The translations under genes and the position numbers were made by a program. From NCBI GenBank assembly GCA_964474085.1, contig CAYYRJ010000011.1:11347-75346 (forward strand): 64,000 nucleotides of DNA, given 5' to 3'. How positions within the stretch are numbered: the first letter of the stretch is position 1; each line of letters opens with the position of its first letter. This DNA is from an uncultured Planctomycetales bacterium (GTDB lineage Bacteria > Omnitrophota > Gorgyraeia > Zapsychrales > JANLHA01). The notes under the pieces are model-generated. The model did no database searches. It saw only the letters and a program-made list of their open reading frames with translations, and was not told the origin of the DNA. Shown here piece by piece: positions 1 to 64,000 of this stretch.

Positions 1-413
1 TTCTTTGCGCCAAAACTTCGTCGATCGCCAAGGAACCGATGATGTCGCGAACTGCCAACTGCACCGCCGCGTATAACGCTTCGGTATAACTGGCGATTTT
101 ATTGACGGCAATGTTAGCATCTTCGATTTCATATTGCGCCGTTATGCTCACCTTTAAAGAAACATTGTCGGAACTTAAAACTTCCTGTCCCGGGATCGTG
201 ATGACGCGGGGACGCACATCGATCTTAACAATAGTCGTATTCTGAGAAAACTTAAAATAGCGACCTGATTCCAAAATACCAACAAATTTTCCCTTGTGGT
301 ATTTTAAACCTTTCTCGTACTCAAAAATGGTGACGAAATATTTGGAACTAAACACTACAATTACGACCCAGCCTATAAAGCCGAGTACTGCCAAACTTGC
401 TATCGCTGATAAT
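1..413 (-). CDS. SPFH/band-7 (HflK/HflC/stomatin-like) membrane protein, N-terminal part only. The gene continues beyond the left window edge.
   Basis: Reverse-strand translation from ATG at 413 gives MTLSAIASLAVLGFIGWVVIVVF (TM anchor), then KYFVTIFEYEKGLKYHKGKF...VKIDVRPRVITIPGQEVLSSDNVSLKVSITAQYEIEDANIAV, a typical SPFH domain start. It is not in the ORF track because the window truncates it. Confidence 0.5.
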
Positions 414-636
414 GTCATTTTCTTTCTCCTTTTTTTTAATATGTTCTGTCTTAAGAAAATTGTAGAATCGCAGTGGAGGTTGTTCACCTGCAAGACGGCT
501 TTTCTACTAGCAACTTTCTTAAGACAGAACGTGGGGATTTGAACCCCTCGGATTGCTCCTTGACCAGGGCGAGCGTTGATCTGCAAAATGATATGGCAGA
601 TGCCATGTCATCGCACTGTGATCGCTCGCGTATTTT

Positions 637-2154
637 TTATGCTGCTCCTTTTAAACTTTTATCTTCGTCTTTAATAACAAACCGTGCTTTTAACTTTGCC
701 ACGGGACTTGCTAACCCGGCGCTCTCGACAGATTTCAAAACTTCTTTGAAATCTTTATACGCCGCCGGAGCTTCGTCCAAAGGATACTGACGGCAATTGG
801 ACATAATGTCATTATCAACAAAACTTTGATCAACCTCTTTCTGATTCAAAGTTCTCATCGCCGCCTTACGTCCCAATGCACGCCCAGCACCGTGATTAAC
901 GCTATAGCAACTTTTCTCCGCTCCGGGATCAGCCACCATAACCACGGAACCATCCTTCGGATTCCCGGGAAGTAAAATAGGATGTCCCGTGTCCGCAAAG
1001 AGCGTGTCCTTCAACGCAAAGTGTCCTGCCGGAAATGCCCGAGTTGCTCCTTTGCGGTGGACCCATGCTTTTTGATTGTCCACCACTTCCTGACGGGCAA
1101 TATTATGGCTGATAAAATAAACCAAATTACCTTTCACTCCAGGAATAATCTCTTGAAATGCTTCCAAGACCAAAGCATTGATCAAAAGATGATTGATCGT
1201 CGCAAAGTTAGCCCCCAAAGACATATCATTGATATAAGCATCTGCTTCAGGCGTTCCTAAAGGCGCATAAACCAATTCCTTATCCTCTCCCGGCAATGGA
1301 ATGTCCCAGGTAGAGAATTTGTTTTGTAAGGTCTTGAATTGATGTTGCGCTAAGTGATAACCAAACCCGCGCGAACCACAATGGGAAAGAAAGGCCACCT
1401 TGTTATGTTTAAGGCCGAAGACTTCGGCCACTTTTTCGGCACGCGCATTCTTCTCAATTTCCACCACTTCGCATTCGCCAAAATGATTTCCGCCGCCGTA
1501 TGATCCTAATTGCGAGATTTTTTTCTCAAAATTATCAAACAATCCGGATTCAATCAAATATTGCAATCTTTGTCCTAAAGCATCAGCCGTTCCATCATGT
1601 CCGACGTGAAAAGAATCTTCGCAGCGTAAAGCCCAATCCACAGGAATACCTAATTGTTCACACACTGAAGCCGAAGCTCCATTGATGGCCACTTGTCTTC
1701 CCAAAACTTCATTAACACGTCTGGCTTTCTTCACCGACCGCTGTCCCTGCCCCGCACCCGTCGGGGTTCTTTCTAAAATCGCATTTATCAACGCCCGACG
1801 GGTGATTTGATCAATAACCGCATCTGCCGGCAAATCCAACTGCAATAAACTCATTGAACACTTAATATCTACTCCAACTGGACCAGGATATATATGCGTA
1901 GGCGACACCAGCACACATCCAACTGGGGCGCCATAACCGCAGTGCGCATCTGGATTCAAAACTAAATCGGTAACCCCGGGAGCGCCACGCGAATTTAAGG
2001 CTTGCTGAATACAAAGGTCATCAAAGGTTTTTCTAATCGCCTCTGTTCCAATCACGGTAATTGGTTTTCCTTCACTATTATGCATAGGAAGAAAACCCGT
2101 TGCTTCGCCAGTGACATGAATTCTTGAAGTTGGTTCGTTCGTTTGTTCTGACAT
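637..2154 (-). CDS. rtcB: RNA-splicing ligase RtcB (3'-phosphate/5'-OH RNA ligase)
   Basis: 505 aa carrying the conserved RtcB metal/GTP-binding motifs NPDAHCGYG, GGNHFGE, SHCGSRG, HRKGAT and NHGAGR. Confidence 0.9.
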   Translation of the reverse strand: MSEQTNEPTSRIHVTGEATGFLPMHNSEGKPITVIGTEAIRKTFDDLCIQQALNSRGAPGVTDLVLNPDAHCGYGAPVGCVLVSPTHIYPGPVGVDIKCSMSLLQLDLPADAVIDQITRRALINAILERTPTGAGQGQRSVKKARRVNEVLGRQVAINGASASVCEQLGIPVDWALRCEDSFHVGHDGTADALGQRLQYLIESGLFDNFEKKISQLGSYGGGNHFGECEVVEIEKNARAEKVAEVFGLKHNKVAFLSHCGSRGFGYHLAQHQFKTLQNKFSTWDIPLPGEDKELVYAPLGTPEADAYINDMSLGANFATINHLLINALVLEAFQEIIPGVKGNLVYFISHNIARQEVVDNQKAWVHRKGATRAFPAGHFALKDTLFADTGHPILLPGNPKDGSVVMVADPGAEKSCYSVNHGAGRALGRKAAMRTLNQKEVDQSFVDNDIMSNCRQYPLDEAPAAYKDFKEVLKSVESAGLASPVAKLKARFVIKDEDKSLKGAA

Positions 2155-2275
2155 ATATTTTCCTTTACGTTTCCCTTTCCTTTATCGTTAATGAAAGCAT
2201 ACCCCATCCAAACCTAAATGTCAAATTTATTTTTATTCTCTTGTATAAATGTTTATCCTATGGTATATTTTTATC

Positions 2276-3874
2276 ATGAATACAAAAGTTGCTATCGGCT
2301 TGCTTGGGACAACCCTTGATCAAGGGAAAGATGAAAATCGCTGGAATAAATGGCGGCCCACCTTATCTCTTTTTCAACATGAAGACCTCCTTATACAACG
2401 TTTTGATCTCCTCTACGAAAAAAAGTTTCAAGACCTCGCCGATTTAATCATTGCCGACATCAAATCCATCTCCCCCGAAACTCGAGTTGTTCCCCACATT
2501 ATTGAAGTGAAAGATGCGTGGGATTTTGAAAATATGTACAGCGTGCTTTTTGACTTTGCTCGTAATTATCCCTTTAATATAGAGAAAGAAGAATATCTCA
2601 TACACATCACAACCGGATCCCACGTAGCGCAAATCTGCGAATTTTTATTAACTGAAAGTCGATATTTCCCCGCTAAACTTATTCAAACCTCCCCATCCAA
2701 AACTGAAGGCTTTAAAGGGGAATATCGCGTCATCGATCTAGACCTTTCCAAGTACGACAACATCGTTAAACGATTTCGAAAAGAACAACGAGAAAATTTA
2801 TCGTTTCTCAAATCTGGAATAGCGACCAAAAATATAAAATACAATCGACTCATCGAGCAAATTGAACGCGCAACCATCAATTCGAACGCTCCTCTTCTCT
2901 TGACTGGCCCGACCGGCGCTGGCAAATCACATCTCGCCCGTCAAATCTTTGAACTCAAAAAAACTCATAACCAAATCAAAGGTCAATTTATTGAAGTCAA
3001 CTGCGCGACTCTGCGCGGAGAAATGTCAGCATCTACTCTCTTTGGCCACGTAAAAGGCGCATTCAACGGTGCCACAAAAGACCGCCAAGGTTTATTACGA
3101 GAAGCGAACGAAGGAGTTTTATTTCTCGACGAGATCGGCGAGCTAGGAATCGATGAGCAAGCCATGCTATTGAAAGCCCTAGAAGAACAACGATTCCTTC
3201 CGATCGGCAGCGATCAGGAAGTCGAAAGTAAATTCCAATTGATAGCCGGAACAAACCTAGATCTCGGCATCGAAGTTGATAAAGGAAATTTTCGCACTGA
3301 TCTCTACTCGCGCATTAATCTATGGACCTTTTGCCTCCCCTCCTTAAAAGAGCGTCCCGAAGATATTGATGCCAATCTGGAATTCGAATTAGAAAAATTT
3401 TCGCAAACACACAACATCAACGTCACGATAAATAAAGAAGCTAAAGAATCCTACTTGCAATTTGCAAAGTCTGAGAAAGCCTTATGGAAAGCCAACTTCC
3501 GCGATCTGAATGCTTCCATCATTCGCATGGCGACATTAGCTGATGGCGGTAGAATTAATATTGAACTGGCTCAGGAAGAAATTGATCGGTTAAACAAACT
3601 TTGGAAAAGGAATGAAGACTCCAAAGAGGAAGAAATTCTAGAACGCTTGCTCACCCAAGAACAATTGCAGAAACTAGACAGGATTGAAAGAATTCAACTT
3701 ATTGAAGTTATAAAGATTTGCCGTGAATCACGCAACTTATCAGAAGCAGGTCGAATACTATACAACGCCTCCCGCACGCTAAAATCAAGTTCCAACGATG
3801 CCGATCGACTTAAAAAACTCCTCGCCCGCCACAATCTCTCCTGGGACCAAATTAAAAACGCATCCACAATATAA
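2276..3874 (+). CDS. rtcR: RtcR, a sigma-54-dependent transcriptional activator with an N-terminal CARF domain. The ORF track starts at 2249; ATG 2276 (MNTKVAIGLLGT...) is the more likely start.
   Basis: N-terminal CARF-like region, a central AAA+ sigma-54 interaction domain (LLTGPTGAGKSHLARQIF; GAFNGA; ESELFGH-like LFGHVKGAF) and a C-terminal HTH. It is divergently arranged with rtcB, as in characterised rtc loci. Confidence 0.85.
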   Translation: MNTKVAIGLLGTTLDQGKDENRWNKWRPTLSLFQHEDLLIQRFDLLYEKKFQDLADLIIADIKSISPETRVVPHIIEVKDAWDFENMYSVLFDFARNYPFNIEKEEYLIHITTGSHVAQICEFLLTESRYFPAKLIQTSPSKTEGFKGEYRVIDLDLSKYDNIVKRFRKEQRENLSFLKSGIATKNIKYNRLIEQIERATINSNAPLLLTGPTGAGKSHLARQIFELKKTHNQIKGQFIEVNCATLRGEMSASTLFGHVKGAFNGATKDRQGLLREANEGVLFLDEIGELGIDEQAMLLKALEEQRFLPIGSDQEVESKFQLIAGTNLDLGIEVDKGNFRTDLYSRINLWTFCLPSLKERPEDIDANLEFELEKFSQTHNINVTINKEAKESYLQFAKSEKALWKANFRDLNASIIRMATLADGGRINIELAQEEIDRLNKLWKRNEDSKEEEILERLLTQEQLQKLDRIERIQLIEVIKICRESRNLSEAGRILYNASRTLKSSSNDADRLKKLLARHNLSWDQIKNASTI

Positions 3875-3895
3875 TGATGCCAGATCAGTGCCAAC

Positions 3896-4612
3896 TTAAT
3901 ACTTAACAACGACTTTTTCTAAAACACTGTTCACATTAACTTCAAATCTCCAATCCCAGCCTAATTTTCCTCCTGCATGATTAGGATCAAGCATTCTAAC
4001 TAACCAATAGTTTTCTTCGTGTTCAGCTAAATACTGACGATAACTCCCGCCCATATGTCCCAACCGCAATGCTTCGATCAACTTTAATACTTCTATTGCT
4101 ATCTCAGATGATGTAATTTTAATGCTCTGCTTTTTAAATAAATCATTTAGCTCCGGGTTCGTCATTTGTTTCTGGCCAATATCGGCCGAGAAATATTGAT
4201 TAAACTCAATCATCTGCCCATCAGGGGCAATCAACACAAAATACGACTTTTGCTTTTTATCATTTCCCAAATTCTTCTTTAGCTTATAATCGGGAAAATA
4301 TTCCAACATTAAACTTTTCAACTCTTCTTTATTTGATTTATCTCTTAATAAATCAGAAGGAAGCAGAACTGTATCCATCACTACAGCCAAGGGCATGTCG
4401 ATAATCGCTAATGAAATAATAATCGGCTCAGCACCTGTAAGTAGCGGATCATAATTCTTTGAACCTACTCCTGCAAGCCACTGGACATCTTCCCGAACGG
4501 CCGGGTAAATACCTCGGGTGATCTTAGGGTTATCCATATCCGAACGGACAGTCATAGAAGCACAACCACTATTAAGAACACCAAAAACCAGTAAAATAAT
4601 TATTCTTTTCAT
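3896..4612 (-). CDS. Hypothetical lipoprotein (lipobox ...LNSGC)
   Basis: N-terminus MKRIIILLVFGVLNSGCAS is a signal peptide plus lipobox. No recognisable catalytic motifs. Confidence 0.5.
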   Translation of the reverse strand: MKRIIILLVFGVLNSGCASMTVRSDMDNPKITRGIYPAVREDVQWLAGVGSKNYDPLLTGAEPIIISLAIIDMPLAVVMDTVLLPSDLLRDKSNKEELKSLMLEYFPDYKLKKNLGNDKKQKSYFVLIAPDGQMIEFNQYFSADIGQKQMTNPELNDLFKKQSIKITSSEIAIEVLKLIEALRLGHMGGSYRQYLAEHEENYWLVRMLDPNHAGGKLGWDWRFEVNVNSVLEKVVVKY

Positions 4613-4631
4613 AACTACCCCCGTTATTGCC

Positions 4632-5201
4632 CTACATCAATTGAACCGGCCAATTCTCATAACCTTTTTTGTATTTATACCGGATCGGCTTTATCTCACA
4701 GTTAAACACATCTTTTGAAATGTAAAGATCGTATTGCATTTGCGGATCTTTTTTAAGGTCGAAGTAATAGACGCAATATGTGATGTACTTCTTGGAGCGA
4801 TCATCTTTGTAGCTAGCTGTTTTTTCCATGCTTGTTGGCCTAATCGTCTCGCCGGACCCAGCTTCCACAAGATGCACATACGCCAAATCACAGGATTCTA
4901 TGGGGGTATCTTTACGAAACGTAATAAGCAACCCGGAAGTCTTTTCATTTAATTTACGAACATCTTCTTTACTGTCAAAGGTAACCGGAAAATAAAACAA
5001 AGTGTATCCACTGCTTTCGATACTCAGGACAATGTCAAAAACTTCTATATCCCCCTGATTACATTGAAAATGAAAATTTGAATAGCCCCAATCCTGTTTC
5101 CAAGTCGGCGACTGTTGCGGGGCTAAAACAGTTTTTCCCTGATAGCTTGCGCATCCACCGAATAGGATTATTACGAAAAGAGCCGAGAATATATTTTTCA
5201 C
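4632..5201 (-). CDS. Hypothetical lipoprotein
   Basis: MKNIFSALFVIILFGGCAS signal peptide/lipobox. Tightly spaced with its neighbours. Confidence 0.5.
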   Translation of the reverse strand: MKNIFSALFVIILFGGCASYQGKTVLAPQQSPTWKQDWGYSNFHFQCNQGDIEVFDIVLSIESSGYTLFYFPVTFDSKEDVRKLNEKTSGLLITFRKDTPIESCDLAYVHLVEAGSGETIRPTSMEKTASYKDDRSKKYITYCVYYFDLKKDPQMQYDLYISKDVFNCEIKPIRYKYKKGYENWPVQLM

Positions 5202-5223
5202 TACGTCTCCTCCTTCCGGACAA

Positions 5224-5928
5224 CTACATTTTGCCTAATTTCTTAATAAACTGATCCGTTAAAGAATCGACTAGTGCATCTCTTAAGGCAGCGAGAACCT
5301 GCTCCTGCTTACCGTACAGGTTATAAGTTGTCCCATAATCATCTTTTGCTTCTTGTGAACTGACCATAAAGACTGCCTTACCTGTCTCAACATCAATCAA
5401 AGCTCCCGTCGCTTTCCCCTCTGTAACAATTTTATGAGTAGGGAATATAAACGCACCGACAATCGTTAAGTCCATAATTCCGAGCCAGCTTTGTCGTTCC
5501 CCCATTTCAGAGGTACCACCAAATAAAAACAAATAATCTGCCCCAAGATCCTTCGCCAATTTTCTCATTTTTCCCATTCTGCTTCCAAAATCAACTGCAT
5601 CTTGAGTCTTATCATTTCCATAATAATTCGACTGATTTCCTCCCACAGGGATCACACTGACAGATGCAATCAAATCATTTTGAGACCCAAGTTTTTCTAA
5701 CATCAACTTCGGTGGAGCATTTTCACCAACTTGCGCTACAGCCAACTTGATCGGCTTCACGAAACTCTTGGTTTCTTTTGCTGAATCAGTTTGCCCGTCG
5801 TAAAGTCCATAAATAAAATTTGAGTAATTAAAATTACCTTGCTCTCTTAACGATAATCCTGTTGTTTGACATCCTGCCACAAAAACAACTGCCACAATTA
5901 ATGCCGATACCTTAAAAATCTTTTCCAT
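5224..5928 (-). CDS. Hypothetical lipoprotein
   Basis: MEKIFKVSALIVAVVFVAGCQT signal peptide/lipobox. Confidence 0.5.
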   Translation of the reverse strand: MEKIFKVSALIVAVVFVAGCQTTGLSLREQGNFNYSNFIYGLYDGQTDSAKETKSFVKPIKLAVAQVGENAPPKLMLEKLGSQNDLIASVSVIPVGGNQSNYYGNDKTQDAVDFGSRMGKMRKLAKDLGADYLFLFGGTSEMGERQSWLGIMDLTIVGAFIFPTHKIVTEGKATGALIDVETGKAVFMVSSQEAKDDYGTTYNLYGKQEQVLAALRDALVDSLTDQFIKKLGKM

Positions 5929-5985
5929 ATCATCATCCTCCCCTGTGAATTTGATTCAGTTAATGAGATATCTTTCAAAATCTCC

Positions 5986-6240
5986 TTATCTCACTCCTCC
6001 AGTAACCATCCCAGTCAGGAGATTGATTTCGTTAAATCTTTGTGAATTGGGATACACGCTTTTATAAATAATTCTTTTGGCTAAAATTCGCCCATCCGTC
6101 ATTTTTATAACGAGCCACGTCGTGCTTTCAATAGTAGGCCCATGATCGATGATTTCGTTAATAACCTCTCTCGATCCGATAATTTCTTTTTCTTTACTGC
6201 GTACAACTTTATTACAGACAACCGAAACTATTTTCTTCAT
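5986..6240 (-). CDS. Small hypothetical protein (84 aa)
   Basis: ORF only. It is co-directional with its neighbours and has no motif support. Confidence 0.25.
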   Translation of the reverse strand: MKKIVSVVCNKVVRSKEKEIIGSREVINEIIDHGPTIESTTWLVIKMTDGRILAKRIIYKSVYPNSQRFNEINLLTGMVTGGVR

Positions 6241-6292
6241 ATCAACCTCCTTTTTAATTGTTAACCATTCAACTATATGGGCAAAAAAAATT

Positions 6293-6820
6293 TCACCTCT
6301 TCTCTGTCTTCTTAATTGTTGCTTCTGGAAATTCTGATGGTTTCATAAACACTCCTTCTTTACACCAGCATTGAGCGAAATAGTAGTTTTTTTGGATTTC
6401 ACTATATGCAGCTTCGGATTCTTGTCCTTTCTGCAAAGCAAAGTAAGATTTCCCTTTAATTAATAAAGCAAGTCCTACAGTATTTAATGGTTTATGTTTA
6501 AATATCGCTTCTTTTGACATCCATTCGTATTCCTTGAGTGAATCTTGTATTGATTTCGCCTCTTTCATATTTGCATTGATCGCCTCATCAGCGTATTCAA
6601 TGGCTTTATCGAATCGTTTACCTCGATAGGCAATCTTAGCTTTGATTAGTATGGCATCGTCGTCTTCTTCATTTTCACTCGCTGCCGTCCAATCGTAAAA
6701 TCTCTTTTCACATATTCGGGAATAATCCAAAGAACCCCAAAAAGATGAAGCCTGTGCATTTCCCAGATCAACACTAAAGAATATGAGCATAACGACGGCA
6801 CATAAATAACGAAGTTTCAT
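6293..6820 (-). CDS. Secreted hypothetical protein (signal peptide, TPR-like helical repeats)
   Basis: MKLRYLCAVVMLIFFSVDLGNAQA signal peptide, followed by a helical-repeat-like sequence with regularly spaced A/Y/E residues. Confidence 0.4.
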   Translation of the reverse strand: MKLRYLCAVVMLIFFSVDLGNAQASSFWGSLDYSRICEKRFYDWTAASENEEDDDAILIKAKIAYRGKRFDKAIEYADEAINANMKEAKSIQDSLKEYEWMSKEAIFKHKPLNTVGLALLIKGKSYFALQKGQESEAAYSEIQKNYYFAQCWCKEGVFMKPSEFPEATIKKTEKR

Positions 6821-6827
6821 AATGGAA

Positions 6828-7655
6828 TTAACTCCCCTTAATTTTCTTTAAAAACTCACTTATCCCTTCAATAAAAACGGCCTTAGAGCGAAAATATCCG
6901 TCATTATGCCCTCCCCTAATTTTCAAAAACCCTTTCGGGACAGGTGCCTCGTCAAATAGCTTTTTGCCCATATAAAATGGGATGATGTCATCATCGATAC
7001 TATGAATAATCAGTTTAGGAGCGGAAACATTCTTAATTTTGTCAACTGAGTCCATTTTTGTCGAAATTAATGACCCGACAGAAATAGATGAGCTTGCATT
7101 GGCCATGTCAGAGATAGAGGTAAACGTAGAGTCGGCAATTAAGCCAGCAAATTCCCTTTTAGTGGCCAAATCTATGGCTATCGCCCCTCCCAATGATTCA
7201 CCATAAACGATTATTTGCTTAGAATTAAAATTCTTTTGCGTACCGAGATAATCGTACGCTGCTTCCGCATCTTGATAGACACCTCTTTCTGTCGGAACAC
7301 CTTCACTTTTTCCATACCCTCTATAATCAATAATAAAAACATTGAGACCTAAGTTATGGAAAGTCATGATTTTATCTAAGCGGTGAGAAATATTTCCTGC
7401 ATTACCATGAAAGAAAAGCAGTGTTCCTTTATTCTCCTCAGATTTAATAAACCATCCATTGAGTTTAATTCTATCCTGCGTCGTAAAGTAGATATCTTCA
7501 AATGAAAGACCTATCGATTGGGGACTACGCGAGACCTCCCGGTCAGGATAAAAAATTACTTTCCGCGCTAGCTTATCAATCGGATTTATTGAAGCACAGC
7601 TCGCGATCGTAAAAGCAAAAAGAATCAAAGGAATGTTTCTTATAGTTGTCGGCAT
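6828..7655 (-). CDS. Alpha/beta-fold hydrolase (lipoprotein). The start is reassigned to ATG 7655 (MPTTIRNIPLILFAFTIASCAS), so it no longer overlaps the upstream gene.
   Basis: HGNAGN oxyanion motif, GESLGG nucleophile elbow, and a C-terminal HNDGYF-type catalytic His region. Confidence 0.7.
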   Translation of the reverse strand: MPTTIRNIPLILFAFTIASCASINPIDKLARKVIFYPDREVSRSPQSIGLSFEDIYFTTQDRIKLNGWFIKSEENKGTLLFFHGNAGNISHRLDKIMTFHNLGLNVFIIDYRGYGKSEGVPTERGVYQDAEAAYDYLGTQKNFNSKQIIVYGESLGGAIAIDLATKREFAGLIADSTFTSISDMANASSSISVGSLISTKMDSVDKIKNVSAPKLIIHSIDDDIIPFYMGKKLFDEAPVPKGFLKIRGGHNDGYFRSKAVFIEGISEFLKKIKGS

Positions 7656-7656
7656 A

Positions 7657-8895
7657 TTATCTCGCTGTTGACATGCTACTAAAGCCGCCCTTGCGCTTTT
7701 TTGGTTGTTGCGTAATCTGTCCAGCTGCTGGGGCAGCATCATTTGCTACCCAAATATAATTGGCTTCATTAAGGACTTCGGGTTGATTTTCTACATTTTG
7801 CACATACGGGACATTTATTTGAGGAGGTAAATTATTGAGAACAGTTCTTGAGGAGTTAAATTGTCTTAATAGTCGAGACTCCTCCGGCTTGATCTCTTCT
7901 GTCTTTTCCAATTTAGCCAAACTAAAAACACCTCGAAATCCACGGCTATCATTCCATTGACCAAATAGTGCGTCTTTCGTTGGATCTATTTTGCCGTCAA
8001 TAACAGTTTTCACCTGATTGTTATCATAAAAAACATAATTAAACTCGCCGGTGCGTGAATTAAACTTCTTAATATTGCTTGGGTAAATATAAATGTTAGG
8101 AGCTAATTGCCCTTCCTGAATTTTACCTTGATCATCAACATTTAAATTAACTTGAATCAGTTGATTCCCGGGAAAAGTATAATCACCCGACCATACCCCG
8201 GCTAGATCAGCGGTTTCGAAAACAATCCCCTCTTGTGGTTTTGGAGGAAACGAAGAATAAACAATATCAACTTTATCGGACACCACAATATCAGCTGGCG
8301 TAATCATTTTTCTGTCCAAAGGTAATTCTCCACCGGTAATGTATCTAATAAACGCTTCGTGAGGTTGCCAACTGAGGTCGCCTAAGTTTACAAAATTTGT
8401 CAGTTGAAGTCCTATGGCAGCATCAACTGCTTTATAAATTAGCTCTGAACAATAAATTTTTTCATTGTCCCAATCATACTGAACGTCGTAAGGTAAACCC
8501 TTAAATTTATTAGCGGCTTTGATTATTTTAGGAATATCTCTCTGATATTTTTCTTTTAAGCGCACAATTGTGATCCTATGGCCTATACCACGATTTATCC
8601 ACGTGTTGAGCGGTGTCTCAATAACAGGTCCGATAGCTTCTAAAACATAAAAGTTGCTCTGCTTCTTAACGATAATTCCACAGTGAGAATACGGACTATT
8701 CGTAATATCGGCGATGACACGCGTCAAACGTCCCGGAAGATGTTGAAAAATAAAATCACCTTCACGGATATCTAAATCTTGAGAATAACTTAAGAACTTC
8801 TTATTTAAAACGACTGTCTCAGAATAGGCATTACTTATAAGAGGAAAGCACCAAACAATTTGAAATGCCAATATGAGTCTCAGAATTTTTTTCAT
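7657..8895 (-). CDS. Secreted protein with a YiiX/DUF830-like permuted papain-fold (NlpC/P60-like) amidase domain (tentative)
   Basis: Signal peptide MKKILRLILAFQIVWCFPLISNAYS. An SPYSHCGIIV motif resembles the catalytic Cys region of YiiX-family permuted papain-like hydrolases. Long C-terminal extension. Confidence 0.4.
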   Translation of the reverse strand: MKKILRLILAFQIVWCFPLISNAYSETVVLNKKFLSYSQDLDIREGDFIFQHLPGRLTRVIADITNSPYSHCGIIVKKQSNFYVLEAIGPVIETPLNTWINRGIGHRITIVRLKEKYQRDIPKIIKAANKFKGLPYDVQYDWDNEKIYCSELIYKAVDAAIGLQLTNFVNLGDLSWQPHEAFIRYITGGELPLDRKMITPADIVVSDKVDIVYSSFPPKPQEGIVFETADLAGVWSGDYTFPGNQLIQVNLNVDDQGKIQEGQLAPNIYIYPSNIKKFNSRTGEFNYVFYDNNQVKTVIDGKIDPTKDALFGQWNDSRGFRGVFSLAKLEKTEEIKPEESRLLRQFNSSRTVLNNLPPQINVPYVQNVENQPEVLNEANYIWVANDAAPAAGQITQQPKKRKGGFSSMSTAR

Positions 8896-8948
8896 ATCTC
8901 CTCCCCCATTAAAGATACTTCACCACTCAACTATCGATTTAAAAAAAT

Positions 8949-9473
8949 TTACCCTTCTTGCAATTTATTGAGCCAATTATTTAAAACGACTGCCGCTGTT
9001 TTTTGATTTTGCTGATCCATAACAATCATTAAATCTTGTAAGATTTTGTTATAACCCGGCCAAATATCATCCAACATCTTTGAACCTTTGGCAGTAATTT
9101 TCATAATATTAACCCTCCGATCCCCCTCAAGAGCGGAGCGGGTGACAAAACCGTCTTTCTCCAACTTGTCGATGAGTTTAGTCATGTTGGAAGGAGTGAC
9201 AATCAATCGCTTACTGACTTCGACTTGCGGAATTCCCTTTTCGCCGCCTTGATGCTTAATGACCATCAAGATATTAAATTTTCCGAGAGTAAGATCAAAA
9301 TTTTCTAAGTAGGAAGAAGTTTTATCCGTGATGATGTTGTGTATTAACGCGAGGCTATATATTGCCTCTTCATAATACTTACCTTTCCCCTCTTCAACGC
9401 CGAATGACTTTAGCAAGCCCATATATTTTCCTCGATTTAAATAAAGTTTACTATTCAACAGTTTCTTTGTCAA
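8949..9473 (-). CDS. MarR-family winged-helix transcriptional regulator (the start may be the internal Met MGLLKSFG)
   Basis: Size and a central HTH-like segment (GIPQVEVSKRLIVTPSNMTKLIDKLEKDGFVTR...DRR) typical of MarR regulators. Confidence 0.6.
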   Translation of the reverse strand: MTKKLLNSKLYLNRGKYMGLLKSFGVEEGKGKYYEEAIYSLALIHNIITDKTSSYLENFDLTLGKFNILMVIKHQGGEKGIPQVEVSKRLIVTPSNMTKLIDKLEKDGFVTRSALEGDRRVNIMKITAKGSKMLDDIWPGYNKILQDLMIVMDQQNQKTAAVVLNNWLNKLQEG

Positions 9474-9785
9474 CTAATAATTTTAAAATAATTCCCTCTC
9501 ACTAGTCTGTGTCTGTATTCCCATAACATATCATTAACCCCCGGCGGGAGTCCCACAATGGGAATTTCGTTTTTAAGGATCAGGATTCTTTCAAACAATC
9601 TTCGCGCATTAACGTGCCCCCTCAATCGCTCCGCTAGCTTGTGATAACAAAGTTACAGCTCCCCTCCTCTTCCCCTTGATAGAGCAAGGCAAAAGATCCT
9701 ATCACTCACTCTAAGTATCTATTGGGGATATATTATATACCCCCCGCCGGCTCGCCAAAGGGGGATTTCGGTTTTTGGCGGTCCC

Positions 9786-9895
9786 AAATTACCGACCTTC
9801 AGGTACTCAACCTGAAGAATTTCTTACGTAACTTATTGGTAATGAAGGCTGATCGCCCGTGGTGGGTGGCTTGTGTGCCAGATTTGTGCCAATTC
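9786..9895 (-). pseudogene. Degenerate 3'-terminal remnant of a tyrosine-integrase gene of the same family as the int at 21058-22164. It includes the downstream hairpin and the 19-bp att-like core.
   Basis: Reverse-strand translation reads ...GTNLAHKPPTTGDQPSLPISYVRNSSG*. The int C-terminus reads ...GTNMAHRTPASTDSPSFPMGYK*. Both are followed by a cttcagg...cctgaag gtcgg hairpin (9786-9800 and 21028-21057). Confidence 0.5.
9874..9892. repeat. Left copy of a perfect 19-bp direct repeat, tgtgccagatttgtgccaa (candidate att core)
   Basis: Identical to 32749-32767. A 17/19 variant gtgccaTatttgtgccaG lies at 21108-21126 inside the int 3' end. Confidence 0.75.
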
Positions 9896-10359
9896 TATTG
9901 TGTGCGAATGTGAATGATTTTCTTCCCAACTGTATGAGCATAGGCCACAATGTCCCCGGTGCCTCCTAACCCGGCAGCCTTTTTCCCATCCCAAACTGCA
10001 ATCATAAAATCCGATTGATCTACAATTCTTTTTCCAGCCTCAAAATAACACGTCTCCCGTTCTTGATCCAGTTCCAATATCTCAACCTTATCCGCTTTTT
10101 TTAATAATTGCGAATATTCTTCCCTTAAATTTGAGTCTTGAAAAACAGTATCATAGTCTTTAAACGGCAATACAACCCACAAAGAACCGGAATGCTTTAA
10201 AATCGCCTTGGCAAAGACTTGATCTGCCCCCTTAGCCAATGAGGTTATTCCAATCACAGGCGATTCGATTTTCTTGAGATTTTCCTCTATCAAAGACTGT
10301 ATTTTAAGCCAATCGAATGGATTCTTTATTACTTGATGTCCCGTGATACCAATTTTCAT
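9895..10359 (-). CDS. SLOG-superfamily (YpsA/DprA/LOG-like Rossmann) protein, a predicted nucleotide/NAD-derivative binding protein
   Basis: MKIGITGHQ...GITSLAKGADQVFAKA...VVLPF...MIAVWDGKKAAGLGGTGDIVAYA matches the SLOG/YpsA architecture. Last gene of the NAD cluster. Confidence 0.4.
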   Translation of the reverse strand: MKIGITGHQVIKNPFDWLKIQSLIEENLKKIESPVIGITSLAKGADQVFAKAILKHSGSLWVVLPFKDYDTVFQDSNLREEYSQLLKKADKVEILELDQERETCYFEAGKRIVDQSDFMIAVWDGKKAAGLGGTGDIVAYAHTVGKKIIHIRTQ

Positions 10360-10409
10360 AAATCAATCCAATAGTAATTTCTCACAATCATTAAATTTGA
10401 TGGCAAATG

Positions 10410-10706
10410 CTATTCTATCAATTTATGGTAAGGGTTTTTAATTTCCGCAAAATCTTTGCCCACTTTGCGATATTCAGCCCATAACAATACATCTCTATAA
10501 TCCATTTTGGCGTGTTTAACATATTCACGCAGCTTTGCTAATTCTCCCTCAGAGCACTTTAAAATCGCAAGATGAACCCTACTAGATTCGTACTCATACT
10601 CTTCTTTGCCATAATCATCCAATATCTTAAGAATTAAATCCATCTTGTGTTGAGGAAATAATTTATTAACAGCTTTTTTCACATGATTTCTTGAATAGAG
10701 AACCAT
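10410..10706 (-). CDS. Hypothetical protein (98 aa)
   Basis: ORF in a co-directional tight array. No motifs. Confidence 0.35.
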   Translation of the reverse strand: MVLYSRNHVKKAVNKLFPQHKMDLILKILDDYGKEEYEYESSRVHLAILKCSEGELAKLREYVKHAKMDYRDVLLWAEYRKVGKDFAEIKNPYHKLIE

Positions 10707-10715
10707 AAATCCTGC

Positions 10716-11093
10716 TTATCTCATATAATGCCAATAAAATACCCATGAAAGAGTAGATCTTACAGTTGACAACTTAAAACCTTTTTGAGATTTATAAAAT
10801 TCCTTATCAAATCCTTTATAACAACCTGAAATATCTTTCTGTTTACCGTAAATACTAAAATTCTCGCCAAATTGCTCCCGATGTTCCCTTATAAACTGAA
10901 TTGCATCCTGATAATGTTTGATAGCCTTATTTAGAACGCTTTGATATTTTTTATCGTCATAACCTGACACACGTCTCTTCAAAGCACGACAAGCAGCCTT
11001 ATAGGATCCGTAGCTATCGTAATCAATAAAGAGCTGAGCAACTTGGATAGCCTCTTCCAATAAATCTTTTTTCTTTTTTTTGGGTTTAATCAT
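10716..11093 (-). CDS. Hypothetical protein (125 aa)
   Basis: ORF in a co-directional tight array. No motifs. Confidence 0.35.
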   Translation of the reverse strand: MIKPKKKKKDLLEEAIQVAQLFIDYDSYGSYKAACRALKRRVSGYDDKKYQSVLNKAIKHYQDAIQFIREHREQFGENFSIYGKQKDISGCYKGFDKEFYKSQKGFKLSTVRSTLSWVFYWHYMR

Positions 11094-11109
11094 TTTTTAA
11101 AAGCAAATT

Positions 11110-12102
11110 TTAGAATTTATTAAAAGATTTCAATACTTTTTTAACTTCGACCATGCGTTGTTCAAGTTTGCCTCTTAAAACAAAATAGGGAATTTTACGT
11201 TTTGTTAAATCTTTAATTATTTCTTCCTGAAAAATTGTCCTATTGGCATCACCAGATCGATCCCATGTATCATCGTATGGAATATCAACATCACAAACAA
11301 AAACAACATCATACCGCCCGACGCATTGGTCAGCTAAATCAGTGAGTCTTTCGTGAGCAGAGCCATGATAATACTGTGAGAATAAATACGTTGTTAGCGC
11401 ATTCGTATCTGAGAATAGAAATCTATTGGCTTCGCAAAGAAGTTTTTCTTCTCGCTCTAAATGACCTTCGGCGATCTCCACTAATTGCTCAAGCGTTAAT
11501 CTCCTATCTTTTTGATGCTTGTCCCAATATTCTCGGCCATATTCAGGCATCCAGACCGTTTTGAAATTCTTTGCTAGTTTTTGAACAAGCGTTGTTTTAC
11601 CCGTCGATGGCGCGCCCAAGAACACAATATTCATGACGAGGTCTTTATAAACAAAAGGATCTACATAATTTCGATATCGATAAGGATTCTTTCTGATCTG
11701 CGTAGCTGAAATTGAGATCTGCTTCCTTTTTTCATCGATCCTGCGATCCACTGCGGCCAATGACATACTCATATGTTCTCCGTAGAATTCACTTGAATAA
11801 AAATGTGTGATCTTACGGTCGCCTAGAATTCTTTTCACATACTTTTCCTGCATACGTTTAATTTTAGACGTATTCCCCATCCCGGCGGGACCATCCCAGG
11901 CTTCAATCACTTCGACTTGAGGATATAATTTTCTGATCCACCCTGCACGAACATCCAAAGGGATCTTAGTTGTTTCAGGACAGTTATAAATGAGAACGAT
12001 AAGCTGATCAACTTCGGCAAGAGCGGTTTCGATAAGATATTGATGCCCTTTGTGAAAAGGAGCGAATTTTCCTAACGTCAGTCCGACACGCTGTGTGGTC
12101 AT
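11110..12102 (-). CDS. nadR: Bifunctional NMN adenylyltransferase / ribosylnicotinamide kinase (NadR-like, without the N-terminal HTH)
   Basis: N-terminal nucleotidyltransferase HxGH motif (GKFAPFHKGHQYLI). C-terminal P-loop (FLGAPSTGKTTLVQKLA) is typical of the RNK domain. Confidence 0.75.
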   Translation of the reverse strand: MTTQRVGLTLGKFAPFHKGHQYLIETALAEVDQLIVLIYNCPETTKIPLDVRAGWIRKLYPQVEVIEAWDGPAGMGNTSKIKRMQEKYVKRILGDRKITHFYSSEFYGEHMSMSLAAVDRRIDEKRKQISISATQIRKNPYRYRNYVDPFVYKDLVMNIVFLGAPSTGKTTLVQKLAKNFKTVWMPEYGREYWDKHQKDRRLTLEQLVEIAEGHLEREEKLLCEANRFLFSDTNALTTYLFSQYYHGSAHERLTDLADQCVGRYDVVFVCDVDIPYDDTWDRSGDANRTIFQEEIIKDLTKRKIPYFVLRGKLEQRMVEVKKVLKSFNKF

Positions 12103-12686
12103 GTTTTGATCAAAAGGGATTTTATAGATTTTGATTCAAAAGATTTTTTCCATTCCAAGAGGCCAAAGATAGCCAAAAATAAAAATATAGTGTAAAGGCC
12201 TGACGTAAAATAGAGCTGTTTATACCAAAAAACGCCAACGGCCATAACATCCACCGCAATCCAAAAAAGCCAAGACTCTAGTTTCTTTTTTGTCAAAAGC
12301 CACTGTGCGATTAAACTCATAACAGCAATAAACCCGTCAAGATAAGGTACAGACGCATCCGTGTAACGATGCATTAAATATCCCCAAACACCCGTGATGC
12401 AAACTCCCAATACAATCCATAAAACAAGATCTTTCACAGTTAGTCTTGTCACTTTGAGAGGAGTTTTATTTTTACCGCCGTACAACCAGTTATACCAACC
12501 ATAAAGCTGCAGAGCGACATAAACAATCTGTAAAATAAAATCCGAATACAGTTTCGCCTGATAAAAAACAAAAATGTAAAGAACAACCTGCACTAATCCC
12601 GTTGGCCAACTCCAAATATTCTCGCGTACCGTAAGCCAAACACAACTGATCCCAAAAATCGTTCCTACTATTTCTATCCAATTCAT
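12099..12686 (-). CDS. pnuC: Nicotinamide riboside transporter PnuC
   Basis: 195-aa polytopic membrane protein with a Trp/Tyr-rich PnuC-like sequence (WLTVREN, WPTGLVQV). Overlaps the nadR-like gene by 4 nt. Confidence 0.65.
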   Translation of the reverse strand: MNWIEIVGTIFGISCVWLTVRENIWSWPTGLVQVVLYIFVFYQAKLYSDFILQIVYVALQLYGWYNWLYGGKNKTPLKVTRLTVKDLVLWIVLGVCITGVWGYLMHRYTDASVPYLDGFIAVMSLIAQWLLTKKKLESWLFWIAVDVMAVGVFWYKQLYFTSGLYTIFLFLAIFGLLEWKKSFESKSIKSLLIKT

Positions 12687-12692
12687 CGAGAA

Positions 12693-13346
12693 TTAAAATC
12701 CCAAAGTATCCGAATTAATAATCGCAACACCTTTAGACTGCATTTCTTCGATTGCACGATCCGTATCGTTTGTATGAAGATTAACCCCACGACAAGCGTC
12801 TTTGATCAAATAAGTTTTAAACCCTGCTTCAGCAGCATCTAAGGCCGTAAACTTGACGCAATAATCCGTAGCAAGACCAACCACATATATCTCCTGAACA
12901 CCTTGAGCCTTTAAATAGTCATCCAAGCCCGTCTTTTTCTTATGCCCATTATCAAAAAACGCACTATAACTATCAATCGCCGGATCAGTTCCCTTTTGAA
13001 ATATCTGCTTAATTTTTTTAATGACGAGATCCTTAACTAAAGCGGCCCCTCGGGATCCTTGAACACAATGATCTGGCCATAAAATCTGCTTTAATCCATT
13101 AAGTTCAATAACCTCCCCAACATTTTTACCGTTATTGCTTGCAAAACTTTTATGGTTCTGTGGATGCCAGTCTTGCGTAGCGACTATAAAGTCAAACTTG
13201 TTTTGTAGTTTATTTATTAACGGGACAATCTGATCCCCTTCTTTGACTGCAAGAGCTCCGCCGGGACAAAAATCATTTTGTATATCGACGATAATAAGTG
13301 CTTTCTTTTTCATAGCTTTATCCCTACCCGATGGGTGTCGCGCCAC
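12693..13346 (-). CDS. pncA: Nicotinamidase/pyrazinamidase PncA (isochorismatase family)
   Basis: ALIIVDIQNDFCPGGALAV catalytic Asp region, DWHP metal-binding motif and catalytic Cys (DYCV). Confidence 0.8.
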   Translation of the reverse strand: MARHPSGRDKAMKKKALIIVDIQNDFCPGGALAVKEGDQIVPLINKLQNKFDFIVATQDWHPQNHKSFASNNGKNVGEVIELNGLKQILWPDHCVQGSRGAALVKDLVIKKIKQIFQKGTDPAIDSYSAFFDNGHKKKTGLDDYLKAQGVQEIYVVGLATDYCVKFTALDAAEAGFKTYLIKDACRGVNLHTNDTDRAIEEMQSKGVAIINSDTLGF

Positions 13347-14808
13347 GATCTTTAAGAATCAAATCCATTTTTAGTTTAAATAAAGATTTTTCCAGTCCAA
13401 CGGGAAACTCATGTGGATTAACAAAACGTTTGATCCCCAAGTGAAATTTTGCCAAATTATTTTTGGCATAAGTCCTCACATCATCAATCGGGGGACTTTT
13501 ATAAACCTTTTCACCTCTCTGAAATATTGTTACCAAAAGATCTTCATAATTTGCGTCCGGTCTTATAGTCTTTTGGCGGGTCATATCTTTGGGATCCACC
13601 ATCGTACAACCACGAGCTAAATCCGTCCCCTCATCAAAAATAACGTCAGCAATAATTTCTTTATCATTAAAAAATCTACGCACTTGCTGTATTCCCGGAT
13701 TTGATACTTTAATATTTTGCTCAGAAAGTTTAACCTTATAACTCCACTTTCCATTCTTATTCTTTATCGCGGCAAGTTTATAGACTCCGCCCAAAGCAGG
13801 TTGATCATAAGCGGTCACCAATTTTGTCCCAACACCCCAGATTGAAATCTTTGCTCCTTGGTCTTTGAGGCTTTCAATAATATTTTCATCCAATTCATTA
13901 CTGGCGACGATTTTGGCATTTGGGAAACCACCCTGATCTAAAATATTTCTTGCTTCAATACTTAAATAAGCTAAATCGCCCGAATCTAAACGAATCCCTA
14001 TCATTTCGTGGCCATTTTTTCTAAGCCAGTTCCCAACCTCAACAGCTTTCTTAACCCCCTCCAAAGTGTCATAAGTATCGACTAAGAAAACACAGTTATT
14101 CGGCATAGCCTTGGCATATTCTTTGAAGGATTCCAACTCATTGTCAAAAGACATAACCCAGCTGTGAGCATGAGTCCCCTTAACCGGGATCCCGAAAATT
14201 TTTCCCGCCAAGACATTTGATGTTGCACCACATCCGCCGATATATGCTGCCCGTGAGGCGGCTAATGCTCCATCGATTCCCTGCGCTCTTCTTAATCCAA
14301 ATTCGAGAACCTCATCACCCTGAGCCGCAAAACATACCCTCGCCGCCTTAGTTGCTATCAAAGATTGGAAGTTGATAATATTAAGCAAAATTGTTTCTAA
14401 AATCTGGCACTGAATTAACGGTCCTTTGATGCGTAAAAGCGGTTCATGCGGAAAGACAACTGTGCCTTCCGCTATCGCATCGACATCGCAACTAAATTTC
14501 ATTTCCGTTAGATAATTTAAGAATTCTTTCTCAAATATCGGTTTATTATCATTCCCTTTGAGTGTCGCTAAATATTCGGCATCAGTGCTGTCAAATTTGA
14601 ATTCATTCAGAAAATTAACTACCGTTTCTAATCCGCAAGCAATGACAAATCCTCCATTAAAGGGATTTTTTCTGAAAAACAAATGAAAAACGGACTCCTT
14701 CTCATGGATGTTCGCTTTCCAATAACCATAGGCCATGGTCATCTGGTAAAGGTCTGTCAATAATGAGAACGACTGTGTGTATGGGAAATAATTATTATTC
14801 ATGGTCAC
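13324..14808 (-). CDS. pncB: Nicotinate phosphoribosyltransferase (long PncB/NAPRT type)
   Basis: N-terminal LLTDLYQMTMAYGYWK matches the conserved NAPRT N-terminal motif. Length 494 aa. Confidence 0.7.
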   Translation of the reverse strand: MTMNNNYFPYTQSFSLLTDLYQMTMAYGYWKANIHEKESVFHLFFRKNPFNGGFVIACGLETVVNFLNEFKFDSTDAEYLATLKGNDNKPIFEKEFLNYLTEMKFSCDVDAIAEGTVVFPHEPLLRIKGPLIQCQILETILLNIINFQSLIATKAARVCFAAQGDEVLEFGLRRAQGIDGALAASRAAYIGGCGATSNVLAGKIFGIPVKGTHAHSWVMSFDNELESFKEYAKAMPNNCVFLVDTYDTLEGVKKAVEVGNWLRKNGHEMIGIRLDSGDLAYLSIEARNILDQGGFPNAKIVASNELDENIIESLKDQGAKISIWGVGTKLVTAYDQPALGGVYKLAAIKNKNGKWSYKVKLSEQNIKVSNPGIQQVRRFFNDKEIIADVIFDEGTDLARGCTMVDPKDMTRQKTIRPDANYEDLLVTIFQRGEKVYKSPPIDDVRTYAKNNLAKFHLGIKRFVNPHEFPVGLEKSLFKLKMDLILKDRGATPIG

Positions 14809-14811
14809 TCC

Positions 14812-16401
14812 TTAAATTTTTCGACAAACTAATAATATGTTCGTTTCTGGATAATTCATCAGTTCTAGTTTTTCCCGATCCATCTCAAAAAGAGCAGCCT
14901 TCCCTGAATATCGGTTGTTTATAATCCATGAGTTAGCATAGGCCTTACTACCTGCATCTAGCTGAAAACCAACTTTGGTCAATTCGCGCTTCCAGTCCGA
15001 GAAGCTCCAAAAACAAAATGTTTCGTGCATTTCACTTTGCCAATTATCAACATAATCCTTCTTCGAGAGAAATTCGCAAGTATCTTGAAATCTCAGATTT
15101 ATAAAGTCCTCATTATTGATCTTTTTTATCTCATATCTCAAAAAATGATTCTCAAACTTTGAATAATCTCTCGCAAAACGTAAGAATTTCGCAAATGTTG
15201 ATAATCCTTTTAAATAAGAAGCTAAATCAGCCCGATCATTAAAATCTTTTTCAAAATCATCATTCCTGCCATCTGCTTGAGTTAATTTCAAGAACACCAT
15301 TCTTTCTTTATTCTCTGGGCCAACAACATCTCTATTGATCCAAACTCCGCCGGGCTTTAATTCTAAAAAACGATTTTGAAGAAATCTCAGCAAATCTTGT
15401 CTGCCGCCGTATGATTCAATCTCATGTGTTAAAGAAGAAGTATGAATCGTATTCATGGAATCTTTTTCATACACCAAATCCATCACCGCATTTTTTTGCG
15501 AAAAGAAAACAAACGGATTCTTAAATTCATTATTATGTTTCCTTTGCACACAAATATCATAAAGATGTCTTGCCGCCTCAACTCCATACAAATCACTTTC
15601 CCGAAACTGTGGATCCGCGCTAACCATTTTTATCCACGACCCAACAGCACAACCGATATCTCCAATCCGTCCCGGTTGAATATAGGGAGCGGTGTCTTGA
15701 TATTTGAGGTCGGCAATATCATCCATTTGCCGAACATAGCTGTTATAGTCTCTTGTCGAAGTGATATCTCCATCATCACCGACGATCTTGTCAGTAAAGA
15801 GCATTTTAACTTTGTCGGCTAATCCATATTGTTCCCAAATTCTTAATGACGCAGGATGAATTTTGCCTATGAGATCTTTCTGCTCTTTCCATTGCTTTGA
15901 CTGTGCAATTTGCTCAACAAGATGCCACGGATTTTCAGTTTTCACTTTATATGTGACTTTATCAACCAATTCAGCAGGTAATATTTTAAAACCCAAAGCC
16001 TCATACATTTCTAAAACCGGCGTCGAGCAAAGAACCAATGTATTAGCCGGGGACAGATCCAACAATCCATCACTCTCGTGCTTAATTTTCTTTAATGTAT
16101 AATTTGTAAAATCATTTAAATGCCCGACATCGTCTATCCCGTAGATATAGCAAGGAACACCCCGATCCTCAGAAAATTCCTGCAAAGCCATCGCTCGTAA
16201 ATAAAAAGGCAATGGGTTTCTTCTGGTATTTGAGTGGTTCGCGGAAGTCACGGCATAAATGATTCCCTCAATCACAACTTTAGGTAATGGTTTCCCATTA
16301 ACATCAATTTCGCCTTCACACTGCGAATCAATGAGGCGCTTCAAATAATTAAACTGAAAATTAGTCAGTAAATGATGTCTGCCGGGAAACAGAATGTACA
16401 T
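14812..16401 (-). CDS. Hypothetical two-domain protein: an unknown N-terminal domain (FPGRHHLLT, TSANHSNTRRN) plus a C-terminal class-I SAM-methyltransferase-like fold
   Basis: C-terminal half carries DIGCAVGSW (motif I-like) and LKPGGVWI (post-II-like). The N-terminus has nucleotidyltransferase-reminiscent but non-canonical motifs. Confidence 0.35.
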   Translation of the reverse strand: MYILFPGRHHLLTNFQFNYLKRLIDSQCEGEIDVNGKPLPKVVIEGIIYAVTSANHSNTRRNPLPFYLRAMALQEFSEDRGVPCYIYGIDDVGHLNDFTNYTLKKIKHESDGLLDLSPANTLVLCSTPVLEMYEALGFKILPAELVDKVTYKVKTENPWHLVEQIAQSKQWKEQKDLIGKIHPASLRIWEQYGLADKVKMLFTDKIVGDDGDITSTRDYNSYVRQMDDIADLKYQDTAPYIQPGRIGDIGCAVGSWIKMVSADPQFRESDLYGVEAARHLYDICVQRKHNNEFKNPFVFFSQKNAVMDLVYEKDSMNTIHTSSLTHEIESYGGRQDLLRFLQNRFLELKPGGVWINRDVVGPENKERMVFLKLTQADGRNDDFEKDFNDRADLASYLKGLSTFAKFLRFARDYSKFENHFLRYEIKKINNEDFINLRFQDTCEFLSKKDYVDNWQSEMHETFCFWSFSDWKRELTKVGFQLDAGSKAYANSWIINNRYSGKAALFEMDREKLELMNYPETNILLVCRKI

Positions 16402-17337
16402 TTAAACCACCAAATACCCTTTCTTATCGGCAACCCCTATGGTTGCCTTGACACCCGAATTAAATTCAAGAAAATCATCTTCGATCCCATCGCTAAAAAT
16501 AACACCTCGTTCCGGCATCTGTGAAGTTAAGACCAACGGCTGCTGGCTCGTAACTTTCCCAAATACCAACTGTGCCTGAGATGTCTTGCTGGGCCATGGC
16601 TCTCGGACTGTATAGTATAAAAAATTGGAATCCCAATTAAAACCTTTAATCTTCTCAACATCCAAAGGATTCCCAAAAGCGGCACTAATGCCATTGGCTT
16701 CCGTTAAAATACTTTTTAGCCATCCGGTTGAACCTAGGCCTGTCGAGACAATGATCCCACTCGAAGAATGTTGTTCCATCGCCTTCCCAAGACTGATCTG
16801 ATATCTGATCGAAGTGTGAGTTTTCGGTCCAATAAAGAAATCATTAACCGCGTACAACTTCTGACCATTATTTAAATCTACTTGTGCCATAGTTATATGT
16901 TTAAAAGGTCGAAACTTTTGCAAAACATCAGAAATGATATTCCTGACATCCTCGACTCCAAAAGGCAATAAAACACCTTCCCAACGCTTTGGATCAGGAT
17001 TAACAGCGATTACCGGCTGGCCATTAAGATATTTTATCGTATTGGCCACCAAACCATCCTGACCCAAAACGAGAACAGTGTCGTTTTTCCCAAAAATAAA
17101 ATTAGGAAGAAATGCTCGATCTAATACTTGAACATGGGCTAAACCCTGCAATTGCACCTTGGTCTGTTCAAGAGCCTTCTTGTAATTCTGATTTTCAATT
17201 TCATAATCAGAAAAGTCAGCCCCGAGATGCTCTATGTAGAATTTAGCTTGGTTTAAAGTATTAAACCGAGCAATCAATTCTTCCAGCCTAGTCCTCCTAA
17301 CGACGAGGATAATTTTATTTTCTTTAGTATTTTGCAT
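16402..17337 (-). CDS. NAD(+) kinase-like (ATP-NAD kinase/diacylglycerol-kinase fold) protein
   Basis: GQDGLVANT resembles the GGDG(T/N) motif. SGIIVSTGLGSTGWLKS resembles the NAD-kinase DGxxxSTPTGSTAYS motif. Confidence 0.5.
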   Translation of the reverse strand: MQNTKENKIILVVRRTRLEELIARFNTLNQAKFYIEHLGADFSDYEIENQNYKKALEQTKVQLQGLAHVQVLDRAFLPNFIFGKNDTVLVLGQDGLVANTIKYLNGQPVIAVNPDPKRWEGVLLPFGVEDVRNIISDVLQKFRPFKHITMAQVDLNNGQKLYAVNDFFIGPKTHTSIRYQISLGKAMEQHSSSGIIVSTGLGSTGWLKSILTEANGISAAFGNPLDVEKIKGFNWDSNFLYYTVREPWPSKTSQAQLVFGKVTSQQPLVLTSQMPERGVIFSDGIEDDFLEFNSGVKATIGVADKKGYLVV

Positions 17338-17338
17338 T

Positions 17339-18364
17339 TTACTTTCCTGCTTTAGCTAACTCTCTTAACAGATCTGGAGAAATATTCAATTCTCCGATCT
17401 TACCGGCACTCTCAGCTAATTCTTTGAAGCTCAAAGCAATCAATTGATTTGGTTGCATATTCATGCTCGCCAAAGAATTGATAACTTTGGGATCAACCTT
17501 CTTGAATGTATCCATAAGCACTCCGAGGCTGTAAGCCTTTGCATCAGCTTCGAGTTTTTGATTTCCAACGCTGAGAGTAACGAGTTCTTTGTTTTTCTCC
17601 TCGATGGTGATCCTTCCAACCATCTCTTCTTCTCGGATGAGTCTTTGTTTTTCTTGAACAGACCTCTCAGCATCCATTTGAGCTTCACGAATTTGACGTC
17701 GCTTGTTTTCTACGGCAATTTCGGTATTAAGCTCATTCTCCTTGATAGCACGTTCTTGTTCGACAGCAGAATTACGTCTAGCGTAAATCGCTTCATCTGC
17801 ATCCTTGAGAAGCTCTTCTCGTATTTCCGCCTCCAAAGCACGTGCTGTTTCCGGATTAGGCTTAACAGCTAAGATCGATAGATCCAAAATCTCAACACCT
17901 AGAGATTTTAAAACCTCAGCATTAGCTAATGCTTGCCTGACACGTTGAACAAGATTATCCGATGTTCTCAAAACCTCCCGCAACTTGACAGTTTCTAACT
18001 CTTTTCTCACCAGAACTTGGATAAGATTCACTATCCGTTGTGGAAGCTGATCATGATCATCAGAATCAAACGAATTGATCTGCTGCCTATTAGGATCAAT
18101 AGTGAAATCGAGCATTTGAGCTAACTTTTTTGGGTCAGCTACCCTAAAGGCAACTTGCCCTTGCACCGATATTTCCTGATAATCAGCAGTAACTTCCTTG
18201 AATATAAAAGGAACGTCGGTACTGGCAATCGGGACGGCGACTAAAGAAGTCGTCGGGGCAAAATAGAAGAAAGACAACCCTATTCCCTCCCTCACCAATT
18301 TACCATTTTTGTACTGCAATAAATACACTGTTGGATCCACTTTAATAAACTTTATGCCAAACAT
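17339..18364 (-). CDS. SPFH/band-7 (flotillin-like) domain protein with a long coiled-coil region
   Basis: N-terminal SPFH-like region, then an extended E/R/K/Q-rich heptad region (EQERAIKENELNTEIAVENKRRQIREAQMDAERSVQEKQRLIREEE). Confidence 0.65.
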   Translation of the reverse strand: MFGIKFIKVDPTVYLLQYKNGKLVREGIGLSFFYFAPTTSLVAVPIASTDVPFIFKEVTADYQEISVQGQVAFRVADPKKLAQMLDFTIDPNRQQINSFDSDDHDQLPQRIVNLIQVLVRKELETVKLREVLRTSDNLVQRVRQALANAEVLKSLGVEILDLSILAVKPNPETARALEAEIREELLKDADEAIYARRNSAVEQERAIKENELNTEIAVENKRRQIREAQMDAERSVQEKQRLIREEEMVGRITIEEKNKELVTLSVGNQKLEADAKAYSLGVLMDTFKKVDPKVINSLASMNMQPNQLIALSFKELAESAGKIGELNISPDLLRELAKAGK

Positions 18365-18710
18365 TTTGGGCCTCCTTTTTGGTTAAAACATCCTTTTCAT
18401 TAAAATCAGGGCTAATCTCATGAACCCATGCGCGATATAGTTCATACTTCAAGTTATCAAGAATCTTATTAACGAATTTCAGATCCTTTTTATTGATCTC
18501 CTCTTTTAAGGAAATTTTATATTCCAAGAATCCTTCAGCATCCCAAAAAGCCTCGCGCCATGCCAAATAATTCTCTTTATTGAGCCGATTATCGGACAAG
18601 TACTTCTTAAAGATTGGAATAAAACTGGACCAATATTCCTCACGGATAGTGACCAAAAGCGTCTCGGTGATGTTTAAAACCCTAATTGTGTTTTTGTATT
18701 TCATGGCCAC
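18342..18710 (-). CDS. Hypothetical protein (122 aa)
   Basis: ORF. 3' overlap with the SPFH gene suggests translational coupling. Confidence 0.4.
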   Translation of the reverse strand: MAMKYKNTIRVLNITETLLVTIREEYWSSFIPIFKKYLSDNRLNKENYLAWREAFWDAEGFLEYKISLKEEINKKDLKFVNKILDNLKYELYRAWVHEISPDFNEKDVLTKKEAQNVWHKVY

Positions 18711-18720
18711 CCCCTTTGCT

Positions 18721-19470
18721 CTATATCTCGAATATGAATCCCCGGTCCTTTAACTGCTTATATTTTGCTTCGTCAAACTTATATAATCTGGCTGCCCGAT
18801 GAGAGACATCCATTTCAACTTCATCCAGCTCTTGCAATAAACCCATGCTTAAAATTCGCTTCCTAAAATTCCGTTTATCCAACTTCTCCTCTAGAATCTT
18901 TTCGTACATTTGTTGAAGTTGAGTGAGGGTAAACTTTTTCGGCAATAATTCAAATCCGATCGGTTCGTATCTCACTTTGGCTTTTAATCGTTTTAACGCT
19001 ACCGCAAAAACCTCATCATGATCAAAAGCTAACTTCGGCATATCGTAAACTGAAAACCATGCTGCATCCCTTGCATCTGTTGTCGCTTTAATCTTGTGAT
19101 CTCGCAAATTTACCAATGCGTAATAGGCGACTGATACAACTCTCTCTCTTGGATCGCGGTCAGGTTTGCCAAATGTATAAAGTTGCTCCAAATATACTTT
19201 TTCAATCCCTGTTTCTTCCTTTAATTCTCTTTGGGCCGTTTGCTCTAAAGTTTCTTCCATCATCACAAAGCCACCGGGTAAAGCCCACTTTCCTGCAAAA
19301 GGTTCTAAATCTCTTTGTATTAAAATTACTTTTAAATCTTCATCATCTAATCCAAAAACTACGCAATCGATTGTTAAACTTGGTCTGGGATATTTATACG
19401 TGTATGTCATCTTTTTCTCCTTTGGTGTCTCATCTACACTAAGCATAGTGTCACATATACACTTTGTCAA
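18721..19470 (-). CDS. nrtR: NrtR-like Nudix-related transcriptional regulator: an ADP-ribose pyrophosphatase-like Nudix domain plus a C-terminal winged helix. The start may be the internal Met MTYTYKYP.
   Basis: Nudix box [30 protein letters not shown]. The C-terminal [28 protein letters not shown] matches the conserved NrtR wHTH signature. Sits at the head of the NAD salvage cluster. Confidence 0.6.
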
Positions 19471-19524
19471 GAAATATTTTTGTCTTTAAAAGATGGGGAA
19501 AATACTACTAAAAATGCGTTATCT

Positions 19525-19560
19525 CGATATATATTTACCGACGGGTGGGGGTGTCAAAGA
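19525..19560 (-). promoter_or_regulatory. Sigma70-like promoter for nrtR: -35 TTGACA (plus 19552-19557), 18-nt spacer, AT-rich -10
   Basis: Reverse strand reads ctcTTTGACAcccccacccgtcggtaaaTATATAT. Same cassette as at int and hsdR. Confidence 0.5.
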
Positions 19561-19721
19561 GGGGATTTTCCCAAAAGATACTACCCCTCACTCTAAGTTT
19601 CTTTTGGGGATATGTTGATACATGGGCCGGGAGTCCCAAAAGGGGGATTTCGGTTTTAGAATCGTTTTGTTAAAGAGGCCTTTATTAAGAAATTTCAGAA
19701 TACTCCAAATTTATTCCACTT

Positions 19722-20165
19722 TTAGCTACCCGGGATCGAAGGTACTGGCTGGCTAACAATCTGCAACGGGAGATTTGCCACTACTTTCCAATTGTCACTA
19801 TCCAAAAAGGAAACTTCAAAAGAATAAAGACCCGCTTGTTTTAAAGTTAAAGGGAAAAGCCTCAGTCTTGATCGTGTTCGGATGTGGGTCTGTAAATTAA
19901 TTTCAATCTGTTGACTGAATAGAACTTCTCTGGTTGGCGAACAAAAATTGACACGTACTGTGCCGCTGACAGGTTGTCCATAATCAGATCTACTCCACAG
20001 ATTAACAAGCTCCAAAGATATTGGCACTACAGAAACCTTATCTGCAGATAATCCTCCCGGGACACCAACACCAATTTGCTCAATAACATTGTGCAAACTC
20101 ATATTATTAGTGTCTTTATCAATAACAGTTCGTTCACATAAAACTGACCAGTTATGTTCTATCAT
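19722..20165 (-). CDS. Hypothetical protein (147 aa), paralogous to 50255-50647
   Basis: Shared pattern SxLC(E/D)...D...SLHNV ... GxYSFxV ... LPLxIV with the 130-aa protein at 50255-50647. Confidence 0.4.
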   Translation of the reverse strand: MIEHNWSVLCERTVIDKDTNNMSLHNVIEQIGVGVPGGLSADKVSVVPISLELVNLWSRSDYGQPVSGTVRVNFCSPTREVLFSQQIEINLQTHIRTRSRLRLFPLTLKQAGLYSFEVSFLDSDNWKVVANLPLQIVSQPVPSIPGS

Positions 20166-20672
20166 TTATTCCTCCATACCTTTTTGAGATATACCACTAA
20201 AATTTTTCATACTAAAAACTGTCCCAAAATTAACAGGATCTAATCCTTGCAATCTATTTTTATAGGGTGATTCAGAATAGATCTCTTCGCTCTTGCTGTT
20301 ATCCATTTTAATAATATACACTTCTCTCACTTGTCCTTTATTTTCCACATATGCATCTAATGCTTTAGATGTAACCTCATTTAGAGAAATTCCTCTCTCT
20401 ATTGCCAAATAATGCGCTTTTCTATGAAGTTCCTCTCCAACACGAACGTTGAAAGATCCCTTAAATGGTTTATCCGGTTCTTTATCTAACTCTTTACATG
20501 TTGATATGTAATCATCAACACTATCTTCAAAGGCTTTTTTTAATTCTTGGACATCAGCCCCCTGATAATCAACCAAATCGCGAATAAACTCTATTTTCCC
20601 ATATAAAATCTCATCTTCGGCGTTATACCTCACCGAGCCATAATATCCTTTATATTCAAACATTTCTTTCAT
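20166..20672 (-). CDS. hicB: HicB-family antitoxin (type II TA)
   Basis: EYKGYYGSVRYNAEDEILYGKIEFIRDLVDYQGADVQELKKAFEDSVDDYISTCKELDKEPDKPFKGSFNVRV matches the HicB N-terminal domain, with a C-terminal RHH-like region (LHRKAHYLAIERGISLNE). Confidence 0.7.
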   Translation of the reverse strand: MKEMFEYKGYYGSVRYNAEDEILYGKIEFIRDLVDYQGADVQELKKAFEDSVDDYISTCKELDKEPDKPFKGSFNVRVGEELHRKAHYLAIERGISLNEVTSKALDAYVENKGQVREVYIIKMDNSKSEEIYSESPYKNRLQGLDPVNFGTVFSMKNFSGISQKGMEE

Positions 20673-20917
20673 ATTAACCCCTCCCTTTCTAAGGCCTCGT
20701 GAACAGACTTAACATGGTGTCCCTTTAAAATGTTTCCTGGGTGCGGCTCATGAAGGAAAATTTTATGATTTGTCGCTTCATTAATAAATTTTCGCCGCGA
20801 TCCCGAGCCAGGAATTAAGTCATAGCCAAAATACCCTAATAGCCGGATTAGTTCATCCCAGGTAAAATCTTTAGGTTTAAGTCTAAACCGTTCAATTAGC
20901 TTCTCACGTGTTGACAT
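20669..20917 (-). CDS. hicA: HicA-family mRNA interferase toxin
   Basis: 82 aa. LIRLLGYFGYDLIPGSGSRRKF...HEPHPGNILKGHHVKSVHEAL matches the HicA/YcfA dsRBD-like fold motifs. Overlaps hicB by 4 nt. Confidence 0.7.
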   Translation of the reverse strand: MSTREKLIERFRLKPKDFTWDELIRLLGYFGYDLIPGSGSRRKFINEATNHKIFLHEPHPGNILKGHHVKSVHEALEREGLI

Positions 20918-21057
20918 TCTCTCTCACAAGGTCTATTGGGAGTATATAACATAAATTACTTTCGTGCAACTAAATTTAGTTGCATTATATCCCAATATTA
21001 AAAATTGTAAAGAAAAATATTTTTAACCCGACCTTCAGGATTTGAACCTGATTAATT

Positions 21058-22164
21058 TTATTTGTAACCCATTGGGAACGATGGGCTATCTGTTGAGGCG
21101 GGTGTCCGATGTGCCATATTTGTGCCAGCTTTCGGAAGATCGCTCAGGTTGAGCGACTGGACCGCACGCTGTTTATGGCTGCAACTGAGGTGGGAATAGC
21201 GCAGAGTCATTTCGATGGTCTTGTGGCCGAGCAGTTCTTTCACGGTAATTAGATCCACCCCGGCCATGACAAGTTGCGAGGCGAAGGTATGTCTAAGATC
21301 ATGAAACCGAAAGTTCTCAATCTTCGCCTTCCCCAAGGCAGTATGAAACGACTTTTTGATATCGTTAAACGGCTTGCCATCAAAGCTGGCAAAAACGTAT
21401 GGGCTTTCTGGATCCTTTCTGACGCGGTAAAGAATATCGCGCACAGCATCATTGATCGGGACCTCACGCTGTTCGCCGTTCTTGGTCTGTAAAATGTGAA
21501 TCAACCCGTGGGCCATATCAACATTATTCCATTTTAAATTAAACACCTCTCCCTTTCGCATCCCGGTGTTAATCGCAAACTGTACGATATCCTTTAAATG
21601 ATCTTCGCAATGGTCGAGTAGCCGCTGAATATCCTCCTTCTCAAGAAACCGGATCCGCTTATTATCCACCGGCAAAAATTTAAAACCATGAACAGGATTG
21701 CGGCCACCAAAATATTCCCACTCAATCGCCTTGTTAAACATATTTCGTAAAATACCCAAATCTTTGTTCACCGTGTTAGGTACGATCGGTTTTTGACTAC
21801 GTGGATTTGTGTGCTGTAGCCGCCAATCAACATATTTCTCGACGTCACGCTGAATGATCTCATGAAGATACTTACTACCAAAATAACTCGTAAGATGACG
21901 GACATTACTGATCGATGACTTATGCCATCCGCGCAAGGTCCTCTTGCAATGCCGCTCGAGATACTCCACAGCGAAATCTTTAAACTTGATCTTCTGCTCG
22001 CGCTTAATATCTAGGTGCTTGTTCTCCGCGACCAGAGTTAATCGCTTTTGAAGAATCTTCAAAGCGATTGCTTTATTAGGCCCGACCATTTCACGTTTGC
22101 GCACTCCTTCTGCGGTGAAATAATCAACACCCCAAACCTTTCCTCTTTGGAATACTCTTGACAT
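21058..22164 (-). CDS. int: Tyrosine-type site-specific integrase (phage integrase family)
   Basis: C-terminal catalytic region with R...HDLRHTFASQL...LGHKTIEMTLRYSH (R-H-R-Y tetrad context). An N-terminal SAM-like/arm-binding region. The 3' end contains the att-like core variant at 21108-21126. Confidence 0.85.
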   Translation of the reverse strand: MSRVFQRGKVWGVDYFTAEGVRKREMVGPNKAIALKILQKRLTLVAENKHLDIKREQKIKFKDFAVEYLERHCKRTLRGWHKSSISNVRHLTSYFGSKYLHEIIQRDVEKYVDWRLQHTNPRSQKPIVPNTVNKDLGILRNMFNKAIEWEYFGGRNPVHGFKFLPVDNKRIRFLEKEDIQRLLDHCEDHLKDIVQFAINTGMRKGEVFNLKWNNVDMAHGLIHILQTKNGEQREVPINDAVRDILYRVRKDPESPYVFASFDGKPFNDIKKSFHTALGKAKIENFRFHDLRHTFASQLVMAGVDLITVKELLGHKTIEMTLRYSHLSCSHKQRAVQSLNLSDLPKAGTNMAHRTPASTDSPSFPMGYK

Positions 22165-22228
22165 AGTTTAATTATAACACCCGATATAATGGGGTGTCAA
22201 TGCTGGCGCACCCTAGTATAATAGGTGC
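22165..22228. promoter_or_regulatory. Divergent promoter region for int and the XRE gene. Leftward: TTGACA (plus 22195-22200), 17 nt, TTATAAT (plus 22171-22177), ending about 7 nt from the int ATG. Rightward: TAGTATAAT 5 nt before the XRE ATG. Both transcripts are probably leaderless.
   Basis: Read directly from the sequence. The -35 context ggggtgtcaa is shared with the nrtR and hsdR promoters. Confidence 0.55.
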
Positions 22229-22441
22229 ATGAAAATTGAATTGCGATTTATTATCAGTCAAAAAATAAAAAAGATTAGATCAAAGCTAAAATTAACCCAA
22301 GAGCAACTTTCCGAAACTTCTGGCGTAGGGTATAAATATCTTCAAATGATTGAAGGGAGCAATCCCCCAAACATATCCTTGAAAACGATCGAAAAACTAG
22401 CCAAAGCCCTCAAGACCACCCCCGCAAACCTTCTTAAATAG
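22229..22441 (+). CDS. XRE-family HTH transcriptional regulator (candidate island master repressor)
   Basis: LKLTQEQLSETSGVGYKYLQMIEGSNPPNISLKTIEKLAKAL is a classic Cro/C1-type HTH. Divergent from int. Confidence 0.7.
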   Translation: MKIELRFIISQKIKKIRSKLKLTQEQLSETSGVGYKYLQMIEGSNPPNISLKTIEKLAKALKTTPANLLK

Positions 22442-22628
22442 CCATCTCTTTCACTTTCCGCCGCTCCAGCCACTCATCGATCTCTGATTTTCGGAATTTC
22501 ACCAGCCGCCCAACCTTGTAATACGGGATCTGCCGGCAATGTGTCCAGCTATAAATCGTACTAGCCCTTACATGTAAATACCGTGTGAGCTCGTGTATTC
22601 CCATCATATTTTCTATCTCATTTTTCAT
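22434..22628 (-). CDS. AlpA/excisionase-like DNA-binding protein
   Basis: 64 aa. ...IHELTRYLHVRASTIYSWTHCRQIPYYKVGRLVKFRKSEIDEWL is an AlpA/Xis-type HTH with its YxxxxxxFPxP-like pattern. Confidence 0.6.
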   Translation of the reverse strand: MKNEIENMMGIHELTRYLHVRASTIYSWTHCRQIPYYKVGRLVKFRKSEIDEWLERRKVKEMAI

Positions 22629-22639
22629 TGTAAATATAT

Positions 22640-23060
22640 GTAATTATTTAAGTTAAAGAAAATATACTAACAAAAATTGCAAGGAAATCGGAAAATCCAA
22701 GTTGTAAGTCGTAAATATATGAAATATAAAGAGTTAAGTTGTTTATGCCTGTAATTAGCACTTAGGTAAATTGCGCCTAAAGCATTGTAAATAAATGCTT
22801 TATGTTTTTACACATAAAATACCCTATATATTTCGCAATGAACACGCTTGTTCTATGGTCGCAATATATCTATCACCATACCAAGATCGCACACTCCTTA
22901 TAAAGAACTACTATTACTACGACGATCCATATCTGCCGGTAGAAGCAGTTTTTGCTGCTTCTACTCAGGCAGACATTATGGCGGAATTGCTCACCCACTC
23001 ATTTACTACGTTAATACGATGACTGTTTTTGAATATAAAAATTGCACACCTCCTCTTTTA
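22640..23060. promoter_or_regulatory. AT-rich non-coding region between the replicase and the excisionase. It carries a perfect 10-bp inverted repeat (gtagaagcag ... ctgcttctac, about 22925-22951) and short direct repeats (tcgcaat x3, tactac x4). Candidate replication origin.
   Basis: Seen in sequence. The position, immediately downstream of the pri-rep gene, matches PICI/satellite ori placement. Confidence 0.3.
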
Positions 23061-24815
23061 CTACAATAAATCTTCTTTATGATTTTCTTGAACTGGACTA
23101 AATAAGCTCACTTGAGAGGCAGCTTTATACAGATGATGTGTCTTGCTGCTTTTATCGACCAAAATAATTTTTGATTCTTCAATTAAACCTCTTAACGTTG
23201 TTTCTGAACAGATTTTTTGATCTTTCGCATATTTGATCAAAACCGGAACCGACACCCGATCCTGCTGAAAATGTTCAAAAAGCTGGACTAGCGTGCGATC
23301 ATCAAATTTCTTAACAAAATCGGTTATAAATTCAAAACAAAAGCTCTCCGGGTTTATTTTTGCTATAAATGGAGAGAACTTTTGTCTATTGCGATTTTTA
23401 TGACAGGAAATGGTAACACTAGAAAATGAACCTTCTAAAGTAATATGGGTATCAAGCCAAGCCTCCCAACGATATGATCCCGCAGCCATCTGACCACCAG
23501 TCTTAAAGTCTCTGGTAGCCTTGCGCCAATGATGAACAACTAAAATAGAGATGCTAAATTTAGCAATAAGCGTATTTAAGTATGCAATCAATTTCCCGAC
23601 CTGCTCTTGATTGCTTTCATCACCTGACCAAGCGTTCCCGAGAGGGTCTAGAATTAAAACATCTACTTCTAACGTCTCAAGCCATCCCTCGATCAACTTT
23701 TTACTCTCGTCATTTAGAAGATCCAGCGCTGGAATATATTTAACATACAAATTTTCAAAACTACCTGTTCTAAAGCCTGACATTTTTTTGAAACGTTCCC
23801 ATAATGCTGATTCGCCCATTTCTAAATCAAGATAAAGCACTTTGGCAGGCTTCACGTCAAACTTACCCATAAATTGCTCGCTCCCACTGGCTATATCTAA
23901 AGCTAAGTTTTGAACAAGAATACTTTTGCCAATATTTGGGGCGGCAGAAACCATTGCTTTTCCTTTTTTCTGAATGATGTCCTGAACATAATATTCAACT
24001 GGCGGAATGTCTTTTTTCAAGAACTCAGGCAAAGACAGAGGCGGGAGAATAAGAAGATTATCGGTAGGGCTGTTTAATTCTTTCTTGTGGTGAATCTCAA
24101 AAATACTTTTAACTATTGTCTCGACTTCAATTCCGGGCAAAGGTGGTTTATTTTTTGCATTAACTGCGTTCACTACCTCTAGGCACTCTTCAAAACATAA
24201 TCCATCGTTAATTAAAGATCCAGCTATTCGGGTTAGGCTGTCATTCCTGCTACCCTCAGTTACGCCATCATAAATGTCTTTTATTGGAACTTTTTCATCT
24301 TCACTATTTGCAAGAATCCATTCGGGAAGATCAGCAAGTTTTACATCATCCAAAGACTTGCCTGCGCACCAATGGTAGCTATTCCCGTTCTCATGAACAC
24401 TTGGCGACGCGACTACATATCCACCATCTCCGCGCAAATCGATCCCGGGCAAATTAGCTTTTTTCTGAAAATTCCTCGTTCCTGTCTTATGCTTGCAAAG
24501 AAGATGATACCCCCGCCCTGTCTTGGCTAACGGAGAATCTGAGACTTTGTAATTTTGTTGCGCTTCTGCAAATGCTTCTGGACTATCAAAATCGATAACA
24601 TCAATTCCGGAAATCTCCCCTGTTACAATGCCGATGTTTGCATTAGGCCATCGCTCAAACCAATCTTTAACCTCACTCTCCGTTGGTTTTCTTTTTTGAA
24701 ACTCCGCCCATGGAACAAGAGGCTCTTTCCCTCTCTCTCTGAGTGGAATTATTGATAACCCTTTTCTTAAATAATTGAGCGCCTGCTCAAGACAATTTGG
24801 AAGTGTTTGTTGCAT
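23061..24815 (-). CDS. Replication protein: an N-terminal bifunctional primase-polymerase (Prim-Pol) domain fused to a P-loop RepA/DnaB-like (AAA_25-type) helicase/ATPase
   Basis: The N-terminus LSIIPLRERGKEPLVPWAEFQKRKPTESEVKDWFERWPNANIGIVTGEISGIDVIDFD is Prim-Pol-like. The central Walker A APNIGKSILVQNLALDIASG and Walker B VLILDPLGNAW are RepA-like. Confidence 0.7.
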   Translation of the reverse strand: MQQTLPNCLEQALNYLRKGLSIIPLRERGKEPLVPWAEFQKRKPTESEVKDWFERWPNANIGIVTGEISGIDVIDFDSPEAFAEAQQNYKVSDSPLAKTGRGYHLLCKHKTGTRNFQKKANLPGIDLRGDGGYVVASPSVHENGNSYHWCAGKSLDDVKLADLPEWILANSEDEKVPIKDIYDGVTEGSRNDSLTRIAGSLINDGLCFEECLEVVNAVNAKNKPPLPGIEVETIVKSIFEIHHKKELNSPTDNLLILPPLSLPEFLKKDIPPVEYYVQDIIQKKGKAMVSAAPNIGKSILVQNLALDIASGSEQFMGKFDVKPAKVLYLDLEMGESALWERFKKMSGFRTGSFENLYVKYIPALDLLNDESKKLIEGWLETLEVDVLILDPLGNAWSGDESNQEQVGKLIAYLNTLIAKFSISILVVHHWRKATRDFKTGGQMAAGSYRWEAWLDTHITLEGSFSSVTISCHKNRNRQKFSPFIAKINPESFCFEFITDFVKKFDDRTLVQLFEHFQQDRVSVPVLIKYAKDQKICSETTLRGLIEESKIILVDKSSKTHHLYKAASQVSLFSPVQENHKEDLL

Positions 24816-25107
24816 TGGAATAGTGTCCCTTCACTTTTTCAGTCAATTCTTCGATTTTCTGGACTACAGCAAATCGCATTACTTCGTAAGTTTCTCGATC
24901 TATCGGGTAAAAAACGTTGATCTCTTTCCCGTTAGGCAAAATTTGTTTTGGGAATAACAATCTAATTTCTCCGTTTGGCTTTGTGTAAACAGCGATAGAG
25001 CTTAAGGCGAGCTTGCTATCGAAGAGAAAACCGGCAAAACCGATAAGACCTTTTGGGGTGGGTTTGATTGGATAAATGCTGATTTCTGTAATTACTGGTT
25101 CTGACAT
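24787..25107 (-). CDS. Hypothetical protein (106 aa)
   Basis: ORF overlapping the 5' end of the replicase gene. No motifs. Confidence 0.3.
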   Translation of the reverse strand: MSEPVITEISIYPIKPTPKGLIGFAGFLFDSKLALSSIAVYTKPNGEIRLLFPKQILPNGKEINVFYPIDRETYEVMRFAVVQKIEELTEKVKGHYSNATNTSKLS

Positions 25108-25209
25108 TTTTTTCTCACTTTTTAAAATAAAAAACCCGTGATTTATTCAGTCACGGGTAAGAATAGCAAACACTTTAGGTTGTTCGCTGTGTGTCACATA
25201 AATTAGTTG

Positions 25210-25806
25210 CTATTTTTTGAAAATAATATTCTTTATGGTTGTCTCCTTGAGATTATAAGGATCTCGCTTGATCGGGACTTCTTCCAAAGACCGCTTTCGT
25301 GTAGTCCACATGCCGGAGAAAGGTTTCTCCGCGACGAATTTGTGCTTAATCTTTTTATATATAATCGCCCCTTTAATACCTTCTGATCGGAGTTGTCGAT
25401 ATGCTTTTTTTATCCACAAATCTTTATTTCGATTGAATTCTCTAATACCGGTAACAGCGCCGTAAGACTTTTTGCTCCGCCTCAATTCCCTTTGACCAAT
25501 ACTCTTTGGACGGTAAGTAAAATATTTATACAGACAATCTACATCACTAATTTTCATTCTTACCTGTCTTTGGTTTATCTCAGATGGATAAGCAATTACA
25601 GTGTATCTTCGCTTTTCAATATCCATCATCCATGCCATAATTCCGGTATCTCTATCTTTGATAAGATTTGTTACATAATGGGCAGGGAATGGTTTTGCCA
25701 AAGGAATCCCATCCTTAAAACCAAATTTCTTTAATAGTTTTTTCCCAGCTTTTAAATATTCAGCTTTGGTTTGATAAACGTCCTTGATCTTCTTAAAACC
25801 ACCCAC
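25210..25806 (-). CDS. Hypothetical basic protein (198 aa)
   Basis: Lys/Arg-rich ORF. No recognised motifs. Confidence 0.35.
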   Translation of the reverse strand: MGGFKKIKDVYQTKAEYLKAGKKLLKKFGFKDGIPLAKPFPAHYVTNLIKDRDTGIMAWMMDIEKRRYTVIAYPSEINQRQVRMKISDVDCLYKYFTYRPKSIGQRELRRSKKSYGAVTGIREFNRNKDLWIKKAYRQLRSEGIKGAIIYKKIKHKFVAEKPFSGMWTTRKRSLEEVPIKRDPYNLKETTIKNIIFKK

Positions 25807-25839
25807 ATCTTCCTCACATTTTCAGTAAAAGTGCAGCCT

Positions 25840-26793
25840 TCAGCTCGAACCCGAAACGGTCGGAAATGTCCCGGTCTCTGTTTTTCCTAAAATCTCAAGT
25901 GGTTGAGGAGTTTGTAGGTCTCGCCAAAATTCCATTGCATCCGCAGTACGATACGAAACTCTACGTCGCAGTGCTTTCTCCAAGGCAAAACTATATGGCG
26001 ACTGAAGCTGCAAAGCCATCTCACGCGGTTTACCACTCAAAATCTCCTCCTGAGTAAACCTCAATTCTTTTGAGCATGCCAATTCAAGTAATAGAAGCCC
26101 TGCATGGTATATATCAATACGATGATCTATGGGGCCAAACTCATTAGGATTCAAAACTTCCGGGGGAACCATCCATTGCGCCCTCGTATTTCTTGCATCA
26201 ACCTCATGAAATAATTTTGCAACACCAAGATCACCAAGTTTAAACTGCATTATTTCCTGATTTGTTGGGACCATTTCATCTTTTACCAAAGCAGTAAATA
26301 CATTGGCGGAATGAATATCCTGATGAGCATAATTGTTAATATGAAGATAATGAACGACTTGCAAAAGTGATCTGGCTATGGGCATTAACCATGCTTGCCC
26401 AGCAAAATTCGGAATTGCAAATAGCTGTTTGACCGAACAGTAACATCGTTCGGTTATGATATAAAATGTATCTCTGTATTCAAACGCATCATAAACAAAA
26501 GTAATATGTGGATTACGGAGCTGTAAAAGTTTAATAAGCTCAGCTTGCGCATCTGCTTTTACTTTTTCATAAGCTCTCCCTGTCGGTTTTAAAACTTTAG
26601 CCGCTAGGTCATTTCCCCAAACATCTTTGCATGAATAAACAACCCCAAAATTCCCCTCACCAATTTTCTCCCCCATAGTATAAGTATTATTTGTCGCTAA
26701 ACTGGTTATGACTTCGCCCACAGATGGAGGAACCATCATCCTAACCTGGGGAATACTTTGGGGTGAAGCTGGCTCTGGTAACTGCTGAGTCAT
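25840..26793 (-). CDS. Atypical eukaryotic-like Ser/Thr protein kinase domain protein, last gene of the hsdRMS operon
   Basis: Gly-rich loop GEGNFGVVYS, VAIK-like LAAKVLK, catalytic loop HQDIHSANVF (Asp retained, Lys replaced by His), DFG-like DLGVAKL, and APE-like PPEVL. Confidence 0.6.
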   Translation of the reverse strand: MTQQLPEPASPQSIPQVRMMVPPSVGEVITSLATNNTYTMGEKIGEGNFGVVYSCKDVWGNDLAAKVLKPTGRAYEKVKADAQAELIKLLQLRNPHITFVYDAFEYRDTFYIITERCYCSVKQLFAIPNFAGQAWLMPIARSLLQVVHYLHINNYAHQDIHSANVFTALVKDEMVPTNQEIMQFKLGDLGVAKLFHEVDARNTRAQWMVPPEVLNPNEFGPIDHRIDIYHAGLLLLELACSKELRFTQEEILSGKPREMALQLQSPYSFALEKALRRRVSYRTADAMEFWRDLQTPQPLEILGKTETGTFPTVSGSS

Positions 26794-26799
26794 TTTTTA

Positions 26800-27981
26800 T
26801 CAATTCTCGCTAAACGCCTGATGAAGCAACGATTGAAATAAATGCTCGGCTTGGCGTAAGGATTCTGCCTGTACATAGTTAAAACGCTCCTGTTTTGTAA
26901 AAACATCAACAAACTTTTTCTGAAGTGATAGCGATGGAACGATGATCGGGATGTCAGCTAAATCTTTATAATAGATCGCAAATACACTCGTTGTTCCAGA
27001 TTTAATTCGTTCCAAATTTTGTTTCAGCCAGGGAGATTGGAATAAACCAATCATAAATTCTGGCGTTAACATCGACTTAAAACGTATTCGCATAATATTG
27101 TTATTAAATAATCGCACCCCATGCCGTTGGGTATAAAGAGCTGTCTTCCCGACCAATTCTTTAGAATTACGCGTATTAAATAAAAAATCTCCAAATTGAA
27201 GACTAAAGCTACGAACTTCGGTGTCTGTTGCCTCAACTCGCTTTAATTTATTTAAATCTAATGTGCCGTCACCAATAATTGAATCCATCCTCAAATATTC
27301 ATAAGGATAGCTGTTATTCATTTCAACTGCCCCACGTACAAGTCCAAGCTGATTAGAATCAACCATATCTCCAAATGCGACTTGTTCGTAGCTGGCTGCG
27401 GTTTCCTTCAAATCACCAAACATCTCAACAAATACAGCGGGAAGGAATGAATCGCTCATTTCAAGCACATATCTGCGGATACGACGAAGGCGGTCGGCTT
27501 GATCCAATACTTTTACAATCTGTTTTTGCTTGGAAAGAGGTGGATAATAAATACTGCAGTCTAAAAGACGTTCATTATTTAAAATTGGAACAAGAGCCTG
27601 ATTTGCGTTTCTTTCAATTCGTGGCTTATTAAATAAAAACCAATAATAAGCAAAATCACTATCAATTTCATCATTAAAATTTAGTGCTGTAATTTGTTGA
27701 TTTGAGGAAGATTCTCGACGCAATATCCCGACTCTTCCAATTTCTCCAATACATGTAACTAATAAGGTGCCCCGCTGAAGCACTTTAGCTTTACCTTCTT
27801 CTACCGCTTTAGCTGTGATTCGACGCGAAGCAACTAATAGATTCTTAGAATTACCAATATCTGATGGAGTATACCAATCAATATCTCCATTAAAATACGC
27901 TGGCTCTTTCGTTGGAGGTGTTGTACCTGTTTGCACTCCAGTGACAACTTCAGCTAATGGACAAACAGTCCAATTCTTCAT
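26800..27981 (-). CDS. hsdS: Type I restriction-modification specificity subunit HsdS
   Basis: 393 aa with two target-recognition-domain halves separated by conserved helical spacers. Overlaps hsdM by 4 nt. Confidence 0.75.
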   Translation of the reverse strand: MKNWTVCPLAEVVTGVQTGTTPPTKEPAYFNGDIDWYTPSDIGNSKNLLVASRRITAKAVEEGKAKVLQRGTLLVTCIGEIGRVGILRRESSSNQQITALNFNDEIDSDFAYYWFLFNKPRIERNANQALVPILNNERLLDCSIYYPPLSKQKQIVKVLDQADRLRRIRRYVLEMSDSFLPAVFVEMFGDLKETAASYEQVAFGDMVDSNQLGLVRGAVEMNNSYPYEYLRMDSIIGDGTLDLNKLKRVEATDTEVRSFSLQFGDFLFNTRNSKELVGKTALYTQRHGVRLFNNNIMRIRFKSMLTPEFMIGLFQSPWLKQNLERIKSGTTSVFAIYYKDLADIPIIVPSLSLQKKFVDVFTKQERFNYVQAESLRQAEHLFQSLLHQAFSEN

Positions 27982-29684
27982 ATCAATTCTTTCACTAACT
28001 TAATACTCTGATTAGCCACCATATCTAATGATTGAAGCCGCTCAAGAGTAACCCGTGGTTTCTCATAATAAATTTCATCCTGCTCAATCAAACGATACCT
28101 ACTGGATGACAGATCATATTTATTCGTTTTTAATTTATCCTTGGCTACCCAAAACTGTCGCGTGAGCTGGTTAATCTCTTTTTGAAGAGGTTCAATTTCT
28201 TTATGCAGATCATTCAATTTAGACGTGTCTGCGTCTAACGCTAACCGTGCCTTTTCATTACCATCATCCGCAATCACCTGTTCAAAAGTTAAACGATTCA
28301 CTTCTGCTAAAAGCACAAGGCGTTTCTTTTTTAAAGGGGTAATGCTTTCTTGAAGTTCTGCGAGCCTTTTTTCTCTTACCTGTGAAAATTTTTTATCAAA
28401 ACGGTTTCTCCAACACTCAAGAAGATCGGGAAGATCACTCTCATCAACTTTTTGACGCTTATCATCCAGCGAGAAGCCATCATGTTCCATATCATAAAAC
28501 CAAACTTTTTCCGTTGATGCCCCTCTGGTAAAAAACAACACAGCCGTTGATACTCCTGCATAAGGCCTGAATACACCAGACGGCATTGACACAACTCCAT
28601 CTAAACGGTTTTCCTCAATCAGTTTCTTTCTGATCTCCAAATGCGCCTGATTGGAGCCAAATAAAACACCATCTGGCACAATAACAGCTGCTCGGCCACC
28701 ATTCTCTAAAAGTCTTAGAAATAAATGCAAAAACAGCAGTTCCGTCTTTTTACATTTAGTCGGAAGAGTAGGATTAACATCAGATGAGTCTATTGCACCT
28801 TTAAAGGGTGGATTGGCTAAAATAATGTCGTACTTTCTTTCTTCGTTATATGCCTTTGATAGAGCGTCAGTATGTTTGAAGTTCGGCTGGGCGATACCAT
28901 GTAAAATAAGATTCATAGAACCGATGCGAAGCATTGTCATACCTGCGTCATTGTCATACGCAGTGATTGCTTCTTTTTGTAAGAATTCACTTTGTTCTTT
29001 GGTTAATTTGTCGCCGACTAATTTGTGTGGGAAACCATCTTCATCATAAGTAAGCAATTTAGGATCGGTATTCTTTTCTAAAATGTATTGATAGAAATTA
29101 ACCGGGAAACCACATGTCCCGGCCGCTGGGTCGCACATCTTCTCACCCGGGCGAGGATCGATCATCTGCACCATCATACGAATAATATGGCGCGGTGTTC
29201 TAAACTGGCCATTAGTACCTGCTATATTGAGCTTACTTAAAAGGTATTCATAAAGATCTCCCTGCACATCCTGATTTTGATTTGAAATTTGCATTTCATC
29301 AATCAGGCGACATGCTTCTATCAAAAGACTTGGGCGTTTAATCTTAAACTCAGCATTTTCCATCTGATCAGCAAATGATCCGCCTTCGCCTCCCAATTCT
29401 TTAATAAAAGGAAACACCTTTTCCTTAACTATCTTTAGAGCTTTTTCAGCATCTAAATTTGACCAATACGACCAACGCAATTCCTTGTCTTTAAAAATTG
29501 GCTCATATTTAAGTTTGCGTAACTTCGAGACTCGTTCTCGATCTTCTTCTGCTTCTTCCAATCGCTTTAGAAACAACAAAAAAGAAAGCTGCTCAATGGC
29601 ATCAAGTGGATTAGCTAATCCACCCGACCATAATTTGTCCCATAAAGAATCGACCTTTGACCGTAAATTTGAATCAGTTAGCAT
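27978..29684 (-). CDS. hsdM: Type I restriction-modification N6-adenine DNA methyltransferase subunit HsdM
   Basis: HsdM N-terminal domain (RSKVDSLWDKLWSGGLANPLDAIEQLSFLLFLKRL). SAM motif DPAAGTCGF. Catalytic motif IV ILANPPFKG. Confidence 0.9.
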   Translation of the reverse strand: MLTDSNLRSKVDSLWDKLWSGGLANPLDAIEQLSFLLFLKRLEEAEEDRERVSKLRKLKYEPIFKDKELRWSYWSNLDAEKALKIVKEKVFPFIKELGGEGGSFADQMENAEFKIKRPSLLIEACRLIDEMQISNQNQDVQGDLYEYLLSKLNIAGTNGQFRTPRHIIRMMVQMIDPRPGEKMCDPAAGTCGFPVNFYQYILEKNTDPKLLTYDEDGFPHKLVGDKLTKEQSEFLQKEAITAYDNDAGMTMLRIGSMNLILHGIAQPNFKHTDALSKAYNEERKYDIILANPPFKGAIDSSDVNPTLPTKCKKTELLFLHLFLRLLENGGRAAVIVPDGVLFGSNQAHLEIRKKLIEENRLDGVVSMPSGVFRPYAGVSTAVLFFTRGASTEKVWFYDMEHDGFSLDDKRQKVDESDLPDLLECWRNRFDKKFSQVREKRLAELQESITPLKKKRLVLLAEVNRLTFEQVIADDGNEKARLALDADTSKLNDLHKEIEPLQKEINQLTRQFWVAKDKLKTNKYDLSSSRYRLIEQDEIYYEKPRVTLERLQSLDMVANQSIKLVKELI

Positions 29685-29685
29685 T

Positions 29686-32442
29686 TTAAGCCTCTATCTT
29701 TTCAGTGAACTCCAACAAATCACGCACATCATTGGGAGTAAAAAGTTTATCGACAGCGTTTCTACCAAAATTGGTTAACGGCGCTTCATAAAGATCCGCC
29801 TCACTAAGTTTTCGTTTTTGTAAAAATACACTCTGGACAGCACGCAAAAATAAGATTTGATCAGCGTTATAATGATGTTCAGTAATAAAATTCTCGAAAC
29901 AACGCCCCACAACAGCAGCATACTCGGGAATAGTATCGAGCGATAATATATGGCGGATAAACCCTAAGAAGCTATTAACCTTTAAGCCATACGCACGCTT
30001 AATATTCAAAGGACTCAGTTGGATATCTCCTCCCGATAAACCCTCGTGCAAAGCCCGCTCTAAAGAAATCAAATCTTCTTCACTTACTTCCCTGCCTTGA
30101 CGAATCGCTTCAATAGCAGGATGGTTTTCTATAATCGAAAGAACTTTTGCTTCGACCCGCTTTCTATACTCTTCAACATAAATCTGCTCACCACCCTCGC
30201 CAATTGAGATAAGGCCGCGCGTATCAATAAAATCAGGGAGGTCGATTGAAATAAAAGTGTTTTGTCGGTTCCGACGATTACGCATAACCCCTGCCAAATC
30301 TGTGATGATCCGACGTAATTCTTTGGGTGACGCATTTGCCAATTTATCGGATAAACATAATTCAGCCGACTTTGAATACTTTTCATCTTTTAAAATATAT
30401 TCGGGCAAAAGACTGACATCTTCGGCAATTGAACGCAATAATTCAGGGGATACTTTACCAGTGAATACTTGATAACGAAGCCGTTCGACTTTGCTGGTAA
30501 ATGTTTCGGCCGCAACATCCACCTCCCCAACAAATCTTAACAACGGCCCAATTCTAAGACGCAAGAATTCAACTTTATCATTAGTTAATAATGTCCAGTA
30601 TTCATCACCCCAAACATGTTCAATCTCTACCCAGACCCTTCTTACTGAAAAGCAATCCGTCGGGATACGATTCACCATGGCCCGCAAATCTGATATGACC
30701 TGTGCATAATCCTCAGCCTGTATTGATTTATCCAGCGATTCTAAAATTTTTAATCTGGTGTTAAAAATTGACACCAGAACAGGGATTACCGGAGAGGCTC
30801 CGCCTTTAGGGTCTTTTTGAAAATCATTCTGCCAGAAATCGATAATTTTAAATTCTGTTTTCTTGCCATCTGGCAATCTTTCGGAATACATACAAACAGC
30901 ATTGCTTCTTGTGCCGCGCCCTATCATCTGCCACATTTTGATTTGCGATTGAACGGGTTTCATGAAAACCAAGTTCACCACCTCGGGGACATCAATGCCG
31001 GTGTCGAGCATATCAACAGAGATAGCAATCCTTGGCAAATTGTTCTTTTTGAATTTTGTAATTAGTCCATCCCCATAACTACCGTCACGGACACGTTCTG
31101 TGCTAGATGTTATAACCTGCACTAAATCTAATTGCTGAGGATACATTTCTTCAAAAATTTCACGGATTCGCTCTGCGTGTTCCTTGGTCATGGCAAAAAT
31201 AATCGTCTTTCCCGGAAGCTGACCAGATTGATCTTTTAAACACGCTTCCCATATCTCTTCCCATTGCTTACGAAGGGTGTCTTTGTTACTGACCTCCACT
31301 TCAATATCTGTTCCGGAATAATCGATGTCGTCCGGGTCAATGCCTTGAGCGATCAAAGCATTTTTGTCCTCTTCGCTTAATTCAATGCCTTTAATTCCTT
31401 TACGCTGAAACCCTGTCTGGGCTTGATATAAACTAAAATTGACGAGATATTCTTCCCTTACAGCAGTTTTATAGTCATATAAAAAAGTCGGAGTGCTATT
31501 TTGGCAACCAAAAACCCCGAAAGTATCTCTATCTATAAAAGTGGCTGGTGTGGCTGTAAGGCCGACCATACGTGCGTCAAAATAATCCATGACTTCTGAG
31601 AAACGATGAAAGATTGACCGATGGGCTTCATCAAAAATAATCAGATCAAAGAAACCCGGGCTAAACTTTGTATAGCAAACATTCATCGTTTGTTCAGTCG
31701 CCACAAACAAACGCTTTGTCGTATCGATGTTACGGGTATAAATGCGATCTCGAGGCTCATTAGGTAAATGCGCTTTGAACCCATCAGATAACGCCTGCTC
31801 AACCAGCGCATCACGATCAGCTAAAAAGAGAACATTTCTCGCTTGGTTCGTTTTTAAAAATATATCAATCAATGCCATTGTTGTACGCGTTTTACCCGTT
31901 CCTGTTGCCATTACCAAAAGCGCTCGTCGCCTGCCTTCTTCAAAAACTTCACAAACCCTGCGCACAGCTTCCTGCTGATAAGGGCGATTAGCAATAGTCC
32001 TATTGATCAAAGTTTCATTTAGTGATTGCTGATTTTGACGGAGGAAAAGAAGGCGGGTTAAATCGTCTGGACTAAAAAATCCGGCAACCAATCTCGGATG
32101 GGCAAGACCAATTTCCCAGAAATAAGTATTAAGACCATTCGACATAAATCCGAATGGCGTAAATTCTTGATTCTTACTGATGTAATTTAAATAATATCGT
32201 AACTGTTCATCTGCTTCCCTCGGGCTACGGCTCATTTTCTTGGCTTCTACAACAGCCAAGACATTGTTACGGGAGTCGTACAAGCAATAATCGGTCACGC
32301 CATTCCATGGTTCTTTGTCATAGCCGTCAACAGGCACTTCCCTGCGGACTTTTGTGAGATCGTTTAAATCCCATCCAGCTGATGTTAAAAGCGGATCAAT
32401 TATTTTGATACGTGTTTTTGCTTCATTTAATTCATCTGGCAT
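29686..32442 (-). CDS. hsdR: Type I restriction enzyme endonuclease/translocase subunit HsdR
   Basis: N-terminal HsdR_N nuclease region (KTRIKIIDPLLTSAGWD). SF2 helicase motifs MATGTGKTRT (I), IIFDEAHRS (II) and a QxxGR-type motif VI region. Confidence 0.9.
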   Translation of the reverse strand: MPDELNEAKTRIKIIDPLLTSAGWDLNDLTKVRREVPVDGYDKEPWNGVTDYCLYDSRNNVLAVVEAKKMSRSPREADEQLRYYLNYISKNQEFTPFGFMSNGLNTYFWEIGLAHPRLVAGFFSPDDLTRLLFLRQNQQSLNETLINRTIANRPYQQEAVRRVCEVFEEGRRRALLVMATGTGKTRTTMALIDIFLKTNQARNVLFLADRDALVEQALSDGFKAHLPNEPRDRIYTRNIDTTKRLFVATEQTMNVCYTKFSPGFFDLIIFDEAHRSIFHRFSEVMDYFDARMVGLTATPATFIDRDTFGVFGCQNSTPTFLYDYKTAVREEYLVNFSLYQAQTGFQRKGIKGIELSEEDKNALIAQGIDPDDIDYSGTDIEVEVSNKDTLRKQWEEIWEACLKDQSGQLPGKTIIFAMTKEHAERIREIFEEMYPQQLDLVQVITSSTERVRDGSYGDGLITKFKKNNLPRIAISVDMLDTGIDVPEVVNLVFMKPVQSQIKMWQMIGRGTRSNAVCMYSERLPDGKKTEFKIIDFWQNDFQKDPKGGASPVIPVLVSIFNTRLKILESLDKSIQAEDYAQVISDLRAMVNRIPTDCFSVRRVWVEIEHVWGDEYWTLLTNDKVEFLRLRIGPLLRFVGEVDVAAETFTSKVERLRYQVFTGKVSPELLRSIAEDVSLLPEYILKDEKYSKSAELCLSDKLANASPKELRRIITDLAGVMRNRRNRQNTFISIDLPDFIDTRGLISIGEGGEQIYVEEYRKRVEAKVLSIIENHPAIEAIRQGREVSEEDLISLERALHEGLSGGDIQLSPLNIKRAYGLKVNSFLGFIRHILSLDTIPEYAAVVGRCFENFITEHHYNADQILFLRAVQSVFLQKRKLSEADLYEAPLTNFGRNAVDKLFTPNDVRDLLEFTEKIEA

Positions 32443-32689
32443 TGGGGTATATGCTCTCTGATCTTTAACTTACTACGGGCGATGTATTCGCCGATTTATC
32501 ATGATACCTTCCGGGTCATCCACTGCCACCAACTTTAAAGCCCGGTTACCTATATCCGGGCCAAGTATTCAACGGTGTATGTATCTGCTGAGATCATTAA
32601 AATTCCGCTATGGGCTATTCAAAATATTCAGTATTGTAACATTGTTACCTTTTTCCTGCCACCATTTCCATCCGATAAGTCTATTGCCT

Positions 32690-32722
32690 CATTATATATA
32701 AACCACCGTACAGGGGTGTCAA
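32690..32722 (-). promoter_or_regulatory. Sigma70-like promoter for the hsdRMS-kinase operon: TTGACA (plus 32717-32722), about 17-nt spacer, ATATATAAT
   Basis: Reverse strand reads ctTTGACAcccctgtacggtggtttATATATAATgag. Shares the ggggtgtcaa -35 context with the nrtR and int promoters. Confidence 0.5.
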
Positions 32723-32748
32723 AGGGAGGATTTTGGTATGCCAAAAAT

Positions 32749-32767
32749 GTGCCAGATTTGTGCCAAC
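32749..32767. repeat. Right copy of the perfect 19-bp direct repeat tgtgccagatttgtgccaa (candidate att core). It is embedded in three 11-bp periods beginning TGCCA.
   Basis: Identical to 9874-9892. The reverse-strand translation of the flank again gives an integrase-tail-like VGTNLAH. Confidence 0.75.
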
Positions 32768-32834
32768 TTTTCATCAAAAATGGCCTAAATTCATCAAAAT
32801 TGGTAGTAGTTGGAGATTTGCAGAAGGCAAACAA

Positions 32835-32870
32835 AAACCCAGAATCCTCGTCGGAAACTGGGTTTTTATT
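32835..32870 (+). terminator. Possible rho-independent terminator: aacccag, 15-nt loop, ctgggtt, then TTTATTT
   Basis: Stem-loop plus T-run seen in sequence. Lies between the two islands. Confidence 0.3.
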
Positions 32871-32917
32871 TGGTTGCGGGGACAGGATTTGAACCTGTGA
32901 CCTTCAGGTTATGAGCC
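32871..32917 (-). repeat. 47-nt partial copy of the tRNA-Met 3' half (anticodon loop to CCA), the left att direct repeat of the tRNA-integrated island
   Basis: tggttgcggggacaggatttgaacctgtgaccttcaggttatgagcc is identical to 44556-44602 inside the intact tRNA. Confidence 0.85.
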
Positions 32918-33036
32918 GCCGAAAAGAAATAATTTCAACCCGATTTTCCCGTTTTTTACCGTTGGAGTTAGGCAATACTGTAAGCCTTCCTCCTTTCTGG
33001 GTTTTGACTGAATTAATATTACCTACGCACAAATAA

Positions 33037-34998
33037 TTACTGTCGAATTCTAGACGCATTTTGACAACTTGCCTTATAATTACCCCATAACTTTTTCAAA
33101 GGCCAAAAAATAAAATATAATATTGGTAGCGCAGCTAAAACATCACGAATTATTTGCTGATAATCCCCACAATTAAATATTTTACAATAACCCCACGCTA
33201 CCAACAAGGAACCCATCCCACAAATAGGCAATGTCTTAAGCAGTCCCCGCAGCAAAGCACCTAAAGCATCCCTTTTAATTTTAGCCGCCTTAAAATTGTT
33301 TAATTCTTTTTCTCGTTCTACTGATTTAATTCGTTCTTGATTAGTTTCTTCTTCCGCTCGCTTGATTCTTTCTTTAGCATCAGACAACTGCTCAGAAACC
33401 TCTATAGTGCTTGCTTGATACAATCTATTAATCCTCAAGGCCAAATTGCTGTCGTGCGCTTTTCCTTCTAATCTCGCCTTTGCAATCTCTTTAACGAGTT
33501 TCTTAACTTCCTCCGAAGGTAAGTCAGCGGCCCTTTCATTAATTTTATCCAACAATTGTAAATCCTGCAAAATATAAGTACTGCTTGAAGGCAAACATTC
33601 ATTGAGTAATAGCTTGGATAATAATGGGGCAAAATTGGTAGCATCAGAAATTGGTTCCGAATTATTTAGGGCAAGAATCTCTATCAATACCGAAACAGAT
33701 AGCAGTTTGGGCAACTCATGGTGCGGAGTTTGTTCTAACACAGATGCTTGCAAAGACCTATCCAAACTTAGTATCCAAGCTTTCTCATTTTTCCCCCTTA
33801 AGTAATCAACAGTATGAATTAAACAAGTATCGTGATTTAACGCCGCCTGCCCTTTTTTCCCTTTCCATTTCGCACGAAATTTTAAGGCAAATTTTTGTAT
33901 TTGATTTTTTAAATGTTCATCCTGCTCAGATTTTATTTGAGTATCTAGAAATTCTTTATCGTCTTCCAAAACTATATTAAGCCCGTCGGGCAATGTCCGA
34001 GGTATATTTAAAAGAGAATCGAAGAATCTGTTATAATCTTCTTCATTTTTACAACCTCTATCTCGTGCAGTCGCAATAAAATCGTCTCTGACATCCTGAA
34101 TCACTTCATCATCAAAAGCTTTAATTACATGAATCGCATCCCCTCGTTTTGCGTTCAAAGCTCGGGCGTATTCCTCTGTCGTGCAATGCAGATAAATTAA
34201 TTTTGAGTTAAGAAACTTGAATGCACCTTCTAAGGCCTTGATTGATTGCCACAATCTACTACTTTCCAGCGATAAAGCGAACAAAACATTTGTGTCAAAA
34301 ATGAATGTTGAATTACTTAATTCTTCAATTGTAATAGGGTCTATCCCAATGTCAGCAGCCACTAAACGTGCTGAAAACATCGCCTGACTCATCAAAAATA
34401 AATATTGTTGGTCTCGAATATTATCACTTGAGAGGAAACTTACGAAACCAGCAACTAACGCCTGCTTATGCTGCTCTAGTTTATTATTCTTTATGGAATT
34501 GGAAAGCAACTGTTCAATCGTCTGTGAGGAAGCCGCAATTCTTCTATTACCTTTACTCGATATTTTAATCCATTCATCACAATAAAATCCCAGGAAATCC
34601 GCAGAAGACTCTCTGAACCACATTTTAAGTATCTTTTTCGGGAGGGTGGCTGGGAAATGGCGCTCTAAAACTTCCCGCAACAGGCCTCTTTCTGTATTGA
34701 TTTCCCTACTAATGTCTTTGCGACTATTATTCTCTAACTGCCATGTCTTCCCATTCGTTCTAACTTTGCCAGATTGTTGTAAAAATTGAAGCCCGTCAAT
34801 AACCAATTCCGATGAGACACTTTTGTTCCCAATCATTTTTGCCGACTCAGACACCAACTGTTGCACCTCAACGGGCGATTCTATGGAATACATAACTTTT
34901 GCTATCAGCTCAGCAAAAGCTAAAGTTTTAAGTGGTTTTGCAGAAGTGCCATATTTCAAATTTACAGTTACAAGCTGTCTCGTGTTAAACTGCATCAT
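33037..34998 (-). CDS. Large hypothetical protein (653 aa) with an internal PIN-like motif and C-terminal transmembrane helices
   Basis: Internal FIFDTNVLFALSLESS resembles a PIN-domain first acidic motif. C-terminal hydrophobic segments (LPICGMGSLLVAWGY...ALPILYFIFWPL). Confidence 0.35.
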   Translation of the reverse strand: MMQFNTRQLVTVNLKYGTSAKPLKTLAFAELIAKVMYSIESPVEVQQLVSESAKMIGNKSVSSELVIDGLQFLQQSGKVRTNGKTWQLENNSRKDISREINTERGLLREVLERHFPATLPKKILKMWFRESSADFLGFYCDEWIKISSKGNRRIAASSQTIEQLLSNSIKNNKLEQHKQALVAGFVSFLSSDNIRDQQYLFLMSQAMFSARLVAADIGIDPITIEELSNSTFIFDTNVLFALSLESSRLWQSIKALEGAFKFLNSKLIYLHCTTEEYARALNAKRGDAIHVIKAFDDEVIQDVRDDFIATARDRGCKNEEDYNRFFDSLLNIPRTLPDGLNIVLEDDKEFLDTQIKSEQDEHLKNQIQKFALKFRAKWKGKKGQAALNHDTCLIHTVDYLRGKNEKAWILSLDRSLQASVLEQTPHHELPKLLSVSVLIEILALNNSEPISDATNFAPLLSKLLLNECLPSSSTYILQDLQLLDKINERAADLPSEEVKKLVKEIAKARLEGKAHDSNLALRINRLYQASTIEVSEQLSDAKERIKRAEEETNQERIKSVEREKELNNFKAAKIKRDALGALLRGLLKTLPICGMGSLLVAWGYCKIFNCGDYQQIIRDVLAALPILYFIFWPLKKLWGNYKASCQNASRIRQ

Positions 34999-35080
34999 TT
35001 AATCCTTCAGAATTATAATTATACGTTACCGATAAATGGAAGTTTCAAACCATTTCTCTGCTTTCACCGTCGGGAATTGA

Positions 35081-35911
35081 TTAATTATTGGTTCCCATCG
35101 TCGCTTCTTGATGAGCGATTTTTGGAACCATCTCATTCATCGTATAATGAACAAACCAATCTCCTAACTCTGTCAACACATACTCATCCTTATCATCAAA
35201 TGCGGATTTTACTTGTCCTGTCCTTCTGGGGCGTCTTCGTTTAGGCAGGAAATTACCCGAGGCATCTGTTTCCCTGTGTTGTCTGATAACGTGCCCGACA
35301 CTCAAATCGTGAATCAATTTCTTAAAGAGGTCTGCCTCGGCTGAATTTTCCCTGACTCTATTCCCATGAATTTCTTGCCACATTTCATATCTCGTTAATC
35401 CTGGGTCTTTATAAATTAACTGAACTATTTTAAAATGGCCTTCGCTGTATTGGTCAATCCACTCAATAAACATCCGTAATATATCGTCGCCACAAATTTT
35501 CTGGGCACCCGCAGCATTACAAAGAAGGTTGCGGATTAAAATCCTTTTTTCTTCGCTCTCAGCGGCACTCCAATCCCTGAAGCATTTCTTTATCAACTTA
35601 AGATATTCAGGACTTTGAATTCGTTCTTGAACTCGTTCATCGTTTCTATCAAGTCGAAGCATTACCTCCATCAAAGTTTTTCCAATTTCTTTAATTTCAT
35701 CTTCTTGAAGTTTAAGCCAAGAAGCAAATATCTTATTAAATCTTTCTTGCTCTGCCTCAGACCATGCCCCTGCACCTCCACCAATGGCCCCACCAGCATA
35801 AGGAATTAAGCCTCCTAAAAAAGCGAGCGCAAATCTGGCAACTTTAGAACCCGCACCCGAATTAAGGGCGTCTTCCATTTCTTTTTTAACATCATCATTC
35901 GGTTGAGACAT
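35081..35911 (-). CDS. Hypothetical protein (276 aa) with a Gly/Ala-rich N-terminal segment
   Basis: ORF. GGLIPYAGGAIGGGAGAWS near the N-terminus. No catalytic motifs recognised. Confidence 0.35.
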   Translation of the reverse strand: MSQPNDDVKKEMEDALNSGAGSKVARFALAFLGGLIPYAGGAIGGGAGAWSEAEQERFNKIFASWLKLQEDEIKEIGKTLMEVMLRLDRNDERVQERIQSPEYLKLIKKCFRDWSAAESEEKRILIRNLLCNAAGAQKICGDDILRMFIEWIDQYSEGHFKIVQLIYKDPGLTRYEMWQEIHGNRVRENSAEADLFKKLIHDLSVGHVIRQHRETDASGNFLPKRRRPRRTGQVKSAFDDKDEYVLTELGDWFVHYTMNEMVPKIAHQEATMGTNN

Positions 35912-35922
35912 CTTTTATCCGC

Positions 35923-36297
35923 TCATTTCTTGTAATATTGTTTTATTCTTTCCCTGTCTTCAACTTCCTTATCTGTCTTGAAATAAATCTCGACAAACTC
36001 AATCAAATCCTCGTCGGGAAAATAGGCATAAATAATTCTTATGCCGCTTTTGACTCCTCGACCTTTTAATGCTTTGCATGCAAACTTTGTGACTTTGAGA
36101 ATGTGCGGATATTCAATTCCTAAGTTGTCTATCCGTTCAATGCCGTCATAATTTTGCTGCCCCAATTTATGGTACATTTTCAAGGCAGCATCAATTAAAT
36201 TTTCTATGTCTTCTTCTAGTGTCCGAAATTTCTTGAGTAATTTTTTTAATTCTCGGTCAAACTCAGGAAGATTCCTTCTCTGCTTGAATACCGTCAT
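35923..36297 (-). CDS. Putative small toxin (124 aa) cognate to the upstream Panacea-domain antitoxin. A RelE/ParE-like fold is possible.
   Basis: Overlaps the 3' end of the antitoxin gene by 35 nt. Basic, with a C-terminal IIYAYFPDEDLIEFVEIYFKTDK beta-strand pattern reminiscent of RelE/ParE-superfamily toxins. Confidence 0.35.
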   Translation of the reverse strand: MTVFKQRRNLPEFDRELKKLLKKFRTLEEDIENLIDAALKMYHKLGQQNYDGIERIDNLGIEYPHILKVTKFACKALKGRGVKSGIRIIYAYFPDEDLIEFVEIYFKTDKEVEDRERIKQYYKK

Positions 36298-37075
36298 CGT
36301 TGTAGCTCCTCACAGAGTAAGGCTTCTGCCTGTAAAACGCCTTTTCATAATCAATGACTTGGCCGTCTTCTGTCGTCATCCAGGGAACATCACCATGAGA
36401 GTAGTCACTAATAACAGTTGCACTAAGATGCGACAGTCTTTCTAAAACCTCGTCAATAAGTTTAATCTCGTGTGCCTTGAATTTACTTAAGTCTGGTTCT
36501 TTGAGAGGCAAATATTTTGTTTGGCTATATTGAAAATATTGATTCTGAACTTTTACCAACTCGTGATTATTTTCCATTTCTTTCACGATTTCCAGGAACT
36601 CAACAGGCAATGGGCCAAAGTGATATTTTGTATATGTGGCACCTATCAACTGTTCTTCATATTTTTCATAAAAATCAAAATCAATAAAATAAAGCAGTTT
36701 ACACAAAACAGTTTCGCCAATATTAGGCCTTGACCCAACTTTGTTTAAAACGTAGAGCAAAACTTCCTTAAACCTGTCTACTTTTTTTTGCGGGACGTTG
36801 ATACGAATTTCTTGCTTCTCTGGGGTTATCTGTTCTTTTTGCAAATCAACTTTTATTGTGGCCTTTAAGTCGAGAAGTGTATCCGTAGGGATACAGAATA
36901 AATCGGATAATTTTTTAATATCTTCTGCTGTAATTTTCCGCTCACCATTCTCAATTTGAGACAAAGAAGCTCTGTTAATATCCAAGAATTGGGCTGCTTT
37001 TTCTTGCGAGAGCCCTTTTTCTTCTCGGAGAGTCTTGATTCTTTGGCCTAAATTCTTATAAAATTGCTCGCTCAT
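36263..37075 (-). CDS. XRE-family HTH plus Panacea (DUF4065/SocA-like) domain antitoxin (PanA-like)
   Basis: N-terminal HTH LSQEKAAQFLDINRASLSQIENGERKITAEDIKKLSDLF. The C-terminal domain has the Panacea signature CKLLYFIDFDFYEKYEEQLIGATYTKYHFGP. Confidence 0.55.
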   Translation of the reverse strand: MSEQFYKNLGQRIKTLREEKGLSQEKAAQFLDINRASLSQIENGERKITAEDIKKLSDLFCIPTDTLLDLKATIKVDLQKEQITPEKQEIRINVPQKKVDRFKEVLLYVLNKVGSRPNIGETVLCKLLYFIDFDFYEKYEEQLIGATYTKYHFGPLPVEFLEIVKEMENNHELVKVQNQYFQYSQTKYLPLKEPDLSKFKAHEIKLIDEVLERLSHLSATVISDYSHGDVPWMTTEDGQVIDYEKAFYRQKPYSVRSYNDDGIQAEKESS

Positions 37076-37424
37076 ATTTTCTACTCCTGCACCTATAAAT
37101 TAGCACATGTTAGTTTTGTTGTCAATAGATTGTTAGGAATGTTAACAGAATGCCCTTTAATTGAGCGGAAATGGCCTTTCCTGCCACGATTTTCTTCTAA
37201 ACCAGGGTTGGGTGCCCCTCAAGGCGCAAAACGCCTCTAGGAACCGATTTTCGACCTTTTGAGCTTTTGAACAAAGAACCTAAATTCCAGGTTCTCTTTT
37301 GCGTCATTGCAACCCCTACCAGACCTTTAAGCCACTAAGGAGGGTCAAGGTTGTGGGCAAACTGAGTGAATGATTTAGCCGTTAAAGGAAAATTTTTCAC
37401 GAAAGTGAAATAGTTACTCTGTGA

Positions 37425-37512
37425 CAGAACTGTATTACAGTTCTGGAACTGAGTAACTAGATACTGTTCCAGTATCTAGTTTTACAAGTACCAGTCCTAG
37501 AATAGGACTGGT
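37425..37512. repeat. Three adjacent perfect palindromes: cagaactgta-t-tacagttctg (37425-37445, nested in 9-bp outer arms tagttactc/gagtaacta), aactagatactg-ttc-cagtatctagtt (37455-37481), and accagtccta-gaa-taggactggt (37490-37512)
   Basis: Read directly from the sequence. They sit in a roughly 1-kb non-coding stretch between the TA operon and the serine recombinase gene. Confidence 0.6.
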
Positions 37513-38056
37513 CAAGTATTAGGATGATATCATTATTAGCAGTAGTTTATTAACTGTATATAGTATATTAAGTATAATCCCTGCTCTTTTGATTTTCAAA
37601 AAGTGGCTCAAACAACCTACAACCAATTGTGGAGTGTTTATATTCAGGGAAGGCAAAGAAAGCGGGCCTATCGGGGCCCAAAAGTTCCCACAAAAAGCCC
37701 GTCAAAAACCTGGTTATCGTGGTTTTCGCCCTCTCCGCAAAATTCGCAAAAAAGCCCTGTTTTTATATAAAAATCGTCACGGATGAAGAAAAATCGGCCA
37801 AAAGTCACAAGCTGAAAAATCCCGTAAACTGATACACTTTCGGCGCACTCAATATTTTTATATTTAAGACTCAGGGTTTACTTATGTTTTGATGGGTTAT
37901 TGAAACGGGATGCTCAGAAAAAGCCCAGCGCAATCACTGCTTTCCTTCGAGGCAAACAGGCTAATAGACGCAGGCCCATAGTTACTGGCCGTTTAGAATT
38001 AGCCAAAAATGCTCAAATGTTATATGCTTTAGTCAATCAAAGGGAGGATAGATACA

Positions 38057-38605
38057 ATGCTGAATGCTGCTCTTTATGTTCGTGTATCGAAAAATGATGA
38101 TTCACAAAATCCAATAAATCAATTGAAACCCCTGCGGGATTTTGCAAATAGTTTAGGGGTAAACATCATCGAGGAATATGTTGACCACGCAAGCGGGGGG
38201 AACTCCGACAGAGTTAATTTTCTTAGAATGCTCAATGACGCAGAAAAGCATCGCTTCGCATTGTTGATTCTGTGGTCTCTTGACAGGCTTTCTCGGGAAG
38301 GAATCAGTAACACTCTTGGTTATTTACAACGATTAAAGCGTAATGGTGTCGCCGTTAAAAGCCTTCAGGAAGGCTGGCTCGATACACGTGACGAGGGCAT
38401 TGGCGACTTGCTATTAGCAATATTTTCTTGGGTTGCTTCGCAGGAAAGGTTGAGAGTGAAGGAGAGAACTTTGGCGGGGCTTCGACGTGCGGTCGCATCT
38501 GGGAAAAAATTAGGACGGCCCGTCGGCAGCAAAGACAAAAAACGCAGACGCCTGTCGGGTTATCTTCTCAGATACGCAGAAACTTCCAAACAATCCTCCC
38601 AGTAA
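38057..38605 (+). CDS. Small serine recombinase (resolvase/invertase family)
   Basis: N-terminal catalytic domain AALYVRVSKNDDSQNPINQ with the nucleophile Ser in the YVRVS context. C-terminal HTH with KLGRPVG. Confidence 0.8.
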   Translation: MLNAALYVRVSKNDDSQNPINQLKPLRDFANSLGVNIIEEYVDHASGGNSDRVNFLRMLNDAEKHRFALLILWSLDRLSREGISNTLGYLQRLKRNGVAVKSLQEGWLDTRDEGIGDLLLAIFSWVASQERLRVKERTLAGLRRAVASGKKLGRPVGSKDKKRRRLSGYLLRYAETSKQSSQ

Positions 38606-38859
38606 AATCACCACATTTCTTTACAGGATTTCTGACTAAAACCAAAAACAAAAAATCGGTCGTTTGTTTGGTGACATAAAGCCGACAAAAGGCTTTTCCG
38701 AGGGGGCCCCACGACCTGAGAATGGATTTCACAAAGAGAGGCACGTGTTTATACGCTCAATCACGACGAGCTTTTCAAAAAGTGCGACCTGACCTTCCGA
38801 TGCCTGGAAATGATTTCTCAAAAAATCCTAAAATTTTTTTTGAGCTTACAAAAGTCTTC

Positions 38860-39261
38860 TTAAACGCCTTTGAGTACTTCAAATTCAGTCTCAGTGAGAT
38901 ATTTAAAAGATTGCGGAATGACAAAATCGGGGAACACTTCTCTGGGGTTAATATGCTTCTTCAACGATACAAATTTCTTTATCTCAATTGAGATACCAAA
39001 CGCATTGTCTTGATAATAAGAAAAAAATTCCTCTTTTTCAATCCCAGAGAACTTCCAGAATTTATTCCAAAGTTTCTCGGGATGGTCTTTGTGTATTCTT
39101 TTAACTTCAAAATAACCGATAATCTTTTGATAAGGTGAACTGGCATAGACAACAACTCGCTTAACTTTCTGTCCAATATTTCCCTTCCTAAATTCATATC
39201 TTTTTTTGCCATCCAAAATAGCAAATGCAAATTTTGGTTTAATTGGTAAGAATACATTCAT
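38860..39261 (-). CDS. ASCH-domain (PUA-like fold) protein
   Basis: 133 aa. FAILDGKKRYEFRKGNIGQKVKRVVVYASSPYQKIIGYFEV matches the ASCH beta-barrel with its conserved GxK/YE motifs. Confidence 0.5.
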   Translation of the reverse strand: MNVFLPIKPKFAFAILDGKKRYEFRKGNIGQKVKRVVVYASSPYQKIIGYFEVKRIHKDHPEKLWNKFWKFSGIEKEEFFSYYQDNAFGISIEIKKFVSLKKHINPREVFPDFVIPQSFKYLTETEFEVLKGV

Positions 39262-40741
39262 CCTTGAATTTCTCCGCTAAGGTTACGAATGAATTATGAC
39301 TTATAGCGGTAATCGACTCAAGGTGATTGTTGATTATTTTACGATTGGACAAATCCTGAAAGCTCATACCAGCGTCGAGATGGCCAATTTGTCGGAATAA
39401 AATCGCCAAGATTTCTTTCTTGCACATTTTCTGTATGCTCTCCAAAGGGAAAACAGTTCTTTTCCCTACAAATGCGCTAACCTCATCAGCGTCAGAACTT
39501 CTTTTAATATTTTCTATAATCCCTAAAGTAGTTATTTTCTTTAAATCTTGCGACCTATAAAACAATATTAAATCTCCAACTTTCAAATCTTTTCTCTTGT
39601 TGTTGCATAGATAGGCTTTCTTTATGGAGTTTCCAGAAGCGTAACTTTCCGTAGTTGGGAATAATTCCATCTGGGGCATTTTATAATCAGGAAATAATAA
39701 CGTGTGCCAATCAGGAATGATGGGAATGATATATTTATTCTCCGCTTTCTTAACATAAAAGTATGGCGAATATTTAACATAAAAATCCATTTTGCTAAAT
39801 ATATTCGTTTCTTTAACATCGGGCTTTGCAAACTCTTTAATGAGGATTTTTTCTCCTCTTGCCGTCAAGCGAGTGTCAAGCTGAAATCCAAACTCAATAA
39901 ATAAATCAATGAGCAAAGAGTGCTTTTCAAATACAGTGACATAGGCTTTTTCAAATCTATTTTCGATACAATACATAAATAAATTTTTTATCAATAATTC
40001 GCCCACCTTGTTACCTTGAGCTTGCTCAGAAACTTTAAAGGTACAAACCTTCATAACTTTTCCTGAATATAGCTTACAGTTACTACTTTCGTCCTTGTGT
40101 ATACAGATGCCACCTATATTTTTGCTGCGATTAAGGTAGTATACCCAAGCGTCCCGTCCGTCTTTCTGGCATTTGACAAACCATTTTTCAAATGAAGGCG
40201 AATCTTTTACCTCGGGGTAATCATCCTTTAGTGAATCTAATATTGAATCATCTTTATTTAGGTTATAGAGCTTTTCATTATAAATATGCGGAATCTCTAC
40301 CTGAATCTTTTCAAAAAGTGCCTTAAGAAAAGAAAGCCCTTCAGGTATTGTATAAACATTCTCAATAGAACATCTTCGAGCTTTCGCATGTAAGCCAGCG
40401 TCTTCGGAAATTAAGACAGCAATACAATTTTGTCTTAGGGCGTATAAAATATACGCATCTACCAAATCTCTTGGGTTGCTCACATTACAATTTATTTCTT
40501 TAAGGAAATCTATGGGCGGTTCTGGCGGGGATTCCAATTCCTCATATTTCTTTATCCTCGATAGCATCTCATTTTTTCTTTTAACATCTAAGTCTCTTTC
40601 AATATCTTCCCTCGATTTAGGATGGATACGCAATTGACAATGTTTCATTGAAACTTTATGAAACTCAGCAAATTCGTTTGCAATTTCTTTATTAGAGTCT
40701 TCAAGCTGAATGAATATGTTTGTGTCGATTAAGATTCTCAT
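39239..40741 (-). CDS. Multi-domain protein: an N-terminal PIN nuclease domain, a central GNAT acetyltransferase domain and a C-terminal uncharacterised (possibly PUA/EVE-like) domain
   Basis: MRILIDTNIFI is the PIN first acidic motif. The GNAT motif A region is QGNKVGELLIKNLFMYCIENRFEKAYVTV. C-terminal LKVGDLILFYRS. Overlaps the ASCH gene by 23 nt. Confidence 0.5.
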   Translation of the reverse strand: MRILIDTNIFIQLEDSNKEIANEFAEFHKVSMKHCQLRIHPKSREDIERDLDVKRKNEMLSRIKKYEELESPPEPPIDFLKEINCNVSNPRDLVDAYILYALRQNCIAVLISEDAGLHAKARRCSIENVYTIPEGLSFLKALFEKIQVEIPHIYNEKLYNLNKDDSILDSLKDDYPEVKDSPSFEKWFVKCQKDGRDAWVYYLNRSKNIGGICIHKDESSNCKLYSGKVMKVCTFKVSEQAQGNKVGELLIKNLFMYCIENRFEKAYVTVFEKHSLLIDLFIEFGFQLDTRLTARGEKILIKEFAKPDVKETNIFSKMDFYVKYSPYFYVKKAENKYIIPIIPDWHTLLFPDYKMPQMELFPTTESYASGNSIKKAYLCNNKRKDLKVGDLILFYRSQDLKKITTLGIIENIKRSSDADEVSAFVGKRTVFPLESIQKMCKKEILAILFRQIGHLDAGMSFQDLSNRKIINNHLESITAISHNSFVTLAEKFKDECILTN

Positions 40742-40750
40742 ATTACTGCG

Positions 40751-41278
40751 CTACAGTCGCCCTTTCAGAAAACTAATAATCCCCACCTCATCATATGAAT
40801 TGAACTTTATCATCTGGATATTTAACTCTTTTGCTACTTGCTCCGCATATTCCGACTCTATTTGTTGTTGGGAGGTTATCAAATCAATGTCATAATTTTT
40901 CGAGTCTCTATTCTTAAGATTCTTGATAATTTCATCTGGGCGGTTAATCAATAAAACAATCATAGTCGGACTAATTTCTCGCAAATATTGAATAGGCACC
41001 CTTTCAATCTCATATTGATGACCTATTAAGGTTAAATGTCCGTCCAGCAGCAATTTATTCTCCGATACATATTTTTTCAGTCCATTTATCAAGATATTTT
41101 GATTATCACACACGCCCAAAACCCTTTTGTCATTGTCAGAATTTATTATTTCTTTTTCACCGTTGATTATATCTCCTGCGTTTAGATATACGAATCCGAA
41201 CTCATCGCATATTTTTTTACAACGACTTGTCTTTCCAACTCCATGAACACCTGTAATAAATATAAAATTTCTTTCCAT
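40751..41278 (-). CDS. P-loop NTPase / nucleoside(nucleotide)-kinase-like protein (AAA_33-type)
   Basis: Walker A FITGVHGVGKTS at the N-terminus. Small size (175 aa) typical of kinase-like P-loop proteins. Confidence 0.45.
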   Translation of the reverse strand: MERNFIFITGVHGVGKTSRCKKICDEFGFVYLNAGDIINGEKEIINSDNDKRVLGVCDNQNILINGLKKYVSENKLLLDGHLTLIGHQYEIERVPIQYLREISPTMIVLLINRPDEIIKNLKNRDSKNYDIDLITSQQQIESEYAEQVAKELNIQMIKFNSYDEVGIISFLKGRL

Positions 41279-41357
41279 AATGTAGCCCCAATAAAAAAAG
41301 CAACCCTCAGATGAGAATTGCCTATAAAGTCACTAAACTGCTTCCGAACTTATGAAG

Positions 41358-42602
41358 CTACTCATCGACTTCAGGAATCTCCTCCTCAGAAGGAAGCTCA
41401 ATAGAAATCTTACCATGAACCTCATCATGGCATTTAGAGCATAAAATCATTATATTGGGAATCTCGGTTTTCCCACCATCAGCATATCGAGTTTTGTGAT
41501 GATACTCGGGTTCTTTATAATCTTTGAATGGCTTATTACAAATTTGACAACGTGGATTCTTAGCAAAGACGGCAATCTTATCCTCGTCGGATATTTGACG
41601 TTTTTCATCCAATTCAGCAAGGGGATATTTCTTAAGGAATTCCTGCCTAAGAATATTTTTTCTAAGGTTAATGATTTTTTCAGACCACCCGCCACGCACA
41701 TTGTCATAAAATCTCTGATAATTTGCGTTCGACCGCCGAAAATCTTCCGTATAAACTTTACCGTGAAAGTCTTCAATAAATGCTCTGATTAAACCTTCCT
41801 TCCCAACAAGTGAATAGCTCAAACGAAGGTCTTTAACCATTCCGTAGACGGCGAGCACCCAAGCATGTTTTTCCAAATAATGATATTCTCCTGGGTTGGG
41901 AGGGAAACATTCTGTCAAAAAATTCAAATTACTTATGACAGCTTTATAGTCTTTATCATCCTTCGCGATGTCTTTAATTTCATCAAAAAAATTATAAAGC
42001 TCATTTGAACCACACTGTTTTGCGCCGTATTTTTCATAAAACAGAATTCTTGCTGCATCAGGATATATACCGTAACGTTCTTTGTACACGCCAATAGATT
42101 TATCCATAAACGGATGGTGCGCTATTTCCCGCATTCGCTCAACAATTGTGCCAGCCTTTGCATTTAGTCTTTCTCCAAGCTGAAGAGGCTTACCACGCTG
42201 TAAACGTGAAAAGATTAGACGGACTCTCTCGTCGTCATAATCTTCCATTATCCAGAAACGCAATTCATAATTCAGGAAAGCATCTCTCTGATTATCATCT
42301 ATTGGATTCTCACTATTAAAGGTTTTCCCGTGGTTCTGAACGCCAGAAAATTTTTTATTTAATTTTAATTTGTTATCATGAAACTTAAAAATAGCACTTA
42401 AGCGTTGCTGTCCGTCCACAATGTAAGAAACCTTTTCTCCTGATTTATAATTTAAGAAAAACAGGGGCATAGGCTCCCCTTTTAGTATTGTGTCAATGAG
42501 ACATTGATTATCTTCATTCGACCAAGCATCCGATGGTCTTTGATAATTCAAATCAACCTTATACTTGTGACGGTTATTAACTATTTCTTGTATAGTTGCC
42601 AT
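41358..42602 (-). CDS. DUF262 (ParB/GmrSD N-terminal nuclease-like, DGQQR motif) fused to a C-terminal HNH endonuclease. A type IV (modification-dependent) restriction-like defense enzyme.
   Basis: SYIVDGQQRLSAIFKF is the DUF262 signature. The C-terminal CQICNKPF...YHHKTRYADGGKTEIPNIMILCSKCHDEVH is an HNH motif. Confidence 0.65.
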   Translation of the reverse strand: MATIQEIVNNRHKYKVDLNYQRPSDAWSNEDNQCLIDTILKGEPMPLFFLNYKSGEKVSYIVDGQQRLSAIFKFHDNKLKLNKKFSGVQNHGKTFNSENPIDDNQRDAFLNYELRFWIMEDYDDERVRLIFSRLQRGKPLQLGERLNAKAGTIVERMREIAHHPFMDKSIGVYKERYGIYPDAARILFYEKYGAKQCGSNELYNFFDEIKDIAKDDKDYKAVISNLNFLTECFPPNPGEYHYLEKHAWVLAVYGMVKDLRLSYSLVGKEGLIRAFIEDFHGKVYTEDFRRSNANYQRFYDNVRGGWSEKIINLRKNILRQEFLKKYPLAELDEKRQISDEDKIAVFAKNPRCQICNKPFKDYKEPEYHHKTRYADGGKTEIPNIMILCSKCHDEVHGKISIELPSEEEIPEVDE

Positions 42603-42619
42603 AACAACTCCTCACCAAA

Positions 42620-43534
42620 TCAAAAATGCTTACAAGCATCTAAATCTAACAAAATTGGTAAATTAACTCTCTCGTTCTTTGTACACCCAGGCGTATCAGC
42701 TTTCTTAATGTCATTTATTAAATTTATTATTTCAGTATTTTCTAACGCTCGATTCTTAATTTCTAAACTTGGAAAGATTACCATTGAGAACCAGCCATCG
42801 AGAGGCAACAGATATTCTGGCTTATTTTCCCCAGGTAGATTGTCAGGTTTTAAGAACATCTCCTCGGGTCTTTTTTTAATAACACGATTTTTAATCGCCT
42901 CATTCATAGTGGTCTTAATTTCTTCAGAGAAAACAATTCTCCACTCAGATTCATCAAAAATATCATATCGAATATGGCCTCTGTCATCTCTCTCAAACAT
43001 TTTCTTCGCAAACAATAACATCCATTGGTAATAATTTTGATTCGGTAAATTCTTGTTGGCTTTGGGAAGAAACAAATTTTGCATCTCGGGTTGGACATAA
43101 ATCATGGGGCATCCCAATCTATCAAATAGAAAAAATCTTTTAACTCCTATACCTAATCTTCCGAATTTAACGGCATGAGCTCTTGAATCAGACAGCTTTA
43201 ATTCAGTAAAACAGGTTCTGGCAACTAACGGCCTATTTATCTTTTGGCCATCAAGAATCAGTTCTTCATCCTTAGTCATCCATAGCCCATATTTCAAAAT
43301 CGAAACTAATCTTTGTATATATTCTTCAATTAAGTCGTTATTCTTAATTTCACAATAGGGGCGATGATACCAGTCAGGGTCATGTTTGTTATCAATATCT
43401 TTCCCAGTCCAGTGTATCAAGAAATCTGAATGATTAACTGAGTGCATATGCTCGGCATTCTGTAAATGTTTGATATTACTTAAGTTATTTATTTTAACGT
43501 TTAAATATGTTTTGAACAAGCAAAACTTACCCAC
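42620..43534 (-). CDS. Hypothetical protein (304 aa), possibly abortive-infection (Abi)-like
   Basis: Only weak resemblance (SDFLIHWTG, FTELKLSDSRAHAVKFGRLGIG) to Abi/DUF2971-type proteins. Placement in a defense island. Confidence 0.25.
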   Translation of the reverse strand: MGKFCLFKTYLNVKINNLSNIKHLQNAEHMHSVNHSDFLIHWTGKDIDNKHDPDWYHRPYCEIKNNDLIEEYIQRLVSILKYGLWMTKDEELILDGQKINRPLVARTCFTELKLSDSRAHAVKFGRLGIGVKRFFLFDRLGCPMIYVQPEMQNLFLPKANKNLPNQNYYQWMLLFAKKMFERDDRGHIRYDIFDESEWRIVFSEEIKTTMNEAIKNRVIKKRPEEMFLKPDNLPGENKPEYLLPLDGWFSMVIFPSLEIKNRALENTEIINLINDIKKADTPGCTKNERVNLPILLDLDACKHF

Positions 43535-43544
43535 CCAATAATTT

Positions 43545-44444
43545 TTATATGTTTAATGGGTGCTTTTCCACCGCTCCTCTTAACTGCTGCTCATCGCATC
43601 CCAAATAAAATCTCGCCGTGGTGGAAATATCAGCATGACCAACCAGAAGTTGAATGTCTCGCAGATTAACACCATTCCTAAGCATCAATGTGCAGAAGGT
43701 ATGCCGCAATATTTGCGGGCAAACTTTCTTTGGAATCTTGGCCTTCTTGCGGAGTTCTCGGAACATGTCATAAAGCCCCTGGGTGGTAAGTGCTGAACCT
43801 CGCCTATTCGTCGAGACAAAGAGATTATCTACCGTCCGCTCGGGGCGAACCTTCAAATAGTCCTTCACGAATCCTATAAGCGTTTCGTTTAAAGGGATGA
43901 GCCGTTCTTTGTTCTTGGCTGAAACTTTGATATATCCTCGCTCAAGATTTAAGTCCCGCATTTTGAGATTAAGAAGCTCTTTCTTCCGTATCCCCGTTAA
44001 TAAAAACATGGCAATAATCGCCACGTCTCTATACCACTGGGATTTATAAAACCGCTTCATATCCATGCAGGCCCGTAATAATTTCCTGGCCTCGTCTTCA
44101 TCCAGAAACTCGGGAAGCCTGCGGGCTATTTTGGGCTTTTCAATGCGGTCAAATGGATTATTGGGGAGGTGATTGCGCTTAACCAGGAAGGTACAAAAAG
44201 CCCTCAAAGCCCGTATCAGATTTAGAATCGTTCTGGGTGAGTTGCCTGACTGTCGCTGGTGAATAAGAAAATCTCGCAGGGTTTCAACGCTGAGGGCGTC
44301 TAAAGTAGCGGGTAATACTCGACGACGAAGGTATTTATAGAAGCAGCGAATACTGCCGTCATACCACAGGATAGTAGTAGGTTCTAAGCACCTTTCTAAG
44401 ATTGAGTAGCTGGTGAATTCTTTGTAGAGCTCGGGGAGTTTCAT
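43545..44444 (-). CDS. int: Tyrosine recombinase/integrase (XerC/D-like size) of the tRNA-Met island
   Basis: C-terminal catalytic region LRHTFCTLMLRNGVNLRDIQLLVGHADISTTARFYL (H-R-H/Y context). Adjacent to the tRNA target. Confidence 0.85.
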   Translation of the reverse strand: MKLPELYKEFTSYSILERCLEPTTILWYDGSIRCFYKYLRRRVLPATLDALSVETLRDFLIHQRQSGNSPRTILNLIRALRAFCTFLVKRNHLPNNPFDRIEKPKIARRLPEFLDEDEARKLLRACMDMKRFYKSQWYRDVAIIAMFLLTGIRKKELLNLKMRDLNLERGYIKVSAKNKERLIPLNETLIGFVKDYLKVRPERTVDNLFVSTNRRGSALTTQGLYDMFRELRKKAKIPKKVCPQILRHTFCTLMLRNGVNLRDIQLLVGHADISTTARFYLGCDEQQLRGAVEKHPLNI

Positions 44445-44555
44445 TTGCCGTTGGGCTTACAGGCAACATGCTGTCTTCCAACGGTTAGTGGGAAAGGGGT
44501 GGAGCAGGTTGGTAGCTCGTCGAGGGCTACTTGTTCCTACTCCACCTTTTCGTAT

Positions 44556-44632
<77 letters not shown>

Positions 44633-44738
44633 GTTTATCTGAATGAAAATATCTTGAGAAAACGGCGGTACTTCCTCGGACATTAAGTCCTCGGTCGCCC
44701 GCTTTATTAAAAAACTATCTTAAAGAAAGGCGGTATTC

Positions 44739-45020
44739 TTACTTCTTGACCGTATTGGTTGGCTGGCTGATCTTATAAACGACCTCGCCGCTGCGTATCA
44801 AGCCCATCTTTTCGCGGCCAACCTTCTCCAAATACGCCGGGTCACGCTCCAAACGCCGCATTTCTTCGACCAACCTGATCTTGCGCAACTTTAACTCTTC
44901 AATCTGTTTGCTGTAATCGATATTTTTTTGCCTTAAATCCTGCAGTTTTGTATACGACGGCAAAAAGATAACCACAGCAAAAATCGCAAAAGCAAAGAGC
45001 CAAAGGGCGTTTTTTATCAT
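44739..45020 (-). CDS. ftsB: Septum formation initiator FtsB/DivIC-like protein
   Basis: 93 aa with an N-terminal TM helix followed by a coiled coil (KLQDLRQKNIDYSKQIEELKLRKIRLVEEMRRLERDPAYLEKVGREK). Confidence 0.55.
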   Translation of the reverse strand: MIKNALWLFAFAIFAVVIFLPSYTKLQDLRQKNIDYSKQIEELKLRKIRLVEEMRRLERDPAYLEKVGREKMGLIRSGEVVYKISQPTNTVKK

Positions 45021-45032
45021 ACGGTTACGTGA

Positions 45033-46334
<1,302 letters not shown>

Positions 46335-46497
46335 TTAGTTTGGATTCTAAAAATGCAGAAAATGAACAAAATTCCGTTCCAAGAATAGGGACAAATTAGC
46401 ATAGTTCCATTTTAAAGTCAAGGTTCTAGAATTTTGACGGAGATATGTTATACTCTCTTTAGTTTTTTACTCGTTAACCCACAACCCAGGCTCCCCT

Positions 46498-48180
46498 ATG
46501 CTGCGTTACCTTTTGACCTTATTGCGAATTAACTGGCTTCGAATTACCTTAAGCCTCATTGCCCTATTTATCATTGCGTGTCTTTTTGCCTGCCTTTATT
46601 TTGGGTTTACAAATTTTGTTGCTCTCGAAAGCTTTTCACGAAAATCCATGGTTGCGATGTTGGGCATGTATATTTTTGTCGGGATCATGCAAGCTTTTGT
46701 TTTTGTCGCCTTTCTGCAAATGGCACAATACTTTATGATGAACGGCAGTTTTTTTGACCGTTTAGGCAGAGAACAAGCTGCGCAGGCGAAAGTCAACATC
46801 AAGTGGGCCGACGTCATCGGGATGGAAAGTGCAAAAAAAGAAGCATGGGAACTTGTCACGCTTTTAAAAGATCGCGCACTTTTAAAAATTATCGGCGGAA
46901 AAATTGTCAAAGGAACCCTGATGATCGGGCCTCCAGGCTGTGGAAAAACTTATTTAGCCAAAGCAATCGCAACAGAATGCGGGCTGCCTTTTCTTTCTGT
47001 CGTCGGAAGCGAATTTGTCGGCATCTTTGTCGGACAGGGCGCGGCACAGATGAAATCCCTGTTTCGTCAAGCCCGTGCGATTGCAAGCCTCAAAGGCGGG
47101 TGCATTATTTTTATCGATGAAATCGATTCATTTGCCCGGCCGCGCATGGCCGACACCGGCTTTGGCGGCGGGATTTCGCACAATGCAACAATCAATCAAT
47201 TTTTAACTGAAATGGACGGCTTGCGGAAAGCTGAGAACAATATTGTCGTGATCGCAGCAACAAATATGGGCGAGCATCTCTTGGACCCGGCAATTACCCG
47301 CGCAGGCCGTTTTGACCGCAAAATCTACATCCATCGCCCCAACCTGAAAGAGCGAAAAGATATTTTTAGCTTTTACCTTAACCGTGTCAAAACTTCGCCT
47401 GAAGTCAGAATCGATATTTTAGCCCGCAAAACACTCTGGTGCACTCCATCGGATATTGACGCTTTAGTCAGAGAAGCAGGTATCATCGCTTTGCGTGAAA
47501 AACGCGATCAGCTGACGATGAAAGACTTGACCGAAGCTTATGACCGCGTGACTTACGGAATGAAATCCAATATCAACATGACAGCTGAAGACAAAAAATG
47601 GACAGCTTATCACGAAGCCGGACATGCCATCTTAGCTTACCTGATTCATCCTAAGGATGATGTGGTCAAAGCTACCATCGTTCCGCGAAAAGGATTTTTG
47701 GGTTTTGTTTCACATTTACCGCGCGAAGAACACTATTCACACAACCGAGAGTATTTTCTGGCGAACATCAAAATCTGCATCGCCAGCTATGTCGCCGAAA
47801 TGATGACATTTAACTCAACAACCAGCGGTGTCGGCGGAGGCTCCGGCAGTGACTTTAATACCGCCCTTAACATTGCACGCGATATGGTTTGGAGTTACGG
47901 GATGGGAAAAAGCGGCTATATCGGCGACTACCGTTACCTTGATTATGCCGATAATATGACGGCTGATCCTATTAAAAATGTCCTCGAGCTGGACTCACAA
48001 GATATTTTACAAACTTGCCTGAAAGAAGTCCGTGAAACTTTAACAAAACATAAAGATCTGTTTATTTATTTTGCAGAAGAACTCCTTAAAAAAGAAGAAC
48101 TCGAATACGACGAAATCGAAGCGATTTTCAATAAATTTGGAGTCACTCCTTTTTCGCGTCCAGCTGACTTAAACTCATGA
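46498..48180 (+). CDS. ftsH: FtsH-family ATP-dependent zinc metalloprotease (AAA+ plus M41 peptidase), membrane anchored
   Basis: N-terminal TM helices. Walker A GPPGCGKT, Walker B IIFIDEID, SRH region. Zinc-binding HEAGHA. Confidence 0.8.
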   Translation: MLRYLLTLLRINWLRITLSLIALFIIACLFACLYFGFTNFVALESFSRKSMVAMLGMYIFVGIMQAFVFVAFLQMAQYFMMNGSFFDRLGREQAAQAKVNIKWADVIGMESAKKEAWELVTLLKDRALLKIIGGKIVKGTLMIGPPGCGKTYLAKAIATECGLPFLSVVGSEFVGIFVGQGAAQMKSLFRQARAIASLKGGCIIFIDEIDSFARPRMADTGFGGGISHNATINQFLTEMDGLRKAENNIVVIAATNMGEHLLDPAITRAGRFDRKIYIHRPNLKERKDIFSFYLNRVKTSPEVRIDILARKTLWCTPSDIDALVREAGIIALREKRDQLTMKDLTEAYDRVTYGMKSNINMTAEDKKWTAYHEAGHAILAYLIHPKDDVVKATIVPRKGFLGFVSHLPREEHYSHNREYFLANIKICIASYVAEMMTFNSTTSGVGGGSGSDFNTALNIARDMVWSYGMGKSGYIGDYRYLDYADNMTADPIKNVLELDSQDILQTCLKEVRETLTKHKDLFIYFAEELLKKEELEYDEIEAIFNKFGVTPFSRPADLNS

Positions 48181-49163
48181 TCCGCCCCCAAATCGTTATC
48201 GCACTTTGTTTTCTTTTCTTATCGCTTGGCTCTTGCTCCAAAGCTCCGACAGCTCCAAAAACGATCACAACACTTTCGCAGGCACAGGAATATTTTCTTA
48301 AAATCTGTAAAGAAGAACTCAAATATGACGTTACGATCATCCCCGACGGGAAAACCATGTGGGTCTATGTCCCGATAAACGATGGGATCATCAATTTTCG
48401 TGCGGCATCAAAGAATCAAGCCCCCAAAACCGAGACGAAAACAAGCTGGTCGATCAATTTTTTGGAGAACACATTTGAAAACAAAAATTTTATCGTCCGC
48501 TACGATATTGCCATGACTAAAAAATATGACAAGTCTGCAACCTACGAAAACAAATACAGCGATGAGTACAACACAAAGCAGCGGGAGGTTTTGACAGCCT
48601 TGACCCGTGCCTATTTTGACGTCGGGCAAGAAAATATTGAAGCTCCCCTTTCGGTAGGCAATCAAAGAAATTCACAAACCGACAGCAAGCTGGTTGAAAA
48701 AATGGTCCGCAATCCTGTGACTTTTCCAAAAGATGAAGTTGCTCCGGAATTTTTTGTCATGGTTTTTGCCGACATAAAAAAAGGCATCGCCATCAAATCC
48801 ATCAGCTATTTTAATGACATGAAAATGGCTTTGTCCAACCCGCCGGCTTTGACAAGTGATGAATATGGCAAGCGTTTTGTTTATGAATTGTTTGGCGATG
48901 AAGACTTGATTGGCGATAAAACAGGCAGCCGATTAAAAACAGAAGAAATGACACTGGGGAATTTTTTGGCCAAGCAGATTGAAAACCGCATCAAATTCCA
49001 GTTTACCCAAAGCGGGTTTCCGCCGACGGGAGAAGTGCAGGATGAAATCTGGAACACGATCGCCGAGACCTGCCGACTTTACAACTTTAGTGATTTCGAA
49101 AAAATCAAATTGACTGACCTGCAAACCGAAAAAGAATCCACTTTCGACAAAAGCCAGCTCTAA
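48177..49163 (+). CDS. Hypothetical lipoprotein
   Basis: MIRPQIVIALCFLFLSLGSCSK signal peptide/lipobox. Overlaps the ftsH stop by 4 nt. Confidence 0.45.
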   Translation: MIRPQIVIALCFLFLSLGSCSKAPTAPKTITTLSQAQEYFLKICKEELKYDVTIIPDGKTMWVYVPINDGIINFRAASKNQAPKTETKTSWSINFLENTFENKNFIVRYDIAMTKKYDKSATYENKYSDEYNTKQREVLTALTRAYFDVGQENIEAPLSVGNQRNSQTDSKLVEKMVRNPVTFPKDEVAPEFFVMVFADIKKGIAIKSISYFNDMKMALSNPPALTSDEYGKRFVYELFGDEDLIGDKTGSRLKTEEMTLGNFLAKQIENRIKFQFTQSGFPPTGEVQDEIWNTIAETCRLYNFSDFEKIKLTDLQTEKESTFDKSQL

Positions 49164-49171
49164 GCTTTAAG

Positions 49172-50020
49172 CTAGAACTCGACTGCCACTCTCATACCAA
49201 ATATCGTTGAATTATTTTTACGTTCTTGAAAACTAGGACTGGTAGGGGAACTGGTAGGAGCTCCTGCGTAATATACTGTCTGTGTGTCAGAGTTTTCGAT
49301 ATTCCAATAATCAACATACGGTTCAAAAATAAAATTTTTATCTTCCATCGATTTACGGACCTTGATCGAAGCCTTAAAGCCGTACCCTTTCTTTTGGACA
49401 TTGGTCAAATCCGAAAATAAAGGATCCAAATCGCTCAAAAACGTGTCCTGCCAGCCGCGCCAAAAAATATCGTACTCTGCCGCAATGCCCGCTGACCAGC
49501 CCTTTGACAAAGGCGTGTTGGTTTCAAACCCAATAGGGCTATAAAGATAATTGGAATGTCGTCTGTACCCGGCATTGTCTTTGGAAAGGTCATCCGAAAA
49601 ATACCGGTATCCAAGCCCCGTAAACGGCGTTAACGTCGTCTCCGAAAATATCGAAAAATCATATCCAGCAACCCCACGGATTTCCCCTGAAAGGTCTTTG
49701 ACGTTCTTAATCTCATAATGATTCCTGTCAAAAAGTACTCCATCATATTTAATCCGGCCAAAAATAATCCGTCCGTCTAATTTAAACATCCCCCGCGGAA
49801 AACGTTCGTTAATAAAATTCCCGTGATGCGTAAACGAACTGTTCATCCCGCTTAAAAAACCCGTCTCTTTCATCGAATCATCTTTATGCTGAAAATACCC
49901 TGTTTCAATACCCAGCGTCAGCATGTTAGTATTTTGTTCCAAAGCGTCAGCCGTTTTGGATAAAAACAATACAATTCCAAACAAAAAAACAAACGCGCGT
50001 AAAAAAGAATATTGCCTCAT
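49172..50020 (-). CDS. Putative outer-membrane beta-barrel protein
   Basis: Signal peptide MRQYSFLRAFVFLFGIVLFLSKTADA. Alternating amphipathic beta-strand pattern. C-terminal ...RVAVEF ends in an aromatic residue typical of OMPs. Confidence 0.45.
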   Translation of the reverse strand: MRQYSFLRAFVFLFGIVLFLSKTADALEQNTNMLTLGIETGYFQHKDDSMKETGFLSGMNSSFTHHGNFINERFPRGMFKLDGRIIFGRIKYDGVLFDRNHYEIKNVKDLSGEIRGVAGYDFSIFSETTLTPFTGLGYRYFSDDLSKDNAGYRRHSNYLYSPIGFETNTPLSKGWSAGIAAEYDIFWRGWQDTFLSDLDPLFSDLTNVQKKGYGFKASIKVRKSMEDKNFIFEPYVDYWNIENSDTQTVYYAGAPTSSPTSPSFQERKNNSTIFGMRVAVEF

Positions 50021-50254
50021 GCATGCCTCCCTTAAAAATTAACCCAACGACTTGAAGAACAATGAAGCTCCCCGGCTTTACAGCCGTTGTCTCTCCCGTT
50101 TCGAGATTCCGTAGAGCGGAATCCCGCCAGAAGACCATCCCATCCACGTCTCAACAGAACGTGGTCTTCTGTTGCGGAATAAGAACCTGCAGCTGGTTTC
50201 CTTTATATCACGACGGGGAAAATATGGCAAGAACGATGTCGTCACCAAACACAG

Positions 50255-50647
50255 CTATTGTCGAGCCAAGACAAAAAGCGGCAAGGACGCTAAAGGGACT
50301 CCATCAATAGCCAAATCAATGGAATATTCCCCAAACTTTTCAATTTTTAAACCGTGAATGTTAAGAATTAAATTAGCAGACCCGGTGCGCTGCTGGTCAG
50401 GAAAATTCACATTGATCGTCCCGCTGGCGGTGGGAATAATGTGTTTGCCGTCTATATCCACAAAACTCACGGCAATCGTATGCCCGCCGCGCTCCAAAAC
50501 CCCAAACCTCACTCGCAACGCAACCGCGCACTGAGAATGAATTCCCGGGGTCTGCGGCATCCAAATCGTATCAAAAGCCCCAAGAATATTAAGTTTTCCA
50601 CTATCATGGGTTGCCGCATCACAAAGTGAAAAAACCTCGAGGTTCAT
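50255..50647 (-). CDS. Hypothetical protein (130 aa), paralog of 19722-20165
   Basis: Shared conserved blocks with the island-borne 147-aa protein. Confidence 0.4.
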   Translation of the reverse strand: MNLEVFSLCDAATHDSGKLNILGAFDTIWMPQTPGIHSQCAVALRVRFGVLERGGHTIAVSFVDIDGKHIIPTASGTINVNFPDQQRTGSANLILNIHGLKIEKFGEYSIDLAIDGVPLASLPLFVLARQ

Positions 50648-50662
50648 GATAACTTTTTTCCT

Positions 50663-51310
50663 TTAGACGGACGGCTTGGCTAAAATTGTCACACGCCGGC
50701 CTTTGACTTTGAGCCGATTGTCCGCAAAAAGCGCAACAGCCTGCGAATAAATCCGATGTTCGACGCGATGGATTTTTTCTTCCAACGTTTCGAGCGTATC
50801 TTCTTCATTGATCTTCACGGTGTCCTGCATAATAATCGGGCCGTTATCCATCTTTTCATTAACAAAATGAACCGTAACGCCCGTCTGCTTAACGCCATAG
50901 GTAAACGCATCCTTTATCCCATCAACCCCTTTAAACGATGGCAACAAAGAAGGATGGACATTGATGATCTTGTTGGGAAACTGTTTAATAAAATAGGGCG
51001 TCAACATCCGCATATACCCGGCTAAAACGATAAAATCAATTTGATGTTCCTTGAGAGTAATTACAATATCGCGGTCAACGCTTTGGCGGTTGGTGTAGTT
51101 CGCGGGATTAAAAACAAGCGTTTTGATTCCGGCATTCTCGGCCCGTTTTAGGCCCAGCGCTTTTTCATTGCTCGAGATGACAAGCGCTAACTGCGCATTG
51201 ATTTCACCTTTTTTGAGACTATCAATGATCGCCTGCAAATTTGTTCCGTTGCCGGAAATAAACACTGCGAATTTTTGCATAGAAAAACCCTTTGGATTGT
51301 TCGAAAGCAT
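50663..51310 (-). CDS. purN: Phosphoribosylglycinamide formyltransferase PurN (the start is probably the internal MQKFAVFISG)
   Basis: FAVFISGNGTNLQAIID, the HPSLLPSFKG motif and catalytic Asp region match PurN. Confidence 0.85.
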   Translation of the reverse strand: MLSNNPKGFSMQKFAVFISGNGTNLQAIIDSLKKGEINAQLALVISSNEKALGLKRAENAGIKTLVFNPANYTNRQSVDRDIVITLKEHQIDFIVLAGYMRMLTPYFIKQFPNKIINVHPSLLPSFKGVDGIKDAFTYGVKQTGVTVHFVNEKMDNGPIIMQDTVKINEEDTLETLEEKIHRVEHRIYSQAVALFADNRLKVKGRRVTILAKPSV

Positions 51311-51358
51311 GCCTTAAGCATGCCCTTTTTTGGCCTAAAAAGCAAGATTAGCGTGGGA

Positions 51359-51661
51359 TTATTCCCGCATCATCGAGAGGATGACGAGGCCTGCCAGAGC
51401 TGTAAAGACACCAATACAGCCGCGAAAAAGAACGGTGACATCTTTCCACCAAACCAAAACAAGCGTAATGCCGACGATCATAAGCACCATGCCTAAAATA
51501 AAAAGGACAGGTTTGCTTCGCAAAATCTTTTTGTCAAACGCCATCGCCGGACTCCTTGACTTCGCTGCCAGGAACCTGCGTCTTCCATCGACGATGCATC
51601 CAGCCCCACTCGTGCGGATAGCGACGGATATAGCCTTCGATGATTTTGGTGATCTTGGCAA
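51359..51661 (-). CDS. Small hypothetical membrane protein (overlaps the lpxL-like ORF extension; uncertain)
   Basis: Hydrophobic ORF only. Confidence 0.25.
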   Translation of the reverse strand: MPRSPKSSKAISVAIRTSGAGCIVDGRRRFLAAKSRSPAMAFDKKILRSKPVLFILGMVLMIVGITLVLVWWKDVTVLFRGCIGVFTALAGLVILSMMRE

Positions 51662-52478
51662 CGTTGACTAAGACCATTTCGTCATTATTTTCTAAAACTT
51701 CTAAAGGCATTTCTGGCTCGACGGCAATCTTGTTCATATCATTTTCGCGGCGAATAAAAATTGGGACAATCGGGGATTCTGCCCGCTGGGCCAAAACAAT
51801 AGGCCCGGGCGCTGTTGCGGCCTTTTGCCCAAAAAAATCCACAAACACCCCACCATCACTGCCAAAATTCTGGTCCATGAGAATAAACACAATTTCATTA
51901 TTGCGCAGCGCCTTGAGCGTGTCCATGACTGCTTTTTTGCGCGGCAGTGCAAAAATGGTTTTAAGTCCCGCCTCGGTACGTTTTTGCAAAAGAAACTCGT
52001 CGATCTTAGGATCCCGTGTGTTGCGCATAAGAACATTGCACTTGTATCCCAGACGCGCCATATACATCATCATAAGCGGAAAATTTCCAAAATGCGCAGT
52101 AACCGCCATAACCCCTTTGCCTTTGGCCAGCGCCGCGTCGAGATTTTCGCGGCCTTCAAAAACAACATGCTTTTGCATCATATCAAGATGTTCATTAAAA
52201 TAGATCATCTCAATCATCCCCTGCCCAAAATTGGAAAAACATTTTTTGATGATCTCGTCGATTTCTACAGCAGACTTTTCTTTTCCAAAAGCAATCTGCA
52301 GACTTTCGCGGGCGATTTTTTTCAAACGGCCCGTCACCAAAAAACCGATTCCGATAAGGACACGCAAAAGACCTTTGACCATCCCGTAAGGCAGGCGGTT
52401 TAATAACCAGTACGCGCTAAACATTCCATAGCGCGCCGCGTCACGTCTTAAAACTTTTTTTCGTCCGTTGAAGTCCAT
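51534..52478 (-). CDS. lpxL: Lipid A biosynthesis lauroyl/myristoyl acyltransferase (LpxL/HtrB family). The start is reassigned to the internal Met at 52478 (MDFNGRKK...).
   Basis: HFGNFPLMMMYMARLGY with an HX4D-like acyltransferase motif (HFGNFP) and the length match LpxL. The 95-codon N-terminal extension in the ORF track is Arg-rich and implausible. Confidence 0.6.
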   Translation of the reverse strand: MDFNGRKKVLRRDAARYGMFSAYWLLNRLPYGMVKGLLRVLIGIGFLVTGRLKKIARESLQIAFGKEKSAVEIDEIIKKCFSNFGQGMIEMIYFNEHLDMMQKHVVFEGRENLDAALAKGKGVMAVTAHFGNFPLMMMYMARLGYKCNVLMRNTRDPKIDEFLLQKRTEAGLKTIFALPRKKAVMDTLKALRNNEIVFILMDQNFGSDGGVFVDFFGQKAATAPGPIVLAQRAESPIVPIFIRRENDMNKIAVEPEMPLEVLENNDEMVLVNVAKITKIIEGYIRRYPHEWGWMHRRWKTQVPGSEVKESGDGV

Positions 52479-52482
52479 AGCT

Positions 52483-52965
52483 TTAACGTTTATATCCAAT
52501 CTTGCGTAAGAAATCTTTGCGCCAAGCGATATCACTTTCGTTTTCAATACCCTTAGGCTTAAGCCCGTCAATGACGCCCAAAACGCCGCGCCCCGTCGTG
52601 GAATCCGCAACAATGATCTCAAGCGGATTGGCTGTCGCGGCAAAAATCGTACACACCTCGACTGTATTTTTGATCGCGTTAAGGATATTGATCGGAAAAC
52701 CGTTGCGCAGCATAATGACAAAAACATGACCACAGCTGATATCCAGCGCCGTTTGTCCGGCAAGACTTTTTAAATTTTCATCATTTCCTTCCAAACGCAC
52801 CTTGCAAGCACCGGAAGCTTCACAAAACGCTAGACCAAATTTCATTGTCGGAACACTCGACACGATCGCCTCATAAAGGTCTTCGACCGTCTTGATAAAA
52901 TGCGCTTGGCCGACAATCACATTGACATCATCCGGCTTTACAACCGGAACTGTAAAAATTTGCAT
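52483..52965 (-). CDS. Adenosine-specific kinase-family-like small protein (tentative)
   Basis: About 160 aa. The N-terminal MQIFTVPVVKPDDVNVIVGQAHFIKTVEDLYEA resembles the PF04008-type family as I recall it. Not verified. Confidence 0.3.
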   Translation of the reverse strand: MQIFTVPVVKPDDVNVIVGQAHFIKTVEDLYEAIVSSVPTMKFGLAFCEASGACKVRLEGNDENLKSLAGQTALDISCGHVFVIMLRNGFPINILNAIKNTVEVCTIFAATANPLEIIVADSTTGRGVLGVIDGLKPKGIENESDIAWRKDFLRKIGYKR

Positions 52966-52969
52966 CCGA

Positions 52970-53449
52970 TTACCCCTTGCTTAAAATCTTATAAACCTGT
53001 TCATACAAATGTCCGTAATTAATTGGTTTTGTCAAATGCATGACCGCGCCTAATTCCATTTCCGCTGAAATGTCATCAAGCGAATTCTTAAATGTGACAA
53101 ACATGACCGGAATATTTTCTGTCGCAATATCTTCCTTGAGTTTGGCGCAGACTTCGCGGCCCTTCATCCCCGGCAAAATCACATCCAGAATAATCAAGTC
53201 TGGCTTGTAACGCTTGGCCATTTCCAACCCATACTCGCCGGTCTCAGCCCCTAAAACCGTGATCGACTGCCTAACGAAATGTGCCTTAACCAGCTTAACA
53301 AACGTAAAATCGTCGTCGACAACGAGGACCGTCCACTGGGATTTTGATTGGTCAGCTTTTGACGGGCGAATAAACTTGCGCGGCCAGATTCTTTTAAAAA
53401 AATTGGAAACATCCACAAAAAAATCTTCCTTTGCCCCAATTTTAACCAT
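52970..53449 (-). CDS. CheY-like response regulator receiver domain protein
   Basis: VLVVDDD...phosphoacceptor D in LIILDVILPGMKG...conserved T (VTFKNS) and K (LTKP). Confidence 0.7.
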   Translation of the reverse strand: MVKIGAKEDFFVDVSNFFKRIWPRKFIRPSKADQSKSQWTVLVVDDDFTFVKLVKAHFVRQSITVLGAETGEYGLEMAKRYKPDLIILDVILPGMKGREVCAKLKEDIATENIPVMFVTFKNSLDDISAEMELGAVMHLTKPINYGHLYEQVYKILSKG

Positions 53450-53473
53450 GACGTTCTCCTTTTTGAGAATGGA

Positions 53474-54199
53474 CTAAGAAATAACTTTGCGGATCTCGGC
53501 CATAAGCGTTTTGGCATTGACAGGCTTGGTAATATGCATCAGTCCTCCGGCTGCCTTTTCGGCTGCAACATCATCCGGCGAATCTTTGGCGGTCAAAAAA
53601 ATAACCGGAATACTTTTTGTGGCATCACTACTTTTGAGAATTTTGCAAACTTCGCGGCCTTTCATGCCCGGCAAAAGAACATCGAGAATAATCAAATCCG
53701 GTTTTTGCAATTTGGCAACCTGAATCCCGCGCTCGCCAGTCATGGCACTTAAAACACTGTATCCGCTAGTCAATAAAATACGCTTAATCGTTTTTTGCAG
53801 TCCCTCGTCATCGTCGACGACAAGAATACTTTTGCGGACCGTTTCCCAATTCTTTTTAAAAATAACTTTGATGCGTTTTAAGTCAAAAAACAAAACAAGG
53901 GCGACATTGATAAAAACATACCCTAAGTGAACATAGCCCGGATAATACCAGTGCAGGGCCAAAATGTAAATGGCCATAACGATGTTAAGGCTTGTCAAAA
54001 TTTTGCGACTCCACTCAACATGCGCAATCACAAAAAAAGAATTGGCAAATAACACGATAAACATCAGCGACAAAAACGTGGCGTGGCTCCAAAATTCACT
54101 GACACGAAACGTGCCGATATAGTACCACAACGAAACCCCGTACAAGGCCATCAAGCCGTAACCGATGATCGATAGACTGTCGAAATGAATTTTTTTCAT
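53474..54199 (-). CDS. Membrane-anchored response-regulator receiver protein (N-terminal TM helices plus a C-terminal CheY-like domain)
   Basis: Four predicted TM segments, then ILVVDDDEG...LIILDVLLPGMKGREVC...FLTAKDS...ITKP. Paralogous to 52970-53449. Confidence 0.65.
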   Translation of the reverse strand: MKKIHFDSLSIIGYGLMALYGVSLWYYIGTFRVSEFWSHATFLSLMFIVLFANSFFVIAHVEWSRKILTSLNIVMAIYILALHWYYPGYVHLGYVFINVALVLFFDLKRIKVIFKKNWETVRKSILVVDDDEGLQKTIKRILLTSGYSVLSAMTGERGIQVAKLQKPDLIILDVLLPGMKGREVCKILKSSDATKSIPVIFLTAKDSPDDVAAEKAAGGLMHITKPVNAKTLMAEIRKVIS

Positions 54200-54230
54200 A
54201 TTGATTTCAATATATCGTAAAGATATTCAA

Positions 54231-55805
54231 CTACAACCAATATTTTCTCTTTATTAAAGCCCCTGCGGCACAAAAAAGACAGACCCACGCAAAAACGTCG
54301 CCCAAGCGCGTGTAAAAAGAAAATTGATCGTTTGGCTGAATAATACTCATCATAAACCCTTGGGCCATGACCGCTTTTCCCGTCGGGTCGCGAAAAATAT
54401 GCTCCACGCCACTTGGAGAAATATCCCCGCTGACGCCGGTATTGGCCGCACGAATAATCGCACGGCGATTGGCCACCGCCTGAAAAGCAGAAGCTTGCAG
54501 GTGCAAAAACGGCGCATTGGTATCTTTAAACCAGCCGTCATTAGTGATATTGACCAAAAATTTCGGTCCATTTTTAACAAGCCGCCGGACAACCGGCGCA
54601 ACGGTGTCTTCAAAACAAATCAATGTCGAAAACGACCACGCACCGCTGTGCGACGTGCGAGCGAGTGCCGAACCCTCCGTGGCAAGACCCGTTGGAAAAA
54701 CCGTCAACCGCTCCCCGCGCGAAAAATCCCCAATCGGCACAAAATTTTCAATAAAATTCGTAAAAGGCCGCAAGGGCAAAAATTCTCCAAAAGGAACCAA
54801 GTGCATTTTGTCATACTGGGCTGCTTCTTCACCTTTTTCTGAAAGCAAAATCGCTGAATTGTAATATCCGCCTTCGCGGACAGTCACTGTGCCAAAAAGC
54901 AGCGGCACTTTTGAATGGGCCACAAAATTTTTGATTTCTTGATAGCGCTCTGGCGACTGCCACGTGTAACCGGGAAAAGATGTTTCAGGCCAAATGATCA
55001 GCCCAGGCTTTTGTTTGAGCGCCTCTGCGGTAATATCCAAAATCTTTTTTTGTATGCTTTCCCACGACGAGGGATCCCACTTACGCGATTGGGGAATACT
55101 CGGCTGAACAATTGCCACCCACAAATTCATTTCCGGCTTTGAAATATAACGGGGCAGTTGAAAATATCCATAACCTAAAACAGCACCCAACACGACAATA
55201 GTTCCAAATGCAGCAATAGCCAAATTTTTTAGGGGGAGTTCTAAACATCCCTTCAAAAATACATTGACCATCACAACGACAAACGACACCCCAAAAACGC
55301 CGGTGATATCAGCGATTTGAATCAGCGGCAAATTTTGATATTGCGAATGCCCCAAACACGCCCATCCAAAACCGCTGAACAATCGGTCACGGACCAGTTC
55401 CAAAGCGACCCAAAGGCAGGGCAAAACCCATAATTTATGTTGCATAAATCGAACCGCGACTGAGGACCGCGCAGCGAGGTCCGAAGGAGTGCCGAGGCCA
55501 TCCGGCCGAGGCGTCCCTACCAAATAAGAATACCCTAACCCAAACAAACCAAAATAAATCCCCAAATACAAGTTAACCAAAAGCATCCCTGGCAAGGTCA
55601 CGTGGATAAGCCAATAATGCGTGCCCAAGAAAAACAGATACCCCGTCAGCCAGCCCCAAAAGAACGCCGCCTTAGGATTTTTTCCATCGAGCAAAAATAA
55701 AAAAGGGACTAAAGCGCCCCAAATCAAAAACGAGAGATTAAAATTAGGGAAAGACAAAATCAGCAAAATCGCAGAACAAAGGGAAAGCAGTAAATTCTTT
55801 TTCAT
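54231..55805 (-). CDS. lnt: Apolipoprotein N-acyltransferase Lnt
   Basis: Polytopic N-terminal membrane domain plus a C-terminal CN-hydrolase domain with the catalytic Cys context (LICFEDT) and E/K residues. Confidence 0.8.
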   Translation of the reverse strand: MKKNLLLSLCSAILLILSFPNFNLSFLIWGALVPFLFLLDGKNPKAAFFWGWLTGYLFFLGTHYWLIHVTLPGMLLVNLYLGIYFGLFGLGYSYLVGTPRPDGLGTPSDLAARSSVAVRFMQHKLWVLPCLWVALELVRDRLFSGFGWACLGHSQYQNLPLIQIADITGVFGVSFVVVMVNVFLKGCLELPLKNLAIAAFGTIVVLGAVLGYGYFQLPRYISKPEMNLWVAIVQPSIPQSRKWDPSSWESIQKKILDITAEALKQKPGLIIWPETSFPGYTWQSPERYQEIKNFVAHSKVPLLFGTVTVREGGYYNSAILLSEKGEEAAQYDKMHLVPFGEFLPLRPFTNFIENFVPIGDFSRGERLTVFPTGLATEGSALARTSHSGAWSFSTLICFEDTVAPVVRRLVKNGPKFLVNITNDGWFKDTNAPFLHLQASAFQAVANRRAIIRAANTGVSGDISPSGVEHIFRDPTGKAVMAQGFMMSIIQPNDQFSFYTRLGDVFAWVCLFCAAGALIKRKYWL

Positions 55806-55876
55806 AAGCTCAAATCAACGAGCAGGCAACGATTGCGACCGTTGTCTGCAATTAATAATATCTCAATCTGTTATTT

Positions 55877-58852
55877 TTACTGCCCGTGACACTTCTTATA
55901 TTTTTTTCCGCTGCCGCATGGGCAGGGATCATTGCGGCCGACCTTTGGGCCCTCATGATGAATCGGTGCGGGCGGTTCTTCCTCAACGGGAGCATCGTTA
56001 CCCGCACTTTGGGCCGCGGCATTAGCTGCCGCCCGATTAAGGCCAGAAAATTCATTGTGGACCATCTGCTGAGGTAAAGAGCCAAAAACGCTCTTCGGCT
56101 CCTGACTTTCACGCGCCAGCGGCTGCACCTTAAACATGACCTCGGCGGCCTCTTCCCCGATTGAGCCATACATCGCCTGAAACATCGAGAAGCCTTCCTT
56201 TTTATACTCCATCAAAGGATCCCGCTGACCGTAAGAGCGCAGCCCCACCCCGTCGCGCAATTGATCCATCGCGTAGAGATGATCTTTCCATTTCATGTCG
56301 ATGGTGTTTAACAGAAACACCCGTTCCAAATGCCTAAGCGTTTCGGGCGTAATCGACTCTTCGCGCTGTTGATAGAGCTTGACTAAATCCTCATAAATCA
56401 AGTCCGTCGCCGGATCGATTTCCAGTGACTCAAGCGTCTGTTTATGCGGGGTGACATCATAATTAAACTTGGCTTTCAGATAAGCTGCCAGCGCTTCTAA
56501 ATCACGGCTCCCGTCTTCTTTGGTCGTCAGGTACAACCCCATAGCGTTGTAAACCGTGTCTTCGGTCGCGCGCAAAATCCGTTCTTTCAGATTTTCTCCG
56601 TCTAGAACATGCCGGCGCAGAGCATAAATCGCCTCGCGCTGTTTGTTCATGACATTGTCATATTCAATGAGTTGTTTACGGATTTCAAAATTAAACGTCT
56701 CAACGCGCTTTTGCGCAATTTCAATCGCGCCGCTGACCCACGGATGTTCGATAACTTGTCCTTCTTCCATCCCCAAACGGTCCATGATCGACATAATCTT
56801 GTCCGACGCAAACAACCGCATCAGATCATCTTCCAGCGAAACAAAAAAGCGCGAAGAACCCGGATCCCCTTGCCGGCCGCAACGGCCGCGCAACTGATTG
56901 TCAATGCGCCGCGACTCGTGGCGCTCGGTCCCAATCACGTGCAAACCGCCGGCTTCGACGACGAGCTCATGCTCTTTTTTGACCTGTTGACGAAACTGTT
57001 CCAAAAACTTTTTTGTCAAAGCTTCGTGGTCTTCTTTGCCTTCTTTATCTTCCTTGACCTTTTCTGCGGCCAAAGTCCTCGCCAAAAATTCCGCGTTCCC
57101 GCCTAACATAATGTCCGTCCCGCGTCCGGCCATATTCGTCGCAATCGTGACCGCTTTAAAACGCCCGGCTTGGGACACAATCTGCGCTTCGAGTTCATGG
57201 TACTTGGCGTTTAAAACCTGATGAACGATGCCCTTTTGTTTAAGAAGCTCGGAGAGAATCTCGGACTTCTCAATAGAAATCGTCCCCACCAAAACCGGCT
57301 GGCCGCGTTTGTTGCATTCGATAATTTCATCGACAACGGCATTGTATTTTTCACGGCGGGTTTTATAAATACAGTCGGCGTGGTTCTTGCGGCTTAAAGG
57401 ACGATTCGTCGGAAGAACGATTACATCGAGATTGTAAATTTGCTTAAATTCATTAGCTTCCGTGTTGGCTGTACCGGTCATCCCGGAGAGCTTTTCGTAC
57501 ATTCTAAAATAATTCTGAAACGTAACGGTCGCCAGCGTCTGGTTTTCGCGCTCGATTTTGATCCCTTCCTTGGCTTCCACCGCCTGATGCAATCCATCCG
57601 ACCAGCGGCGGCCGGGCATCATGCGTCCTGTAAATTCGTCGACAATAATGACCCCTCCATCGCGCACCACATAATCCACATCGAGCTTAAAAAATTCTTT
57701 GGCTTTTAAAGCCTGCAGCACATGGTGCCGGTATTCGATGGTATCCATGTCATGAATGTTGGCCACCCCAAACATCTGCGCAGACTTTTCCTCACCGGCA
57801 TCCGTCAGCGAAACCGACTTGGACTTTTCGTTGGCCAGATAATCAAATCCGACGGATAAGTCTTCATTTTTTTGTTTGGCAATGCTTTCTTCCATATCCG
57901 TTGTGCGCCGGCCTTTTAACTGCAAAGCAATTTTGTTGGCGCGGTAATATTTGTCTGTCGACTCCTCGGCAGGACCGGAAATAATCAAAGGGGTACGCGC
58001 CTCATCGACCAAAATACTGTCAACCTCGTCGACAATCGCGTAATTGTGCCCGCGCTGAACCATTTCTTCGCGCGAGCCGACCATGTTATCGCGCAGATAA
58101 TCAAACCCGAATTCATTGTTCGTTCCGTAGGTAATATCACAGCTGTAGGCTGCGCGACGGGCATTATTGTCCAAGTCATGCAAAATAACCCCGACGGAAA
58201 GCCCCAGCATTTCAAAAATAGGTCCCATCCAATCGCGGTCGCGGCGGGCCAGATAATCGTTGACGGTCACCACATGCACGCCCTGACCTGTCAGCGCGTT
58301 TAAATACGCCGGCAGAGTACAGACTAAAGTTTTTCCTTCCCCCGTAGACATTTCAGAAATATTTCCTTCGTGCAAAACCATGCCACCGACAAGCTGAATA
58401 TCATAATGGCGAAGTCCAGTTGTCCGTTTGGAAGCTTCGCGCACAACGGCAAAAGCTTCGGGAAGAATTTTGTTGAGAATATCCTGCTTGGCTTTTTTTA
58501 ATTCCTCTTTAAGCCGGTTAAAATTATTTTCCGCATCGGTCTGCTCTTCGGAGGTCAAAGCTTTAGCCAGAACTTCTTTGGCGTCGTGAAGCTCATTGCG
58601 CTTATCCGAAACAGCTTCCTGATAACGCTTGCGAAATTCCTGCGTTTTATTTCTTAATTCTTCGCTGGTCAATTTTTCCATCTGGCTTTCAAGGCCATTA
58701 ATCTTAGAGGCCACAGCGCCCATCCGCTTGACCATCCCCAAAGAAGGAAACGGCAAGTCCGGCGGAATATGGATCTTGACCTTAGGCTCCAACCGGTCCA
58801 AAAAATTTTGCGCCCCACCAACAAAAAACTTGCGAACAAAAAAACCAAACAT
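55877..58852 (-). CDS. secA: Preprotein translocase ATPase SecA
   Basis: 991 aa. DEAD-like motor motifs ([29 protein letters not shown]). C-terminal zinc finger [14 protein letters not shown]. Confidence 0.95.
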
Positions 58853-59061
58853 AACTTTCTCCCTTTAAAGTTGATCCTTTACTAAAGAGTTCTTTGACAA
58901 ATGCAACGACTCCCAAATATCTACAGGGATCGGCACTTGACCTTTTTCTCTCATCGTCTAACCACGTTTGTTTCTTTTCTCACTATTTGAGTATTTTCCT
59001 GACCTTCAGGAAGAACATCTGCCCAAACGACAGCCGAACCTACAAAATAACAGTTTGCTAA

Positions 59062-60753
59062 TTAAATCTCATAAAGGTACCCAGCGACACCCTTAGCCTC
59101 ATACTTCAGAATAACCCGTCCCCGATATCTAAAAATTGACTCTAACCTCATCTGGGCTTCCTCAAACATGCCCTCATCATCCAAAGAAATCAACAACCAA
59201 TTGCGCCCGGGTTTTAAAAACAGCCCCTCGTTAACCGAGTTTACCATACGAATCGTCTGTTGCGCCGGATGTAATGTTTTTTGCAACATTCCTCGCTGAT
59301 CAAACTTCAAATATTCGTAAACAAAGGGCGATACCGCATGATTCCTAAAACTAATCGGTGAGTCGATAAAAACTCCTAGCGGGAAAAGCTCCTGCTGTCT
59401 ATCACGCGACATGTAACATTTTATTGTCTTAAGCTTTTTCCCATAGCCCAAACTTAGAGCATAATAATAATAAGGATATCTAGCTCCTTGATTTAAATAA
59501 ACAAAATCTCCCTGCTTATAATTATCAGAAAAAAAAGTTAAAAGCTTTCTATTTTCCGTCTTAGTACGTTTTTCAAACAAGAAACGGCCTGAATCCAAGA
59601 AAGGCTTCCCAAAAACAAAAATCAACATAATAACCAAAACTAATCGGCTATTTTTAAAATACTGTTTTACAACAAAATCAATACCCAGAGCGATAACAAA
59701 AAAGTAAACGGGTGTTAAAAATAATATCACCCGGCCATGAAAAGGATAATAACCACTTGCTCCCGCTAGCAGAGCCAACCCCATAACCAAAGTAAGAATA
59801 GAAAACTGCAAACGGTTCTGCTTAAAAAGCTCCCATAATCCCCAAAAAAACAATAACGCCATCAAAAACGGAAACGAAAGCCCTGCCGGATCCTCAAAGC
59901 TATATAAAAAAACTTTCCCAAGCCATTTGACCTGCTCCAAAGAAAAAGCTCGCCCATTCCAAAGTCCAGCCGCAAAGTATCCTTTCATCTCAGCATTATT
60001 GATCATTTCATTTACAACAAACAGATAAATTAAAATACCGCTGAATAAAACAGGAATCATCGCTATTGCCAAGCCCAAAATATCCTTAAGACTTCTTTTG
60101 GAAATAAATTTGATACTTAAAGTTATAAAAATAGCAGCGATAATAAAAAATGACGCATACGACAACCATACAAAAACAGCACCCAATAATCCAAAAATCA
60201 CGACACGACGAAAACTATAAAAGGTGGTCAAATAATGATACGCAAAAGCCCATAAACAAATTATAGAAAAAATGGACGTGGAATATCTTTTTGCTTCTGC
60301 TGCATAAAAAACAAGCGGTTCAGATACTGCAAAAAGCCATATTGCAATAAGCATGGGCCTGGGAGAAAGAAACTTCTTGGCCAGATAGTAAAACCCCAGA
60401 GTGGATGCGACGCTAAACAACAAAGGCGGAAGCCGAAGAGCCCATTCGTTGTTGCCAAAACAAAGTACAGACAGTTTCTCAACAAAAATAAACAGTGTTG
60501 GCGGACGCGAAGAAACTGAAAAAATATATTGATGTGTTAAAATTTCCCAAAAAGAGCGGTTAACAATTTCGATAGCCGACCAACATTCATCTACCCACAG
60601 CGGCCGGCACTCCAAATAACTTTTAAGCCTCAAAAGAATACCAACGACAACAGCGGTTTTCGCAAAATCAATAGCCGACTTGACCTTTAAAAAACGACAA
60701 ATGCTCCCAATAAAAAGCACTAGATGCGCCTTAATTTCCGCCCTTAAACTCAA
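59062..60753 (-). CDS. Polytopic membrane glycosyltransferase, GT39/ArnT-like (dolichyl-phosphate-mannose/undecaprenyl-phosphate sugar transferase family; tentative)
   Basis: 563 aa, at least 11 hydrophobic segments. An N-terminal DE-containing loop (WVDECW) resembles the GT-C catalytic DE/DD motif. Confidence 0.4.
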   Translation of the reverse strand: MSLRAEIKAHLVLFIGSICRFLKVKSAIDFAKTAVVVGILLRLKSYLECRPLWVDECWSAIEIVNRSFWEILTHQYIFSVSSRPPTLFIFVEKLSVLCFGNNEWALRLPPLLFSVASTLGFYYLAKKFLSPRPMLIAIWLFAVSEPLVFYAAEAKRYSTSIFSIICLWAFAYHYLTTFYSFRRVVIFGLLGAVFVWLSYASFFIIAAIFITLSIKFISKRSLKDILGLAIAMIPVLFSGILIYLFVVNEMINNAEMKGYFAAGLWNGRAFSLEQVKWLGKVFLYSFEDPAGLSFPFLMALLFFWGLWELFKQNRLQFSILTLVMGLALLAGASGYYPFHGRVILFLTPVYFFVIALGIDFVVKQYFKNSRLVLVIMLIFVFGKPFLDSGRFLFEKRTKTENRKLLTFFSDNYKQGDFVYLNQGARYPYYYYALSLGYGKKLKTIKCYMSRDRQQELFPLGVFIDSPISFRNHAVSPFVYEYLKFDQRGMLQKTLHPAQQTIRMVNSVNEGLFLKPGRNWLLISLDDEGMFEEAQMRLESIFRYRGRVILKYEAKGVAGYLYEI

Positions 60754-60771
60754 AATACAACCTCCAGCCTA

Positions 60772-61861
60772 TTAAGGCTTCAATCTCAAAAACGCTTCAA
60801 TAAAAATTTCGATGTCCCCATCCATCACCTTCTGGACATTGCTCGTCTCAACGTCGGTGCGGTGGTCTTTGACCAGCAAATACGGCTGCATCACATACGA
60901 ACGGATCTGGCTGCCCCACTCGATCTTCTGCTTGGTGCCCTGCTCTTTGGCCATGATCGCATCCTGGGCTTTTTTGCGGTGCTCATAAAGTCGAGCGCGC
61001 AAAATTTTCATCGCGACCTGCCGGTTTTGCAACTGCGATCGCTCGGTCTGGCAGGTGACTACAATGCCGGTTTCCAAATGCGTAAAGCGCACGGCCGAAT
61101 CTGTCGTATTAACACTCTGCCCGCCGGGACCGGACGAACGAAAAACGTCAATTCGCAAATCTTCCGGCTTGATGTCAACTTGAATATCGTCTTCAATTTC
61201 TGGGATCACATCGACGGAAGCAAAAGACGTATGCCGGCGCTTGTTGGCGTCAAACGGCGAAATCCTTACCAGCCGATGCACCCCTTTTTCTCCTTTAAGC
61301 AGTCCGTACGCCATCTCGCCTTCGATGCGCATCGTAACATTTTTGATCCCCGCTTCTTCACCAGACAAAACATCGATCATCTGGAGCTTAAAACCTTTGG
61401 ACTCAGCCCAGCGAGTATACATCCGCAAAAGCATGCTCGCCCAGTCGCAGGACTCGGTGCCGCCGGCACCGGCATTGATCGAAAAAATCACATTGTTGCG
61501 GTCAAACTGTCCCGACAAAAATGCGGTGATCTCAACAGCGCGGACTTCCTTTTCTAAAAGAGCAATTTCAGTCTCGATTTGGGCGAGCATCGGTTCATCG
61601 CCTGAGGACAATTCGGCTAATTCTTTAAGGTCCGAAAGCTTTTTAACGCTTTTTTCGTAAGGCTCGACACACGATTTACAATACCGCAGATCGGCCATGA
61701 CTTTATTGGCGGCAGGCTGATCATTCCAAAAATCCGGCGCGTTCATTTTTTCGCCGATGATTTTAATATTTTCTATTTTGGCAGGCAAGTCAAAGAAACC
61801 CCCTGATCTCTTCGAGTTTCCCGTGAAGTTCTGTGATTTTTCGCGCAATGTCCGGCGTCAT
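60772..61861 (-). CDS. prfB: Peptide chain release factor 2 with a programmed +1 ribosomal frameshift. Frame 0 runs from ATG 61861 and ends at the CTT TGA C site (TGA = plus 61794-61792).
   Basis: Upstream frame MTPDIARKITELHGKLEEIRGFL* ends at the canonical CUU UGA C shift site. The +1 frame continues DLPAKIENIK.... SPF motif (RISPFD) and GGQ (SGPGGQ). Confidence 0.85.
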
Positions 61862-61862
61862 A

Positions 61863-62942
61863 TTATTTTTGATACCTCTTTACACCTTTTAATTCCAAAT
61901 TAAATTCGTCCTTGCTCTCGGCAAAAATGCGCGCTGTTTCTTCGTCGACAATTTCGCTTTTGACCAAATTGACCAGCGATTTTTTAAACGACTGCATTCC
62001 AAACAGTTCGCCTTCGTCGATAAAATTCTGGATTTCCTTAACCTTGCCTTCACGAATAAGCCGGCTTATGGTAGGCGTCACGACCATCGTTTCATAAGCG
62101 GGAATCCGTCCGGGCTTGTCGACCCGCGGCAGAAGACGCAAGGAAATAACCCCTTTGAGAATAATCGACACTTGCTGGCGAATTTCTTCGTGCAAATGCG
62201 GCGGGAAAAAATTGACGATACGGGTAATCGCCTGCACCGCATTGACCGTGTGAAACGTTGTCACAACGAAAGCACCCAGTTCAGTGGCGGTAATAGCGGC
62301 GCGCATTGTTTCTTCGTCGCGGATGGTCCCAATATAAATAATGTCCGCGCTCTGCTGGGTCACATGACGCAATGCAGCGACATAAGAATACACATCAACG
62401 CCCAGTTCACGCTGGTTGATCGTGCTTTTTTTGTCTTCAAACAAAAACTCAATCGGGTCTTCGATGGTGACAATGTGTTTTTCAAACTTTTGATTAATTG
62501 TTTCGATCAATGAAGCAATCGCAGTGGACTTGCCTGACCCCGCAGGCCCGGAGAGAATAAGAAGTCCGCTGGGAGCTTCGGCAAATTTGTACAAAAGTTC
62601 TGTTGGTAAATTTAATTCTTCAAAACTGCGCACCTTCGTGTGCACGTGCCGGGCTACAACCGACGGATAACCCCGCTCACGCGAAATATTAATTCTAAAA
62701 CGCCCGACATCCGCCTCTTCATAAATAAAATCAATGTCAAAATTTGCGGCATACTTCTTTTTGTTCTCGTCATTTCCTAAAAGATGCTCGGTGATTTTGA
62801 TCATCATTTCCTTGGTAATATGGTCAGAGCTGATAATTTGAACCGCGCCGTTGATCCGCGCACGAGGGACCGTCTCGGTGCTTAAAAACATGTCCGACGC
62901 TTCTTTGGCAACCATGATCTTAAACAATTCACGTAGATTCAT
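61863..62942 (-). CDS. pilT: Type IV pilus retraction (twitching motility) ATPase PilT
   Basis: Walker A GPAGSGKST, Asp box, Walker B and His box typical of PilT/PilU. 359 aa. Confidence 0.8.
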   Translation of the reverse strand: MNLRELFKIMVAKEASDMFLSTETVPRARINGAVQIISSDHITKEMMIKITEHLLGNDENKKKYAANFDIDFIYEEADVGRFRINISRERGYPSVVARHVHTKVRSFEELNLPTELLYKFAEAPSGLLILSGPAGSGKSTAIASLIETINQKFEKHIVTIEDPIEFLFEDKKSTINQRELGVDVYSYVAALRHVTQQSADIIYIGTIRDEETMRAAITATELGAFVVTTFHTVNAVQAITRIVNFFPPHLHEEIRQQVSIILKGVISLRLLPRVDKPGRIPAYETMVVTPTISRLIREGKVKEIQNFIDEGELFGMQSFKKSLVNLVKSEIVDEETARIFAESKDEFNLELKGVKRYQK

Positions 62943-62971
62943 AGGATTTCCTTATGTTAAAGGTTGGTCAT

Positions 62972-63712
62972 TTAATAGATCTTAAATGGTATCCGGCCAT
63001 CGTCAAAATTTATTGGTTGTCCCTGCAAACGGCTGATGCTCGCTTTAAGCAAACGCGCCGCATCCGCATAGCCCTGCTCGAGGCTTTGGGCGTTAATGAC
63101 ATCGGCAAGCCCAACGCTTTGAAGTATTTCATTAAAAATCCGCGACGACTCAATGATTTTGACTGTTTCCGCCGGAGAAACACTCAAAGCGCGACGAAAA
63201 ATTTCTGCACTTTTTGCAAACTCGCCTTGACGATAATAGATAAGCCCCAAATCATACCACGCCCAAAAAAATCGCGGCTCTAAAGCGATCGCTTTTTGCT
63301 GATTGACTATCGCTGTTTGTGTTTCTCCCAAAAAATAATAACAGACTCCCAGCATATGCTGCGCTTGCGCCATTTGAGGAAAATAACTGACAATCGTTTG
63401 ATAATACTGCACGCTGTCATTGAGAAAACTTTTATCGGGCAAAGCATTTTGTGCAAAAAAGTTCTTCCATTGGCTTAAATCCGGGCGGTAATGATTGATC
63501 GTGATGAGCATCGCCTTGTTTTTGACTTTTTGCTGCTCCACTTGCAGGCTCTGCCATAAAACGTTTTTTGTCAGAAGACTTTTAGCCTTGAGAAAATCCG
63601 CCTTGATAAAAACAACGATGATAAAAATAACACCAACCGTGATCAAAGCCTTAAATAAAATTTTTGTCGACGAAATTGTCATATTAATAAATTCCCAAAG
63701 CAAAGATTTCAA
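62972..63712 (-). CDS. TPR-repeat protein with an N-terminal membrane anchor
   Basis: N-terminal TM (ITVGVIFIIVVFI). Several TPR-like 34-residue repeats (AQHMLGVCYYFLGETQTAIVNQQKAIALEPRFFWAWYDLGLIYYRQGEFAKSAEIF). Confidence 0.55.
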   Translation of the reverse strand: MKSLLWEFINMTISSTKILFKALITVGVIFIIVVFIKADFLKAKSLLTKNVLWQSLQVEQQKVKNKAMLITINHYRPDLSQWKNFFAQNALPDKSFLNDSVQYYQTIVSYFPQMAQAQHMLGVCYYFLGETQTAIVNQQKAIALEPRFFWAWYDLGLIYYRQGEFAKSAEIFRRALSVSPAETVKIIESSRIFNEILQSVGLADVINAQSLEQGYADAARLLKASISRLQGQPINFDDGRIPFKIY

Positions 63713-64000
63713 TCATCACTTTCAAGGATCTTAGCACTAAAAGCCCGCCGGCGAGAAGGCTAAAATTGATAATCATCCACGGCTCTCGTGCTAATTTTTT
63801 GAATACTTCAAACAAAAAAACAGTCGTTGAAACAATCCCAAGCGGCGCCAAAAAAATAAAATACCGACTGGAAATGACAAAACCTTTCCAGTTCAGTTGG
63901 GCGGTCATCGCAAAGCATACCATAATCCCCAGGACCGCGCCAAAAAATAGCACAACAAGAATTGTGTACGGCAAAAGCACCTCGGGCAACTCTTTTTTAT
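63684..64000 (-). CDS. Hydrophobic membrane protein, probably 5'-truncated by the right window edge
   Basis: The ORF reaches the window end. Three predicted TM helices. Confidence 0.3.
   Translation of the reverse strand, partial: KKELPEVLLPYTILVVLFFGAVLGIMVCFAMTAQLNWKGFVISSRYFIFLAPLGIVSTTVFLFEVFKKLAREPWMIINFSLLAGGLLVLRSLKVMIEIFALGIY

Follow-up and report, generated by a model that had tools for sequence, protein, structure and literature searches.

A Hanks-type protein kinase clade recurrently joined to the 3′ end of methylation-based restriction operons, including a Type I hsdRMS locus on an integrative element

We analyzed a 64,000-nt stretch of DNA (hereafter, the window) from an uncultured bacterium, the minus strand of which carries hsdR, hsdM, hsdS, and a gene for a 317-aa kinase arranged head-to-tail. 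The ORF calls place these genes 1, -4, and 6 nt apart, bearing out the four tightly packed genes described in a first-pass annotation made from the letters alone. The hsdR gene (29686..32442, minus strand) encodes a 918-aa Type I restriction subunit (Pfam ResIII, Helicase_C, HSDR_N, and EcoEI_R_C) with an N-terminal PD-ExK nuclease, an SF2 helicase, and an EcoEI_R_C tail, and it matched the PADLOC REase_I model at E = 8e-117. The NCBIfam restrict_EcoAI model gave 238 bits, under the model's cut-off, and in type this HsdR is most like EcoAI (Type IB). The 568-aa product of hsdM (27978..29684, minus strand) is an N6-adenine DNA methyltransferase subunit (Pfam N6_Mtase, 5e-54, and HsdM_N; PADLOC MTase_I, 2e-159), the stop codon of which is overlapped by 4 nt by the start of hsdS (26800..27981, minus strand), encoding a 393-aa specificity subunit with two target-recognition domains (Pfam Methylase_S in two stretches; PADLOC Specificity_I, 2e-78). 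By Pfam, PADLOC, and NCBIfam, all components of a Type I hsdRMS system occur in one locus, and the Walker A (MATGTGKT), DEAH (FDEAH), and D...EAK nuclease motifs are legible in its translation. The stand-alone Hanks-type kinase gene (25840..26793, minus strand) begins 6 nt past the hsdS stop. The same gene order, identical, is present in an independent public assembly (L118).

The kinase had been described as the final gene of the array, but it occupies fourth place among five co-oriented genes. Its stop codon is followed after 33 nt by orf198 (25210..25806, minus strand), a basic 198-aa ORFan with a GTG start and a GAGGA ribosome-binding site that had no match in Pfam, PADLOC, PHROG, or NCBIfam and one homologue only among 5.8 billion clusters. 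That homologue adjoins primase and integrase genes in another element with different cargo, and orf198 belongs to the backbone of the integrative element rather than being a partner of the kinase. Transcription of the hsd-kinase operon probably reads through into orf198. The kinase-orf198 spacer forms no stable hairpin (fold, z = +1.0), and the only strong terminator after hsdR lies past orf198 (25125..25158, minus strand). This intrinsic terminator consists of an 8-bp GC-rich stem and a 9-nt loop followed by the U-run UUUUUUAUUU (-11.8 kcal/mol, z = -2.8). Upstream, a candidate sigma-70 promoter (32691..32722, minus strand) has two exact consensus boxes, TTGACA at 32717-32722 and TATAAT at 32691-32696, with a 20-nt spacer between them, about 250 nt before the hsdR ATG. 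A pattern search of the window returned three such sites, where 0.12 would be expected. The spacer exceeds the optimal length, and a generic scanner missed the site because the spacer is longer than 18 nt; the single strong promoter noted previously is perfect in both boxes and stands as a candidate. Gene spacing alone leads us to infer that hsdRMS and the kinase are co-transcribed, and translation of the kinase is probably coupled with that of the restriction genes.

The hsd-kinase operon is cargo of an integrative (integrase/primase) element of about 11.9 kb that shares the tRNA-Met site with a second island in tandem. The intact tRNA-Met gene identified by ARAGORN (44556..44632, minus strand) is the integration target of the island array, and the att boundary between the two islands (32835..32917, minus strand) comprises a 47-nt direct repeat exactly copying the 3′ portion of tRNA-Met (32871-32917) and then a strong terminator hairpin (32835-32865; -16.9 kcal/mol, z = -4.1), which shields the hsd operon from upstream transcription. 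The element backbone (21036..25107, minus strand; Pfam, PHROGs, and gene calls in L118) includes a 15-nt remnant of the tRNA T-arm (21036-21050), an exact match beside the stop of a tyrosine integrase gene (21058-22164, minus strand). It further comprises an XRE regulator (22229-22441, plus strand), an excisionase-like HTH protein (22434-22628, minus strand), a PrimPol-AAA_25 primase/helicase (23061-24815, minus strand), and a SpoVG-like protein (24787-25107, minus strand). The mobile island that houses the kinase gene is full of defense and toxin-antitoxin genes.

The kinase matched Pfam Pkinase (PF00069) at E = 1.7e-27, with 96.9 bits against a cut-off of 31.7, and its translation contains GEGNFGVVY, AAKVLK (K66), E85, HQDIHSAN (D159, N164), DLG (D188), and PPE (E212), as well as D227-I-Y-H-x-G and R282. 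Both the Hanks-type core and the non-canonical catalytic loop reported in the first-pass annotation were upheld. The Gly-rich loop, the VAIK lysine K66, and the αC glutamate E85 are invariant in alignment A1; K66, E85, D159, N164, and D188 are invariant across the family alignment; and the HQDIHxxN loop is unchanged in 31 of 31 aligned relatives. In all aligned members the catalytic loop has Gln in place of Arg, as in a non-RD kinase, and His in place of Lys at D+2, while the DLG of the window kinase is DFG in some family members. Classification by profile and by structure, the check that the annotation had proposed, returned an ePK fold: a PDB profile search matched RAF/TKL kinases at 1e-19, and every Foldseek match was an ePK kinase domain at probability 1.0, obtained with a mediocre model (pLDDT 70, TM 0.4). 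The protein is a true kinase by its ePK fold, and none of its catalytic residues is missing. Kinase activity with an HQDIHxxN loop is plausible, and the Lys-to-His change in the catalytic loop could make the activity or the substrate class atypical. The sequence contains no sensor, regulatory, or other extra domain.

The kinase belongs to a family of more than 1200 members that has no NCBIfam model, nearly all of them single-domain proteins of 270-330 aa with a conserved N-terminal GEVITS motif; kinase homologues were absent from the phage and viral collections searched. About 85% of the sampled members are solo, with no conserved neighbor or flanking small ORF, and because the wider family is overwhelmingly solo, the kinase needs no restriction-modification (R-M) system to function. 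The neighbors of solo members are unrelated and mostly housekeeping genes (GcpE, FolB, ribonucleotide reductase, and glutamate synthase), solo members cluster partly by taxon (Acidobacteriota, Betaproteobacteria), and synteny around the kinase is not conserved even inside phyla.

The clade to which the window kinase belongs, marked by seven clade-specific substitutions and an MTQQLPQP N-terminus, has a different setting. Co-occurrence with restriction genes across related loci, on which the first-pass annotation had made its reading depend, was found: of 12 distinct clade loci, 11 have the kinase as the 3′-terminal gene of a restriction operon based on methylation. The loci are not phylogenetically independent and involve at least eight different R-M operons. 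Outside the clade, R-M linkage was seen in 5 of 79 loci (Fisher p = 1e-9). Every linked clade locus has the kinase co-oriented with the restriction genes and in the 3′ position, across a gap of -4 to 155 nt, and six loci have tight or overlapping junctions (-4 to 8 nt). Among the partners are Type I systems, Type II systems of the DpnII, HinfI, and other kinds, and one system that pairs a PLD-SNF2 nuclease with an Eco57I-like methylase; HTH controller genes are present in only some of the loci. The kinase had been tied to Type I R-M; its physical place in an operon with hsdRMS stands, but Type II and PLD-SNF2/Eco57I-like partners occur too. The link between kinase and restriction is real and is not specific to Type I.

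Clade kinases are 72-88% identical, whereas the adjacent HsdM proteins are mostly 23-36% identical, the exception being one related pair (L087 and L002, 73%); the R-M partners have therefore been swapped repeatedly. Three unrelated HsdS tails precede clade kinases, and DNA similarity between loci ends at the borders of the kinase gene. In two loci (L114 and L094), a dead remnant of about 40-70 nt of a window-type hsdS tail lies ahead of the kinase with a different methylase now upstream, a pattern that we read as the footprint of partner replacement. Clade members span different phyla, with different R-M partners and downstream genes, and some linked loci are plasmid-like, beside KfrA and RepA. 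The differences in downstream genes and element backbones suggest that the mobile elements carrying clade members are unrelated to one another. The clade is a mobile kinase lineage that has joined, by repeated recombination, restriction operons of any methylation-based type, each time at the 3′ terminus.

Kinases and other effectors are already associated with several DNA-modification-based defenses. The methylation-associated defense system (MADS) has a Ser/Thr kinase, required for defense, in an operon with a Type I-like methylase (MAD2) and an HsdS-like subunit (MAD5), and MAD6 is the best PADLOC match of the window kinase domain (mad6, E = 4e-34). MAD6, however, has extra domains and a length of about 610-660 aa, in contrast to the 317 aa of the window kinase, and a classical HsdR is present at the window locus. 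Identification of the window system as MADS was rejected: the MacSyFinder rule makes MAD6, MAD7, and MAD8 mandatory, NCBIfam antiphage_MADS6 gave 35.7 bits against a cut-off of 460, and no neighbor matches mad7 or mad8. PglW of Pgl/BREX type 2 and kinase-bearing DndF likewise place an S/T/Y kinase module on DNA-modification-based defense, and the kinases of PglW, DndF, and MADS are proposed backup effectors, those of PglW and DndF acting on proteins. PglW and DndF are, however, multidomain proteins of 1400-1600 aa (NERD nuclease, pseudokinase, kinase, and sensor domains), unlike the bare domain of about 300 aa found here, and PglX, PglZ, and DndGH are absent from the window locus. Assignment to Pgl/BREX type 2, which calls for a PglW of about 1500 aa alongside PglX, PglY, and PglZ, was rejected on the single-domain kinase and the lack of PglZ and PglX in the locus; the BREX MTase models matched HsdM weakly (24.7 bits against a cut-off of 500).

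PD-T4-6 of E. coli and Stk2 of Staphylococcus, the latter an abortive-infection kinase, are stand-alone eukaryotic-like Ser/Thr kinases that act as defense or abortive-infection genes. At least 15 PADLOC models of PD-T4-6, which with MAD6 heads the defense-protein matches of the window kinase, match it through generic kinase-domain similarity (best, 5.7e-20), a match that is unspecific because the generic Pfam Pkinase model scores better, and Stk2 matched only at E = 0.002. All defense-HMM matches of the kinase are limited to the generic kinase domain and fail NCBIfam curated cut-offs. Neither PD-T4-6 nor Stk2 is described as operonic with R-M, and the window family has its own invariant loop and N-terminal motif. 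The anticodon nuclease PrrC of the EcoprrI Type IC locus, thought to act upon restriction failure, offers a different likeness, that of a non-restriction effector inside an hsd operon and co-inherited with it. PrrC is an ABC-ATPase/anticodon nuclease and not a Hanks-type protein kinase, the window kinase family also occurs with Type II and other R-M systems and widely solo, and the shared feature is the embedded position only, the partner R-M systems being too diverse for an obvious common contact. By analogy, the kinase with its R-M partners may be akin to the kinases of Pgl/BREX-2, MADS, and DndF and to PrrC-type coupling.

We propose, at slightly less than an even chance, that the locus is a Type IB-like hsdRMS system co-expressed with an autonomous kinase effector that forms a backup or abortive layer. 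The kinase would be a sensor-effector transcribed with the restriction genes, so that all restricting cells would hold a low standing dose of it. A phage escaping or overwhelming restriction would trigger it to phosphorylate conserved host or phage proteins, leading to growth arrest or abortive infection, and it would form a second layer co-inherited with first-line R-M. In this proposal we infer kinase activity, defense role, trigger, and substrates; effectors embedded in R-M loci fall within the immunity-suicide coupling hypothesis (Makarova-Koonin). A broader version, which we consider somewhat unlikely, holds that the clade is a portable companion indifferent to R-M type, sensing a consequence common to restriction systems and arresting the cell by protein phosphorylation; candidate signals would be restriction failure, anti-restriction factors, SAM depletion, or restriction-generated DNA ends. 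Kinase identity of 60-88% across phyla is unusual for fast-evolving defense proteins and counts against a defense role.

Position inside R-M operons, like that of prrC in EcoprrI, would also be expected of a guard that the resident R-M complex or activity holds inactive until an anti-restriction factor (a DNA mimic, a SAM hydrolase, or an Stp-like peptide disabling restriction) releases it. The six tight junctions and the clade-wide R-M linkage agree with such a guard, and the clade-specific substitutions and N-terminus could make an interface. We nevertheless think it unlikely: the enzymes it accompanies have unrelated structures (a Type I pentamer, a Type II dimer bearing a DpnII or HinfI nuclease, or a PLD-helicase enzyme), the divergence of HsdM makes a conserved direct protein contact hard to picture, most family members have no R-M neighbor, and the kinase lacks an added sensing domain. 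Slightly less likely again is a regulator that phosphorylates a restriction subunit, methylase, or controller protein and so tunes restriction alleviation, new-host establishment, or protection from self-cleavage. Establishment control would be useful to a mobile module, and CapK/CapS kinase-substrate pairs, likewise found beside diverse immune operons, control those adjacent operons by phosphorylation. CapK, however, is an anti-sigma-factor-type (GHKL) kinase, of a different fold, with a STAS-domain substrate; its gene lies upstream of the operons it controls, and no CapS-like gene is present at the window locus. The HsdR of EcoKI is threonine-phosphorylated in vivo, but Type IB and IC HsdR proteins were not phosphorylated according to the same review (Loenen et al. 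2013), and the HsdR of the window is most like Type IB. It is also improbable that Type I, Type II, and PLD-helicase systems would share a phospho-target, controller genes accompany only some loci, and the solo majority has nothing nearby to control.

An addiction or stabilization toxin, or a selfish passenger, would be a toxic or neutral mobile gene that does not cooperate with restriction, the promoter-distal end of R-M operons offering constitutive low expression and hitch-hiking on mobile defense cargo. Such a gene accords with the invariable location at the operon's 3′ boundary (an insertion-tolerant spot), DNA-level homology confined to the gene body, the plasmid-like and integrative contexts, and the mostly solo family; we judge it as unlikely as the guard. 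Random insertion would be far less specific than the linkage seen in 11 of 12 loci, which involves at least eight R-M operons and spacing typical of translational coupling; no conserved antitoxin-like partner was found near the kinase, and the catalytic residues are under strong purifying selection. The housekeeping surroundings and partial clustering by phylum of solo members also fit a cellular signaling role outside conflict and not defense, the R-M neighborhood then being a sampling of a few related mobile elements. This is very unlikely given a kinase with no sensor or regulatory domain, the unconserved synteny, clade members in different phyla with differing R-M partners and downstream genes, and the island, rich in defense and toxin-antitoxin genes, in which the window kinase lies.

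R-M is the commonest bacterial immune system, and to our knowledge the mechanism by which it is backed up against phage evasion is known in very few cases, mainly PrrC and PARIS. The clade is a testable candidate for a second defense layer coupled to DNA restriction, and a small, easily expressed kinase repeatedly added to unrelated R-M operons gives a handle on the coupling of immunity to dormancy or suicide. If the proposed role is correct, protein phosphorylation would join the effector repertoire of classical R-M loci; were the clade a portable companion, it would represent a new class of abortive infection tied to restriction, a kinase counterpart of PrrC that serves Type I, Type II, and helicase-nuclease R-M. 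For annotation, the kinase defines an unnamed family recognizable by its HQDIHxxN loop. The data also show that, on integrative elements, conserved hsdS tails are sites at which R-M cargo and accessory genes are reshuffled.

The window kinase is encoded behind a Type I restriction-modification (R-M) operon whose genes run head-to-tail on the minus strand: hsdR (29686–32442; Pfam ResIII, Helicase_C, HSDR_N and EcoEI_R_C), hsdM (27978–29684; HsdM_N and N6_Mtase), hsdS (26800–27981; Methylase_S twice) and the gene for the 317-aa kinase (25840–26793; Pkinase, E = 1.7e-27). The first-pass annotation had described four tightly packed genes on one strand, and the ORF listing bears this out, with gaps of 1, −4 and 6 nt. 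PADLOC and NCBIfam agreed with the Pfam identities of the parts, and HsdR was closest to the EcoAI (Type IB) group. At the sequence level, the promoter proposed for the operon is present: TTGACA and TATAAT, both perfect, stand 20 nt apart at 32691–32722. This pattern matched three times in the whole window versus 0.12 expected, the other two matches forming the divergent control region beside an integrase gene. Just upstream of the promoter, after the tRNA remnant, a strong hairpin (−16.9 kcal/mol) should stop transcriptional read-in. A generic promoter and terminator scan was uninformative (20 sites versus 22.5 expected) and overlooked both the N20 promoter and a terminator with a 9-nt loop. 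The kinase gene does not close the array as had been supposed: orf198 (25210–25806), a 198-aa ORFan gene with a GAGGA ribosome-binding site, continues it on the same strand 33 nt further. Folding of the kinase–orf198 spacer gave no hairpin, and the first good terminator downstream of the operon is at 25125–25158. Gene order was identical in L118, a contig from an independent public assembly, where orf198 was called too.

The window kinase keeps the glycine loop, K66, E85, D159, N164, D188 (in DLG), the PPE motif, the αF Asp and the subdomain-XI Arg, and it is probably catalytically active. Its catalytic loop is indeed non-canonical, HQDIHxxN instead of HRDLKxxN, and is invariant in 31 aligned relatives from many phyla (63–86% identical to the window kinase); with this loop, the protein is a non-RD kinase, His standing in for the γ-phosphate lysine. 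In profile comparison, the nearest solved structures to the family were RAF/TKL kinases (1e-19). An AlphaFold model of moderate quality (pLDDT 70), built on the shallow 31-sequence alignment and serving only to confirm the fold class, retrieved protein-kinase domains exclusively. No NCBIfam model scored above its cut-off. An exhaustive search recovered ~132 clusters (50% identity level) at E < 1e-30, nearly all of them single-domain proteins of 270–330 aa. We rejected a phage origin or an anti-defence role, as no homologue was found in INPHARED phages or IMG/VR; PLSDB held one distant plasmid match (30% identity). Several Candidatus Poribacteria MAGs (loci L048, L051, L052, L070, L071 and L074) carry multiple paralogous solo-kinase copies with partly shared flanks, and split tblastn matches at L055, L071, L073, L074, L075 and L078 suggest frameshifted copies.

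Association of the kinase with restriction was missed in an initial comparison. A tblastn search with the window HsdR, HsdM and HsdS placed Type I neighbours at 2 of 80 species-representative genome loci, but the sampling had covered neither Type II partners nor the close clade, so this apparent lack of association misled, and the gene contexts of the closest relatives overturned it. Clustering of all neighbouring ORFs gave no conserved partner family, the top "clusters" being antisense ORFs within the kinase gene itself. Pfam censuses of the neighbouring genes (three upstream, one downstream) returned mostly unrelated housekeeping functions and a small number of mobile or toxin genes, tblastx turned up nothing conserved in the 500-nt kinase flanks, neither small ORF nor element, and downstream genes were common only to closely related loci.

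Among the closest relatives listed here by locus handle and identity to the window kinase, the kinase gene in each case closes a restriction operon on the same strand. Type I genes precede it in L081 (88%; hsdM-hsdS, 4-nt gap), L083/L084 (85%; hsdS, 8-nt gap), L087 (79%; HTH, hsdR, hsdM/S and a half-hsdS, 4-nt overlap) and L002 (76%; hsdR and hsdM/S, 1-nt overlap). Other restriction or methylase genes do so in L082 (82%; two N6_N4 methylases flanking an unknown gene, 155-nt gap), P0015 (80%; Dam-type methylase, DpnII and N6_N4 methylase, 85-nt gap), the L088 group (78%; HTH, HinfI and two methylases, 106-nt gap), L114 (77%; N6_N4 methylase, gap of about 94 nt), L001 (76%; two methylases and a 183-aa gene, 4-nt overlap) and L094 (74%; a PLD-SNF2 nuclease-helicase and an Eco57I/TaqI_C methylase, 62-nt gap). 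In a neighbour-joining tree these kinases formed one contiguous clade, in which 11 of 12 distinct loci were R-M-linked compared to 5 of 79 outside it (Fisher p = 1e-9, in a test that ignores relatedness of the loci; the linked loci represent no fewer than eight different R-M operons). Exceptions near the clade had plasmid-like (KfrA, RepA/integrase) or housekeeping contexts. The clade is defined by seven specific residues (K122, Q123, S142, S162, L169, I181 and E237), rare or absent in solo members, and by the N-terminus MTQQLPQP (residues 1–8), which its R-M-linked kinases keep even at the DNA level. The survey upholds the recurrence that the first-pass annotation had proposed to look for, but the coupling is not confined to Type I systems: linkage recurs within the clade and extends to DpnII, HinfI and PLD-SNF2 partners. 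From these gene contexts we regard the restriction link as genuine for the window kinase's clade; it is agnostic to R-M type, and the kinase family at large would function without R-M.

Kinases of this clade have changed restriction partners repeatedly. Across Type I-linked loci the kinases are 72–88% identical, while the adjacent HsdM proteins share 23–36% identity, apart from one related pair (L087/L002, 73%), and the HsdS tails are of three unrelated types. DNA similarity between loci is confined to the kinase gene (25900–26740) except in L114 (1076–1144) and L094 (7763–7803), where a remnant of ~40–70 nt of the window-type hsdS 3' end (window 26794–26865) lies directly before the kinase ATG. 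The remnant in L114 is broken by stop codons, and the upstream gene is now a different methylase, Type II in L114 and Eco57I-like in L094. We interpret these remnants as recombination scars of R-M module replacement; a remnant before the kinase combined with a different upstream methylase would mean either that the kinase stayed in place while the upstream restriction module was replaced or that it moved along with the hsdS tail.

Genes 3' of R-M-linked kinases also differ (L083:1547–2263, L087:6750–8618, L002:6374–7442 and L088:5240–5416), which hints at additional accessory modules stacked there. One of these genes, for a HEPN_RiboL-PSP protein, overlaps the kinase stop, and ORFs of 120, ~235 and ~52 aa are common to L087, L002 and L088.

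We tentatively favour, at somewhat short of even odds, the reading that the kinase is an autonomous effector, which would be expressed and transferred together with restriction and form a backup or abortive layer. We favour it because the type-agnostic link and the family's apparent independence of R-M argue against both a guard contact and a common phospho-target. The former would be needed by a strict PrrC-like guard, in which the kinase is kept inactive by the resident R-M complex or its activity; the clade-specific residues speak for such an arrangement, which we nevertheless consider unlikely for want of a plausible conserved protein–protein contact across R-M types. A regulatory kinase that phosphorylates R-M subunits seems slightly less probable still: threonine phosphorylation has been reported for EcoKI HsdR, but the same review notes its absence from Types IB and IC, and a target shared among the subunits of such different systems is hard to reconcile with the link. 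That the kinase is a passenger or selfish gene is about as unlikely as the guard model, and a signalling role outside conflict is quite improbable. The autonomous-effector reading fits the immunity–suicide coupling hypothesis, in which effectors are embedded in R-M loci, the remarks on accessory genes in a 2025 R-M review, and the proposal that the S/T/Y kinases of PglW, DndF and MADS are backup effectors.

The locus failed membership tests for MADS, Pgl/BREX-2 and CapK/CapS, which were rejected, and the window kinase matches PD-T4-6 via the generic kinase domain only. The concept has precedents, both in the combination of kinases with methylation-based defence and in effectors embedded in R-M. 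In the literature searched, no paper described classical Type I/II R-M operons that recurrently end in a gene for a stand-alone Hanks-type kinase, although an earlier report elsewhere is possible. The kinase–restriction association itself is specific and recurrent, and it lends itself to direct tests.

The operon resides in one of two integrative islands in tandem at tRNA-Met, each with its own tyrosine integrase; between them, 47 nt from the 3' part of the tRNA (44556–44602) recur exactly at 32871–32917. Enolase (45033–46307) marks the chromosome backbone. The L118 contig starts just 5' of hsdR, near this repeat. Island A (32918–44555; integrase 43545–44444) encodes a GmrSD-like DUF262-HNH Type IV enzyme (41358–42602), an HTH-SocA/Panacea antitoxin (36263–37075) overlapped by a putative 124-aa toxin gene (35923–36297), and, within 33037–44444, AAA_17, 500-aa GNAT and ASCH proteins and a serine resolvase. 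Its ORFans, two of them large (653, 276 and 304 aa in all), had no match in the Pfam, NCBIfam or PADLOC/PHROGs libraries run. Island B (about 21036–32870; integrase 21058–22164) holds the hsd–kinase operon on a backbone of integrase, XRE regulator, excisionase-like HTH, PrimPol-AAA_25 primase/helicase, SpoVG-like protein and orf198, and 8 nt from its integrase stop a 15-nt stretch is identical to part of the tRNA T-arm.

The only homologue of the lysine/arginine-rich orf198 product among 5.8 billion clusters (69% identity; L119:7978–8574, another genome locus) adjoins the primase and integrase of a different integrative element, whose cargo is a KAP NTPase and a radical-SAM protein; both copies lie between variable cargo and primase. 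Because this element is kinase-free, orf198 was ruled out as a kinase partner. Its position in a differently loaded element identifies orf198 as a backbone gene, with hsdR-hsdM-hsdS-kinase as the cargo.

Between the island B integrase and XRE regulator genes, two overlapping divergent perfect TTGACA...TATAAT promoters (22158–22200) look like the control switch of an integrative element. The SpoVG-like protein (106 aa; 24787–25107), whose match is below the Pfam cut-off and whose gene immediately precedes and overlaps that of PrimPol, is an unusual primase partner. A HicA/HicB toxin–antitoxin pair (window about 19722–20920; L118:11852–13047) lies directly beyond island B on its integrase side.

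Follow-up and report, generated by a model that had tools for sequence, protein, structure and literature searches.

The 64,000-nt stretch of DNA analyzed here (hereafter, the window) carries, on an 11.7-kb island integrated at a tRNA-Met gene, three adjacent genes with intact catalytic motifs: a gene for a 500-aa protein in which PIN, GNAT and EVE/PUA-like domains are fused, the gene for its ASCH partner and a P-loop kinase gene. The module is already predicted by comparative genomics, and the locus in the window is a further member of the PDC-M11 family. We give about an even chance to the reading that this is a complete (PIN)-GNAT-EVE/ASCH/AAA_17 conflict module working in a toxin-antitoxin-like manner, with the 500-aa protein as the predicted effector or toxin and ASCH as the predicted antitoxin or eraser.

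The three genes are co-directional, all on the minus strand, and the ORFs agree with those of the initial annotation: the kinase gene, AAA_17 or NMP-kinase-like, at 40751-41278 (175 aa), the PIN-GNAT-EVE gene at 39239-40741 (500 aa) and the ASCH gene at 38860-39261 (133 aa). Nine nucleotides separate the stop codon of the kinase gene from the start of the 500-aa gene, which in turn overlaps the ASCH gene by the 23 nt noted initially (39239-39261, minus strand). From this overlap and a GGAG located about 13 nt upstream of the ASCH ATG, ASCH is predicted to be translationally coupled to the 500-aa gene; an identical 23-nt overlap is found in the phage gene pair GevT/GevA and in loci L019, L030 and L054. 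Upstream of the kinase gene, between it and a DUF262-HNH gene, lies a putative terminator-like hairpin (41298-41323, minus strand; 11-bp stem and T-run), a consensus match only, which suggests that the triad is a separate transcription unit. A promoter scan of the locus yielded 21 matches compared to 18.5 in shuffled sequences, that is, no enrichment, and we claim no promoter.

The 500-aa protein matches the PADLOC PDC-M11A profile (PDLC04421) over the full length (1.3e-133; aa 1-485 against profile positions 1-477 of 486). The family counts at least 525 genomic relatives, homologues at E<=1e-5 number 495, and the full-length AF2 model is confident (pLDDT 93.2, pTM 0.86); this architecture is far beyond chance. 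In profile searches against PDB sequences, the PIN and EVE domains produced only marginal matches (HARP RNase P at 0.07 for PIN; the EVE-like structures 2ar1 and 1zce at 0.45-1.1 for EVE), so that fold comparison was needed. Because the full-length Foldseek search was dominated by GNAT matches and did not show PIN, the PIN domain was modelled by itself; this N-terminal domain (aa 1-148; 40298-40741, minus strand) contains an acidic active site and, in its fold, most closely resembles VapC tRNA/rRNA endonucleases, in agreement with the initial PIN call.

The GNAT domain (about aa 150-305; 39827-40294, minus strand), also called initially, is recognized by Pfam Acetyltransf_1 (PF00583; 29.2 bits over aa 166-286, above the cutoff of 20.7) and by Foldseek matches to NatD (2e-7) and many other GNATs, the GNAT toxin structure 7byy among them. 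Its motif A departs from the canonical Q/R-x-x-G-x-G/A, and this variant is highly conserved in the family (G243 100%, G247 99%, E248 99%, L249 100%), with K231 and G285 invariant. Of the catalytic residues that the initial annotation proposed to check, the motif A glycines and the PIN acidic site held up, but the conserved tyrosine did not: motif B shows no evident conserved catalytic Tyr, and F281 occupies the position where it usually lies.

The C-terminal domain (about aa 318-500; 39242-39790, minus strand) bears out the suggested PUA/EVE-like pattern. The Pfam EVE match is sub-threshold in the window protein (E of 0.006, or 9e-4 for the domain alone; 17-19.7 bits against 23), whereas 14 of 20 family members match (best 8e-7). 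The fold is PUA-like (Foldseek TM of 0.75-0.81 to ZmASCH, the ASCH protein of Zymomonas mobilis), which fits EVE or another PUA-like subfamily; Y377, F394, Y395 and F449 are invariant, and inspection of the sequence found no GxKxxExR motif in this domain. The EVE-like nuclease of the H-NS/Madara preprint was considered as a relative and judged unrelated.

The 133-aa partner is an ASCH protein, as originally proposed (Pfam PF04266, 24.1 bits, above the cutoff of 21.2), encoded on the same strand and adjacent to the large gene, and matches the PADLOC PDC-M11B profile (PDLC04424) at 7.8e-48. It was at first taken for a mere reader of RNA or modified bases, which overlooks the catalytic octapeptide GxKxxExR, present as G18-K-K20-R-Y-E23-F-R25: across 80 partners, K20, E23, R25 and Y39 are conserved in 100%, G18 in 96% and S118 in 90%. 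K20 and E23 correspond to the Lys/Glu dyad of TthASCH, EOLA1 and TRIP4, which is essential for ac4C deacetylation according to a recent preprint (10.64898/2026.02.27.708502). The ASCH amidohydrolases YqfB, TthASCH and EOLA1/TRIP4 did not match at E<=10 in the PDB sequence search with the window ASCH; the closest PDB relative is ZmASCH (E 1.4e-8, full length), itself a PDC-M11B-family member (3e-29). ZmASCH binds and cleaves ssRNA in a Mg-dependent manner (Kim et al. 2017, PMC5615036), and deacetylates tRNA ac4C in vitro. We considered ZmASCH as a GNAT-EVE operon partner and rejected this, the upstream 375-aa gene of Z. mobilis being unrelated (BLASTP E 2.8, no PADLOC match).

The initial annotation saw no antitoxin-like partner; this does not hold, given that ASCH is an obligate and usually translationally coupled neighbor of the large gene, that it is 40% identical (BLASTP 5e-27) to the phage protein annotated as GevA "antitoxin", and that its alpha-proteobacterial versions carry a fused XRE-type HTH, resembling classical antitoxins. 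These features are also those expected under a classical type II toxin-antitoxin or abortive infection system, a possible but doubtful reading discussed by Bell et al. (2020), in which GNAT would acetylate the amino group of aminoacyl-tRNA like AtaT/TacT/KacT, EVE would pick tRNAs by their modified bases, PIN would degrade RNA, and ASCH would neutralize by binding only, repressing transcription when HTH-fused. The 7byy match, the likeness of PIN to VapC, the tight coupling of the two genes and the HTH fusions typical of type II antitoxins, as well as the toxin/antitoxin annotation of GevT/GevA, all speak for such a system. However, it leaves unexplained both the 100% conservation of ASCH K20, E23 and R25 in 80 partners and the fusion of ASCH to the kinase, and the usual antitoxins of GNAT toxins are absent: a Pfam search of the neighboring genes detected no RHH/DUF1778 domain.

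The P-loop kinase call is likewise supported by Pfam AAA_17 (9e-17) and AAA_18 (3.5e-9), with an archaeal-type adenylate kinase (7owe, 8e-7) and UMP/CMP kinases (2e-6) as the closest PDB relatives. The window kinase has the conserved family motifs G10-x-H12-x-V14-G15-K16 and L78-D79-G80-H81 and groups in one family with the 23 operon kinases of our survey; all four sampled kinase homologues reside in GNAT-EVE/ASCH loci. These sequence comparisons are best read as showing an accessory component that is dedicated to the module but optional in it.

The survey, a co-occurrence analysis of the kind that the initial annotation had called for, covered 80 loci drawn from a wide range of bacterial and archaeal phyla, 78 of which were testable for ASCH, the other two ending at a contig edge. 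ASCH adjoins the large-subunit gene in 78 of the 78, in 70 loci downstream and mostly overlapping the preceding gene. The kinase adjoins in 23 of the 80, each time beside ASCH, and is fused to it in two loci (L038 and L039). The obligate ASCH linkage together with the facultative linkage and fusion of the kinase bears out the proposal of a single functional unit. Three gene orders of the triad are seen: large subunit-ASCH-kinase (all 23 surveyed kinase loci), kinase-large subunit-ASCH (the window, L083 and L091) and ASCH-large subunit-kinase (L089). The identity of the window proteins to the surveyed members is only 31-39% for the large subunit and 25-34% for the kinase; an 83%-identical triad was found in another MGE context.

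The defense or mobile island setting that was initially suggested is confirmed. A perfect 48-nt direct repeat (32870-32917 and 44555-44602) delimits the 11.7-kb island; its proximal copy is the 3' part of the tRNA-Met gene (44555-44632, minus strand; detected by ARAGORN and Rfam), which adjoins an integrase gene (43545-44444; Pfam Phage_integrase, 1.7e-34), and the distal copy is the other att site. An Rfam scan of the island detected only the tRNA. Next to the triad, the gene at 41358-42602, initially described as a type IV restriction enzyme, is GmrSD-like in that it combines GmrSD_N (DUF262, 2e-13) with a canonical HNH domain (PF01844, 1e-10), but is not a canonical GmrSD, given the lack of DUF1524.

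Such a neighbor is relevant to a second, improbable alternative, suggested by Iyer et al. (2013), as related by Bell et al., namely, a restriction-like system directed at modified DNA, in which EVE and ASCH would read modified bases of phage DNA and GNAT would acetylate a DNA base or a hypermodified base, alongside restriction-modification (RM). In type IV enzymes, many EVE domains serve to recognize 5mC/5hmC DNA, and in Methanohalophilus ASCH is fused to HsdS (Bell et al. 2020). In the other genomes that we surveyed, RM subunits are the commonest neighbors of the module; the neighborhood enrichment, at roughly a fifth of the immediate neighbors, is modest. Against this reading, VapC-type PIN domains are RNases, the closest characterized ASCH, the tRNA-deacetylating ZmASCH, degrades ssRNA with no DNase activity reported in the abstract (PMC5615036), and the terminator-like hairpin lies between the triad and the DUF262-HNH gene. 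The functional coupling of the triad to the restriction gene that was originally proposed is unsupported.

The mobility of the module suggests still another alternative, counter-defense or competition between MGEs, in which it would serve the mobile element through addiction and stabilization of the island or through protection against host RM. The module in the window lies inside an integrative island, and copies are found in 33 plasmid records and on phages; lambdoid phages carry the module in their immunity region, and P2-like prophage regions also contain it. The 83%-identical triad in a different MGE context points in the same direction. This reading is compatible with a toxin-antitoxin mechanism rather than exclusive of it. 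What prophages and islands carry at such positions, however, is typically anti-phage, as in the case of the rexAB slot in lambda. Service to the mobile element was proposed by Bell et al. (2020) for the PIN-less phage forms, whereas they reported the PIN-containing form, which is that of the window, in association with host defense islands, and we consider this reading quite unlikely.

Returning to the toxin-antitoxin-like conflict module, the initial view of an RNA-directed toxin or defense function is reasonable, and the following sequence of events can be proposed. The EVE/PUA-like domain of the 500-aa effector would dock on (modified) nucleic acid, RNA or tRNA being the likeliest, the GNAT domain would move an acetyl group from acetyl-CoA onto the docked substrate, and the VapC-like PIN domain would cut RNA. 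In uninfected cells, the coupled ASCH would keep this presumably toxic effector harmless, possibly by hydrolyzing the N-acetyl mark, in a writer-eraser logic like that of DarT/DarG, to which direct binding may add. The NMP-kinase-like protein would be a dedicated but dispensable accessory working with ASCH, and the proposed outcome is protection against phages. The integrative island, the RM neighbors in other genomes and the copies on phages and plasmids fit a role in conflict.

The deacetylation of N4-acetylcytidine by ASCH proteins, known from recent enzymology, and the invariant motif in every partner turn what was vague guilt-by-association into a concrete, if speculative, hypothesis, to which we assign a rather low probability: GNAT would acetylate RNA or tRNA chosen by EVE, forming N4-acetylcytosine or a different N-acetyl base, ASCH would erase this mark in healthy cells, and acetylation and PIN cleavage would be unleashed when ASCH is lost or inhibited in the course of an infection; the ASCH-fused kinase would process nucleotide products. 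Counting against the eraser step, ASCH proteins generally deacetylate ac4C in vitro, so that the activity is perhaps not system-specific, and Bell et al. (2020) preferred a DNA-binding or regulatory role for ASCH. If the hypothesis is true, the module would be the first counterpart of DarTG to work with an acetylated base, and would supply the first physiological setting that accounts for ASCH deacetylases in prokaryotic conflict loci.

The module is widespread, with at least 525 genomic copies in bacteria and archaea in addition to those on phages and plasmids. Comparative genomics has singled the family out three times, with no mechanism published in the accessible literature. The claim of the initial annotation that the three-gene combination is undescribed fails: Bell et al. 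(2020; Bell, Wolf, Koonin et al.) described the (PIN)-GNAT-EVE + ASCH + AAA_17 operon, citing Iyer et al. (2013), PADLOC lists the large subunit and ASCH as the phage-defense candidate PDC-M11, and a lambdoid phage record (Escherichia phage PhiR47_2, GenBank PV340567.1; annotation only) names the homologues GevT toxin and GevA antitoxin. [quoted passage not shown] To this picture, the window contributes a compact version with all three genes intact, carried by an island with sharp boundaries, which alone leaves existing knowledge unchanged.

Among the known systems, DarT/DarG works in a similar manner, with a toxin that covalently modifies nucleic acid, an antitoxin that erases the mark and phage defense as the outcome; however, there is no homology, the window triad including neither an ADP-ribosyltransferase nor a macrodomain, and the acetyl chemistry and the eraser role are hypothetical. 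The resemblance to the TmcA/NAT10 families (helicase-type ATPase, GNAT_acetyltr_2 and a tRNA-binding domain), for which Pfam gave no match at E<=0.1, is a parts-list analogy only (P-loop protein, GNAT and PUA-like domain). Unlike VapC and AtaT/TacT/KacT, the window protein fuses PIN, GNAT and EVE-like domains in a single 500-aa chain, and in place of the cognate antitoxins VapB or RHH/DUF1778, absent near the triad, the partner is ASCH. VapBC consists of a stand-alone PIN protein and an upstream VapB-type antitoxin, whereas in the window PIN is the N-terminal part of the fusion and the kinase gene is upstream.

The individual partners have closer counterparts. YqfB of E. coli, TthASCH of T. 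thermophilus and human EOLA1/TRIP4-ASCH share the ASCH fold and the GxKxxExR ("GKER") octapeptide with its essential Lys and Glu, but are stand-alone housekeeping or salvage enzymes, and the same activity can only be predicted for the window ASCH. In ZmASCH (PDB 5GUQ/5GUS), Tyr47 and Ser128 correspond to Y39 (100%) and S118 (90%); it is an orphan with no GNAT-EVE neighbor, and its reported activities are candidate activities of the window ASCH. GevT and the GNAT-EVE part of the 500-aa protein share 28% identity (BLASTP 2e-30, aa 156-492), and the PDC-M11 HMMs match both pairs, but GevT lacks the 148-aa PIN domain, no kinase accompanies it, and the pair is phage-borne, in the cI-kil slot. The PDC-M11 loci and the operons of Bell et al. 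come closest: although this family is a computational prediction or candidate only, and its 23 surveyed kinase-bearing loci are arranged as large subunit-ASCH-kinase rather than with the kinase first as in the window, they have in common with the window the domain architecture, the partner genes, full-length HMM matches and the defense, RM and MGE context.

The three genes of the module lie on the minus strand exactly where the initial annotation had placed them: a P-loop kinase gene (175 aa; 40751-41278), a PIN-GNAT-EVE gene (500 aa; 39239-40741) that starts 9 nt beyond the kinase stop codon, and an ASCH gene (133 aa; 38860-39261). The reported 23-nt overlap between the latter two is also present, and a GGAG sequence is located about 13 nt 5' of the ASCH ATG. 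All the domain calls (PIN, GNAT, EVE/PUA-like, ASCH and P-loop kinase) were borne out by Pfam, the domains of relatives, PIN-residue conservation and a structural model. In Pfam searches, the kinase, which resembles archaeal adenylate kinases and UMP/CMP kinases, matches AAA_17/AAA_18, the 133-aa protein matches ASCH, and the 500-aa protein matches GNAT at residues 166-286 (29.2 bits against a cutoff of 20.7) and, below threshold, EVE at residues 380-485. The PIN domain receives no Pfam support in this copy; among relatives, 11 of 23 N-terminal domains match PIN_3 or PIN_12, and 14 of 20 C-terminal domains match EVE. Across an alignment of 114 homologues, D6, N8, E14, H40, D95 and D114 of the PIN region are invariant and at least 90% of the sequences carry an acidic residue at D46 and D50; the first PIN aspartate is D6, not D5 as initially given. 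The predicted structure of the full-length 500-aa protein (pLDDT 93.2, pTM 0.86) matches GNATs by fold, and its C-terminal domain matches the PUA-like ZmASCH structure (TM 0.75-0.81). The catalytic signatures of PIN, GNAT and ASCH are all strongly conserved, and all three therefore probably have enzymatic activity.

One genome per GTDB species was scanned for relatives of the fusion protein, at least 525 were found, and the loci of the best 80 of these, spread over many bacterial and archaeal phyla, were examined. An ASCH homologue adjoins the fusion gene in 78 of the 80; the remaining two loci stop at a contig edge, so that linkage holds in 78/78 testable loci. In 70 loci, ASCH is located 3' on the same strand, usually with an 11-28 nt overlap with the upstream gene; in 8, mostly from Bdellovibrionales and Oligoflexia, it is located 5'. 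The kinase family is present in 23/80 loci, always next to ASCH: after it on the same strand (20), convergent (one, L025), or fused to it in a single protein (two, L038, 310 aa, and L039, 341 aa). Conversely, 4/4 sampled kinase homologues adjoin a GNAT-EVE gene and an ASCH gene of the type captured by the PADLOC profile PDC-M11B. The order on a Rhizobium etli plasmid is HTH-ASCH, PIN-GNAT-EVE, kinase, and the order kinase, PIN-GNAT-EVE, ASCH is common to the window, a Stutzerimonas locus and L083, a relative with 83% identity whose mobile-element context is unrelated; this kinase-first order makes the window locus slightly unusual in the family. Separate genes encode the GNAT and EVE parts in prophages of Enterobacter and Proteus. 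The triad proposed in the initial annotation recurs, and its three gene orders, together with the fusions and fissions, argue strongly for a functional module, with an obligate core of fusion protein and ASCH and a dedicated but optional kinase.

The prophage arrangement (L092 4547-5948 and L094 4546-5947) is a fission variant of the module in which adjoining GNAT (156 aa) and EVE (193 aa) genes precede ASCH and the kinase gene is convergent; phage portal and GPA genes and a putative AbiC gene lie nearby. In a Clostridiales MAG (L090 3613-5972), the GNAT-EVE gene and an ASCH-kinase gene pair are in convergent orientation, and a second ASCH gene, of another subfamily, lies 3' of the GNAT-EVE gene. 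Elsewhere (L084 3156-8265), the core pair lacks the kinase and has as its neighbours a thymidylate kinase, a nucleoside deoxyribosyltransferase-methyltransferase fusion and an SNF2 helicase, possibly a cluster for nucleotide modification or defence. The 375-aa upstream neighbour of ZmASCH (L086 4825-6447, Zymomonas mobilis) was considered as a partner and rejected, being unrelated to GNAT-EVE and giving no Pfam or PADLOC match.

The initial view that the combination is undescribed and has no obvious antitoxin does not hold, because PADLOC profiles, a published account and a phage annotation all speak to it. The window pair is the phage-defence candidate PDC-M11 (fusion protein, 1.3e-133; ASCH, 7.8e-48). 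Bell et al. 2020 (PMC7641849), who credit the first description to Iyer et al. 2013, described the GNAT-EVE fusion, which frequently carries PIN at its N-terminus, with an ASCH protein in almost all its operons and often an AAA_17 ATPase; the PIN-containing form was associated with defence systems, type I RM among them, and no such module had been experimentally characterised at that time. Both families are listed in PHROGs with no function assigned there. In the GenBank record of the lambdoid phage PhiR47_2, homologues located between cI and kil are named 'GevT toxin' and, overlapping it, 'GevA antitoxin', the latter being the ASCH protein; our literature search found no paper behind these names. 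Both are true homologues of the window proteins (GevT, which lacks PIN, 28% identity, 2e-30; GevA, 40%, 5e-27) and match the PADLOC profiles (2e-133 and 7e-52, respectively). The window locus is a real, intact member of a known, experimentally uncharacterised family, and the value lies not in this locus itself but in the mechanism of the family and a now sharply testable writer-eraser hypothesis.

The module resides in an 11.7-kb integrative island whose two borders carry a perfect 48-nt direct repeat (32870-32917 and 44555-44602), corresponding to the 3' portion of a tRNA-Met gene (44556-44632), beside which lies a tyrosine integrase gene (43545-44444). The GC content, 33-39% in most 1-kb windows, is below that of the flanks. 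The cargo also includes a serine recombinase, a DUF262 (GmrSD_N) protein with a canonical HNH (41358-42602, minus strand; PADLOC NsnA, 1e-19) and, next to it, a weak AbiGi-like match (42620-43534, minus strand). The DUF262-HNH architecture is GmrSD-like, with HNH instead of DUF1524, and a terminator-like hairpin (41298-41323), recognised by consensus match only, separates this gene from the kinase gene. A 270-aa HTH_3 and SocA/Panacea antitoxin-type gene (36263-37075, minus strand) is overlapped by a downstream 124-aa ORF with no family match (35923-36297, minus strand); the two probably form a toxin-antitoxin pair of the Panacea type whose toxin is unclassified. Two orphan minus-strand ORFs (653 aa, 33037-34998; 276 aa, 35081-35911) have no match in Pfam, NCBIfam, PADLOC or PHROGs; by eye, a putative PIN-like motif ('FIFDTNVLFAL') is recognisable in the former, whose C-terminus looks hydrophobic. 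The roughly 1 kb between the SocA-type and serine recombinase genes (37076-38056) contains no ORF of at least 100 aa and no Rfam match. At 19523-19569 and 32688-32734 there is an imperfect direct repeat of 47 nt (74% identity), one copy of which lies just outside the distal att site of the island.

In other genomes, the 132 immediate neighbours of the module belong most often to type I specificity subunits (7-8), N6 methylases, Eco57I-type enzymes, ResIII/HsdR, Fic and integrases. A system directed at modified DNA, the rival view of Iyer et al. as cited by Bell et al., would have its place in such company. Homologues are further found on 33 plasmids and in phages, a distribution that bears on another rival, a selfish or counter-defence role in mobile elements. 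In the Methanothermobacter phage psiM100, a full-length PIN-GNAT-EVE homologue (AF301375.1 8233-9696; 27% identity, 99% coverage) sits in the region annotated as 'inserted fragment IFa' of this archaeal phage.

The best-supported reading is a toxin-antitoxin-like conflict module, because an acetyltransferase is combined with an obligate, translationally coupled partner of acetyl-amidohydrolase type, and because of the phage toxin/antitoxin annotation and the HTH-ASCH fusions. Beyond domain identity and linkage, we infer that the fusion protein would be the effector, through EVE-guided acetylation plus VapC-like RNA cleavage, that ASCH would neutralise this effector, perhaps through removal of the acetyl mark, and that the kinase, fused to ASCH in some genomes, probably helps the ASCH side. 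The ASCH partners share the octapeptide G18-x-K20-x-x-E23-x-R25 (G18, 96%; K20, E23 and R25, 100%), Y39 (100%) and P116-Q117-S118 (90-97%). According to a 2026 preprint (10.64898/2026.02.27.708502), TthASCH, EOLA1 and TRIP4-ASCH require the Lys/Glu dyad to deacetylate N4-acetylcytidine, and 19/19 ASCH proteins tested, ZmASCH among them, deacetylated tRNA ac4C in vitro. A further rival reading is an antitoxin that acts by binding only, with aminoacyl-tRNA being acetylated, as in Bell et al. Among solved structures, the window ASCH is most closely related to ZmASCH (1.4e-8), a member of the PDC-M11B sequence family that binds nucleic acid and cleaves ssRNA, activities for which Tyr47 and Ser128 matter (PMC5615036). 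These residues are equivalent to Y39 and S118 of the window protein. ZmASCH is an orphan with no link to a GNAT-EVE gene.
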